Below are positions 1 to 38,824 of a stretch of DNA of 38,824 bases, piece by piece. The DNA lies in the NCBI GenBank assembly GCA_050011015.1, contig JBEKJX010000013.1:1-38824 (forward strand), given 5' to 3'. The position numbers and the translations under genes were made by a program. Within the stretch, counting starts at the first letter, position 1. Every line of letters starts with the position of its first letter. This stretch comes from Smithella sp. GTDB lineage: Bacteria; Desulfobacterota; Syntrophia; Syntrophales; Smithellaceae. The notes under the pieces are model-generated. The model was not told where the DNA came from. It worked only from the letters and a program-made list of their open reading frames with translations, and made no database searches.

Positions 1-1132
1 CGGCAACTCCAGCTACGGCTACACCGGTCAATGCAATTCCAATGTTGTCAACGGTTCTTTCGCCGCCGCCGTAAGTTTTTTCGTCAAGCGGTTTTTCCAA
101 CGGCGCCATGGTATCCCAGAATCCGGGTTCGGTGCAGCCGATGCAACCGTGACCAGCCATAATAGGCCAGGAAATACCGTCATTGAAGCGGACTTTCGCG
201 CAATTGGCGTAAGTGTAAGGGCCTTTGCAGCCGACTTTGTAGAGACACCAGCCTTTGAGAGCGCCCTTGTCGCCCCATTCTTCAACGAATTCCGAAGCAT
301 CGTAATGAGGTCTTCTTTCACAATAGTCGTGAATGCGTTTTCCGTAAGCCCAAACGGGTCTTCCTAAGGAATCCAGAGGGGGCAGAGAACCGAACATCAG
401 GAAATGCAGTAATGTTCCGGTGAAGTTTACGGCATTGGGAGGACAACCGGCGATGTTTACTGTGGAAACGCCGATGGCTTTGCTGATGCCGACCGCATCG
501 GTTGGGTTGGGCTTGGCAGCTTGAATATTCCCATAGGCTGAGCAGGACCCGATACAAACAACCGCTGCTGCTTTGGTAGCGACTTCTTTGGCAACCTGGA
601 TGCCCGTTTTTCCTTTGGGACCAAGAGTCAGATACTTGCCGTTAAGACCGCGGGGTAAACCGCCTTCGATAACGCAAATGAACTTGCCGTCAAAAGTTTT
701 TACGGCATCTTCCAGATTCTTTTCCGCCTGATAACCGGAAGCGGCCATCAGGGTTTCATGATATTCCAGCGAAATGGTTTCCAGCAGGATATCATCGACA
801 TTCGGATACGATGAACGCAGGAATGCTTCAGAGCAACCGGTACACTCGGCAAAATGCAGCCAGACGACAGGAAGACGGCTGAAATTTTCCGCCGCTTTGG
901 CGACCATAGGTCTGAAAATTGGCGGCAGCATTAAAGCCGCAGTCATTGCCGACGTCCATTTAACAAAATCTCTTCGGCTAAAGCCTCGTTCTTTTAATAG
1001 TTCGTGGAGATCTTCTTTCGGTTCAGGCAGATTTTTTTCAACCTGTTCCATGTGAAGTTGACAATGCTTCATTAGATCCTTGTATTGCTTGTCAATCATC
1101 TTTTTATATTCGGAATTATTTCCTTTTGCCAT
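1..1132 (-). CDS. [NiFe] hydrogenase small subunit, C-terminally truncated by the left window edge (not in the ORF track because no stop lies in the window)
   Basis: Own translation from ATG at 1132-1130, with SD GGGGGA just upstream. N-terminus MAKGNNSEYKK...ERGFSRRDFVKWTSAMTAAL is a twin-arginine signal. Downstream blocks: VVWLHFAECTGCSEAFLRS, ICVIEGG, CIGSCSAYGNIQAAKPNPT, NIAGCPPN, GWCLYKVGCKGPYTYANC, GHGCIGCTEPGFWD. These are the Cys motifs typical of small-subunit Fe-S clusters. Confidence 0.9.
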   Translation of the reverse strand, partial: MAKGNNSEYKKMIDKQYKDLMKHCQLHMEQVEKNLPEPKEDLHELLKERGFSRRDFVKWTSAMTAALMLPPIFRPMVAKAAENFSRLPVVWLHFAECTGCSEAFLRSSYPNVDDILLETISLEYHETLMAASGYQAEKNLEDAVKTFDGKFICVIEGGLPRGLNGKYLTLGPKGKTGIQVAKEVATKAAAVVCIGSCSAYGNIQAAKPNPTDAVGISKAIGVSTVNIAGCPPNAVNFTGTLLHFLMFGSLPPLDSLGRPVWAYGKRIHDYCERRPHYDASEFVEEWGDKGALKGWCLYKVGCKGPYTYANCAKVRFNDGISWPIMAGHGCIGCTEPGFWDTMAPLEKPLDEKTYGGGERTVDNIGIALTGVAVAGVA

Positions 1133-1273
1133 ACTTCCCCCTTTCAATATTTTAGGCTGTTCCCTCGGGTGAAACAAGCCAATTCGATCACGGTTAGAAA
1201 GAACCTCAGTCAAAAAAATGTTGAGACAATTTGCTCTTATTTTGATGATAACTTCATTATAAAAGCCTATTAA

Positions 1274-1294
1274 ATAATGACTGACGTTCATTAT
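1274..1294. promoter_or_regulatory. Inverted repeat ATAATGA-N7-TCATTAT with Fur-box-like half sites, about 140 nt upstream of the hydrogenase start
   Basis: Perfect 7-bp arms read directly from the sequence. The arms resemble the outer parts of the GATAATGATAATCATTATC Fur consensus, but the spacer is longer. Confidence 0.25.
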
Positions 1295-1633
1295 CAGAAA
1301 AAAAGATATCTGTAAATAAAAAATTAATAAAAAAATAATATGGACATAAAATAAAGTATCAATTTGAAATAACATTACTTTTTACTAAGATTAAACAGAA
1401 AATCATCCCCGAAAGCAACCGGAAACCAAAATCAGGACAGTAATTATAGTGGTACAGTTACCTGACAGTGAATGGTAACGCTATTCCTGATTTAACCTTT
1501 CTTGCCAATTTCCTCCCATCAATAAACGTCTTTTAATCAAAAAGCGGTTATGCTAAAATTGATAACGAAAAAACAGAAAAAAAGTCCTTATGCTATTGTT
1601 CTGCATCAAAACACAATAAACAGGAGAAGGAAA

Positions 1634-1813
1634 ATGAGAAAATACTCTCTGGAATGGAAAAAGGAAAAAAGAAAGTGGATAGAGAAACACACTAAACTTA
1701 ATGGTGAAGTGTATTGGTCAATACACTATATGCAATATGATACTGAATATTTAAACGGAGAATTCTATTCGGAAGAATCAGCCCTGGAAGCTTTAAAAAA
1801 TTATAATGTGTGA
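1634..1813 (+). CDS. Small hypothetical protein (59 aa, Lys/Trp-rich N-terminus)
   Basis: Internal ATG of the 1550..1813 ORF, preceded by a strong SD (CAGGAGAAGGAAA-ATG). No recognisable domain. Lies in an AT-rich intergenic region. Confidence 0.3.
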   Translation: MRKYSLEWKKEKRKWIEKHTKLNGEVYWSIHYMQYDTEYLNGEFYSEESALEALKNYNV

Positions 1814-2009
1814 GGGGAATATAAAAGCGGAGCATGTAAACTAATCTGTGTAAATGAAAAAAGAGGAAAGATTATGGCGCGTGAACACTCTGGGGAATAG
1901 TTGCGAACGGCCGGTCTAAAATATTCAGTTTAATCCAAATTCGTTATTTGCCCCGATTGTTTAAAAAGATTGTATTCATTATTGTATTAATACGGAAGAA
2001 GGCAATCTT

Positions 2010-4859
2010 ATGAACAGTAATCCAATAAATATTAATCCTGATGGTTCACCCGATGCTTCAATGGATGTTTTGCTCAAAGCTATTAAAGGGCTTGTTATCG
2101 AGCTTCATCCATCATGGCCGAAAACACGGCAGGTTTTAGCCGATAGTCTGCTGTCACAAGACCTGGGTCTGGACAGTCTGGCTCGAGTGGAACTCCTTGC
2201 GCGCGTTGAAAAAATTCTGGGTGTAACTCTTCCGGAACAGATATTCATCGAGGCGGAAACACCACGCGATCTTTGGCAGGCAATCATCAAGGGCGGTTAT
2301 TCCCTGACTTCTGCCGCCACCGGGGAAATCAGTGCGCCGGAAATGGGTGAAGCGCATGAATTGCCTCACAGAGCCCAAACATTGGCAGATGTCCTGAACT
2401 GGCATCTGGAGGTTCATCCGGACAGACCGCACATCCGTTTATACAGCGATGAAGGCGATGGAGAAATTTTAACCTACCGGCAGTTGGGCGATGGTGCGCA
2501 GGCCGTGGCCGCAGGCCTCCAGGACAAAGGACTTCTGCCTGGAGATTCTGTTTCCATCATGTTGCCCACAGGCCGGGAATATTTTTTTACTTTTATGGGC
2601 ATTTTACTTGCGGGGGGTATCCCTGTGCCCATCTATCCGCCGTTTCGCATGAATCAGCTTGAAGATCATCTGCGGCGTCACAGCGCCATTCTCAAAAACT
2701 GTGGCGCAAAGATAATGGTTACAATTCCGGAGGCCAAGCGCTTTGCCCAGATTCTAAAATCGCAGGTGGAAAGCATGCACACTCTGGCGACTTTTCAGGA
2801 ATTAACTTCTGTCGTTACAACGTATGAAAAATTCAACCCGGCCATGAATGACATTGCTTTTCTCCAATATACGTCCGGCAGTACCGGAAACCCTAAAGGA
2901 GTAATGCTCACCCATGCCAATCTGCTTGCCAATATCCGCGCGTTGGGCGAAGTTGTGCGGGTGAAATCCACGGATATAATCGTAAGTTGGCTGCCGCTGT
3001 ATCATGACATGGGTCTGATTGGAACGTGGTTTTCCAGTCTTTATTATGCCGCCATGTTGATAGTGATGTCTCCGCTTAGTTTCATCTCGCGGCCGCAGCG
3101 CTGGTTATGGGCCATTCATCGCTACAGAGGCACTATTTCGGCCGCCCCTAATTTTGCCTATGAATTATGTCTGAAAAGGTTGGCCGATAATGATCTTCAA
3201 GGACTTGATCTGTCCTCATGGAGAATAGCCTGCAATGGAGCAGAACCGGTAAGCCCTGACACCGTAGAGAATTTCTGCCGGCAATTCGGCAAGTATGGCT
3301 TTAAGCGAGAGACCTTAATGCCCGTATACGGTCTGGCTGAATGCTCAGTCGGTCTTGCTTTTCCACCCATTGATCGCGGCCCGCTTGTTGATAGAATTAA
3401 TCGTGATATTTTTGTCAATACCGGCCATGCTGTACCGTCCGCGGAAGCCGACGACCATGTTTTGCGATTTGTTGCCTGCGGTCATCCGTTGCCCGGCCAT
3501 GAGGTGCGTATTGTAGACAGCGCAGACCGGGAATTGCCGGAACGATACGAGGGCCGGCTGCATTTCCGGGGACCATCGGCAACAGCCGGCTATTTTCACA
3601 ACACCGAAGATACAAAGCAGCTGTTTCATGACAACTGGCTTGATTCCGGTGACATGGCTTATATTGCGGGCGGGGATATATTTATTACGGGACGCAAAAA
3701 AGACATTATCATTCGCGCGGGACGAAACATCTATCCGCAGGAATTAGAAGAAGCTGTGGGCAAGGTTGCCGGTATCAGGAAAGGCAATGTGGTTGTGTTT
3801 GCCACAGAGGACAGCGCCAACCGGACAGAGAAATTAGTAGTCATGGCGGAAACGCGGGAAGAGAATCCAGAAAAGTTAAATGCCTTGCGCGGGGAAATCA
3901 ATACTCTGGCTATGGATCTGGTGGGAACCGCGGCGGATGAAGTGGTTCTGGCGCCGCCGGGAACCGTTCTTAAGACATCCAGCGGAAAGATACGCCGGGC
4001 CGCGAACCGCAGTCTTTATGAAAGCGGTAAGATCGGCAAAAGTTATAAGGCTGCATGGTGGCAAATAGTGCGCATTGCCGCGTCCGGAGTTGGGCCGGAA
4101 CTCAGGCGCATGTGGCATGGTGTGCTAAGCGGAATTTATGCGGCCTATTGCTGGATGCTGTTCTTTATCGTTTCTCCAATTGCCTGGTTAGCGGTTGTGT
4201 TGCTTCCGAAGTTAGACTGGCGATGGGCTGTAATGAGAAGGCTGGCGCGTTTTCTGGCAAGCGCTTCATTCACGCCGCTTATCGTGCAGGGAGCGGAAAA
4301 TCTATCCGGAAAAGGTTCTTATATATTAGTATCCAATCATGCCAGTTATCTGGATAATTTTGCTGTGATTGCCGTGCTGCCGCTGGAATTCAGCTTTGTA
4401 GCCAAGGCAGAACTGAGAAGAAGTTTTCTGGCGCGACTATTCCTGAAACGCATTCAAGCGGAATATGCCGAACGGTTCGATAAACAAAGAGGTGTTGACG
4501 ATGCCCGCCGCATTATCGCCGAAGCACGCAAAGGACGCAATCTACTTTTTTTTGCAGAGGGGACTTTTACCCGCATTCCGGGACTCCGTCCTTTTCACAT
4601 GGGGGCATTTGAAACGGCGGTTGATGCTGATATGCCGGTTGTTCCTGTCGCGATTCGAGGCACACGTTCCATGTTGCGTGATGTAAGTAAATTCCCCCGG
4701 CGCGGCACAATTACCATAACAATTGGAAAACCCATTGCGCCCGGCAGTGTGCAAGATTTTGCCAGGCCGGATTCGTGGACAACAGCAATAAAACTGCGCG
4801 ATGCCGCCCGTGAATATATTCTTCGACACTGTGGCGAACCTGATCTTGCCGGCCAATGA
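2010..4859 (+). CDS. Tri-domain fusion: acyl carrier domain, fatty-acyl-AMP ligase/acyl-ACP synthetase (AMP-binding), TM segments, 1-acylglycerol-3-phosphate-type acyltransferase (PlsC/LPLAT)
   Basis: Carrier-domain motif DLGLDSLARVELL, with Ser56 at nt 2175-2177. Adenylation motifs LQYTSGSTGNPKGV, WLPLYHDMGLIG (FAAL-like), SGDMAY...GRKKDIIIRAGRNIYPQELE and TSSGKIRR. Hydrophobic stretch GIYAAYCWMLFFIVSPIAWLAVVLLP. Acyltransferase motifs NHASYLD (HX4D, nt 4338-4355), FAEGTFTR and PVVPVAIRG. Confidence 0.9.
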   Translation: MNSNPININPDGSPDASMDVLLKAIKGLVIELHPSWPKTRQVLADSLLSQDLGLDSLARVELLARVEKILGVTLPEQIFIEAETPRDLWQAIIKGGYSLTSAATGEISAPEMGEAHELPHRAQTLADVLNWHLEVHPDRPHIRLYSDEGDGEILTYRQLGDGAQAVAAGLQDKGLLPGDSVSIMLPTGREYFFTFMGILLAGGIPVPIYPPFRMNQLEDHLRRHSAILKNCGAKIMVTIPEAKRFAQILKSQVESMHTLATFQELTSVVTTYEKFNPAMNDIAFLQYTSGSTGNPKGVMLTHANLLANIRALGEVVRVKSTDIIVSWLPLYHDMGLIGTWFSSLYYAAMLIVMSPLSFISRPQRWLWAIHRYRGTISAAPNFAYELCLKRLADNDLQGLDLSSWRIACNGAEPVSPDTVENFCRQFGKYGFKRETLMPVYGLAECSVGLAFPPIDRGPLVDRINRDIFVNTGHAVPSAEADDHVLRFVACGHPLPGHEVRIVDSADRELPERYEGRLHFRGPSATAGYFHNTEDTKQLFHDNWLDSGDMAYIAGGDIFITGRKKDIIIRAGRNIYPQELEEAVGKVAGIRKGNVVVFATEDSANRTEKLVVMAETREENPEKLNALRGEINTLAMDLVGTAADEVVLAPPGTVLKTSSGKIRRAANRSLYESGKIGKSYKAAWWQIVRIAASGVGPELRRMWHGVLSGIYAAYCWMLFFIVSPIAWLAVVLLPKLDWRWAVMRRLARFLASASFTPLIVQGAENLSGKGSYILVSNHASYLDNFAVIAVLPLEFSFVAKAELRRSFLARLFLKRIQAEYAERFDKQRGVDDARRIIAEARKGRNLLFFAEGTFTRIPGLRPFHMGAFETAVDADMPVVPVAIRGTRSMLRDVSKFPRRGTITITIGKPIAPGSVQDFARPDSWTTAIKLRDAAREYILRHCGEPDLAGQ

Positions 4860-4878
4860 TCATGCACAGACAAGAAAA

Positions 4879-5050
4879 TAAGATTTAAGTAATTAAGGAT
4901 TAAGTAATTAAGGGTGAAGGGTGAAACGTGAAGCACTTTTGTCACTTCGAACGAATGTGAGAAGTCCTTAAGATTCCTCACGGGTCTGCGGCGGTTCGGA
5001 ATGGCATTTTTAAGTTTTAAGTTCAACGTAGAACATAGAACGTTTTAAGG
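4879..5050. repeat. Intergenic TTAAG-rich / GTGAAG-rich repeat element, copy 1 of 3
   Basis: Reads taagatttaagtaattaaggattaagtaattaag, then gggtgaagggtgaaacgtgaag, then scattered cttaag/ttttaag units. Lies between convergent genes. Related to the elements at 27239-27348 and 29274-29330. Confidence 0.6.
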
Positions 5051-5104
5051 ACGGAGTGACTGCAGATAGCCGATAGCTGAAAGCCTGTTGTGATCCGGCC
5101 ATGT

Positions 5105-6184
5105 TTAGCGTGATTTTAGATATTTTTCCACCCGATGAAGGCCTTCCTCGATCTTATCCACATCGAGGGCATAGGAGAAGCGCACACGATCCGGCGCCCC
5201 GAACCACTCGCCCAGATAGGTGATAACCTGATAGTCATAAAACATATCCCGGACAAAGCCTCGCGGATTATCGATCTTCGGAAGAACATAAAAGGCCCCT
5301 TCCGGCTTCCAGAGATCAAGCCCGAGCTCGACCATGCCTTTGTAAATCATGTCTCTGCGCGATTCCCAGATGATGAGCTGCTCGTCAATATAGCGCTTGG
5401 GCACCGTCGTGGCGGTATAGGCCATTTCCTGAGCGATGATGCTTGTGTTCATGGAAGTATGCGACTTCATTTCAATGACCGCCTTCACCAGTTCCTTATC
5501 CAGCGACCAGAGGTACCCGACCCGCAGGCCCGTCATGGCAAAAGTTTTTGAAAATGAATTGATGGTGACCACATGATGTCCTTTGATCAGATAGTTTTCC
5601 CGGACATAAATCAGATCCTTGTAAACCTCATCGGACAGGATATAGACACCATACTGTTCAGTAATTTTCTCAATAGCCTTCAGAGTCTCTATCGCCTCGA
5701 CCCGGCCGGTGGGGTTTGAAGGCGAATTAATGAGCACGGCCTTGCAGTCTTTGATCTTGCTTGCAAAATCCTCATACACAATCCGGCCTTCCTTCAGATC
5801 TGTGAAGACAGGTTCGAATCCGGCATACTGGGCCAGGGGAAGATAGGAATAATAATAGGGGCGGCAAATCAGACATTTCGGTTTTTTGCCGTTCTTTTTC
5901 ATATGGAGCCAGGCAATGGCTCTCAGCGACAGATCAAGGGCTTCGGAGGCGCCATTGGTAATCACAAAGCTGTCCGCCGTGGAGCGCGGATACTGTTTAG
6001 CCAGGGCATCCCGCAGGTTCTTCTGGCCCTGGATGAGCCCGTATTTAAAGCCGCTGTAATCCGGCAGGATGTCGTAAACCTCTTTTGGCGGCGGCAGATC
6101 GGGCTGACCGGAGCCGAACGAAATGATTCCCTCGCCCCCAACGCCAATGAACATAGCCGCCGTCATATTTTTATCTTTACTCAC
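5105..6184 (-). CDS. Class I/II pyridoxal-phosphate-dependent aminotransferase
   Basis: PLP-lysine motif SFSKTFAMTGLRVGY, plus SPSNPTG and ITNGASEAL blocks. The ORF-track start at 6211 is TTG. GTG at 6184 has SD AGAGG 7 nt upstream. ATG at 6166 is an alternative start. Confidence 0.85.
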   Translation of the reverse strand: MSKDKNMTAAMFIGVGGEGIISFGSGQPDLPPPKEVYDILPDYSGFKYGLIQGQKNLRDALAKQYPRSTADSFVITNGASEALDLSLRAIAWLHMKKNGKKPKCLICRPYYYSYLPLAQYAGFEPVFTDLKEGRIVYEDFASKIKDCKAVLINSPSNPTGRVEAIETLKAIEKITEQYGVYILSDEVYKDLIYVRENYLIKGHHVVTINSFSKTFAMTGLRVGYLWSLDKELVKAVIEMKSHTSMNTSIIAQEMAYTATTVPKRYIDEQLIIWESRRDMIYKGMVELGLDLWKPEGAFYVLPKIDNPRGFVRDMFYDYQVITYLGEWFGAPDRVRFSYALDVDKIEEGLHRVEKYLKSR

Positions 6185-6261
6185 GATTTTACCTCTGTAA
6201 AAAATGTGCAATTTTAAATGCTAACACATAATAATTTATCATTCCATGGAATTTATTTTAC

Positions 6262-6292
6262 TTGACATGATATAATAGACTGGTCTATTATA
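6262..6292. promoter_or_regulatory. Putative promoter (TTGACA, 18-nt spacer, TATTAT) overlapped by a perfect 10-bp inverted repeat TATAATAGAC-tg-GTCTATTATA; likely TetR operator
   Basis: Palindrome at 6271-6292 read directly. It sits in the divergent intergenic region between the aminotransferase (minus) and the TetR gene (plus). TetR-family operators are typically such palindromes. Confidence 0.5.
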
Positions 6293-6456
6293 TAGGTGAT
6301 TTAAGCGCATGGCAAAAGAACAAGGACAGTGGAGAGATTACCACAACGTCTTAGAGACGTCCCGTAATGACAGACGATTTAGAATCCTTCATCCACCTTT
6401 GTCACATAGGCGAGGTATTATTACTTAGAGGATTATAACATAAGGGATTTAAGCTT

Positions 6457-7041
6457 ATGGCAAAAGAAGCAACAAGACAGGCTATCATCCAAAAAGGCGC
6501 GAAGCTCATTCATTCTAGGGGATTTGTAAACACCGGTATTCAGGAAATTATTTCTGCCGCCGGAGTTCCCAAGGGATCATTTTATTTTTATTTCAAGAAT
6601 AAGGATGATTTTGGCGCTGGTGTGATCGACCATTTTTCCGATCTTGTCATCTCATGGTTCGAAAAGTACAGCCAAGACCATACTCTTCCACCGCTTGTCA
6701 GATTGGAACGTTTCTTTGATGACAGTAATCACTTTTACGAAAAGATCGGGTTCACCTGCGGATGCCCCATTGGCAATCTTTCGCAGGAAATGAGCGATTT
6801 GAGCGAGCCGATGCGGAGCAAACTTTCTGACGCTTATAGCCGCATTCGTTCGATTATGAAAAACTGTATTGCCGAAGCCAGGGAGCAGGGGGCTATCAGT
6901 TCAAAAGAAGATGCCGAAGAGTTGGCTGTTTTTGTTCTCAACGGTTGGGAGGGTGCTCTCATTGATATGAAGGTTTCGAAAAGTATCCGCCCGCTCATTA
7001 TATTTAAAAAGGTGCTGTTCGAAAAGATTTTGACCGCATAA
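6457..7041 (+). CDS. TetR/AcrR family transcriptional regulator
   Basis: N-terminal HTH region IIQKGAKLIHSRGFVNTGIQEIISAAGVPKGSFYFYFKNKDD is a classic TetR_N signature. Length is 194 aa. SD is AAGGGA. Confidence 0.9.
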   Translation: MAKEATRQAIIQKGAKLIHSRGFVNTGIQEIISAAGVPKGSFYFYFKNKDDFGAGVIDHFSDLVISWFEKYSQDHTLPPLVRLERFFDDSNHFYEKIGFTCGCPIGNLSQEMSDLSEPMRSKLSDAYSRIRSIMKNCIAEAREQGAISSKEDAEELAVFVLNGWEGALIDMKVSKSIRPLIIFKKVLFEKILTA

Positions 7042-7093
7042 TTTAATAAACTGGAACGATCTCCAGATCACAGACAAAACTGGGAGGATAGTC

Positions 7094-8182
7094 ATGAATG
7101 TTTATGAAGAATTGAGAAGCGTGTTGGATTCGCATCCCACGACAGCGCCGGAATCACCGGCGATATTGGAAATCCTGAGCATCCTATTTACCCCTGACGA
7201 AGCGGTTCTGGCGGCTAAGATGAGTTACAAGCCCTGGCCCGTCGGGAAAATAGCCCAGGCTGGATCGCTGCCGGAAGGCGAGGCGGAAAAGCTTCTCGAA
7301 TCAATGGCCGACAAGGGGATTATCTTCTCTAAGAACAAGGAAGGGAAAAAACTCTACGGTTTGGTGCCGCTTATTCCCGGCATCTTTGAGTTCCCTTTCA
7401 TGAAAATCAAGACGGTTACTTCTCCGATGGAAAAGAGACTGGCCGGGCTCTGGGAGGAATACCATCATGAGGCCCTGGGCGCGTCATTTTCGGGAAATCC
7501 GACGCCGCTTATGCGGGTCATTGCAGTTGATAAGGCGATTCCCGCGGAAAACCGCGTTCATCCCTACGAGGAGGTGAAATACTTTATCAGCAATGCCGCT
7601 TTTATCGCGCTGGCGGACTGCGCATGCCGGATCAGCGTCGGCAAATGCGACAGGCCGAAGGACGTTTGCCTCATCTTTGACGGAGCCGGTGAGTTTCTGG
7701 TGGAGCGCGGTTTCGCCCGCCAGATCACCAAGGAAGAGGGGATGCAGGTGCTCGACCGCGCGGAGAAGGCCGGGCTTGTCCATACCAGTAATAACAGCGC
7801 CGACAGGGCCGGAATGATCTGCAATTGCTGTCCCTGCTGCTGCACCGTTCTGCGCGGCAGGACGCAGGTGAAACATCCCCACGCCTTTGAGACCAGCCGT
7901 TTCGAAGCCAGAATCATAAGCGATGAATGCACCGGCTGCGGCGTCTGCGCCGAGGAGAGGTGTCCGGTAAAGGCTATAGAAATAATAGATGATCTTGCCG
8001 TGGTGAATGTAGCGGAATGTATCGGCTGCGGACTGTGTGTCACGGGCTGTCCGGTGGACGCAATTGAACTCGTCGAGCGGAAGTCGATTCCGGCAGTGCC
8101 CGGCACAACCGTTGAGATGGCGCTTCAGGTCGTTCAGGAAAAGGGCAGGATAGACAATTTTGCCAAAATTATGCAGCGCTGA
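7094..8182 (+). CDS. Uncharacterised Fe-S protein with C-terminal 2x[4Fe-4S] ferredoxin domain and an unusual Cys-dense central motif
   Basis: Ferredoxin motifs CTGCGVCAEERCP and CIGCGLCVTGCP. Upstream Cys cluster DCACRISVGKCDRPKDVC...CNCCPCCC. SD GGGAGG lies before the ATG. Confidence 0.8.
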   Translation: MNVYEELRSVLDSHPTTAPESPAILEILSILFTPDEAVLAAKMSYKPWPVGKIAQAGSLPEGEAEKLLESMADKGIIFSKNKEGKKLYGLVPLIPGIFEFPFMKIKTVTSPMEKRLAGLWEEYHHEALGASFSGNPTPLMRVIAVDKAIPAENRVHPYEEVKYFISNAAFIALADCACRISVGKCDRPKDVCLIFDGAGEFLVERGFARQITKEEGMQVLDRAEKAGLVHTSNNSADRAGMICNCCPCCCTVLRGRTQVKHPHAFETSRFEARIISDECTGCGVCAEERCPVKAIEIIDDLAVVNVAECIGCGLCVTGCPVDAIELVERKSIPAVPGTTVEMALQVVQEKGRIDNFAKIMQR

Positions 8183-8332
8183 GATCATGCCGGCGCCAGG
8201 ATTTATGTGACACTGAAAAGAAAAATCCTGAACTGAATTCGTACGCGAAGGTGTTTGCGCTCGCTGCTGAATTCACTTTCTATAATCGTTGATTTAAAGG
8301 TTTTATAGATATTGAGATGATCCGGGATCAGT

Positions 8333-9085
8333 TTAGCCGTTCGAACGAGTCAGTAACTTTTGCCTGCCTGTCTTTGTTCTCTTCAAGATATTGAAGAGCG
8401 GGACGGGGATGGGTAAAACATTCTTTGAGATTCGTTTCTCCAGCCGCTTCGGTATGAAACCGTTAACCGACAGACACTTTCCCGCTTCTTGAGTGTCCGC
8501 CAGTATCTCTTTCAATTTGCCGTTGTATTCATTATTTCCACCGTTGAACAGCAAAGCGCAACCGTTGCGAACGATAGAGCCGACGTGGGGAGCGTCCATG
8601 AACAAAGAGAAAGCTTCAAAGAACCTTTTGGCGCCGCAGGTTGTTTCCTTTTCTACATTGTCGGCCGTGATTATCGAAACAAACGGGTTGCGCAAAACGT
8701 CTCTTTCCATATCATGGAATAAAAGGTTAGCCTTCGAGAATGTCCTGATGCCTGCTTTGCCTCTGCTGTGAATACGCTCCAGAAACGTCTTTAACTTGCT
8801 TGATATCTGGAAAACATAAATCGGTGTGGCATAGATAATAACATCAGCGCCCTTGCACTTCTCCAGAATGTCTACAAAGTCGTCCTTTTCATCGTGAACG
8901 CAACCATAATGATCCTGCTTTTGGCAGTAATCACAGGCAAGACATGGCCTGATATCGTATTTTGATAATCTGATTGTCTCAACCGCCGCGCCGCATAGCA
9001 CAGCTCCGGCCATGAGAGCATCAATTATCTGCTGAGTGTTTCCGCCGGTTTTCTTGTGCGACGCGTTCAAAGCCAGCAACTTCAT
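8333..9085 (-). CDS. Flavodoxin-like NAD(P)H-dependent FMN reductase / iron-sulfur flavoprotein family
   Basis: N-terminus MKLLALNASHKKTGGNT is a flavodoxin-fold FMN-reductase signature. Cys cluster CLACDYCQKQDHYGC resembles iron-sulfur flavoproteins. Confidence 0.7.
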   Translation of the reverse strand: MKLLALNASHKKTGGNTQQIIDALMAGAVLCGAAVETIRLSKYDIRPCLACDYCQKQDHYGCVHDEKDDFVDILEKCKGADVIIYATPIYVFQISSKLKTFLERIHSRGKAGIRTFSKANLLFHDMERDVLRNPFVSIITADNVEKETTCGAKRFFEAFSLFMDAPHVGSIVRNGCALLFNGGNNEYNGKLKEILADTQEAGKCLSVNGFIPKRLEKRISKNVLPIPVPLFNILKRTKTGRQKLLTRSNG

Positions 9086-9112
9086 TGTCAGCTGTCTCCT
9101 GAAGATTTTCTA

Positions 9113-9676
9113 TCAAGAATCCATTAATTCATATTGGAAATACATATCTTCATCGCCCGCGGCAAGGCTCCTGATCCTTTTCGAGGAAGATTTCTTTCCA
9201 AACATTTTTATGGCCTGCTGAAAGTAACCCATAACAAGGTATTCAAAATAATTATATTTAATTTGAAGTCCGGTGACTTTGATATGAGCGACGTTATCCA
9301 CAAATAGTGCGGTTGCTACACCACTGTCAAAATACGTAGACCAGACCTTAGGCAGCACCGACTCGACAAATTGTTTAATATCCTTTGTGATGTGCATGAA
9401 TGATTTGTATGGACCATCCGGCGCCAGCACAGCTTTCGCGCCTGCCTTTCCAAACTTTATATACTGCATTCTGTCGTTGTTGAAGAATTCCTTACACATT
9501 TCATCAAAACAAATGATTAATTTTTCCACGGGCATGGGGGTAACGGACAGAATAACTGTGTTGAAATAATTATCCTTCTTTGCCAGTTTGACCATAAAGG
9601 CTGCCCATCTTTCCTCGCCAAAAGCCGCTATCATATTATTTTTTGTTACAACATAAGCAATACCTTTTGCGTTCAT
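9113..9676 (-). CDS. Hypothetical protein (187 aa); possibly a small-ligand-binding domain of the DUF2378 / heme-NO-binding-like type (weak)
   Basis: Clean ORF closely following the PilZ gene on the same strand. No motif recognised with certainty. Confidence 0.55.
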   Translation of the reverse strand: MNAKGIAYVVTKNNMIAAFGEERWAAFMVKLAKKDNYFNTVILSVTPMPVEKLIICFDEMCKEFFNNDRMQYIKFGKAGAKAVLAPDGPYKSFMHITKDIKQFVESVLPKVWSTYFDSGVATALFVDNVAHIKVTGLQIKYNYFEYLVMGYFQQAIKMFGKKSSSKRIRSLAAGDEDMYFQYELMDS

Positions 9677-9710
9677 ATCTAAATCTCCCTTCCATAGTCT
9701 TTCTATCGTC

Positions 9711-10001
9711 TTAGTCGATCATGAAGAATCCTGCCTTGGTGATCTGGCCTTCCAACTTTTTGATCCAGGCCACTTTGGCTTTCACTTTCAGACGGGTGCA
9801 GGATTCGTAAATCACTTCCTGCCCCTGTTTGAAATTTACTTCACCCACAAAAACGGCACAGAACCCCTTTAAACTTTCATTCTGGGCAAGACCCATGCGC
9901 TGTATCGTCTTTTTATCATCCTCATCAAGATAATAAATACTTACAATCTCGTTCGGCTCAGAAGGAAATCTGATGTAATTTCTTCTATCGTAATCGCTCA
10001 T
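9711..10001 (-). CDS. PilZ-domain protein (c-di-GMP receptor-like), copy 1
   Basis: RRNYIRF (RxxxR) and NESLKG (D/NxSxxG) PilZ motifs. 96 aa. Close paralogue at 15644..15934. Confidence 0.8.
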   Translation of the reverse strand: MSDYDRRNYIRFPSEPNEIVSIYYLDEDDKKTIQRMGLAQNESLKGFCAVFVGEVNFKQGQEVIYESCTRLKVKAKVAWIKKLEGQITKAGFFMID

Positions 10002-10114
10002 GGAAAACTCCTCCCTGGTCCATATTTCAATCGAAAAGGGCTTTCAAACGAATTTGATCTTCGCAGGAGAAATATTGATAATAAATTTCTATAAAAAGAC
10101 TAGCATATTTGTTT

Positions 10115-10149
10115 CAAAATATCCATGGCCGCAATTTGCGGCCATGGAT
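10115..10149 (-). terminator. Rho-independent terminator downstream of the DNase II-like gene
   Basis: Perfect 12-bp GC-rich stem ATCCATGGCCGC-aattt-GCGGCCATGGAT at 10121-10149. On the minus strand it is followed by ATTTTG. Confidence 0.6.
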
Positions 10150-10238
10150 GGATCATGCATTTACCTGTGCGGTTTATTTTGGGACTTGGAAACACTTCAG
10201 GGTTTTGAATGAGGCGAAGCTGCCTTCTGTTTAGGCGG

Positions 10239-11357
10239 CTACGGCTTTTTTTTAGCTGTGATGATTTTCGTCTGCTCCGGTTTTGCTTTTTTGCTATGAG
10301 TTTCCTTTATCAAGGCTTTAGTTTTTGCTTGGTCGTAGCCGGGAGGATATAAAATTAAATCGGAAGTCTTTAGTATTTGCCATAAATTCTTGTCTTGAAA
10401 AGCAATAGTTCCGCCTCCACGTTTTTCCTGGGAGATCATACGGTTAATGTCCCCGACACACACCCAGGGACTTTTCTTGTCCGCATTTTTTGTTATACCC
10501 CATTTTGCGTGGTCCTTAGTTTCCGGCCATGCCCAACCTCCGAATGATCGTAGATCAATGAACTTAATATCGAAAGTTTTATAAATGCCGTCGCTATCAA
10601 GGTTAGGCGCAACCAGCCCACGTATCCATGTAACAACATCCATGTCATCTCCTAACGTGGGACCAACCAGATCATTCCAAAAATCTCTGCCCCATTCACG
10701 GTTCTTGGCAATGACCTTGAATTTCAAACCGCCTTTCGTATTTCCGCTTACAATATTTGTCCCTCCCGGGACGGTCTGACTCAAGGGAAGGCTAAGGTCG
10801 TAGAGCGGATCATTTTTACTCACAGATGCGGGAATATGAGGCATATAAGTTTGCGGTTGCTGATACGTGGCCATCTGCACGGCAATTTGCCTCATGGTAG
10901 CAATATCCAGAGACAGGCAAAGAAATGTCTGGCCATACATGGGAGTGGGCATTGTCTCCGAATCAGGATCGGCATATTTAGGCCAGGAATGAAGAAGCCA
11001 GTAAGCGCTGTTTGTCGCGGTATCAAAGGCGAGGACACCCTTGGTATGACCTAATTCGCCGTTGTCTTTTCCGCCGCCGGCATCTGCGGGTTTCTCATCG
11101 TTATAGAGAATCCATCCGGTCGTGGCTCCCGGATTTTTAAAAACACTATCAAGGGTAAAATGGAGTGCGCCTTTATCCTGCCGCAGATCGTTGGCCGACA
11201 TTTTGGCATTTCCAACTGTGGGGTCATAGTATAAATATTCGTATCCGGTGGCGGTATTGCCGCCCTTGGCGCCTTTCGTGTCGGTAAGTTTCGGCACCTT
11301 GTAAATAAACCAATAATCAACACTTTTACCTGTTTCATTCAATGCTGAAATTTTCAT
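10239..11357 (-). CDS. Deoxyribonuclease II (DNase II) family protein, PLD-superfamily nuclease
   Basis: Blocks matching eukaryotic DNase II: GKSVDYWFIYKVPKL, ILYNDEKP...GHTKGVLAFD, YWLLHSWPKY, YGQTFLCLSL, DHAKWGI, WVCVGDINRMISQEKRGGGTIAF. The ORF-track start at 11378 is TTG. ATG at 11357 has SD AAGGGGGAG 7 nt upstream. Confidence 0.9.
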   Translation of the reverse strand: MKISALNETGKSVDYWFIYKVPKLTDTKGAKGGNTATGYEYLYYDPTVGNAKMSANDLRQDKGALHFTLDSVFKNPGATTGWILYNDEKPADAGGGKDNGELGHTKGVLAFDTATNSAYWLLHSWPKYADPDSETMPTPMYGQTFLCLSLDIATMRQIAVQMATYQQPQTYMPHIPASVSKNDPLYDLSLPLSQTVPGGTNIVSGNTKGGLKFKVIAKNREWGRDFWNDLVGPTLGDDMDVVTWIRGLVAPNLDSDGIYKTFDIKFIDLRSFGGWAWPETKDHAKWGITKNADKKSPWVCVGDINRMISQEKRGGGTIAFQDKNLWQILKTSDLILYPPGYDQAKTKALIKETHSKKAKPEQTKIITAKKKP

Positions 11358-11466
11358 AATCCAACTCCCCCTTTTCAATTATTTTTTTGTTGAAGATTTC
11401 TTTTGAAGATGAGAAATTGTAAGAACAGCAGTTTGGTAAGTTAAGTTGATATTTATATAAATATCA

Positions 11467-11560
11467 AATAATTATCAATCCCTCGAAAGAGGGGTTTTTG
11501 CAGAAGTGTTTTTAATGATTACCGTTTGCAACCCGGCATAAAATTGCAAAATGAGAAAAT
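11467..11560. repeat. ~95-bp conserved intergenic element, copy A (upstream of the DNase II gene), containing a Fur-box-like core
   Basis: About 80% identical by eye to 15321-15415. Contains TAATGATTACC (11513-11523), a short hairpin CCCTC-GAAA-GAGGG, and TTGATAATTATT at the gene-proximal end. Confidence 0.6.
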
Positions 11561-11598
11561 AATCCTTGCGGGGAAAAGCCGATGGCCGAGTTTGCCGG

Positions 11599-13533
11599 TC
11601 ACGCGCACATGTAAGCCACCGCGCCGGCAACCACAAGAGAAACAACTGTGTTCAGCGCGATGGAGGATAAGGCGATCCGCCATCCTCCCTCTTTCCATAA
11701 CGCGGAGATGGTAGCCACGCAAGGGACGTAGAGGACCGTAAAGACGACAAGCACAAGAATCTGGCAGTGCGTCAGGACCGCCGATATATTTGCCGTGCCC
11801 AGCGCGGCATTCAGCATCAGGATCGTGAGTTCTTTTCTGAAGACTCCCAGAAAGATGGTGATGCCCGTTTGCGGTGGAAGGTTCAGTATGCCTGAAGTAA
11901 GCGGTGCGAGGATATTGTTAATCAGCTTGTCAATGCCTGCGTAAGATAAAAAGGAAAGAACAATACTCGAAACGGCGATGACCGGCCAGGCGAATGTCAG
12001 AAACTCATAGAGCCTCATCCAGACCTTTTTGCCGATGATTCTGAGGTACGGTCTTCTCAGGGGCGGGACATCCATAATGATGCCCGGCGCCAGCTCGACT
12101 TTAAACCGGGATAACGCAAACGAAAGGGCCAGCATGATAGCAATGTTTCCCATATAGATGAAAGTTGTATAAACGGCCCCGAGATATTTTCCGGCCAGGG
12201 CTAAAATGACCACTGTCCTTGCCGAACAGGCAATAAAAGGGATAATCAGCAGCGTGATGAATTTGTCCCGTTCATGTTCAAGGTTGCGCGTTGCCATGAT
12301 GGCGGGAACGTTGCAGCCGTATCCGAGAATGATGGGAACGACGGCATTGCCGTGCAGACCGAACCGGTGAAGAATCCCGTCCACCATAAAGGCAATTCGC
12401 GGCAAAAGACCCGTATCTTCCAGGAGGGCAAGAAGAATGAGCAGGGGAACAAGATAAGGAATAACAATACCGATGCCCGCGACGAAACCGTCATAGATTC
12501 CCGATAGCGCTACCGCGGTAATGCCGCCGCCCGACAGGCCTTTGATGACGGATCCCAGACCGGCGAGGGGCTGTTCGATCAGGCGGGAAATGATATCGCC
12601 CAGCCAAAATGACGAATAAAACATCAAAAAGAGTAAAGCCGTAATAGCCAGCAGGCCACCTAAGGGATTGACGATGAACTGGTCAATCTTCTCACGATAA
12701 TCTATGCCGCTGCGGGGCCTTACTTTGGCGACTTGTTCAAAAAGATTGAAAACAATGGCGTGGCGATGCGAAGAAAATACTCCGATCTCCGGCCAGTTGT
12801 GGATTTCAGCCAGATGATGTCTTTTATCGGCAACAAATTTCAAAAAACCGCTGTCAATATTTCCCACCCTTTGCTCGAACTCCTTATCCATTTCCAGGAG
12901 CCTGATGATCACAAACCTTTCGTTCATCGCTACGGAATTTCTCAAGGAAGCCGGATACCGGTCAGTAATTTCGGCAATGCATTCTTCAACGTCTTTGTCA
13001 TATACCGGCATGACCGGCTTGAATTCTTCGGCGGCGGCAGTCCGGGCGGCGTCAAAGAGTTCATGTATGCCGCTGCCCAACACGCCTACAACGGGAAAGG
13101 CCTTCACGCCCAATAATTTTGCCAGCTCTTCAACATTGATTTCCAGACCCTTGTCTTTCGCCTCATCAAACATGTTGAGAGCAATCACCATGGGGATATT
13201 CATCTCCAAAAGCTGAACGGTCAACTCCAGGGAACGGGTCAACAGGGATGAATCGAGAACATTGATGATGACATCCACATTGCCTGACAAAAGATAGTCA
13301 CGCGCCACTTTTTCCGCCATGTCATGGGATGAAATAGAGTAAGTTCCGGGCAGGTCAATAAGGCGGACGGTTTTTCCTCCGAGATAGACCTTTGTTTCGG
13401 TGAAGGATACCGTGGTGCCGGTAAAGTTGCCGGTATCGACTTTGAATCCGGCGACTGCGTTAAAGATCGTCGATTTTCCGCAATTCGGCTGACCGGCCAG
13501 GGCAATGACAATTTCGTCATTTGATTTCTTCAC
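11599..13533 (-). CDS. feoB: Ferrous iron transporter FeoB
   Basis: N-terminal G-domain IALAGQPNCGKSTIFN and DLPGTYS, then a long polytopic membrane domain. The ORF-track start at 13539 is TTG. GTG at 13533 has SD GAGG 6 nt upstream. Overlaps the feoA stop. Confidence 0.93.
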   Translation of the reverse strand: MKKSNDEIVIALAGQPNCGKSTIFNAVAGFKVDTGNFTGTTVSFTETKVYLGGKTVRLIDLPGTYSISSHDMAEKVARDYLLSGNVDVIINVLDSSLLTRSLELTVQLLEMNIPMVIALNMFDEAKDKGLEINVEELAKLLGVKAFPVVGVLGSGIHELFDAARTAAAEEFKPVMPVYDKDVEECIAEITDRYPASLRNSVAMNERFVIIRLLEMDKEFEQRVGNIDSGFLKFVADKRHHLAEIHNWPEIGVFSSHRHAIVFNLFEQVAKVRPRSGIDYREKIDQFIVNPLGGLLAITALLFLMFYSSFWLGDIISRLIEQPLAGLGSVIKGLSGGGITAVALSGIYDGFVAGIGIVIPYLVPLLILLALLEDTGLLPRIAFMVDGILHRFGLHGNAVVPIILGYGCNVPAIMATRNLEHERDKFITLLIIPFIACSARTVVILALAGKYLGAVYTTFIYMGNIAIMLALSFALSRFKVELAPGIIMDVPPLRRPYLRIIGKKVWMRLYEFLTFAWPVIAVSSIVLSFLSYAGIDKLINNILAPLTSGILNLPPQTGITIFLGVFRKELTILMLNAALGTANISAVLTHCQILVLVVFTVLYVPCVATISALWKEGGWRIALSSIALNTVVSLVVAGAVAYMCA

Positions 13534-13756
13534 GTTCAACCTCTATGCAGGAAGCGATTTCCCTGCTGATCATTATTTTCGCGCCGCATTCCATATCTTC
13601 CACCAGCAGGGGACCGTGAAATAAACCCGTCCTGAGCAGACGGATTCTCTTGCCGGCATGGAAACCAAGATCGCTCATCCTCGAGGCGATATGTTTCGCG
13701 CTGTTGAATTTTTTTACTACAGCGGTATTTCCGATTTTCATTTTTAATAAAGTCAT
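13517..13756 (-). CDS. feoA: FeoA family protein
   Basis: 79-aa SH3-like FeoA pattern (KIGNTAVVKKF...LGFHAGKRIRLLR). Lies immediately upstream of feoB and overlaps it. Confidence 0.85.
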   Translation of the reverse strand: MTLLKMKIGNTAVVKKFNSAKHIASRMSDLGFHAGKRIRLLRTGLFHGPLLVEDMECGAKIMISREIASCIEVEREEIK

Positions 13757-13793
13757 TGAACTTTTTTCCTTTCCATATCGTTAAAGCGACGGC

Positions 13794-14303
13794 TTATTTA
13801 TCGTCAATCGTCTTGAGATTGTTTCTGCATTCCGGACAGACCCCGATCAATTCCAAGTGGTGACTCTCCAGAATGAATCCATATTCCTTCGCCACGGCTT
13901 CCTGCAAAATGTCGATGGCCTGGTAAAAGAATTCAATCTTCTTTCCGCAATGCGAGCAAAGGAGATGATCGTGGTGCTGATGGTCCCATATGTGCTCATA
14001 CCACGCTCCCCCGGACTGCGCATCTTCCTCTAGGGTTGTCCTGCGGATGATACCGGCCTGAACAAGCAGCGACAGATTGCGATACACAGTGGTAAGAGAC
14101 AGGTTGAGTCCCTGTGCTCTGAGGCCATGAAGAATATCATTTGGCTGGAAATGCCCGTCAATATCGCAAATAATTTTCAATAATTCCAGTCGTTCGTCAG
14201 TTAGCCTTCCTCCGGTATTATGTAGAATTAACGTGAACTTATCCACACAATAGCCATTTGGAGAACATTTTTCGCATTCCGGTTTTAAATATTCTTGTTG
14301 CAT
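13794..14303 (-). CDS. fur: Fur family metalloregulator with a Cys-containing N-terminal extension
   Basis: RLTDERLELLKII...TVYRNLSLLVQAGII winged helix. HHDHLLCSHCGK and CPEC (two CxxC pairs). The ORF-track start at 14339 is the TTG of a TTGACA hexamer. ATG at 14303 is preferred but lacks an obvious SD. Confidence 0.8.
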   Translation of the reverse strand: MQQEYLKPECEKCSPNGYCVDKFTLILHNTGGRLTDERLELLKIICDIDGHFQPNDILHGLRAQGLNLSLTTVYRNLSLLVQAGIIRRTTLEEDAQSGGAWYEHIWDHQHHDHLLCSHCGKKIEFFYQAIDILQEAVAKEYGFILESHHLELIGVCPECRNNLKTIDDK

Positions 14304-14865
14304 ATGATTACCAATAAGCGATTTGGCATGTTTTGTCAAGCACTAAATTAAAATGCCCTTATAAAATGTCAATAGGCATTGGAAATAGACCCGGCATCGG
14401 CGTCCAAAGCTGACCCCGTTAAAATTTTATATTTTGTTGTAGAATCCAACCCTTCGCTTTCATCAGCCTAGGTCAAAATTGGAATCTGATCCGCCTTGTA
14501 AATGGGTCAGAATTGCATGCCGATTCACATGCTGATAAAGATATTCTTAAGGTATTGGAAAACGCACGGCTTTCTTTTTACTTTGCGAAAAGTAAAAAAA
14601 AGGCTTAATCAAATTTATTCAAATCCTTTTTACAAATGAGAAAATGCCTCTTACCATAGAGGCTGCGGCATCCGGGGTGCATTTGCAGTAACAAGATTCC
14701 TCAGTTCTTTCTCGTGAGGACAAACGATACCACTCTCGCGTATTACGCCGCTTGAGCGTTTATCAGGTATTGTATTTAATTATTTGAGGATTACCGGTTA
14801 ATGTTGAATATATTTCTAAGACAGTAAAAGAAACAAATGACTTGGTTCCGGCGAGAATGAGTTGA

Positions 14866-15258
14866 TCAGTTTACAACTCTTTCCGATGTGCTTTGCAGCC
14901 AGGAAATTGCGTCGTCAGTGTCCGTACACCATTTCGCCGGTATTCCGTTAAGTCTTGTCACATATTGGCGGAACGACTGTAATTTCGCATTTTTTGGAAG
15001 GTCCACAAAAACAGTGTTAATATTATAAAAAAAGGAGGGTACGTCTGTAGCAAAAAAATATATATCTGTATAGCCGAGATGCCCCTTTATCTCACGAATA
15101 TCACATAACAATTTTTTGGCATTGGTTAACTTGACGATCGCATATACCTCATTTGTCAATTCTTTGACATTATCTTTTGTCACTTCTCCGGTAATGATAA
15201 TTTTAACAATTCCTTCATTTACAAATGTAGTGAGGTTATACGTGGACTTCTCTTGCAT
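14866..15258 (-). CDS. Hypothetical protein (130 aa), possibly a SpoIIAA/STAS-like fold
   Basis: Clean ORF with ATG start, preceded by repeat copy B. Weak resemblance to STAS-like small domains only. Confidence 0.5.
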   Translation of the reverse strand: MQEKSTYNLTTFVNEGIVKIIITGEVTKDNVKELTNEVYAIVKLTNAKKLLCDIREIKGHLGYTDIYFFATDVPSFFYNINTVFVDLPKNAKLQSFRQYVTRLNGIPAKWCTDTDDAISWLQSTSERVVN

Positions 15259-15320
15259 TTTGAATCCTTCTATCTGGTAAGATTACGGGAATAAATTAAA
15301 TAATTATATACCTGTTGGAG

Positions 15321-15415
15321 GAATAATTATCAACTACCCGAAAGAGTAATTTTTACGGAAGTATTTTTTAATGATTATCGTTTGTAACCCGGCGTAAAAT
15401 CAGAAATTGAGAAGT
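15321..15415. repeat. ~95-bp conserved intergenic element, copy B (upstream of the 130-aa ORF), containing a Fur-box-like core
   Basis: Aligns with 11467-11560. Contains TAATGATTATC (15368-15378), whose reverse complement GATAATCATTA equals positions 7-17 of the E. coli Fur consensus. Confidence 0.6.
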
Positions 15416-15643
15416 TGTGGGGTACGGAAGTCTGTCATCCAACGCCATCCGGAAAAAATCACGATCAAAAGGCGCTAACCAGGAAATCAGCCGAAACTTG
15501 AGCGAGCGGCGGGATTGATTTATTAAGAGGGTTTATTATTGTGACAAAATAAGTTAATAAATGAGCATCTAAAAAACAATCTGTTCTGCCTCCAAATTAT
15601 CAAGTGCCGGATTATCAAGACAACCATACGGCGAAAAAGGTAT

Positions 15644-15934
15644 TTAATCGATCATGGAGAATCCAGCCTTGGTGATCTGGTCTTCCAGTTTTTTAATCCA
15701 GGCCACTTTGGCTTTTACTTTTGGAAGAGTGCCGGATTCGCAAATAACTTCCTGACCCTGCTTGAAATTTACTTCACCGACAAAAACGACGCAGCATCCC
15801 TTGAAACTTTCATTTTGGCCCAGACCCATGCGCTGTCCTGTTTTCTTATTACTCTCATCCATATAATAAATAGTGACGAGTTCATTTTGCTCCGCAGGAT
15901 ACCTTATGTAATTTCTTTTGTTGTTATCGCTCAT
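15644..15934 (-). CDS. PilZ-domain protein, copy 2
   Basis: KRNYIRY and NESFKG motifs. About 80% aa identity to 9711..10001. Its ~70-nt 5' leader is also conserved with that copy. Confidence 0.8.
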   Translation of the reverse strand: MSDNNKRNYIRYPAEQNELVTIYYMDESNKKTGQRMGLGQNESFKGCCVVFVGEVNFKQGQEVICESGTLPKVKAKVAWIKKLEDQITKAGFSMID

Positions 15935-16226
15935 AGAAAACCCCCTGGTCTATTTTCAATCGAAAAGGACTTTCAATCGAATTTGATCTTCATAGGAAAT
16001 ATTCTGACAAGAATCTTATTTTACGTCAGTTAGTTTAGGGCAGCAGCGCTTGTATGTCAAGGGAATATTGGCCGTAAAATACCGGGTGTCAATGTCTGCC
16101 GCCGGTTGAAAATAGTGCGGCGATCGGAAAGATAGCATATTTGACAGGGATAAAGGTTTGTTTCTTTAAAGGAAAATTCTGCTATCTGTCGCACACATTA
16201 TTTTTTTGAAGAAAAATGGCAGTGAT

Positions 16227-16970
16227 TTACCAGTCAAGCCCTTTCTTTTTTAAAAAATCCTGCGCCTCTTTAAGGCCAAGTTTGGCTGCAGTTTCCCAAT
16301 CCGCAACGGCCTGATTGTTATCACCGTGTGCGCTATAAGCAATTCCCCTGCTGAAATAGGCGATCGCAAAGGTCGGATTCAGTTCAATGGCTTTGTTATA
16401 ATCCGCAATGGCCTGATTGTGGTTGCCCGATTTTGCATAGGCGTCCCCCCGCTTCACATAGGCATGCGCTTCTCCCGGGTCGAATTCAATGATCTTATTG
16501 TAATCCGCGATTGCCTTATTGTAGTTTCCAAGTTGAGCATAGGCATCTCCGCGGCTGAAACGGGGCTCTGTATCTTGCGGGTTTAGCTCCATGGCTTTGC
16601 TGTAATCCGCAATCGCCTGATTGTAATTGCCATGATAATAATAGGCATTTCCACGGCTGATGCAGGTCTCGGCATCTTGCGGGTTTAACTCAATGGCTTT
16701 GCTGTAATCCTCAATTGCCTGCTTGTAATTACCAAGATAATAATGGGCGCGTCCGCGGTTAAAATAGGCCACTGCATTTTTCGGGTCGAGTTCTATTGCT
16801 TTATTAAATGCGTCTAATGCTACGTCCAGACGACTATCATTACCGGCCTTACGTCCCATTTCAATCCACTCGGCAGCGGTGAAACCATCCATGGTTTTAT
16901 TATGTGCGCAACCCGTTATCATGAGTAATACCGCTAAAATGGATAGCAAAGAATTACGGAGAATTTTCAT
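16227..16970 (-). CDS. TPR-repeat lipoprotein
   Basis: Signal peptide plus lipobox MKILRNSLLSILAVLLMITGC. Five or six tandem 34-aa TPR units (AIELNPQDAE...RGNAYYYHGNYNQAIADYSKA). Confidence 0.85.
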   Translation of the reverse strand: MKILRNSLLSILAVLLMITGCAHNKTMDGFTAAEWIEMGRKAGNDSRLDVALDAFNKAIELDPKNAVAYFNRGRAHYYLGNYKQAIEDYSKAIELNPQDAETCISRGNAYYYHGNYNQAIADYSKAMELNPQDTEPRFSRGDAYAQLGNYNKAIADYNKIIEFDPGEAHAYVKRGDAYAKSGNHNQAIADYNKAIELNPTFAIAYFSRGIAYSAHGDNNQAVADWETAAKLGLKEAQDFLKKKGLDW

Positions 16971-17167
16971 ATGCGTATGCCTTTTTCCAATCTGCCTTAA
17001 TTGCCGTATTTGATTTTTTTATCGATTTATCACAACTGCTTTTTTATTTAAAGGTGTTTATTGATGCCGATGGGAATATGCAATAGCCGATTTTTTGGGG
17101 GGCTTGCTGATGGTAATACTATCCTTTAAATAAATCGTGAAGAGAGGATTAGTGAAAGAGAAGTGGG

Positions 17168-17221
17168 TAGGCCGAGTCCAAAGGACCCGGCTTAAATTGC
17201 GGGTACAAAAGACTCGGCCTA
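17168..17221 (-). terminator. Long inverted repeat (11-bp perfect arms TAGGCCGAGTC / GACTCGGCCTA with an inner ACCCG/CGGGT stem) just downstream of the permease gene; possible terminator or structured RNA
   Basis: Read directly from the sequence. There is no clear U-tract, hence the low confidence as a terminator. Confidence 0.35.
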
Positions 17222-17269
17222 ACCTGGAGGGTTCAGATGATTCTTTCAATGGTCCGGGAACCGGCTAAA

Positions 17270-18667
17270 TCATGCTCTGCCCGGTCTTCTCTTTACTATC
17301 GTTTTTGCTTTCTCTTCAGCTTTTTTCTTGAAGATGGGCACCACAAGCAGCGTATAGAGAATCATGCAGATAAAAAATCCGCCCATAACGACAGCCACCC
17401 AGTAATTCTTAAAGAGCTCCCTTCCCATATAGTCGCGGCTGACATCGGTAAATATGGCAAGCATCAGTCCGGTAAAGACCACGATGACGATAACCGGTAT
17501 GGTATAGCCCAGAGGGATTTTAAACGATCTTTCTTTGTCCGGGAATTTTTTCCTGAGCCTGATGACGCATACGCCCGCGACAACATAGATAAAGCACTCA
17601 AGCGCCGCCGCCATCAGTATGATGAAAAGATAATTGCCTGTTATGAAAATGGCGATACTTACCGACATCGCAAATATCATGAGCGCCAGGATTGCCACCC
17701 AGGGAGTCGCATAGTCCGGATGAAGCTTGCTGAACATTTTGGGCAGGACATTATCCCTGGCCATGGCGTAAGTGAAACGCGAGGTATTCAAAAGACCGGC
17801 GTTGAAAGATGTGACCGATGCCAGCACGCTCATGAACATCAGGAGCGCTACACCCGGCAGGCCGAAGAGGTTTCTGCCAAGAAGGATGTGTGGTATCGGC
17901 GTTCCGCTCAGGCGCTGCTCGGGGGTGAGTCCGATCCACAGGGCAACGGTAAACAGCGAATAGACGACGGAAAGGATTCCGACGGTAATCAGCATGCCCT
18001 TGCCGATGAGCCGGTAATCCTCTGTCTCCTCGGCAAGAGGTGTGACCCACTCGAAACCGACGAAAAGGAATACGCCCACCCCGGCCGCCTGGATTATATT
18101 CGAAAGTGTAAATTTCGGGCTGGCAAGGGCGGGGGTGAAATCAATTCCGATTTTCGAGATGGCATAGATGGAAACGAAGGCGAGCAGGGCGATCTTGCTG
18201 AATGTCATGATGTCTTCCGCGAGGCCGGTAATCTTCACTCCGCGATAATTGATGAAGGACACAAACAGGATGAAAATGAACGACCAGAAGATACGGTCTG
18301 CCATCGGGCTTATGAATGTATGAGCGCTTATCATGACGCTCGAAAGGATATAGCTTTCCGCGCCGACCATGGAGATGCCGAGCACGACATAGAACATCCC
18401 GATAATAATGGCCACGCGTTCGTTGAACGCGTTCTGGATAAAAAGTTTAATGCCCGCAGCCGACGGGTATAGAGATGTGAGCTCGGAAAAGCACATGGCC
18501 GAGAGCAGACAGAACAGCCCCGCAACCAGTATGGATATCCAGGCGAGCTCGCCCACGACAATGATGGCCACCTGCAGGCCGGCAATATAGCAGGATGTGG
18601 CAAGAGCCATTCCGACCGATGTAGATATGACGGTCCTGAGCTTCAAAACCTTCTTGAGCGTAGTCAT
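17270..18667 (-). CDS. APC-superfamily amino acid / amine permease
   Basis: 465 aa with about 12 hydrophobic spans. N-terminal pattern SVGMALATSCYIAGLQ...FSELTSLYPSAAG is typical of APC transporters. Strong SD GAAGGAGG. Confidence 0.88.
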   Translation of the reverse strand: MTTLKKVLKLRTVISTSVGMALATSCYIAGLQVAIIVVGELAWISILVAGLFCLLSAMCFSELTSLYPSAAGIKLFIQNAFNERVAIIIGMFYVVLGISMVGAESYILSSVMISAHTFISPMADRIFWSFIFILFVSFINYRGVKITGLAEDIMTFSKIALLAFVSIYAISKIGIDFTPALASPKFTLSNIIQAAGVGVFLFVGFEWVTPLAEETEDYRLIGKGMLITVGILSVVYSLFTVALWIGLTPEQRLSGTPIPHILLGRNLFGLPGVALLMFMSVLASVTSFNAGLLNTSRFTYAMARDNVLPKMFSKLHPDYATPWVAILALMIFAMSVSIAIFITGNYLFIILMAAALECFIYVVAGVCVIRLRKKFPDKERSFKIPLGYTIPVIVIVVFTGLMLAIFTDVSRDYMGRELFKNYWVAVVMGGFFICMILYTLLVVPIFKKKAEEKAKTIVKRRPGRA

Positions 18668-18668
18668 T

Positions 18669-18746
18669 GAGCCTCCTTCATGTTGTTTTGTGAATAATCA
18701 TACCGAGTTGCATTCAAAAGATAACGCGGCGGCAAGGAGGAGGCTC
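18669..18746 (-). promoter_or_regulatory. Anti-SD / SD pairing in the permease 5' leader
   Basis: On the minus strand, GAGCCTCCT (complement of plus-strand 18738-18746) is perfectly complementary to the ribosome-binding region AGGAGGCTC (complement of plus-strand 18669-18677), which ends 2 nt before the ATG. The loop is about 60 nt. Confidence 0.4.
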
Positions 18747-18953
18747 CACAGATGTATTATTAATACGTTGAGGAAGCCGACGACGCAGCCAACAAAGTTA
18801 GCTAAAGAATGCGACTTGGTATCAGTCCTTTATGAAGCGGACAGACCTGCAACGGCAGATTATACAACCCTGATAATGTTTTTATGGTGTTGCTTTTACT
18901 TTGATCCCGCCGGCAGATTATATATCCGGTTTTACATACTATTATATGTCCGT

Positions 18954-19313
18954 TTATACATCGGGCCAGATGATCATGGTGATGGCATCGAGCCTGATAA
19001 CGTCTTCCTGGGTTGCCTTCACCTTGATCTCGCCGGCAAGGTATTTCTGAGAAGGGTTGAGGTCGCCCCAGAACATGTCACACAGGTTTTCACTCGTCGC
19101 CGTGACAATGATATCCGGCGCTCCGCTCGCGCCTGATTTAAAGGAAACAATTTCGCCATTCACCACATTCATGGTGAATACGTCTCCCGTGTCTTCCGCT
19201 ACGAAATGAATGAGCTTCGACCAGTCCCGCTGCATCTTGCGCAATCTTTTGTTTTCGTTGCACTGACCCTGATAGTCGGCCAACGCTTCAAGAATTTCCT
19301 GACTTGTAGCCAT
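18954..19313 (-). CDS. SCP2 (sterol carrier protein 2-like) domain protein
   Basis: C-terminal LNPSQKYLAGEIKVKATQEDVIRLDAI resembles the SCP2 signature. 119 aa. SD AGGAGG. Confidence 0.7.
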   Translation of the reverse strand: MATSQEILEALADYQGQCNENKRLRKMQRDWSKLIHFVAEDTGDVFTMNVVNGEIVSFKSGASGAPDIIVTATSENLCDMFWGDLNPSQKYLAGEIKVKATQEDVIRLDAITMIIWPDV

Positions 19314-19340
19314 GTCGTTCCTCCTGAGATATTTATATTG

Positions 19341-20609
19341 TTAATCGTTTTTGCCGAGGCCGGCTTCTCCGGAAAGTTCCTTCATGGATTCCGCGAGGGC
19401 ATCGATGACGAAATCAACTTCCGCCGGGGTAATCACCAGGGGAGGCATCAGCCGGCAGATGCTCGGGTCGTTCCCTGTATATATGGCAATAACGCCTCTA
19501 TCGGCAAGTTTTTTCGTCATCCGCGGCCCGATGGATTCGTTGGTATACTGCAGCCCGATCATAAGGCCGCTCTGGCGCACTTCAAGCAGGAGCGATGGAT
19601 AGTCCTTCAGGAGCGCGTCTAACCCGGCACGGAATCTTATGCCCATTTTTTCGGCGTGACCGGCAAGGTCGTGCTTCTGTATGTAGTCGATGACCGCCAT
19701 GCCCACAATACAGCCAAGGTCGGAACCGCCGAAGGTGGAAAGATGTATGAAAGGATGGGGGATGAAAAAGTCCTGAATATCCTCCTTGAAGATAGTTGCC
19801 GAAATGGGATAGATGCCGCCGCCTAAAGATTTGGCGACGGTCATGATGTCCGGGACAACGCCCCAGTGCTCGGAAGCGAACATCTTTCCCGTCCGCGCGA
19901 AACCAGTCTGTATCTCATCGAGAATGAGCAGGATTTCGTGATCATCGCATAATTTCCGGACCTGCGGGAGGTAATCGCCGGGTGGAATGTTGATGCCGCC
20001 TTCGCCCTGGATGGGTTCAAGGATTACCGCGGCGGTATCGGAAGTAATCGCTTTCTTCATGGCCTCTATATCTCCAAAGGGCACCATTTTGAACCCCGGC
20101 ATGAGCGGCTCGAAAGGTTCCTTGTAAGCGTCGCGCCCGATGGCGGAAAGAGCAAAGCCGGTATGGCCGTGATAAGCTTTTTCGGTGTAAATGATTTCTT
20201 TTTTCATGGTATAGCCGCGGGCAATCTTGATGGCCGCGTCGTTGGCTTCGCCCCCGCCGGCGCCGAAGATTGTGCATTTCAGGTCGCCCGGCGTGATTTC
20301 GGCAAGTTTTTTCGCGAGGTCGGCTTTCGGCTTTGAACAGAGGAGAAAAACGCCGATATCATAGGTATCGAGAGCCTTTTTCAGGGCTTCGACAATATCC
20401 GGATTGCGCCGCCCCACATTCATGATTCCGGAGCCGGTCTGGCAGTCGATGTACTTTTTCCCTGTTACGTCCCAGACGTTGACCCCTTCGCGCTTGTCTT
20501 CGATGATGTCAAGCCCCGCAGCCTTCATGGTCCGCACTTTCATCGGACCGATGAATTTCGAGAAATTGGACAGGGCTTCCGCCTTAATTCCCGCAAGATC
20601 GTTTCCCAT
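19341..20609 (-). CDS. Class III (omega-) aminotransferase
   Basis: [35 protein letters not shown] (PLP lysine), AYHGHT, and [20 protein letters not shown] at 20609, with a GTG one codon upstream. Confidence 0.9.
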
Positions 20610-20714
20610 CACGCCACCTCCAGAATATTATGATGTGTTTATCTAATCAATAATTTTTTCCTTTGTATAAATTCCGCGTGTGTTAACAAAAGTCATTCTG
20701 CTGCATTACACAAT

Positions 20715-21815
20715 TTATATTGGAGCACAGTCCATGCTGAGAGCTTCGGCGACCCGGCGGCACGTGATGCTTCCCTTGTGGACATTTACGCCTCTGGCGA
20801 GCGCGGGATCGTCTGCAATTGCTTTCCTGTAACCCTTGTCGGCGATGGCCGCAGCAAAGGGAAGCGTTGCGTTCGTTAGCGCGAAAGTCGACGTCCTTGG
20901 AACAGCTCCCGGCATATTGGCGACACAGTAGTGGACGATGCCCTCTTCGATGTAAATCGGATCAAGGTGCGTTGTGGGCCTGCTGGTCTCAGAGCATCCG
21001 CCCTGGTCTATCGCGATGTCCAGAAAAGCCGATCCCTTTTTCATCTTCCGGAGCATATCCCGCCTGATAAGTTTCGGCGCCCGTGCTCCCGGTATCAGCA
21101 CCGACCCGATGACCAGGTCGGCATTGATGCAGCTCTCTTCGATGTTTCCCGAATTCGACATGAGCGTAACAACGCGGGAATGGAATATATCCTCAATGTA
21201 ACAAAGCCGGGCAAAGTTGACGTCGATAATCGTAACACGGGCTCCCATGCCGGCCGCCAGGTGAGCCGCGTTCAGGCCGGATATCCCGCCGCCGATAATT
21301 GTCACATTGGCGGGCGCGACACCCGGCACGCCGGACAGGAGAATCCCTTTCCCTCCGTTTTTCACCTCCAGGCAGGCGCATCCCATCTGGATCGATAGCC
21401 GTCCGGCGACCGCGCTCATGGGCGCAAGCAGAGGCAGGCTGCCGTCGCCGGATTGAACCGTTTCGTACGCGATTCCGATAACTTTCTTCTCCAGAAGTTT
21501 GTCGGCAAGTGTTTTATTGGCGGCGAGGTGCAGATATGCAAAGAGGATATGGCCTTCTTTCATAAGACCGAATTCCGATTCCACCGGCTCCTTGACTTTA
21601 AGTATCATTTCACCGGCATCCCATATATCAGCAGCCGAATTGAGAATTATCGCCCCCGCCGCGGTGTATTCATCATCCTGAATGCCGGATATGATTCCGG
21701 CATTTTTTTCGATATATACAGTATGTCCGTTTTCCACCAGAGTTTTCAATCCCTGGGGTGTTATTGCCACACGGCCTTCCATAATTTTAATCTCTTTGGG
21801 AACAGCTATTTTCAT
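20715..21815 (-). CDS. ald: Alanine dehydrogenase
   Basis: MKIAVPKEIKIMEGRVAITPQG N-terminus and VTIIGGGISGLNAAHLAAGMGARVTIID Rossmann motif. The ORF-track start at 21833 is TTG. ATG at 21815 has SD GGAG. Confidence 0.9.
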   Translation of the reverse strand: MKIAVPKEIKIMEGRVAITPQGLKTLVENGHTVYIEKNAGIISGIQDDEYTAAGAIILNSAADIWDAGEMILKVKEPVESEFGLMKEGHILFAYLHLAANKTLADKLLEKKVIGIAYETVQSGDGSLPLLAPMSAVAGRLSIQMGCACLEVKNGGKGILLSGVPGVAPANVTIIGGGISGLNAAHLAAGMGARVTIIDVNFARLCYIEDIFHSRVVTLMSNSGNIEESCINADLVIGSVLIPGARAPKLIRRDMLRKMKKGSAFLDIAIDQGGCSETSRPTTHLDPIYIEEGIVHYCVANMPGAVPRTSTFALTNATLPFAAAIADKGYRKAIADDPALARGVNVHKGSITCRRVAEALSMDCAPI

Positions 21816-21954
21816 AAAAATCTCCGTAAACAATGTATGTTCCGGTTTGCAGCCGTTTGCAGGAATGATCGCCGCCTCTTGCCGGAATTCATTTGTTTCA
21901 TCAGTAATAAAACCACGAAAAGCGCATTATCCCGGCAATGATGCAGTATAGTAG

Positions 21955-21970
21955 TTAGTCAACTGACTAA
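21955..21970. promoter_or_regulatory. Palindrome TTAGTCA-ac-TGACTAA between ald and the divergent TetR gene; candidate TetR operator
   Basis: Perfect 7-bp arms with a 2-bp spacer, the same architecture as the 6271-6292 palindrome. About 140 nt upstream of the ald start. Confidence 0.4.
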
Positions 21971-22215
21971 AACTATAACACGCTTTTTATATTTGTCAAC
22001 TATTTTTTAACGAACTGCCATAAACTATTTTTGATCCTGCCTGCCATGCGTACGCTCCATAATTATTCGGGAATCAAAATGATTCATTTACTTTTTTTCT
22101 GTTTCTGTTTATATAGTGACATGAAATTATTCTTTGCCTCTGTATTTAAGTTTCGTTTCTTACAGAGGATAGATATAAATATTTAAATATAAAAATTCGT
22201 AGAAAGAGTAAAATT

Positions 22216-22792
22216 ATGCCACGTGTCAGCGTTAAAGAGAAAAGAAGATTACAAATAATTGAGGCACTTAACGATTGCCTTATTACAACTTCATTTTCTA
22301 AAACGTCCATCAAGGACATCGCCAGAAAAGCCAACGTCAACCACGGTGTTTTGCATTATTACTTTAAAAACAAGGAAGACATTCTTCTCAATTATATTGA
22401 TTTCATCATTGATAAATATTTGGCTATTTTTTACCAGTAAAAAATATACCAGACATGATGTCTTTATCGAGGAATCCTTGAAATTTATAAACAAAAAGGT
22501 CACTCTCGACAGAAATATTTCTAGAATATTCATCGAAATATGGGAAATCTCTCTCTACAACAAGAAAGTCCGCAAGAAGCTGGAGCAGATGTACAAAGTA
22601 TGGGCAGAGATTGTCACCGGTGAGATCGGGAAGGTCATAAAAGATAAAAAAAAGGCAAAAGAATTGAGCATCGCAATGATTGCTTTTTTCGAAGGTGTTG
22701 CTATGTTATCAATTATTTTCAATGAAAAGGAATTTGACTGGAAAGAAATATTAAATAATTTCAATAAGCTGGTTTTGAAAACATTTTTTTGA
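22216..22792 (+). pseudogene. TetR family regulator interrupted by a +1 frameshift in a T6 run near 22424-22430
   Basis: Frame 1 gives the HTH part (RRLQIIEALNDCLITTSFSKTSIKDIARKANVNHGVLHYYFKNKEDIL) and stops at 22438-22440. Frame 2 continues with a TetR_C-like part (TSKKYTRHDVF...IAFFEGVAMLSIIF) to 22792. Removing one T from gctatttttt-acc restores a single ~191-aa ORF. Confidence 0.75.
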
Positions 22793-22888
22793 TAAAAAGC
22801 CGGTTCGGGGCAATCCTGAAACTGTGTCCTTTGCCCGTTTGCTTTGCTTGGGCGACCGGGCTGTTGTGTTTGCTGCCGGTTATGCCAG

Positions 22889-23386
22889 TTAGTCAATCAA
22901 CACAAATCCGTAACGATTCTGAGTTTCATTCTCACTTTGCAAAGGCCGGCATGGCAGCCCAAGGCTCCGGGCGGTTTGAAAAATATCAATGCCGAACGGC
23001 GCTTCACAAGGCCTTATTTTTTGAGGAGTAAGACAAGGTTTCCCTTGTTCCAATGCACATGATTTACACAAACGGCAGTACCGCAGCGCGAAAGCAAAAT
23101 AATACCCGTTAAGAAACGCAGCTCTCTCTATATCAAGAAGCGATTTGCTGAGCTCATGCGCATCATGAGAATGAACAAACAGAATGTTTTTATATTTCCT
23201 GATCATGGCAACACGTTCATCGTATGAAGTATTTCTTGCATGGCAGCGTATGTTTTCCTCCGAGAATTCTTCGCAGCCCCATCGGCATTTCAATATCGCC
23301 CGGATGTCAAAGACAATGTTATCGGGGGTGATAGGTAACGCATCGGCCATGCCGTTATTTTTTGCAAGCTGAATGTATTTTTCCAT
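22889..23386 (-). CDS. DUF2284-type predicted metal-binding (Cys-rich) protein
   Basis: 165 aa with LKCRWGCEEF...CRLCKSCAL...PCRP Cys pattern, as I recall it for DUF2284 proteins of anaerobes. Confidence 0.65.
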   Translation of the reverse strand: MEKYIQLAKNNGMADALPITPDNIVFDIRAILKCRWGCEEFSEENIRCHARNTSYDERVAMIRKYKNILFVHSHDAHELSKSLLDIERAAFLNGYYFAFALRYCRLCKSCALEQGKPCLTPQKIRPCEAPFGIDIFQTARSLGLPCRPLQSENETQNRYGFVLID

Positions 23387-23546
23387 TATTGATAATATCC
23401 TGTTTGCTTTGCCGCGCGACGATGTTCAATATATCTTTATAGAAATCTTATTTTGCCGGATTGCGGTATAACACCATTAGTGAATAATGGTCGTAACGAT
23501 TGCTGTCTTGTATTTATCGGTCGGGTTCAGACCAACAATTGCTCTA

Positions 23547-23792
23547 TTAAGAAGAGGGTTTTTGTTCCTGTTTGCAGACATCAACGCATTCTTGATATAT
23601 TGCCTCGCATCGTCTTGGATCCGCGGTCATATTGTAGCAGACTTGTTCTTTGTCGTAACAACTATCCATGCATGCCTGTATGCGTTTGTCTTGTGCTTCG
23701 TCCGCGACAGAAATGCCGGGAAAAGAGTAAATTACAAAAGATATAATCATGACAAAACACGAAATAATAGAAAATGTTCTCAACGGTTTCAT
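23547..23792 (-). CDS. Small secreted Cys-rich protein (81 aa; twin CX3C pattern)
   Basis: Signal peptide MKPLRTFSIISCFVMIISFVIYSFPGISVA. The mature ~50 aa has six Cys: C-x3-C-x6-C-x10-C-x7-C-x3-C. Confidence 0.5.
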   Translation of the reverse strand: MKPLRTFSIISCFVMIISFVIYSFPGISVADEAQDKRIQACMDSCYDKEQVCYNMTADPRRCEAIYQECVDVCKQEQKPSS

Positions 23793-23910
23793 AATGTCAC
23801 CATTTTAAATTATAAATAATCGATTTTTGTATTTTACCGCTTTAAAGCATGCAGGTCCACTAAAAATTACCGGATTTTCTCTTTATAAAAAATCAGGTAA
23901 AGAAAATGCT

Positions 23911-25023
23911 TTAATATCTGCATAAAGGCTGGGAAGTTCCGTATCGGGTAAGAACGATCTGCCAGAGTTGAAGGTTCCGGGCACGGAAAGTTCCGGCGCA
24001 GGAAAGCAGATAATATTCCCACATCCGTTTGAACTTGTCATCGTATTTATCTTTCAATTTGTCCCAGGATTTTTGAAAATTTTCATGCCAGGCCAGCAGG
24101 GTCTTTTCATAATGAGGCCCCAGGTTGTGCAAGTCCTCCATGACAAACAGCCCTTCGATGGCTTTGCTTATCTGAGCGATGCTTGGTATCATCCCGTTGG
24201 GGAAGATATATTTGTTTATCCATGGATCGCTTTTGATGGTGGATTCGTTGCCGCCGATCGTATGCAGCAGGAAAATCCCGTTGTCCCGAAGGCAGCGGTG
24301 AACAGCTTTCATGAAGGTTTTGTAGTTTTTTTGTCCTACGTGTTCAAACATGCCTACGGAAATTATTTTATCAAATGTGCCCTGGAGATCCCGGTAATCA
24401 CAAGACAGGATTTTTACCGGAAAATTCTTGCATAAATCCCTGGCATGGCGAATCTGTTCGGATGATATATTGATGGCGGTCACATTGCAGTTGTAATGTT
24501 GGGCCATATATCTGGCAAATCCTCCCCAGCCGCTGCCGATGTCCAGGACGTGATCATTCTGGCGAAGATCAATCTTTTTGCAGATCAAATCCATTTTTTT
24601 GATTTGGGCGTCATTGAGATCTTTTGTGCCGTCGAAATAGGCGCAGCTATACTGATTGTAAGGGTCCAGAAAGGACATGAACAGGTCATTGTCAAGATCA
24701 TAGTGCCGTTTTGCAATAATGGAGGAACGTCTTTGGGACTGCTTGTTGAAAAGCATGGCGAATAATGAATTAATGAGAAATCTATATCCTTCCTTGATTT
24801 TTTCATCGAGTCTGATTTTCAATATCCTGTAAATGAATTCGTCGAGTTGATGACAGTTCCACCATCCTTCCATGTATGCTTCTCCAAGTCCCAGATTCTT
24901 GCTTTTTAGCGCCCGTGAAAAAGTCCTGTCATCTTTGACCTGGATGTCCCATGGATTGCTCCCATTGATAGCAATTCCGGCAGGTTTCAATATTTCTTCA
25001 ATCATATCACGATGGTTCAACAT
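23911..25023 (-). CDS. cfa: Cyclopropane-fatty-acyl-phospholipid synthase
   Basis: SAM motif VLDIGSGWGGFARYMAQHY. N-terminal LGLGEAYMEGWW and C-terminal WEYYLLSCAGTFRAR blocks are typical of CFA synthases. Confidence 0.9.
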   Translation of the reverse strand: MLNHRDMIEEILKPAGIAINGSNPWDIQVKDDRTFSRALKSKNLGLGEAYMEGWWNCHQLDEFIYRILKIRLDEKIKEGYRFLINSLFAMLFNKQSQRRSSIIAKRHYDLDNDLFMSFLDPYNQYSCAYFDGTKDLNDAQIKKMDLICKKIDLRQNDHVLDIGSGWGGFARYMAQHYNCNVTAINISSEQIRHARDLCKNFPVKILSCDYRDLQGTFDKIISVGMFEHVGQKNYKTFMKAVHRCLRDNGIFLLHTIGGNESTIKSDPWINKYIFPNGMIPSIAQISKAIEGLFVMEDLHNLGPHYEKTLLAWHENFQKSWDKLKDKYDDKFKRMWEYYLLSCAGTFRARNLQLWQIVLTRYGTSQPLCRY

Positions 25024-25222
25024 TTTATGATTCCTCCTTTTCTCCCTTCATTCCGAATCAAATAAAATTATATTTTTCTTACCATGTTCCGGCAGAAGAA
25101 TAGTCTTTTAATACATATATATGCATCACGTCCTGCCCATCGACAGGCAAATTGAAGGATTGGTTTCTGATTTGCGCTTTTTGGTCAGCCTTGGATTGGA
25201 AATGGATTTATCGGGCAGATAG

Positions 25223-25260
25223 AAAGCCTCCAAAAGGGCATATTCCCCTCTGGAGGCTTT
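25223..25260. terminator. Strong hairpin AAAGCCTCCA-N18-TGGAGGCTTT between the TMTC-like gene and cfa
   Basis: Perfect 10-bp arms read directly. The flanking T-tract is weak, so its role as a terminator is uncertain. Confidence 0.35.
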
Positions 25261-25468
25261 AAATGGACAATTTCATACAATATCTTCTTTTCATCGTCTG
25301 CTCCAAAAAGGTTAATTCTAAAGCAGGAATGTCCGGAGAAATATAGTTTTGATAAGAATTTTCTTACATTATAAATATCATAAGCAATTTGCTCCAGCAT
25401 GTCAATTGTTTTTTAGAATATTGCCGGTTTAAATATCGCATGGACGGAAAAAATAAATGTTAAGGGAA

Positions 25469-27166
25469 TCAGAAGCAGGTTCCCCTGCCTTTGGCGGCGT
25501 CCAGGAGTTTGCAATTTCCCAGTGTACATGCTTTTTGCGCGTCATGACAGCCGTTTTCCATATTCCCCTGATTTAAATAAATAATCGCTCTGTAGTTGTA
25601 AGCATCGGCAAAATCCGGTTTCAGCCGGATGGCTTCATTTAAGTCCTCAAATGCGCGTTGATACTGACCGAGTTTAACGTAAGCAACCCCTCTGTTGTAG
25701 AAGGCAGAGGCATGATTCGGGTTCAGGATGATTGCTTTATTATAATCCTCAATGGCACTTTGGGGCTTATCGAGTCCAAAGTAACCAATTCCTCTATTGT
25801 TGTAGAAATCGGCATTATCGGGGTTCAGCCGGATTGCCTCGTGATAATGATACATAGCTTCCTCAATTTTCCCTTCATCAAACAAGGCAAGACCTAAATT
25901 ATTATGCGCCACAGAATTATCCTTTGTTATCTGCAAGGCATGGCTGAAGAGTTTGATACTGTTTTTCCAGTAACCGCATTGTTGCCATGTTAAAACTGAC
26001 AAGATGGCAAGTAATGCTACACCTGCCGGAAATAAAATCATTTTGCGGATGTTTTCGCGCGGAAACAAAGATGGAATGCCCCAGGCAAGCCCAATGGCAA
26101 TGCCGATGGATGGCAGATAAATATAACGATCGGCCATCGAGTTGTTCCCTACAGGAATGATCCCGATTACAGGCAGCAGAGTTATGGAATACCATAGCCA
26201 TCCAACGAAAAGATACGGCCGACGTTTTATCTTTAAAATGACAGCAACACTGATGATAAGAATCAGAAAAGAAATTCCCAGGACAAGCCAATCAGGAAAT
26301 TGGCCGAAAAAAGGATAGCAAACAGCAAGATCCTTCGGCATAAATGTTTTCTCCAGATAAATTACAAAAGAAACGAGCGCGTTTATGATTCGTGATTCCA
26401 ATGGCAATGGCCAACCTTTTATGTACGCTCCAGGCTGGGCACAAATTGTAACAATAGAAAAAAACGCTGATAGAATAAAAAAAGGTAACTTTTCCTTCAA
26501 CTGCCATAAAACCAAATTAGTTTTATTTTTCAGTGATTTAAAACGTCGCAGCGGCCAGAAATCCAGAAGTATCATTATCACCGGCAGGGTGACAACCATT
26601 GATTTGCTCATAAGTCCGCAAACAAAGCAAAGAAGAACGAGCAAGTATCTTTTTATAACCGGTTTTTCCGTGTAATAAACATAAAAGCATAAAGTCAGCA
26701 TCCAGAAAAACGCGCTTAAGACATCTTTACGTTCGGCTATCCAGGCAACCGATTCCACATGCAACGGATGAAGCGCAAAAAATGCGGCGACAAAGGCGCT
26801 TTTCCAGATTGCTCCTGTCATGCGGTTAAAAAGCAAGAATAGCAATAGAGTGCTCATGATATGCAAGATAAGGTTGGTCAGGTGATAACCGCCTGCATTC
26901 AGGCCATAAAGCTGATAATCAAGCATCAGAAACAGCCATGTCAAAGGATGCCAGAATTCGGCATAGGTCGTGCTGAACGCCCAGCGAAATCCTTCCCGAG
27001 TTATTCCAGAATGGATATGAATGTTATCGGTGACGTAAACTTGATCATCCAGATAAACAAAACCGAATTGATTCACCTGCCAGAAAACGGCAATTGTAGC
27101 CAATATCAAAACGATATAAATGATCAGTTTCTGCCTTTGAGTGCTAATCTCTATCTTGTTCAACAT
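25469..27166 (-). CDS. TMTC-like membrane glycosyltransferase (GT-C/DUF1736-type N-terminal domain) fused to C-terminal TPR repeats, paralogue 1
   Basis: First-loop acidic motif YLDDQVYV, GGYHLTNLILH, and ALHPLHVESVAWIAERKDVLSAFFW (DUF1736-like). About 10 or more TM spans. TPRs AIRLNPDNADFYNNRG and similar. Cys-rich tail GCHDAQKACTLGNCKLLDAAKGRGTCF. Confidence 0.85.
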   Translation of the reverse strand: MLNKIEISTQRQKLIIYIVLILATIAVFWQVNQFGFVYLDDQVYVTDNIHIHSGITREGFRWAFSTTYAEFWHPLTWLFLMLDYQLYGLNAGGYHLTNLILHIMSTLLLFLLFNRMTGAIWKSAFVAAFFALHPLHVESVAWIAERKDVLSAFFWMLTLCFYVYYTEKPVIKRYLLVLLCFVCGLMSKSMVVTLPVIMILLDFWPLRRFKSLKNKTNLVLWQLKEKLPFFILSAFFSIVTICAQPGAYIKGWPLPLESRIINALVSFVIYLEKTFMPKDLAVCYPFFGQFPDWLVLGISFLILIISVAVILKIKRRPYLFVGWLWYSITLLPVIGIIPVGNNSMADRYIYLPSIGIAIGLAWGIPSLFPRENIRKMILFPAGVALLAILSVLTWQQCGYWKNSIKLFSHALQITKDNSVAHNNLGLALFDEGKIEEAMYHYHEAIRLNPDNADFYNNRGIGYFGLDKPQSAIEDYNKAIILNPNHASAFYNRGVAYVKLGQYQRAFEDLNEAIRLKPDFADAYNYRAIIYLNQGNMENGCHDAQKACTLGNCKLLDAAKGRGTCF

Positions 27167-27238
27167 ATCTTTTTCTGATTTCCTTTAATCACGCAAGTCA
27201 AACATCTGATAAAAATATATTCATAAATCTATATCATA

Positions 27239-27348
27239 TTAAGTTTTAAGATTTAAGATTTAAGATTTAAGGAAAAAAGTGAAAAGTGAAGAGTGAAGGG
27301 TGAAGAATTAACTTAAAACTTAATTATTTAAATCTTAATTACTTAAAT
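27239..27348. repeat. TTAAG-rich inverted arms flanking a GTGAAR tandem tract, copy 2 of 3
   Basis: Left arm ttaagttttaagatttaagatttaagatttaagg. Centre agtgaaaagtgaagagtgaagggtgaag. Right arm ttaacttaaaacttaattatttaaatcttaattacttaaat. cttaaaacttaa is the exact reverse complement of ttaagttttaag. Confidence 0.65.
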
Positions 27349-27356
27349 ATCACTTT

Positions 27357-29198
27357 TTACCGTTTAAGGCAGTATCCCCTGCCTTTAGCCGCTTCGAGGA
27401 GTTTGCAATCTCCCAGTAAACATGATTTTTGCGCATCATGGCAGCCGGTTTCGATATTCCCCTGATTTAAAGAAATAATCGCTCTGTTGTTGTAGGCATC
27501 GGCAGAATCCGGTTTCAACCGGATGGCTTCATTAAAGTCGTCAAATGCACTTTTTTGCCGGCCAAGTTTAACGTAAGCAACCCCTCTGTTGTAGTAGGCA
27601 TCGGCAAAATTCGGGTTCAGGATGATTGCTTTATTATAATCCTCGACAGCGCTTTGGGGCTTATCGAGTCCAAAGTAACAAATTCCTCTATTGTTGTAGA
27701 AATCGGCGCCATCGGGATTTAACCGGATTGCCTCGTTATAATGATACATAGCTTCTTCGATTTTTCCGTTTTTAAACAGGGCGGAACCTAAACTGTTATG
27801 CGCCAGATAATTATCCTTTGTTACCTGCAAAGCATGACTAAAGAGAGAGGCGCTGTCCCTCCAGTAACCGCATTGCCGCCATGTTAAGACTGCCATGATG
27901 GATAGAGCGGCTATTGAGGCCGGGAATAATATCTTTTTACGTATGTCTTCGCTATTAATTAAAAGCGGAATGCCCCAGGCCAGCATAACGGCAAGGCCGA
28001 TAGAGGGCAGGTAATGGTAGCGGTCGGCCATCGAGTATGGCATTACTAACGACACCTGAATTATCCCTATGACCGGTAGAATGGTTGTCGCGTACCAAAG
28101 CCATCCCACGAATAAGTACGGCAATCGTTTTGCCGTGACAATAACGGCAGCGCTGATAACAATAATCACAAGAGCGGCTCCAAAAACATGCCATACCGGA
28201 AGTTGATCGGAAAAAGGATAATAATAAGCCATGTCACTCGGCATAAATGTTTTTGCCAGATATGTCACAAAAGCAACCGGCGCGTTTGCAAGCCGGGAGC
28301 TAAGGGAAAGAGCTTTTAACGATGTCTTTTGATCCTCTGGAATATAAAGCGTGATGATAACAAGAATTGTCGACAGAATAAGAAATGGTATTTTTTCCCA
28401 TAGCTGCCATAAAGGGATAATTCCCGCGATTCCGGTTTCCGGTAATTTCCGGGAATCGGCTGAAGAAATGTTTTTCTTTAAAGCAACTTTGTTTTCTTTG
28501 TTCTTCTTTTTTCCTTTATTTGCGGCGACGGAAATATTTTCCGGTTCTTTAGCTGCTATTTCCCGCGATTGAAGGCGATTCAGCGGCCAGTAATCCAGAA
28601 GGATCATCACAAAGGGCAGGGTGACAACCATTGGCTTGCTCAAAAGAGCCAATACAAATGAAAAAAGAACAGGAAGGTATCTTTTTATAACCGGTTTTTC
28701 CGTGTAATAGACATAAAGGCACAAAGTCAGCATCCAGAAAAAGGCGCTCAGAACATCTTTGCGTTCAGATATCCAGGCAACCGATTCCACATGCAGCGGG
28801 TGAAGCGCGAAAAAAGCGGCGACAAAGGCGCTACGCCAGACAGCTCCGGTCATGCGGTTAAAAAGCCAGAACAGCAGCAGAGCGCTTAGTATATGCAGGA
28901 TAAGGTTGGTTAGATGATAACCGCCGGCATTCAAGCCATGAAGTTGATAATCGAACATGAAGGAAAGCCAAACGAGGGGGTTCCATAAACCAAAAAATTT
29001 TGTGCTGAACGCCCAGCGAAATCCATCAAAAGTGATTCCGGACTGAATGTGAATGTTCTCTAAGACATAAACGTGATCGTCGAAATTTACGTAACCATAT
29101 TGATTCACTTGCCAGTAAACGGCAAGCGTAACAACAGCCAAAATAATATAAACAATCAGTTTCTGTCTTTGCGGACGAATACTTACCTTATTTAACAT
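27357..29198 (-). CDS. TMTC-like membrane glycosyltransferase + TPR, paralogue 2 (with a Lys-rich ~48-aa insertion)
   Basis: Same motifs as paralogue 1 (NFDDHVYV, ALHPLHVESVAWISERKDVLSAFFW, Cys tail GCHDAQKSCLLGDCKLLEAAKGRGYC). Extra loop QSREIAAKEPENISVAANKGKKKNKENKVALKKNISSADSRK. Confidence 0.85.
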   Translation of the reverse strand: MLNKVSIRPQRQKLIVYIILAVVTLAVYWQVNQYGYVNFDDHVYVLENIHIQSGITFDGFRWAFSTKFFGLWNPLVWLSFMFDYQLHGLNAGGYHLTNLILHILSALLLFWLFNRMTGAVWRSAFVAAFFALHPLHVESVAWISERKDVLSAFFWMLTLCLYVYYTEKPVIKRYLPVLFSFVLALLSKPMVVTLPFVMILLDYWPLNRLQSREIAAKEPENISVAANKGKKKNKENKVALKKNISSADSRKLPETGIAGIIPLWQLWEKIPFLILSTILVIITLYIPEDQKTSLKALSLSSRLANAPVAFVTYLAKTFMPSDMAYYYPFSDQLPVWHVFGAALVIIVISAAVIVTAKRLPYLFVGWLWYATTILPVIGIIQVSLVMPYSMADRYHYLPSIGLAVMLAWGIPLLINSEDIRKKILFPASIAALSIMAVLTWRQCGYWRDSASLFSHALQVTKDNYLAHNSLGSALFKNGKIEEAMYHYNEAIRLNPDGADFYNNRGICYFGLDKPQSAVEDYNKAIILNPNFADAYYNRGVAYVKLGRQKSAFDDFNEAIRLKPDSADAYNNRAIISLNQGNIETGCHDAQKSCLLGDCKLLEAAKGRGYCLKR

Positions 29199-29273
29199 AT
29201 CCGATTTTCGTTTCCTTTAATCACGCAAGTCAAACACCTGATAGAAATAAACTCGAAAATCTATATCATAAAA

Positions 29274-29330
29274 AGTTTTAAGATTTAAGTTTTAAGATTA
29301 AAGATTTAAAGGTAAAAAGTGAAGAATGGA
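29274..29330. repeat. TTAAG-rich / GTGAAG repeat element, copy 3 of 3 (shorter)
   Basis: Reads agttttaagatttaagttttaagattaaagatttaaagg, then aaagtgaagaatgg. It is preceded by the same ~70-bp leader (tcctttaatcacgcaagtcaaaca.ctgata) as copy 2. Confidence 0.6.
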
Positions 29331-29383
29331 TAGTAAATAGCTATCAGTCGTCCGCACATTCGGGGCCTTAATGACAAGGCAAA

Positions 29384-30934
29384 TTACAGTAATAATTGAT
29401 TGTCCATGGATCGCGTCTCCCCTATACTGGTAACATAAATTGCCGGTTGACCGAGAAGAGGACAATGTGACTCACACAGCCCGCAGCCAATGCATGTTTC
29501 CAGATCAACGTGCGGTTGATTTAAATACGATACGTTTCCGTTTCTGTTTATCACTTTTGCCTTTTCCAGCCAGATCGCTTTCTTCGGGACAGGACAAACC
29601 TCCTGACAAACAATACATGGCGTAGAGTGGGCATAAGGCAGGCATCTTCCTTTATCAATCAGAGCCGTGCCTATTTTTATTTTTTCTTTTTCCCGCAGTT
29701 CCAGTTTTTTTATCGCACCTGTCGGGCAGACCTGGCCGCAGAGAGTGCAGTGATGTTCACAGTAGCCAATTCGCGGTACCAGCACCGGTGACCAGATTCC
29801 CTCGATTCCGGCCTCCAGAAATGCCGGTTGAAGACCATTGGTAATACAGACCTTCATGCATTCGCCACATTTTACGCAACGGGCAAGGAATTGTTTTTCG
29901 TCGAGAGAACCGGGCGGCCGTATTAGTTTAGGCGTGGATGCGCCCGCCTGTTTGTTGATGGCTGTAATCCTGATCAGTGGAACGGCAACGAGACCGGACA
30001 AAATCATTCCTAGGATCCTTCTTTTGCCGAGATCAACAAAAGCAGCCGGCTGCGTCTTTTTAAAAAATCCAAACCGAACGGCATTTTGAGGGCAGAGATC
30101 ATCACAATTCATGCAAACCAGGCACTCCGTATTATGCCAGTTTTCTTTTTTATCGGGAGAGGCGTTCCCCTGACAATCAAAAGTACAGGCTCCGCAGGAA
30201 TTGCAGCCTTCGCTGACCTGTCGCGTTAAGAAGGAATAACGGGAGAGCAGGCCCAGAAGCGCCCCCAGAGGACAGAGATATTTGCACCAGAAACGTTTTT
30301 CGAGAAGGTTCAGTCCCAGAATGATGAAGAACAATAATCCCAGAAAAACGCTCTGAAGAAAAAACAGCTGCTGGAAAGGAAGCCAGAGTTTTTTAAAAAG
30401 CGTATAGATAAATTCGGAAATGCTGCTCAGAACAGGAATGTTTAAATTGTAAAACATATCAAATACAGCCCGCGTTGCATAACTTGCCGCCGGGTAAACT
30501 GACAACGACAGTGAACGAATCAAAAGTGAAACAGGGTCGAATACTCCTGTGAATTGCAGGGAAAAGAGGGACATGGTAATCAAAAATATCAAGAGGCAGT
30601 ATTTCAACCAATGCCAGTTTAAAGGTATTCTGGGTGGTCGCTTCTTTTGCAGCGTACCGACAATGTTGTTAAGCGTTCCCAGAGGACATACCCAGCCGCA
30701 GAAAACCCTGCCCATGATAATAGTAACAGCGATCACCAAAATGGCCAGGAAAAATGTATTATACCATGCGTGGCTGGAAAGGATTGTGGTGATGAAAATC
30801 AGCGGGTCGGCATCCAGAAATATTTTAACGGGATAGCCGAGTTCATCGGCTCCTTTTGATTCAGTCTGCAGAAAGAGCCACAAAAATGTCAGCAAAAAAA
30901 GTCCCTGTGTTGCTATGCGGATTTTTCTAATCAT
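29384..30934 (-). CDS. Membrane-bound polyferredoxin of the NapH/NosR-C-terminal type (multiple 4Fe-4S motifs)
   Basis: N-terminal RIATQGLFLLTFLWLFL. Two CxxxCPxG membrane-associated motifs (FCGWVCPLGTL, WCKYLCPLGAL). Ferredoxin motifs CNSCGACTFDC, CLVCMNCDDLCP, CVKCGECMKVC, CTLCGQVCP, CIVCQEVCP, CIGCGLCESHCP. Confidence 0.85.
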   Translation of the reverse strand: MIRKIRIATQGLFLLTFLWLFLQTESKGADELGYPVKIFLDADPLIFITTILSSHAWYNTFFLAILVIAVTIIMGRVFCGWVCPLGTLNNIVGTLQKKRPPRIPLNWHWLKYCLLIFLITMSLFSLQFTGVFDPVSLLIRSLSLSVYPAASYATRAVFDMFYNLNIPVLSSISEFIYTLFKKLWLPFQQLFFLQSVFLGLLFFIILGLNLLEKRFWCKYLCPLGALLGLLSRYSFLTRQVSEGCNSCGACTFDCQGNASPDKKENWHNTECLVCMNCDDLCPQNAVRFGFFKKTQPAAFVDLGKRRILGMILSGLVAVPLIRITAINKQAGASTPKLIRPPGSLDEKQFLARCVKCGECMKVCITNGLQPAFLEAGIEGIWSPVLVPRIGYCEHHCTLCGQVCPTGAIKKLELREKEKIKIGTALIDKGRCLPYAHSTPCIVCQEVCPVPKKAIWLEKAKVINRNGNVSYLNQPHVDLETCIGCGLCESHCPLLGQPAIYVTSIGETRSMDNQLLL

Positions 30935-31025
30935 GTAAAACCTCTACAGGCCGATATGTGCCTTTCCCTTTATATCGCTGCAGGTCCTGATAGTAACGGG
31001 AGATTCAGCGCCTCATAAAAAATTA

Positions 31026-31928
31026 TCAGATATTTATTTTTTTAATTCTTAATCCGGCAATGTCCATGCTGCCGAGTCCGGCTTTGTGTCCTGCTACGAC
31101 ATAGCCGAGATTTGTCCCTTTCAAACCGAAGAGTGTGGCGCCGAAAGCGTCGACGGCCACCTGATCCCTTCCTGCAATGACTGTATTGAGTTGCCTGACA
31201 TCGGCAAGGTCGCCTCCCTGCGGTCCGTTTGCAGTCAGTATGCGCACCGCGTCAAGAATGATCAGCGCGGGCTTGACGGCCATGGCCAGATCCACCAGAC
31301 TGCCGTTGATGCTCTGGTGTATCCTTCCTCGTGAACTGCCCATAATTCCCATCAGGTTCTTCATTCCCAGAGTAAGAGTGGACAGGCCGTGTGTTTTGGC
31401 GATAGGAATATTAATAAACTTGTCCGCCTCGAGTGCTTCGGTATAAAAAGGCCATGATTTCAAGGCAACACCGGCTAATTTTACTTCACGGAATTTTCTA
31501 TCATCTATATAGCTAACAATTCCGCCCGCGGCAGTGGCTGCATCCAAAATGCCGCTTTGTTTATAGCAGCGCCGCGGATCGACAACACTATGGTCGAAAA
31601 CCTTAACCTGTTTTGCCCCTGCTTCGTAACACAAAGTGATCACTGCCGAGACTACTTCCGGATTGGTTGTTGCCGCATATGCCGGCAGCCTGTCCCACCC
31701 GATATTCGGTTTAACGACCACAATATCTCCCCTGGAGATGAAAGCTTTGATTCCGCCTAAAGCATCGATGGCCGCTTTTGTTATTTGGGCAGGTGAAAGG
31801 CCGTGAACTGCGACAAGGTCTGATTTTTCCGCGGCTTCCAGAGTTTTGAAAAATAAGTTTGAAGCGCCCGGTATGGCAAAAGCCGCGCCGGCGATAACAG
31901 TGGTTTTGAGAAAGTTCCTGCGATTCAT
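31026..31928 (-). CDS. Tat-signal DUF362-family protein (300 aa)
   Basis: Start trimmed to the ATG at 31928, giving MNRRNFLKTTVIAGAAFAIPGAS (canonical twin-arginine signal). DUF362-like core DIVVVKPNIGWDR...INIPIAKTHGLSTLTLGMKNLMG. Confidence 0.8.
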   Translation of the reverse strand: MNRRNFLKTTVIAGAAFAIPGASNLFFKTLEAAEKSDLVAVHGLSPAQITKAAIDALGGIKAFISRGDIVVVKPNIGWDRLPAYAATTNPEVVSAVITLCYEAGAKQVKVFDHSVVDPRRCYKQSGILDAATAAGGIVSYIDDRKFREVKLAGVALKSWPFYTEALEADKFINIPIAKTHGLSTLTLGMKNLMGIMGSSRGRIHQSINGSLVDLAMAVKPALIILDAVRILTANGPQGGDLADVRQLNTVIAGRDQVAVDAFGATLFGLKGTNLGYVVAGHKAGLGSMDIAGLRIKKINI

Positions 31929-32034
31929 AGCACACCCGTAAAAAAATTTTAGTAAATGTTCATTCCATGAATTCGGTAGCGAACGCATTCCCCGTGGCTT
32001 GCCTTGGGAGAGCTTCAAAATAAAAACGCCTGTG

Positions 32035-32982
32035 TCAACCGCCCGCATCGGAACCGGTTCGTTTACTCATCTGTTCGATAAATTGTCTGGCCAGAGAATT
32101 ATTTTTGACCCTGACCGCGCCGATGATGTAACGTCCCGACTGCCGGGCCACTACGCCGCCATACAAGGGATCAACCGCAGTGATCATCCTTTGATTCGCC
32201 TTTCCGGTCAATTGAATGCTTCCGGTCTCAGCTTTCAGATAAGCATAGTATTGATCAAAAACCCTGTGGGCATCAGCCGGCGTATCCTCGTGTATTGCAA
32301 ATATCTGCATCTTTTCATCCTGCGCCACGGCATCTGCTATCAGGCCTTTGCGAAAGAACGCATACCCGAGCAGACTTTGGGCAAGATACCGTTCGCTCTT
32401 TGGCGCAAGCGCAGGAATCTTCAGAATCTCCAGTTCCCTGGGCTCGCCTGCTCCCGCCGGAAGATTTTTGGAGATAGCCCGGGCGCATGCCAGCAATGTG
32501 TCCTTCGGGAGACTTGTTTCTCCGGAGACTTGCAACTTTATAAAATATCTGTCCTGATAAAAAATTAACTGCGAAGGCGACACAAATCCTTCGGCGCCTA
32601 TGGCGACCCAATTATCACTTGTCTTGCGGTAGTTGGAATAAATTCCAAAAGCATCAAGCACAGAGGCCATTCTGTAGACATCGGCATCAATGGCCAAATC
32701 CTGATTCTTCTTATTGATATAATTTGCCGAAGCCAGAACGTCGAACCCGTAGGATAAGTAGAGCTCGGCTTCTCCATCGATATGATTAAACAGAGTATTC
32801 CTGTCGTAAAATTCGACCGCTCCCCCGATGGCCCATTCTCCGGAAAATCCCGGTCCGGAAAACACATCTTTGATTGCCGGTTGGGTAGCCCGGGCGGGAC
32901 AAGACATCATCATGATCAACAGGGCAAAGACAAATGCCGAAATTGCCGTCAGGATGCCTGATCGTCCCGGGGATGATATCAT
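32035..32982 (-). CDS. Secreted protein or lipoprotein of unknown function
   Basis: Start trimmed to MISSPGRSGILTAISAFVFALLIMMMSCPARA, a signal peptide with a possible lipobox Cys. An alternative ATG lies at 33057. The ORF-track start at 33288 would overlap the upstream gene by 224 nt. Confidence 0.6.
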   Translation of the reverse strand: MISSPGRSGILTAISAFVFALLIMMMSCPARATQPAIKDVFSGPGFSGEWAIGGAVEFYDRNTLFNHIDGEAELYLSYGFDVLASANYINKKNQDLAIDADVYRMASVLDAFGIYSNYRKTSDNWVAIGAEGFVSPSQLIFYQDRYFIKLQVSGETSLPKDTLLACARAISKNLPAGAGEPRELEILKIPALAPKSERYLAQSLLGYAFFRKGLIADAVAQDEKMQIFAIHEDTPADAHRVFDQYYAYLKAETGSIQLTGKANQRMITAVDPLYGGVVARQSGRYIIGAVRVKNNSLARQFIEQMSKRTGSDAGG

Positions 32983-33064
32983 GACATCCCCGAGACACTG
33001 TCGAAGCTCAAAGCGATAGCCGGTCAAAGACGGCCTGATATTATAATGATCGTACATGTTTTTT

Positions 33065-34213
33065 CTATGCCAATAATTTTCTGGCTTGCGCCATCTTTGT
33101 CGGAATATCAAGGCCGTTGACACACTTTGCCGCACAAGTCTGACAGGTAAGACATGCGGAGGCTGAGGCAGCCGCGGGAATTTCACGGTAAGTAGACCGG
33201 GAAAGTTCCATGTTTTTGTATGCTTCTCCGTACATGACGCACCGATTGATCGTGCTGATTTCCACACCTTTGGAGCAGGCAGGTTCACACTTTCCGCAAA
33301 AGTGGCAGTAATAGGGCTTTACGGCATCGCCGTAACGTTTCAGGATAAGTTTGTCGAAGTAACTTAATTTCAGACCCATCACCCCTATGTCTTCTCTAAG
33401 TTCCGCCAGATTCCGCATGCCGGGGATTGCCGCCGTGACATTTGTATCCTGAAGCGCCCATTTAAGGGCTGCCCGATGAGGACTGATGGGGCCAAGCTGA
33501 TCCGTTTGGTAACCGCCGGCCTGGGTTTTCATCGCGATGATGCCGATTTTGTGAAGGGCGGCTTTCGCGATGGCTTCCTTCAAATCGTTGCCGCTCTTGA
33601 AATTATAAGCCACCAGAGCTGTATCAAAAAATTTATCTTTATCTTCCATTAAAGCATTGAGCACCTGCACCTGGTTTGTATGCGTGGTCACCCCGAAGAA
33701 ACGCGCCTTTCCCTGCTGTTTCAGTTTTACCAGCGCTTCCCTGATTTCCGGAGAAAAAATCCTGACTTTATCGGTAAGGTTGTGCAGTTGGATGACATCT
33801 AAATAATCGGTATCGAGCGCTTTAAGGCTTGTTTCCACGTCCTTGAAAATGGCTTCTTTTGTTATGGAGTCGGGCAGGATCTTTGTTGCGACATATACCT
33901 TATCGCGTCTGCCTTTTAATGCCCGGCCCACGATTTCCTCATTCTTTCCGCCCATATATTTACGTGCCGTATCGACATAGTTGACACCATGATCGAAAGC
34001 AATTTCCAAAACCTCCGGTTCCGGTGTTAACATCGCGCCAAAGCTTACAATCGTAATCTTCAGGCCTGTCCGGCCAAGTATTCTGTAAACGGGTGCGGGA
34101 AAGACGAAGGGTTCCGTTACTGTTTTCTCCAGAATTTGGGCGAAAGCGCTCGACTCTATCAGGGTTGATGTTGTTACTATCACACCGGACTTCAAGAAAT
34201 CTCTTCTGTTCAT
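33065..34213 (-). CDS. Aldo/keto reductase-family oxidoreductase with twin-arginine signal and a C-terminal Cys-rich (Fe-S) domain
   Basis: MNRRDFLKSGVIVTTSTLIESSAFA Tat-type signal. AKR core with VDTARKY (Asp/Tyr), ATK (Lys) and QLHN (His). C-terminal CHFCGKCEPAC and CLTCQTCAAKC. Confidence 0.85.
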   Translation of the reverse strand: MNRRDFLKSGVIVTTSTLIESSAFAQILEKTVTEPFVFPAPVYRILGRTGLKITIVSFGAMLTPEPEVLEIAFDHGVNYVDTARKYMGGKNEEIVGRALKGRRDKVYVATKILPDSITKEAIFKDVETSLKALDTDYLDVIQLHNLTDKVRIFSPEIREALVKLKQQGKARFFGVTTHTNQVQVLNALMEDKDKFFDTALVAYNFKSGNDLKEAIAKAALHKIGIIAMKTQAGGYQTDQLGPISPHRAALKWALQDTNVTAAIPGMRNLAELREDIGVMGLKLSYFDKLILKRYGDAVKPYYCHFCGKCEPACSKGVEISTINRCVMYGEAYKNMELSRSTYREIPAAASASACLTCQTCAAKCVNGLDIPTKMAQARKLLA

Positions 34214-34502
34214 TTCTATGCTCCTTTCTTTTGCCTAAGCATAAAATGATTGTGAAAACATATAGCCCCGATTATAGTTAAGCCGTTGGTAAAACAGTAT
34301 CAGTCCGAAAGATTATATCACAAAACAAAAAGCGGTCTATCTATTGATGTGTAATGGTTAATTATATGAAAAGAATGCTTGCCAGTCAATAAAAATTCCT
34401 GCCGCGGGAAAATAAAAAATGGCAGAATTCTTGCTTTAAATATGATACATACTGTTAAACAGATCTATTTGTTAAGATTTTGTCATTCAGAAGGGGAAAG
34501 AT

Positions 34503-35681
34503 GTGAAAATATTATATTATGACTGTTTTTCCGGTATCAGCGGCGATATGAATCTGGGCGCCATGATTGATCTTGGAGTTCCGCTTGCGTATCTCACAGG
34601 CGAACTCAAAAAAGTTGATATAGACCCCTATGAGATATTAATGCATTCGGATAAGCGTAAGGGAATCGCGGGCACACGGATCGAAGTCGCCATTTTGCCG
34701 CACGATCCCTCACACGGGCATCGCACATTTCATGACATCTCCGGATTGATTCAACAAAGCGGCCTGTCTGAAAATGTAAAAATGATAAGCCTGAAAATCT
34801 TTGAGAAACTTGCCAGGGCAGAGGCGCACATTCACAGTCAGGAAATGGAAAATGTTCACTTCCACGAAATCGGAGCCGTCGATTCCATCATTGATATCGT
34901 CGGTGCCGCCGTTTGTCTCGATTATTTTAAGGTAGATCGGATTATGTCATCTCCTGTGCAGGTGGGAGGAGGCTTTGTAAAATGCGCTCATGGTATTCTG
35001 CCCGTTCCCGCGCCGGCGACGGCGGAGATATTAAAAGGCATCCCGGTAAAATCCGGTCTGGTTCCCTTTGAAACCACAACGCCGACGGGGGCGGCCATCC
35101 TCGCGGCCACAGTGGACAACTTTACGGACAACATAAATATCATCGCCGGGAAAATCGGATACGGCATCGGGCAGAGGGACACGGAGGTTCCGAATGTCCT
35201 GAGGGTTTATCTTGGTGAAATGGATAATCCCGCCTTTGATGAAGACGTTGAGGTAAAGGAAGCCTATCTGGTGGAATGCAATATCGACGATATGAATCCG
35301 GAACTTTACGGTTGGATCCTTGATGCCCTGTTCGAAAAAGGAGCATACGACGCTTACCTTGCCCCCATCATCATGAAGAAATCGCGTCCGGCTGTAAAGA
35401 TAAGCATCCTCTGCGGCGCAGGAGAGCTTAAAGACATCGAGGAAATCCTCTGGCTGCAAACGACAACATTCGGTTTACGAGTCGCAAAGGTCCGTAAAAA
35501 AATGTTGCGCAGGGACTTTTCAACACAACTCACGAAGTACGGCGAAGTCTCCGTCAAGAACGGCTATTTCCGGGGAAAGAAAATCAAATCCAAGCCGGAA
35601 TATGAAGACTGCCGGAAGCTGGCCGGCGAAAAAGGAGTCGGCATCAAGGATATATATGACAGCCTGGATAAGAATGACTGA
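34503..35681 (+). CDS. larC: LarC, nickel insertase for the nickel-pincer nucleotide (NPN) cofactor (DUF111 family)
   Basis: GTG start with SD AAGGGGAAAG. MKILYYDCFSGISGDMNLGAMIDLG, HFHEIGAVDSIIDIVG, and a C-terminal EYEDCRKLA block. Single uninterrupted ORF. Confidence 0.88.
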   Translation: MKILYYDCFSGISGDMNLGAMIDLGVPLAYLTGELKKVDIDPYEILMHSDKRKGIAGTRIEVAILPHDPSHGHRTFHDISGLIQQSGLSENVKMISLKIFEKLARAEAHIHSQEMENVHFHEIGAVDSIIDIVGAAVCLDYFKVDRIMSSPVQVGGGFVKCAHGILPVPAPATAEILKGIPVKSGLVPFETTTPTGAAILAATVDNFTDNINIIAGKIGYGIGQRDTEVPNVLRVYLGEMDNPAFDEDVEVKEAYLVECNIDDMNPELYGWILDALFEKGAYDAYLAPIIMKKSRPAVKISILCGAGELKDIEEILWLQTTTFGLRVAKVRKKMLRRDFSTQLTKYGEVSVKNGYFRGKKIKSKPEYEDCRKLAGEKGVGIKDIYDSLDKND

Positions 35682-36493
35682 TGAATCCGGATGAAAAGTA
35701 CAAAAAGCTGCTTGATTATCTGGCCTCCCTGCAATCCGGCATTGTTGCCTTATCGGGTGGAGCAGATAGTTCTTTTCTGCTTTCGGCCGCAAGCGATGCT
35801 CTGGGGGAAAGGGTGATGGCTGTTACGGTTTCCACACCCTACATATCGAAGCAGGAAATCATGGATGCGGCCCGGACGGCCGGGGGAATGGGGGTTAAGC
35901 ATAAGCTGCTCGAATTGCCGTTGATTGATGAAATAAAACTCAACCCCGAAAACCGTTGCTATCTGTGCAAACATTACCTGTTCTCCGTTTTGAAAGAAGA
36001 AGCGAAGAAAGAGGGAATGCGTTTTGTTATGGATGGGACGAATGCCGACGACCTTCATGATTACCGGCCGGGGATCAGGGCTTTAAAAGAACTGAATATT
36101 GTGAGTCCTTTCCTGAATCAGAAATGGACTAAAAACGACATACGGAATGCGGCAAAGAAGAGTGGTCTCGGCAATTGGAATAAACAGCCGGGGGCATGTC
36201 TGTTATCCAGAATGCCTTATGGACATGAAATTACTCTTCATGAACTGGAAATGATCGAAAAAGCCGAACAGTATTTAACCGGCATGGGTTTTGAATTTGT
36301 CAGGGTCCGCAGTTATGGAAATCTGGCGCGGATTGAGGTTCTGCCCGAAAACAGAAACAGATTCTTCTTCGAAGGTGTTCTGGATGAAATATCAGGCGCT
36401 CTCAGGGAGATAGGATATCTTTTTGTAACCATGGATCTTGAGGGTTATCGGATGGGCGGCATGAATCGTGAACTATCAGGGAAAAACAATTAA
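35681..36493 (+). CDS. larE: LarE, ATP-dependent sacrificial sulfur transferase (PP-loop ATP pyrophosphatase)
   Basis: PP-loop ALSGGADSSFLL. Conserved Cys loop QPGACLLSRMPYG. The start overlaps the larC stop (TGATG). Confidence 0.88.
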   Translation: MNPDEKYKKLLDYLASLQSGIVALSGGADSSFLLSAASDALGERVMAVTVSTPYISKQEIMDAARTAGGMGVKHKLLELPLIDEIKLNPENRCYLCKHYLFSVLKEEAKKEGMRFVMDGTNADDLHDYRPGIRALKELNIVSPFLNQKWTKNDIRNAAKKSGLGNWNKQPGACLLSRMPYGHEITLHELEMIEKAEQYLTGMGFEFVRVRSYGNLARIEVLPENRNRFFFEGVLDEISGALREIGYLFVTMDLEGYRMGGMNRELSGKNN

Positions 36494-36504
36494 AGGTTCA
36501 TAAT

Positions 36505-37254
36505 ATGAATAAAGATCAATTGCAGAAATTTCTGGAAAAAGTAAGAGACGGACAAATCACCGTAGAGGAAGGCATCGCCTCTCTTAAAGATTATTATTAC
36601 GCGGATTTAGGATGCGTCAAGCTTGACACTCATCGGGAAACGCGCGTGGGTTACCCGGAGGTGATATACTGTCCCGGCAAGACCATTGATCAGGTAAAAA
36701 CGGTGGTTCGGGCCATGTCGGAGAGAAACTCCAATATCCTCGCGACACGGGCGGACGAGAATGTGTTTAATGCGGTCCATGAGGTTTGTCCCGACGCCGT
36801 CTATCATTCAACGGCAAAAATCATCACGGTCAAAAAAAAGGATTTGGACATACCGGACAGTTACATCGCCGTCGTCACGGCCGGAACATCGGACATTCCG
36901 GTGGCGGAGGAAGCGTACGTTACGGCGGAATTTTTCGGTAACCGTGTCGAAAGAATAGTAGATGTCGGTGTGGCGGGCATTCATCGCCTGTTCCACAATA
37001 TGGACAAGATCAGGGGGGCGCGGGTAATTATTGTTGTTGCCGGAATGGAAGGGGCTCTTCCCAGCATCATTGGCGGGCTGGTGGATAAACCGGTTATTGC
37101 CGTGCCGACCAGTGTGGGTTACGGCGCCAGTTTTGGCGGTATCTCGGCTCTTTTGACCATGCTCAACAGTTGCGCCAGCGGTGTCTGCGTGGTTAATATC
37201 GATAACGGCTTCGGAGCGGGATACGTGGCCGGCATGATTAACCGTTTGAAATGA
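36505..37254 (+). CDS. larB: LarB, nicotinic acid adenine dinucleotide carboxylase/hydrolase (PurE-like)
   Basis: PurE-like C-terminal half VAVVTAGTSDIPVAEEA...VVAGMEGALPSIIGGL...VIAVPTSVGYG, with the N-terminal extension typical of LarB. Confidence 0.88.
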   Translation: MNKDQLQKFLEKVRDGQITVEEGIASLKDYYYADLGCVKLDTHRETRVGYPEVIYCPGKTIDQVKTVVRAMSERNSNILATRADENVFNAVHEVCPDAVYHSTAKIITVKKKDLDIPDSYIAVVTAGTSDIPVAEEAYVTAEFFGNRVERIVDVGVAGIHRLFHNMDKIRGARVIIVVAGMEGALPSIIGGLVDKPVIAVPTSVGYGASFGGISALLTMLNSCASGVCVVNIDNGFGAGYVAGMINRLK

Positions 37255-37352
37255 TATGTCCCTGCGTTAAAATTATACCGGCCTCAAGGAATGATACCAT
37301 TCAATATTCGTTCGCTTTCCCCGCAGCATACGAAGGTTTTTCGCTGTCGAAT

Positions 37353-38498
37353 TCAACGATTTAGATTTGTATGTATTATTTTTGCGCCGTCAAAACCGTT
37401 AAATTTTGTCGAAGAGGCAATACTGTACGCGCCGATATTTTCAGTAAGCAGATAATCTCCGATTTCCAGATTTCCCGGAAGCGAAACGGATTGGGATATT
37501 TTATCGAAACTGTCGCAAGTTTGTCCGACGACGGCACAGATTTCTTTTTCTCCATTCCTGAATGCGGTGAAATTGGGAAGCCAATGATCAAAGATCACAC
37601 CGGAAAAGGTATGATAAACGCCATCATTGATGTAATAGAAAATCTTCCCGTCTCTTCTGGATTTTCCGATGATTTCGGTGATCAGCGTTGCCGCGGTTGC
37701 CGCGATGAATCTTCCGGGTTCGGCTATAATTTCGACATCCGGAGGGAAGAGTCTTTGACATTCGGAATTGATGAGGCTTGCCAACTTTTCAAATTCTGGA
37801 ATCTGAGCATCATAGGGCACGGGAAAACCTCCGCCGATATCTATGATCTTCAAGCCGTATCCCTTTTTCCTGGCATTATTGATTATTTCAGATGTGATGG
37901 CAAGCGCTGCCGTATAATTGTCAAAATTTGTGCACTGGCTTCCCACGTGAAAACTCAACCCTTCAACCACAAGACCGGCATCGTGCGCCTGACGTAAAAG
38001 CTTCCCCGCATCTCCCGGCTCCGCTCCGAATTTCGAACTCATCTCAACTTGCGAACCTGAATCCGGCACCTTCAATCTTAGAATCAGGCCGGCCGTATTA
38101 CAGCAGGCCTTGATTTTCTTCAGTTCATCGCTATTGTCGAAGGTGACAAGGGGCCGGTATCTTTTTATCTTGCTCAGTGTTTTTTTGTCTTTGATGGTAT
38201 TGGAAAAAATAATCTTATCCCAGATAAAAAATTCCTGATCTTCTTCTTCGAAATGCTTGATATATTCGTAGATCTGCATGAATTCGTTGTAGGATGCGAC
38301 ATCAAAACTGGATCCTTCCAGAAAAAGGGTTTTGATGATCTCCGGATGGGTATTGGCCTTGACCGCGTAATAGCATTGGACCCTTGGCAGATTTTTCTTA
38401 AAGGTCCGGTAATTGCGCCTCAGCTTTTTGTGATCCATGATGAACAGGGGAGTCCCATGCTGTTTTATCAGTTCGGCAGTCTGTTTTTTCATTCTCAT
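37353..38498 (-). CDS. Type III PLP-dependent decarboxylase (ornithine/lysine/arginine decarboxylase-like, alanine-racemase fold)
   Basis: YAVKAN PLP-lysine motif, SFHVGSQ, IDIGGGFP, and EPGRF blocks. Confidence 0.85.
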   Translation of the reverse strand: MRMKKQTAELIKQHGTPLFIMDHKKLRRNYRTFKKNLPRVQCYYAVKANTHPEIIKTLFLEGSSFDVASYNEFMQIYEYIKHFEEEDQEFFIWDKIIFSNTIKDKKTLSKIKRYRPLVTFDNSDELKKIKACCNTAGLILRLKVPDSGSQVEMSSKFGAEPGDAGKLLRQAHDAGLVVEGLSFHVGSQCTNFDNYTAALAITSEIINNARKKGYGLKIIDIGGGFPVPYDAQIPEFEKLASLINSECQRLFPPDVEIIAEPGRFIAATAATLITEIIGKSRRDGKIFYYINDGVYHTFSGVIFDHWLPNFTAFRNGEKEICAVVGQTCDSFDKISQSVSLPGNLEIGDYLLTENIGAYSIASSTKFNGFDGAKIIHTNLNR

Positions 38499-38508
38499 CG
38501 TTTTATTT

Positions 38509-38824
38509 CTATCCCCGAAGCTTTTTCATCAGGCTTTTCAGCTGATCCACCTCTTTGTTGTTTTTAAGATAGGAGGCAACCAGTTTCTCATGCAGTTCGG
38601 CGCCACGGTGATAGAGCCTTTTTTGTTTTTTGGGCCTGGTCGTATGCCGGACATAGGCGACCATCAACGGCAAGGCCACCGTGACATCGAGATAGGCCGT
38701 GACGGTTTCATCCAGCTTTGTCGGATCGATCTTACCCCAACTTGCGGCTTCGCTGGGCGGAGCCCCCGATAATCCTCCCGTATCCGGTCTGGCGTCGGTA
38801 ATATTGATGTCATAATCCTGTCCA
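38509..38824 (-). CDS. Deoxyhypusine synthase-like / homospermidine synthase-like protein, N-terminally truncated by the right window edge
   Basis: Own translation: ...DARPDTGGLSGAPPSEAASWGKIDPTKLDETVTAYLDVTVALPLMVAY...KKLRG*. The SEA.SWGKI block is characteristic of the deoxyhypusine synthase family. The stop lies 10 nt before the decarboxylase start. Confidence 0.7.
   Translation of the reverse strand, partial: GQDYDINITDARPDTGGLSGAPPSEAASWGKIDPTKLDETVTAYLDVTVALPLMVAYVRHTTRPKKQKRLYHRGAELHEKLVASYLKNNKEVDQLKSLMKKLRG

Follow-up and report, generated by a model that had tools for sequence, protein, structure and literature searches.

[quoted passage not shown] This arrangement suggests, without proving, that a nickel-pincer enzyme works outside the cytoplasm and is wired to a membrane iron-sulfur protein. 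We consider it probable (roughly 0.55) that the AKR resembles the recently published NPN-dependent AKRs but differs from them in being exported and connected to Fe-S clusters, and that the DUF362 protein is a second candidate client that has not been described previously.

The stretch of DNA analysed (hereafter the window) spans 38,824 nucleotides of contig JBEKJX010000013.1 (assembly GCA_050011015.1) and comes from a Smithella-like bacterium (Syntrophales). A first-pass annotation made from the sequence alone had reported a larC-larE-larB cluster divergent from a four-gene Tat/membrane redox operon with no LarA in sight, and this observation is confirmed, as evident by the presence of all seven genes at the coordinates listed below. 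Two details of that account required correction. The protein described only as carrying a signal peptide belongs to DUF6599, and the polyferredoxin described as NapH-like is a NapH-NapG fusion whose scores are far below the cut-offs of both families.

Features of the lar locus and the divergent operon (start codons of the minus-strand genes as corrected in this study)
Positions	Strand	Feature	Length	Sequence characteristics
29384-30934	-	NapH/NapG-like membrane polyferredoxin	516 aa	Five TM-like segments; CX3CP motifs at residues 79 and 217 and 2x CX2CX2CX3C at 244 and 271 in the NapH-like half; internal GKRRILG motif and TM segment (307-325); four Fe-S motifs (353, 392, 440, 481) in the NapG-like half
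31026-31928	-	Tat-signal DUF362 (PF04015)	300 aa	N-terminus MNRRNFLK
32035-33057	-	DUF6599 (PF20244)	340 aa	Hydrophobic signal-like N-terminus
33065-34213	-	Tat-signal AKR (PF00248) with C-terminal 2x[4Fe-4S] domain	382 aa	N-terminus MNRRDFLK; two CX2CX2CX3C motifs (Cys303/306/309/313 and 354/357/360/364)
34214-34502		Divergent intergenic region	289 bp	Minus-strand sigma-70-like site TTGACT-17-TATAAT (34389-34361) facing the AKR operon
34503-35681	+	larC, fused LarC1-LarC2 nickel insertase	392 aa	Full length; GTG start
35681-36493	+	larE, PP-loop sulfur transferase		SGGADS; CXXC-C motif (Cys93, Cys96, Cys173)
36505-37254	+	larB, NaAD carboxylase/hydrolase		

Each of the three Lar proteins exceeds its NCBIfam cut-offs, with LarC1 scoring 218 bits against 90, LarC2 139 against 50, LarE (TIGR00268) 285 against 150, and LarB (NF033503) 309 against 175, and LarC also matches PF01969 at E=6e-140. 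The larC and larE genes overlap by one base (TGATG), and larE and larB are separated by 11 nt. The cysteines of LarE indicate the [4Fe-4S]-dependent type rather than the sacrificial type (PMC9283937). The gaps within the minus-strand operon are 7, 106 and 91 nt, the shortest of which separates the AKR stop from the DUF6599 start. In Pfam searches the AKR matches PF00248 at E=1e-37 with additional weak Fer4 hits, DUF6599 matches PF20244 at E=3e-34, DUF362 matches PF04015 at E=3e-52, and the polyferredoxin matches Fer4_5 and Fer4 families. The polyferredoxin scores only 104 bits against the NapG cut-off of 269 and 100 bits against the NapH cut-off of 213, and its two halves are separate genes at one other locus (L088; L numbers denote the individual loci that were compared). 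The sigma-70-like site is good but represents a pattern match to the consensus only, and no Rfam family matches the intergenic region. No open reading frame of 60 aa or more in the window matches a LarA profile at E<=10, and no Lar_N or LarA_C Pfam hit occurs in any large open reading frame.

The first-pass annotation also proposed that one of the exported neighbours is the client of the NPN cofactor, and this interpretation is partly supported. It rested on the premise that NPN normally serves LarA-family enzymes, which is outdated because NPN-dependent AKRs, identified through this same kind of lar adjacency, were published in 2026 (PMC13524815). That study reports 427 AKRs that lie next to larBCE without larA, and its representative NphT (PDB 9YEB) binds nickel through His144 and tethers the cofactor covalently through Lys200 as a thioamide. 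A profile search against the PDB with the AKR family of the window ranks NphT (9yeb_A) second at E=7e-20, and it is the only hit that spans the whole 5-195 profile. In this alignment, D80, H144, T176, H178, M228 and K229 of the window AKR fall on D47, H106, T142, H144, I199 and K200 of NphT, although the alignment stops before the W218/Y219 contacts of NphT. Canonical AKRs carry other residues at the His and Lys sites.

The statement that no LarA is in sight is likewise only half true, because DUF362 belongs to the same Pfam clan as LarA_N (CL0471; PMC11770544). An AF2 model of the DUF362 protein (pLDDT 66, pTM 0.72) was compared with the PDB by using Foldseek, and the top 16 hits are all LarA or LarA-like NPN enzymes (best E=6.5e-7). 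The models generated by AF2 are mediocre, however (pLDDT 58 and 66). Lactiplantibacillus plantarum LarA hits the DUF362 HMM at E=8e-5, whereas the DUF362 profile does not reach LarA by sequence in the PDB. Among 78 sequences of 35-49% identity, His180 and Lys190 are invariant and His204 is kept in at least 90% of members. An hhalign comparison places His180 on LarA His174 and Lys190 on LarA Lys184, but this alignment is weak (E=0.048, probability 1%), and no equivalent of LarA His108 was identified. The His/Lys pair is apparently kept.

We examined 80 LarC-anchored loci. LarA is present nearby at one of these, DUF362 at seven, and AKRs with a His at the NphT position at eight. Moreover, lar genes adjoin the modules of the operon in four distinct arrangements with divergent Lar proteins. 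The window type is found in L004, L005, L008-L010, L047, L105 and L106. A second type (L012-L015, L017 and L130) carries LarC only 58-60% and LarE 41-44% identical to those of the window, and a third (L054) carries Lar proteins of 35-37% identity. In the fourth type (L153, L159 and L169), a Tat-signal DUF362 gene is directly divergent from larCEB. Independent proteins with the AKR+2x[4Fe-4S] architecture also reside in or beside lar clusters, including a larB-larC-larE-ECF-AKR operon of C. butyricum and loci L158 and L130, and these keep the His but not the Lys.

The adjacency is not universal, however. Five relatives (L001, L002, L016, L019 and L022) keep the four-gene operon with no lar genes within 10 kb, and about 57 species keep only AKR+DUF6599, with the His/Lys motif intact, and none has lar nearby. 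DUF6599 is the constant partner of the AKR and follows it in nearly all of the 80 species-level loci. DUF362+polyferredoxin pairs in L088, L102 and L103, and DUF362 alone in L104, also lack lar genes, and larE is missing from the cluster in several close relatives (L004, L009, L010 and L106). These comparisons are restricted to gene neighbourhoods, such that the whole-genome presence of larBCE in these genomes and of a canonical larA in this one was not assessed. Genomes encoding the His/Lys AKR-FeS protein include, for example, OY970063.1, OY764159.1, OY760142.1 and OY821638.1.

Given these findings, we propose that LarB, a [4Fe-4S]-type LarE and LarC build NPN in the cytoplasm, and that NPN is then installed on the apo-AKR, tethered through Lys229 as a thioamide with His178 bound to nickel, as in NphT. 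The two [4Fe-4S] clusters of the AKR would be loaded as well, and the folded holo-protein would leave the cell through the Tat pathway. The RRxFLK N-termini of both candidate clients fit the export of proteins that have already bound their cofactors, and in this view DUF362 is a probable second NPN-binding subunit exported in the same manner. In the periplasm, these proteins would work with DUF6599 and dock on the NapG-like half of the polyferredoxin, while its NapH-like membrane half would connect them to the quinone pool or to cytoplasmic Fe-S carriers. The net reaction would be the oxidation or reduction of an unidentified periplasmic alcohol, carbonyl or hydroxy-acid substrate, wherein hydride chemistry at NPN replaces NAD(P)H, which is absent from the periplasm. 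The transfer of single electrons from a hydride-carrying NPN to Fe-S clusters has no precedent. Our analyses demonstrate the gene content, domain architectures, Tat motifs, residue-level match to NphT, fold match of the DUF362 model to LarA and recurrent lar adjacency, whereas cofactor loading, export, complex formation, the direction of electron flow and the substrate are inferred, there being no biochemical data. If correct, this scheme would place an NPN enzyme in electron exchange with a membrane Fe-S protein outside the cytoplasm.

Several other explanations must be weighed against this scheme. The adjacency might be coincidental or merely inherited, in which case larCEB would serve a client encoded elsewhere (either a canonical LarA or a cytoplasmic NphT-type AKR) and the operon would encode an NPN-independent periplasmic Fe-S oxidoreductase. 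This view draws on the five relatives noted above that keep the operon without lar genes nearby, and on other Syntrophales lar clusters that reside beside nikR-cbiMNQO (L007) or nadC (L006) instead. Likewise, copies of the window-type arrangement share flanking synteny (ornithine decarboxylase, deoxyhypusine synthase), so they count as a single event. We regard this possibility as unlikely because there are four different arrangements with Lar proteins 35-88% identical to those of the window, because chance placement within 10 kb is roughly 0.5% per genome, and because of the NphT motif in the AKR, the predicted LarA-like fold of DUF362 and the near absence of LarA from related lar clusters.

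A somewhat less likely alternative is that DUF362 is the only NPN client, acting as a minimal exported LarA-like enzyme fed by the polyferredoxin, and that the AKR-FeS/DUF6599 pair is a separate module that happens to be co-transcribed and uses its His/Lys for something else. Consistent with this reading, lar adjacency was seen only where DUF362 is present (0 of about 57 AKR+DUF6599-only loci have lar), no AKR is visible in L153, L159 and L169, and the DUF362+polyferredoxin and AKR+DUF6599 modules are separable, being 50 kb apart in one contig. However, the AKR match is to a structurally proven NPN enzyme and is stronger than the DUF362-LarA residue match, AKR-FeS proteins occur in lar operons that have no DUF362, and three distant DUF362 clades have no lar genes nearby. 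The contigs of L153, L159 and L169 end at or just beyond DUF362, and therefore an AKR further along is not excluded. It seems least likely that the AKR is a conventional nicotinamide-dependent enzyme that carries tightly bound NAD(P)(H) through Tat, as Kv-beta subunits hold NADPH, with the Fe-S domain re-oxidising it and NPN playing no part. The full-length sequence does score slightly better against canonical NADPH-binding AKRs than against NphT, and the canonical catalytic residues D80, Y85, K110 and H144 are present. Yet NphT keeps D47 and H106, the counterparts of D80 and H144, so these residues do not discriminate, whereas the His and Lys at the NphT cofactor positions are absent from canonical AKRs and lar genes lie beside the gene.

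Among known systems, the COG1453-type AKR-FeS protein of the C. butyricum megaplasmid lar operon shares the AKR+2x[4Fe-4S] architecture, the His at the NphT nickel-ligand position and co-location with lar genes. It has no Tat signal, carries Glu where the tethering Lys would be, such that any binding would be non-covalent, and lacks the DUF6599, DUF362 and polyferredoxin partners. The NapGH quinol dehydrogenase of periplasmic nitrate reductase systems likewise combines a membrane subunit bearing CX3CP motifs and cytoplasmic 2x[4Fe-4S] clusters with a periplasmic four-cluster ferredoxin. In the window these two are fused into one protein with an internal RR motif before the connecting TM segment, no nap genes are nearby, and the partners are DUF362 and AKR-FeS rather than NapC/NapAB.

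The DUF362 model matches only structures of the LarA superfamily (lactate racemase and other 2-hydroxyacid racemases/epimerases; PDB 5HUQ) in the PDB, and the DUF362 EAD...H-x9-K motif aligns with EAD...His174-x9-Lys184 of LarA and is followed by a His 14 residues after the Lys (16 in LarA). No DUF362 protein has been shown to bind NPN, and the window protein gives no Lar_N or LarA_C Pfam match. At 300 aa rather than about 420, it is too short to hold a LarA_C domain, which carries the substrate-binding residues Gln295 and Lys298, and it has a Tat signal and is paired with a polyferredoxin. NphT (Semersky et al., Nat Chem 2026; PMC13524815) shares with the window AKR a TIM-barrel fold, a His two residues after a Thr at the end of one barrel strand, a Lys after a hydrophobic residue at the end of another, and a gene location next to larB/C/E with no larA nearby. 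NphT is a soluble monomer of roughly 290 aa that shuttles hydride between organic substrates, and the main text of the paper mentions neither a signal peptide nor an Fe-S domain. In contrast, the twin-arginine N-terminus, C-terminal 2x[4Fe-4S] domain, fixed DUF6599 partner and operon-encoded membrane polyferredoxin of the window protein imply electron exchange with a respiratory-type chain outside the cytoplasm.

An open reading frame listing and family scans confirmed the gene map proposed in the first-pass annotation, in which a larC-larE-larB cluster lies divergent from a four-gene minus-strand operon with no larA in sight. The operon starts 289 bp from the lar cluster, and its genes occur in the order AKR, DUF6599, DUF362 and polyferredoxin. 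The closest relatives of this DNA are Smithella and Smithellaceae MAGs. The coordinates of these genes are collected below, together with those of other features of the window and of the loci used for comparison.

Positions of the features examined in the window and in the loci compared with it
Feature	Location	Strand	Description
larC	window 34503-35681	+	fused LarC1-LarC2 protein; overlaps larE by one base
larE	window 35681-36493	+	SGGADS and Cys93-x-x-Cys96...Cys173; 11 nt from larB
larB	window 36505-37254	+	
AKR	window 33065-34213	-	382 aa; N-terminus MNRRDFLK; two C-terminal CX2CX2CX3C motifs
DUF6599	window 32035-33057	-	start 7 nt after the AKR stop
DUF362	window 31026-31928	-	300 aa; N-terminus MNRRNFLK
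Polyferredoxin	window 29384-30934	-	516 aa; NapH-like half fused to a NapG-like half
Phosphopantetheine-binding, AMP-binding (acyl-activating) and acyltransferase domain fusion	window 2010-4859	+	949 aa
TetR regulator gene	window 6457-7041		precedes the 362-aa protein
Protein with C-terminal 2x[4Fe-4S] domain	window 7094-8182	+	362 aa; first roughly 270 residues match no Pfam family
DNase II family protein	window 10239-11378	-	379 aa; PF03265 at E=1.7e-74
TPR protein	window 16227-16970		third TPR protein besides the tandem paralogues
ORF with no family match	window 17237-18472	+	411 aa; antisense inside the permease gene
Amino-acid permease gene	window 17270-18667	-	
Low-GC span	window ~22000-29000		G+C 0.38-0.42, against about 0.50 in neighbouring stretches
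Tandem PMT_2-like/TPR paralogues	window 25469-27166 and 27357-29198	-	565 and 613 aa
Ornithine/DAP-type PLP decarboxylase	window 37353-38498	-	downstream of larB
Decarboxylase and deoxyhypusine-synthase-like pair	L004:12311-14650, L005:11279-13620		relatives with the window-type arrangement
50-aa larE remnant ORF	L004:11179-11371		between larC and larB
Split larE	L006:2774-3535		two ORFs; Syntrophales lar cluster not linked to the operon
Separate NapH-like and NapG-like genes	L088:10903-12451		locus with a DUF362+polyferredoxin pair
larB-larC-larE, ECF (Ni/Co-type) transporter and AKR	L099:7253-13862		C. butyricum CBM588 megaplasmid NZ_CP132345.1

LarB, LarC and LarE each score well above their NCBIfam equivalog cut-offs, and the cysteines of LarE form the CXXC-C signature of the [4Fe-4S]-dependent, non-sacrificial LarE type. 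In contrast, no ORF of 60 aa or more in the window matches a LarA profile built from nine sequences at E<=10, and no Lar_N (PF09861) or LarA_C (PF21113) Pfam hit was found in any window ORF. The window therefore holds no canonical member of the LarA superfamily, although the search for larA was confined to the window and did not extend to the rest of the genome. A search for a regulatory RNA in the divergent region between the two gene clusters also found none.

The polyferredoxin is NapGH-like in architecture only, as evident by scores of 104 bits against a NapG cut-off of 269 and 100 bits against a NapH cut-off of 213, and it is not a member of either family. Its NapH-like half has TM-like segments, CX3CP motifs at residues 79 and 217 and two cluster motifs, and is followed by an internal twin-arginine motif (GKRRILG) just before the TM segment that leads into the NapG-like half, which has four cluster motifs. 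This arrangement raises the question of how the Fe-S-loaded C-terminal half crosses the membrane, perhaps by dual Sec/Tat insertion.

Other genes of the window were noted in the same scans. The DNase II family is mainly eukaryotic, and therefore its presence in a Smithella-like bacterium is unusual. Each of the two tandem paralogues has a PMT_2-like membrane glycosyltransferase half and a C-terminal TPR half, and their N-termini are nearly identical. These genes, along with a cyclopropane-fatty-acid synthase gene, fall within the low-GC span. The ORF antisense to the permease gene is probably not a gene. The 362-aa protein with a C-terminal 2x[4Fe-4S] domain, in which no other domain is recognized, does not match our DUF362 or LarA profiles.

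Two publications alter the premises of the first-pass annotation, which held that NPN is normally delivered to LarA-family enzymes and that no LarA-like ORF is visible in the window. Semersky et al. (Nat Chem 2026, PMC13524815) mined larC neighborhoods that lack larA, found 427 adjacent AKRs, and showed that one of these, NphT (PDB 9YEB), binds the cofactor covalently through Lys200 with His144 on nickel. The main text of that report does not mention Fe-S domains, signal peptides or the periplasm. In addition, a 2024 survey of LarA proteins in JBC (PMC11770544) uses DUF362 as an outgroup because DUF362 and the LarA N-terminal domain share Pfam clan CL0471. A 2024 mBio paper states that about 15% of genomes have larBCE but no larA. 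In the literature we could search, we found no paper that links DUF362 to NPN and none that mentions nickel-pincer together with periplasmic, and neither the exported, Fe-S-wired context nor the DUF362 candidate is described there.

The AKR of the window has the TIM-barrel fold expected for its family, as evident by a match to PF00248 at E=1e-37, by a predicted barrel core with pLDDT values of 75-94 in an AF2 model whose overall pLDDT is 58, and by the fact that all top Foldseek PDB hits are AKRs. NphT could not be recovered by this structural comparison because the fold library stops in April 2026. Sequence searches of the PDB with full-length, sub-sequence, sub-profile and X-masked queries left 9yeb at rank 6-11 or lost it altogether. 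However, a profile of the window's AKR family cut at residue 240 ranks 9yeb_A second at E=7e-20, and this is the only hit aligned across the whole profile. In the resulting alignment, window GVT176-T-H178 falls on NphT GIT142-G-H144 (SEQRES 145-147, where SEQRES numbering is that of the paper plus 3), and M228-K229 falls on I199-K200 (SEQRES 202-203), such that His178 and Lys229 occupy the positions of the nickel ligand and of the covalent thioamide tether, respectively. His178 is invariant in 29 family members and Lys229 is likewise invariant in the family, whereas canonical AKRs have Ser/Asn/Leu-type residues at the His site and Ser at the Lys site. Both residues sit just after barrel strands in the AF2 model.

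Of the other residues that contact NPN in NphT, D47, H106 and T142 align with window D80, H144 and T176, but the alignment ends at NphT residue 205 and does not reach W218 or Y219, and therefore agreement over the full set of contacts is left undecided. Cavity size, which in an NPN-dependent AKR is expected to leave no room for AMP, was not examined, and neither nickel nor a +450 Da adduct was assayed on the protein. The remaining property expected of this family is a location next to larB, larC and larE with no larA nearby, and this holds both for the window and for relatives of three arrangement types.

The DUF362 protein has a predicted LarA-like fold. Its AF2 model (pLDDT 66, pTM 0.72) has LarA or LarA-like NPN enzymes as its top 16 Foldseek PDB hits, with E-values from 6.5e-7 to 3.7e-4 and TMq values of 0.40-0.51 over about 260 columns, and nothing else is comparable. 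L. plantarum LarA also hits the Pfam DUF362 model at E=8e-5. However, sequence profiles of DUF362, both shallow and diverse, do not reach LarA in the PDB, and an hhalign comparison against a single LarA sequence was uninformative. Among 78 DUF362 sequences only 35-49% identical to that of the window, the invariant residues include K178, H180 and K190, and H204 is kept in at least 90%.

A profile-profile comparison with nine LarA sequences gives a single weak hit (E=0.048, 1% probability), which falls on the active-site stretch and places EAD on EAD, H180 on LarA His174 and K190 on LarA Lys184, the cofactor tether. H204 corresponds to the nickel ligand His200 by spacing only, and thus these comparisons do not settle whether the tethering Lys and the nickel-binding His are retained. 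The same must be said of the two catalytic His residues and the C-terminal-domain substrate residues (Gln295 and Lys298) of LarA. A His174 equivalent is present by the weak alignment, but the match covers only LarA residues 155-187 and therefore does not extend to His108, and by eye no conserved His sits at the corresponding position. At 300 aa and with no LarA_C Pfam hit, the protein is too short to hold that C-terminal domain. DUF362 also weakly matches the NCBIfam family NF052623 ('Npun_F2552 family') at 3e-22, far below the cut-off. The name of this family appears to derive from a cyanobacterial (Nostoc punctiforme) locus tag, although this derivation was not checked. Cyanobacteria are reported to have larBCE but no larA (PMC11796402), and therefore a DUF362-type client in these organisms is conceivable, although untested.

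Two proteins of the operon resemble Tat substrates. We sought a twin-arginine motif (S/T-R-R-x-F-L-K) followed by a hydrophobic stretch, and judged this criterion to be satisfied by the AKR, which starts MNRRDFLKSGVIVTTSTLIESSAFA, and by DUF362, which starts MNRRNFLKTTVIAGAAFAIPGA. The Pfam TAT_signal model scores 19 bits on DUF362, below its cut-off of 22.7, and export itself was not assayed. The DUF6599 and polyferredoxin genes complete the operon between and beyond these two.

The first-pass annotation had named neighborhood statistics for larBCE with DUF362, AKR and NapH-like genes as a means to evaluate its proposal, and we carried out this comparison at the level of gene loci. When anchored on the AKR, with one locus fetched for each of 80 species and all AKRs at least 63% identical to that of the window, lar genes were found within 10 kb in three arrangements. 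The window-type arrangement with a divergent larC(E)B occurs in L008-L010 and L047. In a second arrangement, termed type B (L012-L015 and L017), larC-larB lies upstream on the same strand and larE is divergent, with LarC 58-60% and LarE 41-44% identical to the window's. In L054 the operon is reordered and is followed by a 3-hydroxyacyl-CoA dehydrogenase gene and then by larE-larB-larC, whose products are 35-37% identical. Type B Lar proteins are more distant from those of the window than are the proteins of unlinked Syntrophales lar clusters (L006 and L007, LarC 72-75% identical), and they are therefore a separate lineage. In contrast, the four-gene operon occurs with no lar genes within 10 kb in L001, L002, L016, L019 and L022, of which L001 and L002 came from protein look-ups and not from the 80-species scan, and about 57 loci carry only AKR+DUF6599, likewise with no lar genes within 10 kb. 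No LarA occurs in any of these loci.

Some of these clusters show further differences. In several close relatives (L004, L009, L010 and L106) larE is missing from between larC and larB, and in L006 it is split, such that the cofactor pathway may be decaying there or LarE may be supplied from elsewhere in the genome. The decarboxylase gene downstream of larB is followed in relatives by a deoxyhypusine-synthase-like gene, and this polyamine-type pair is syntenic across the window-type loci.

When anchored instead on LarC, 80 metagenome loci were fetched, with LarC 49-88% identical and a median length of 8 kb. LarA is present in 1 of these loci and the four-gene operon in 3. In 3 more (L153, L159 and L169), Tat-DUF362 is directly divergent from larC-larE-larB, which represents a fourth arrangement. 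No AKR is visible in these three, but the contigs of L153 and L169 end inside DUF362 and that of L159 ends about 225 bp beyond it. A DUF362-Fer4 protein lies 6.5 kb from lar in L128. AKRs with the NphT-position His are present in 8 loci, of which three are NphT-like His/Lys proteins and several are AKR-FeS proteins with the His only. In addition, larB-larC-larE, an ECF transporter and an AKR with a 2x[4Fe-4S] tail form a single operon on the C. butyricum megaplasmid (L099), where the AKR keeps the NphT-position His but has Glu in place of the tethering Lys.

The idea that DUF362 is generally lar-adjacent was rejected, because DUF362+polyferredoxin pairs in L088, L102 and L103, and DUF362 alone in L104, have no lar genes nearby, these loci comprising L088 and three distant clades. 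An attempt to place larC on the same large contigs as the lar-less operons gave a match only for the 412-kb Smithella contig, and therefore co-occurrence of larBCE with these modules was not evaluated at the level of whole genomes. Roseobacter plasmids that seemed to carry larC without larA proved to have LarA-domain genes that are annotated differently or split, as evident by a 'lactate racemase domain-containing protein' encoded directly upstream of larC in L101, and the syntenic position in L100 holds two unnamed ORFs. Overall, recurrent juxtaposition in several independent forms argues for a functional link, but this link is facultative at the level of gene order, and AKR+DUF6599, DUF362+NapH/G and larCEB are separable modules.

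The gene arrangement that prompted this analysis is real, whereas the accompanying proposal that an exported neighbor is the NPN client gains only partial support. In the mechanism that we propose, NPN is made in the cytoplasm and loaded on the AKR (Lys229, His178) and probably on DUF362 (Lys190, with His204 as the possible nickel ligand by spacing only). Both proteins would be exported folded through Tat and would then exchange electrons, through the AKR's own clusters and the NapG-like periplasmic domain, with the NapH-like membrane part. The gene content, the residue-level match of the AKR to NphT and the neighborhoods are direct observations from sequence, and the predicted fold comes from models of modest quality, whereas this mechanism is a proposal for which no biochemical data exist, and neither the substrate, the direction of electron flow nor the way in which two-electron hydride chemistry would be split into one-electron steps has been identified. 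NAD(P)H is absent from the periplasm, and therefore a self-contained hydride cofactor fits an exported AKR, although this argument rests on established knowledge plus inference.

A more far-reaching possibility, which is not excluded by our data but which we consider less likely than not, is that DUF362 (PF04015) is a second, minimal branch of the LarA superfamily that still binds the nickel-pincer cofactor through its invariant Lys190/His pair. Together with the His/Lys AKR-FeS, it would form a Tat-exported periplasmic enzyme complex in which hydride chemistry at NPN is coupled through chains of [4Fe-4S] clusters and a NapGH-like membrane polyferredoxin to the quinone pool. Such a complex would be the first NPN enzyme outside the cytoplasm and the first to feed a respiratory-type electron chain. 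It would also give a function to a very large family of unknown function (6429 representative-cluster hits in our search), and could explain part of the roughly 15% of genomes that have larBCE but no larA.

NPN is one of the rarest organometallic cofactors, and until 2026 it was known only in cytoplasmic LarA racemases and epimerases, to which NphT added a cytoplasmic AKR. If our reading is correct, NPN chemistry extends to an exported enzyme, to coupling with Fe-S electron transfer and a membrane quinone-linked conduit, and possibly to DUF362. Lys229 and His178 in the AKR and Lys190 and His180 in DUF362 are concrete targets for the question of what larBCE-positive, larA-negative organisms do with the cofactor. 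The AKR shares with NphT the barrel fold, the His and Lys at the nickel-ligand and tether positions and a location beside lar genes without larA, and what is new relative to the kind of enzyme published in 2026 is the twin-arginine N-terminus, the C-terminal 2x[4Fe-4S] motifs and the operon shared with DUF6599, DUF362 and a NapGH-like polyferredoxin.

Follow-up and report, generated by a model that had tools for sequence, protein, structure and literature searches.

The DUF362 protein encoded on the minus strand of a 38,824-nucleotide stretch of Smithella sp. DNA (contig JBEKJX010000013.1; hereafter the window) is a one-domain relative of the LarA family, with homology and fold both established. 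It retains, in register with LarA, the lysine that tethers the nickel-pincer cofactor (NPN) and, probably, the histidine that ligates nickel, and it is encoded in an operon that lies beside larC, larE and larB. The kinship of DUF362 with LarA is already known; the equivalence of the tether Lys and Ni-ligand His is new. Judging from sequence and gene neighbourhood, we regard the chances as evenly balanced that this protein is a periplasmic, Fe-S-linked, NPN-binding relative of LarA.

Hundreds of prokaryotes make the nickel-pincer cofactor without encoding LarA, and the enzymes that use it in these organisms are mostly unknown (PMC13524815). A full-text literature search found no paper proposing that DUF362 proteins bind NPN or retain NPN-binding residues. 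In the literature on LarA, this large and uncharacterised family serves merely as an outgroup. To our knowledge, the non-LarA users of NPN described so far are just aldo-keto reductases (AKRs) and an ornithine cyclodeaminase.

The 300-aa product of the DUF362 ORF (31026..31928, minus strand) is built from one domain, related to the N-terminal domain of LarA. Residues 70–264 cover positions 1–199 of the 200-position Pfam DUF362 model (PF04015; E 3e-52, 177.9 bits, with the cut-off at 24), leaving about 36 residues between the end of this domain and the C-terminus. No match to the LarA C-terminal domain (PF21113), which contains the substrate-binding Gln295 and Lys298, was found in the ORF even at E ≤ 10. 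Residue numbers count from the ATG at 31928. Translation from an in-frame ATG at 32048 would lengthen the protein by 40 codons, and 31928 is the likely start because all close homologues are 300 aa long and begin at the RRxFLK Tat motif. The Tat signal peptide occupies approximately residues 1–35 (31824..31928, minus strand). It scores 19 bits with the Pfam TAT_signal model, under the cut-off of 22.7, with the MNRRNFLK motif plain in the sequence. The motif that drew attention to this protein, H-x9-K-x13-H, reads exactly as the original prediction had it: positions 31317–31391 of the minus strand translate to HGLSTLTLGMKNLMGIMGSSRGRIH, placing H180, K190 and H204 at the expected codons. The VKPNIGWDRLP segment begins at residue 72.

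Kinship between DUF362 and LarA is recorded in Pfam, where DUF362 and DUF2088/Lar_N share clan CL0471, and DUF362 sequences have been used as the outgroup of a LarA tree (PMC11770544). Two independent searches confirmed it for the window protein and its family. An AlphaFold (AF2) model of the ORF (pLDDT 95.2) was compared with the PDB using Foldseek, giving 19 matches at E ≤ 1e-3, all of them to LarA-family structures, which include 5HUQ, 6C1W, 8EZF, 2YJG, 7S91, 6D6Z, 4NAR, 9EIA, 9EID, 9Q3J and 9Q3K. These matches have E values from 1e-7 to 2e-4 over 207–276 aligned columns, with TM-scores of about 0.5 when normalised to the query, and the next PDB match after them is unrelated. In the second search, the curated Pfam DUF362 model scored authentic LarA at 26–27 bits, over its own 24-bit cut-off.

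Other sequence comparisons were less sensitive to this relationship. Searches of PDB sequences using phmmer with the ORF and hmmsearch with a profile of 138 DUF362 sequences returned no LarA. Profile–profile comparison by hhalign against a shallow LarA alignment recovered just 35 columns (E 0.27); with ten diverse LarA homologues from plasmids and five distant DUF362 sequences added, the alignment grew to 175–185 columns (E 0.06). The remote homology put forward in the original prediction is confirmed by the Pfam model scan and the fold search; the profile–profile comparison proposed to reveal it did not reach significance (E 0.06).

The roles of the LarA residues are described in the literature: Lys184 is the NPN tether, His200 the Ni ligand, His108 and His174 the catalytic histidines, and Arg75 a phosphate contact (PMC11770544). 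In a literature-numbered LarA alignment, R75, H108, H174, K184 and H200 are invariant, so the numbers on which the comparison was first based were quoted correctly; the LarA sequence used is identical to 5HUQ chain A. The register between the two families was read by scanning end-truncated fragments against the Pfam DUF362 model and noting which model position the last residue reached. For the window protein, truncation at H180, K190 and H204 gave model positions 111, 121 and 136, respectively, and the LarA fragment ending at K184 likewise reached position 121. In LarA fragments extending past H200, residue 194 fell at model position 130 and residue 201 at 137, which places H200 at 136, the position of window H204. 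On this curated model, H180, K190 and H204 are thus in register with LarA H174, K184 and H200, an equivalence first drawn by eye.

Both hhalign and hmmsearch give the same register for the first two residues (H180 = H174, K190 = K184), in alignments that were not significant (E 0.27 and 0.06). The third is less firmly placed, since hhalign puts LarA H200 in an 18-residue LarA-specific insertion of unfixed position, and deleting this insertion at various positions gave no preference for H204 = H200 over other pairings. The Lys-to-His spacing is 15 in the DUF362 model, 16 in LarA and 14 in the window protein. An AF2 model of LarA, made for a secondary-structure comparison, had pLDDT below 50 over residues 171–220. 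We regard the residue register between DUF362 and LarA as established: H180 (31389..31391, minus strand) is the counterpart of the catalytic His174, K190 (31359..31361, minus strand) that of the tether Lys184, and H204 (31317..31319, minus strand) the probable counterpart of the Ni ligand His200.

The remaining two LarA residues can be located only by extrapolation. LarA H108 extrapolates to DUF362 model position ~45, corresponding to window H113, within the D112–H113 region (31590..31595, minus strand). A histidine is present here in the window protein and the position is variable across the family, while the adjoining D/E112 is at least 90% conserved. Published homologues of LarA include some that have just one catalytic His (PMC12611868). 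In the DRLP loop, R80 (31689..31691, minus strand) is a possible counterpart of the phosphate-contacting Arg75. It lies one residue off R75, both by hhalign and by extrapolation from the Pfam model, in a stretch outside the significant HMM alignment; conservation in the closer subfamily reaches at least 90%, and distant DUF362 members have K or R at this position. The proposed likeness between the DRLP segment and the TRP segment of LarA is only approximate: extrapolation puts a conserved Arg no more than one residue from R75.

Six-frame translation of the window (77,644 positions) contains a single exact H-x9-K-x13-H, against a chance expectation of about 1–2 estimated from composition. The bare pattern is therefore not significant alone, and it is conservation that shows the motif to be non-random. 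At E ≤ 1e-3 the ORF matches 6,429 clusters (50% identity). We aligned the ORF with 137 homologues of 36–93% identity, comprising 4 close homologues and 133 representatives at 50% clustering. In these 138 sequences H180 and K190 are invariant, and H204, K73, P74, N75, D112, R200 and D226 are at least 90% conserved; R3 and the RRxFL consensus of the Tat region are also kept.

For wider comparison the motif was scored as [K/R/P]-x-H-x9-K followed by a His 10–16 residues past the Lys. It is present in 141 of 143 DUF362 sequences, with a modal Lys–His spacing of 14 and usually 13–15. This set includes four distant members at 27–41% identity, taken from plasmid records of Parabacteroides, Streptomyces, Subdoligranulum and Acetoanaerobium; all four keep the motif, and two of them have a fused C-terminal ferredoxin domain. 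A separate actinobacterial subfamily has the motif in all 120 sequences (spacing 15), bringing the total to 261 of the 263 DUF362 members examined, and the motif is also kept across cytoplasmic ferredoxin-fused forms. The three residues are thus near-invariant in DUF362, down to 27% identity. At 50% identity the DUF362 family falls into more than 6,000 clusters, from bacteria of many phyla.

The window contains the genes for NPN synthesis and no LarA homologue was found in it. larC, encoding LarC1 and LarC2 (34503..35681, plus strand; Pfam Ni_insertion E 6e-140, NCBIfam LarC1 and LarC2 over cut-offs), larE (35681..36493, plus strand; TIGR00268, 285 bits against a cut-off of 150) and larB (36505..37254, plus strand; NCBIfam LarB, 309 bits against 175) are transcribed divergently from a minus-strand operon of four genes, encoding an AKR, a DUF6599 protein, the DUF362 protein and a polyferredoxin. 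The AKR gene is the nearest to larC, across a divergent intergenic region of 289 bp. The DUF6599 protein (32035..33030, minus strand; PF20244, E 4e-34) has an N-terminal hydrophobic anchor of one segment. In Smithella contigs the operon layout is conserved, and DUF6599 gene calls begin right after the AKR stop codon. The membrane polyferredoxin (29384..30934, minus strand; 516 aa; Pfam Fer4_5 and dicluster domains) consists of an N-terminal NapH-like half, with TM segments and two CX3CP motifs, fused, after one more TM segment, to a C-terminal NapG/MauM-like half. Its scores with the NCBIfam NapG and NapH models are all far under the equivalog cut-offs.

The pairing of DUF362 with the polyferredoxin is far more constant than the pairing with lar genes. 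The Tat-DUF362 subfamily was surveyed in 80 species-level genome loci (45–84% identity); the polyferredoxin gene follows DUF362 in 77 of them, and likewise in all 38 metagenome loci that extend far enough downstream. Only two of the 80 have lar genes within 10 kb. One (L005) belongs to the window's own clade. The other (L033), a Leptospira MAG, contains a tight operon of DUF362, polyferredoxin, larE, larB and larC with unrelated flanking genes, and neither an AKR nor LarA is encoded within 14 kb. Relatives of the Leptospira DUF362 on metagenome contigs of at least 8 kb were lar-linked in 0 of 36 cases. Within the window's lineage, lar adjacency is seen solely where the AKR is also present; one locus (L006) keeps the order AKR–DUF6599–DUF362–polyferredoxin, with no lar genes within 10 kb. 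The AKR–DUF6599 pair is joined to DUF362–polyferredoxin in two gene orders (the window and L006; L083), suggesting that the four proteins cooperate.

A further lar neighbourhood occurs among the distant DUF362 forms. In Streptomyces sp. NBC_01450 (L096) a distant DUF362 lies in a biosynthetic cluster, with cyclase and DUF362 genes on one strand and larC, larB, larE, a chorismate-binding enzyme and DAHP synthase on the other; the cluster contains no AKR and no LarA. Five loci (L096 and L099–L102) have DUF362 in actinobacterial biosynthetic clusters of this type; L096 is the one with nearby lar genes, and the other four have none. Two loci (L097 and L098) encode a cytoplasmic DUF362 with a fused 2x[4Fe-4S] domain. 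On the 2.6-Mb replicon of Acetoanaerobium, ferredoxin-fused DUF362 and larB–larC are 750 kb apart and no LarA match was found. Literature searches on how lar genes are distributed in Bacteroidetes turned up nothing usable.

In all, lar adjacency is seen in about three lineages, and within 10 kb of some 120 other DUF362 loci lar genes are absent. By a rough estimate, not a formally computed one, chance alone would give about 0.1 lar neighbourhoods in ~120 loci, versus the three independent ones found. The expectation that lar-adjacent DUF362 proteins would show a preference for the three residues was not borne out, because H180, K190 and H204 are near-invariant with or without lar genes nearby. 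This outcome weakens the argument from neighbourhood; it does not refute NPN binding, since the lar genes may sit elsewhere in those genomes. Three independent lar neighbourhoods, two of them with no other candidate user, argue for the use of NPN by at least some members of DUF362.

The first gene of the operon raises the most serious competing explanation, one that the original prediction did not take into account. It encodes a Tat-signal AKR whose C-terminus carries two Cys4 motifs (33065..34213, minus strand; Pfam PF00248). AKRs adjoining larBCE in loci without LarA, found in 427 instances, were described in 2026 as a family of NPN-dependent enzymes, and in the example NphT (PDB 9YEB) H144 is the Ni ligand and K200 the tether, with a role also described for T142 (PMC13524815). 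The window AKR matches NphT at E 3e-13, and the HMMER alignment places its GVTTH178 on NphT GITGH, so that T176-x-H178 corresponds to NphT T142-x-H144 and H178 (33680..33682, minus strand) aligns with the Ni ligand. The alignment spans only the N-terminal 179 residues of 9YEB and leaves K200 unaligned. K229 (33527..33529, minus strand) is a candidate counterpart of this tether: it holds a strand-7 position, at the Ser of the canonical xSPL motif in an alignment to L-galactose dehydrogenase. Both GxTTHTN and AMK are conserved in the AKR orthologues. The AKR is probably an NphT-type NPN enzyme, and would be a second NPN protein of the operon. Its NphT match, aligned Ni-ligand His and strand-7 Lys make it an equally good candidate user of the lar genes.

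The larCEB genes could then serve the Tat-AKR alone, and the Lys/His pocket of DUF362, inherited from an ancestor common to it and LarA, would have some other use; it might bind a metal directly, or hold another cofactor of nicotinamide-like or nucleotide type. The published AKR family, the NphT match with its conserved K229, the position of the AKR gene next to larC and the scarcity of lar genes near most DUF362–polyferredoxin loci all speak for this explanation. It leaves unexplained the Leptospira operon and the Streptomyces cluster, where neither an AKR nor LarA is present, as well as an in-register, near-invariant tether Lys and Ni-ligand His, and the joining of AKR–DUF6599 to DUF362–polyferredoxin in two gene orders also counts against it. 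We consider it rather doubtful, but a serious contender.

A role for the DUF362 protein itself in NPN biochemistry would take the following form. NPN would be made in the cytoplasm by LarB, LarE and LarC, encoded by the divergent genes, and bound by the DUF362 protein, with K190 as the tether, as Lys184 is in LarA, H204 as the fourth Ni ligand, H180 as a general acid/base and the basic residue of the DRLP loop contacting the NPN phosphate. The protein would be exported folded, with its cofactor already loaded; a Tat signal on a protein without an Fe-S motif fits cytoplasmic cofactor loading. In the periplasm it may exchange electrons with the quinone pool through the NapH–NapG-like polyferredoxin, acting as the catalytic subunit of a net oxidoreductase and not as a racemase. 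Together, the Tat signal and a NapH/NapG-like partner found almost universally suggest a periplasmic quinone-linked oxidoreductase that is loaded before export. We place NPN binding by this periplasmic, Fe-S-linked protein at roughly even chances because lar adjacency is rare, the C-terminal domain is missing, the second catalytic His is not conserved and the AKR is a competing candidate. In LarA, the C-terminal domain closes the active site.

Two further explanations fare worse. The residue match might be a relic of ancestry with no common function, and the lar neighbourhoods coincidental; the rarity of lar adjacency and the weak profile–profile statistics agree with this, but the three residues stay near-invariant down to 27% identity, which speaks for selection on function, and three lar neighbourhoods were found where the rough estimate of chance gives about 0.1, making it very improbable. 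That the DUF362 protein binds NPN without catalysis, as a carrier or chaperone for export or for hand-over to the periplasmic AKR, would suit a protein that has just the cofactor-holding N-terminal domain of LarA, lacks the substrate-closing one and shares an operon with a likely NPN-dependent AKR, but is very improbable given the invariant catalytic-type His180, a DUF362–polyferredoxin pair present in ~115 loci without any AKR, and other subfamilies that are ferredoxin-fused or lie in biosynthetic clusters, the pairing and these subfamilies both pointing to a redox catalyst.

The retained residues make this protein a candidate, open to test, for a nickel-pincer enzyme of a new kind. If it does bind NPN, NPN biochemistry would widen to Fe-S-coupled, periplasmic redox enzymes. 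We know of no NPN enzyme described as coupled to an Fe-S chain, and such coupling of a Ni-pincer would constitute new chemistry. More broadly, and somewhat short of even chances, DUF362 may form a second large branch of nickel-pincer enzymes, in which NPN is held on a LarA-type N-domain by the conserved Lys and His and wired to Fe-S clusters, either in fused ferredoxins or in a NapGH-like membrane partner. In that case the Ni-pincer would take part in net redox catalysis tied to electron-transfer chains, beyond internal hydride shuttling, and part of the many genomes with larBCE but without LarA would be accounted for.

Among known systems, the closest is LarA itself (Lar_N PF09861 and LarA_C PF21113; 5HUQ). 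The two proteins share a homologous N-terminal alpha/beta domain of clan CL0471, with the tether Lys, the Ni-ligand His and one catalytic His in register, and the DUF362 gene of the window lies close to larB, larC and larE. Unlike LarA, the DUF362 protein has no LarA_C domain (300 aa versus ~424), and the LarA phosphate motif SDxTRP and the LarA motif ATGxHR are replaced by KPN...R and V-x-V-x-D, respectively, with the second catalytic His unconserved. It also differs in having a Tat signal, in lacking any racemase context, and in its obligate Fe-S partner of NapH/NapG-like type, or, in other subfamilies, a ferredoxin fused to the protein.

NphT (9YEB; PMC13524815) provides the precedent for a non-LarA NPN enzyme found by larBCE adjacency in loci without LarA, and the window AKR has the same T-x-H Ni-ligand motif. 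NphT has a TIM-barrel fold, unrelated to DUF362, and is cytoplasmic and monomeric with no Fe-S domain, whereas the window AKR has a Tat signal and its two C-terminal Cys4 motifs. The polyferredoxin resembles the NapGH quinol dehydrogenase module of periplasmic nitrate reductase, its halves matching NapH and NapG/MauM, an arrangement suited to passing electrons between quinol and a Tat-exported catalytic subunit in the periplasm. It differs from NapGH in that the two halves are fused in one polypeptide and the partner is a DUF362 protein, not a molybdoenzyme. Within the DUF362 family (PF04015), the window ORF is a full-length member, and its subfamily is set apart by the addition of a Tat signal and a separate polyferredoxin.

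Downstream of the DUF362 gene lies a 516-aa polyferredoxin (window 29384-30934, minus strand) that, as predicted from sequence, looks like a fusion of NapH and NapG. Its first part comprises transmembrane segments with two CX3CP motifs plus two Fe-S motifs, and its later part a further transmembrane segment followed by a NapG/MauM-like domain with four motifs. A polyferredoxin gene follows DUF362 in 77 of the 80 genome loci and in all 38 metagenome loci. Elsewhere in the window, 25469-27166 and 27357-29198 (both minus strand) encode a tandem pair of paralogous membrane proteins, each with a glycosyltransferase-like N-terminal region and C-terminal TPR repeats; in a scan of the second copy only, PMT_2 scored 23.5 bits, under the Pfam cut-off of 26.1. 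The ORF at 10239-11378 (minus strand) strongly matches the DNase II family (PF03265, E 2e-74), which is mainly eukaryotic.

The DUF362 ORF itself (31026-31928, minus strand) matches NCBIfam NF052623 ("Npun_F2552 family protein") at 80 bits, far under the 500-bit cut-off of that model, and this match points to a named sister family inside DUF362. The neighbouring DUF6599 protein (32035-33030, minus strand) has a single N-terminal hydrophobic segment. DUF6599 accompanies the AKR in the window and in loci L005, L006, and L083, and weak DUF6599 homologues lie upstream of DUF362 in L011, L034, and L169.

In a Leptospira MAG, DUF362, polyferredoxin, larE, larB, and larC form an operon (locus L033, 3178-8006). 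The larC ORF there corresponds to the LarC1 part only, and the CTP-binding LarC2 domain was not found across the 14-kb locus. In the window, larB is adjoined by an Orn/DAP/Arg decarboxylase gene (37353-38498, minus strand), which in related Smithella contigs (L001, 2827-5213) is preceded by a deoxyhypusine-synthase-like gene; the two are probably an unrelated polyamine module.

A different setting for DUF362 is a cassette conserved in Actinobacteria, Brevibacillus, and one Chloroflexi genome (L096, L099-L102), with a core of DAHP synthase, cyclase (PF04199), a DUF362 protein of ~400 aa, and a chorismate-binding enzyme, and with GATase, aldehyde dehydrogenase, SDR, and ATP-grasp ligases as frequent extras. 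Judged from sequence, this cassette is biosynthetic. Among these five loci, only the Streptomyces NBC_01450 copy contains larC, larB, and larE.

The AKR of the window (33065-34213, minus strand) has a Tat signal at one end and a pair of Cys4 motifs at the C-terminus. In our reading of the NphT paper (PMC13524815), a periplasmic, Fe-S-bearing AKR of the NphT type does not appear among the forms it covers. The T-x-H motif of NphT is present in the window AKR, whose H178 aligns with the nickel ligand H144 of NphT, and the strand-7 xSPL position is occupied by a conserved Lys229.
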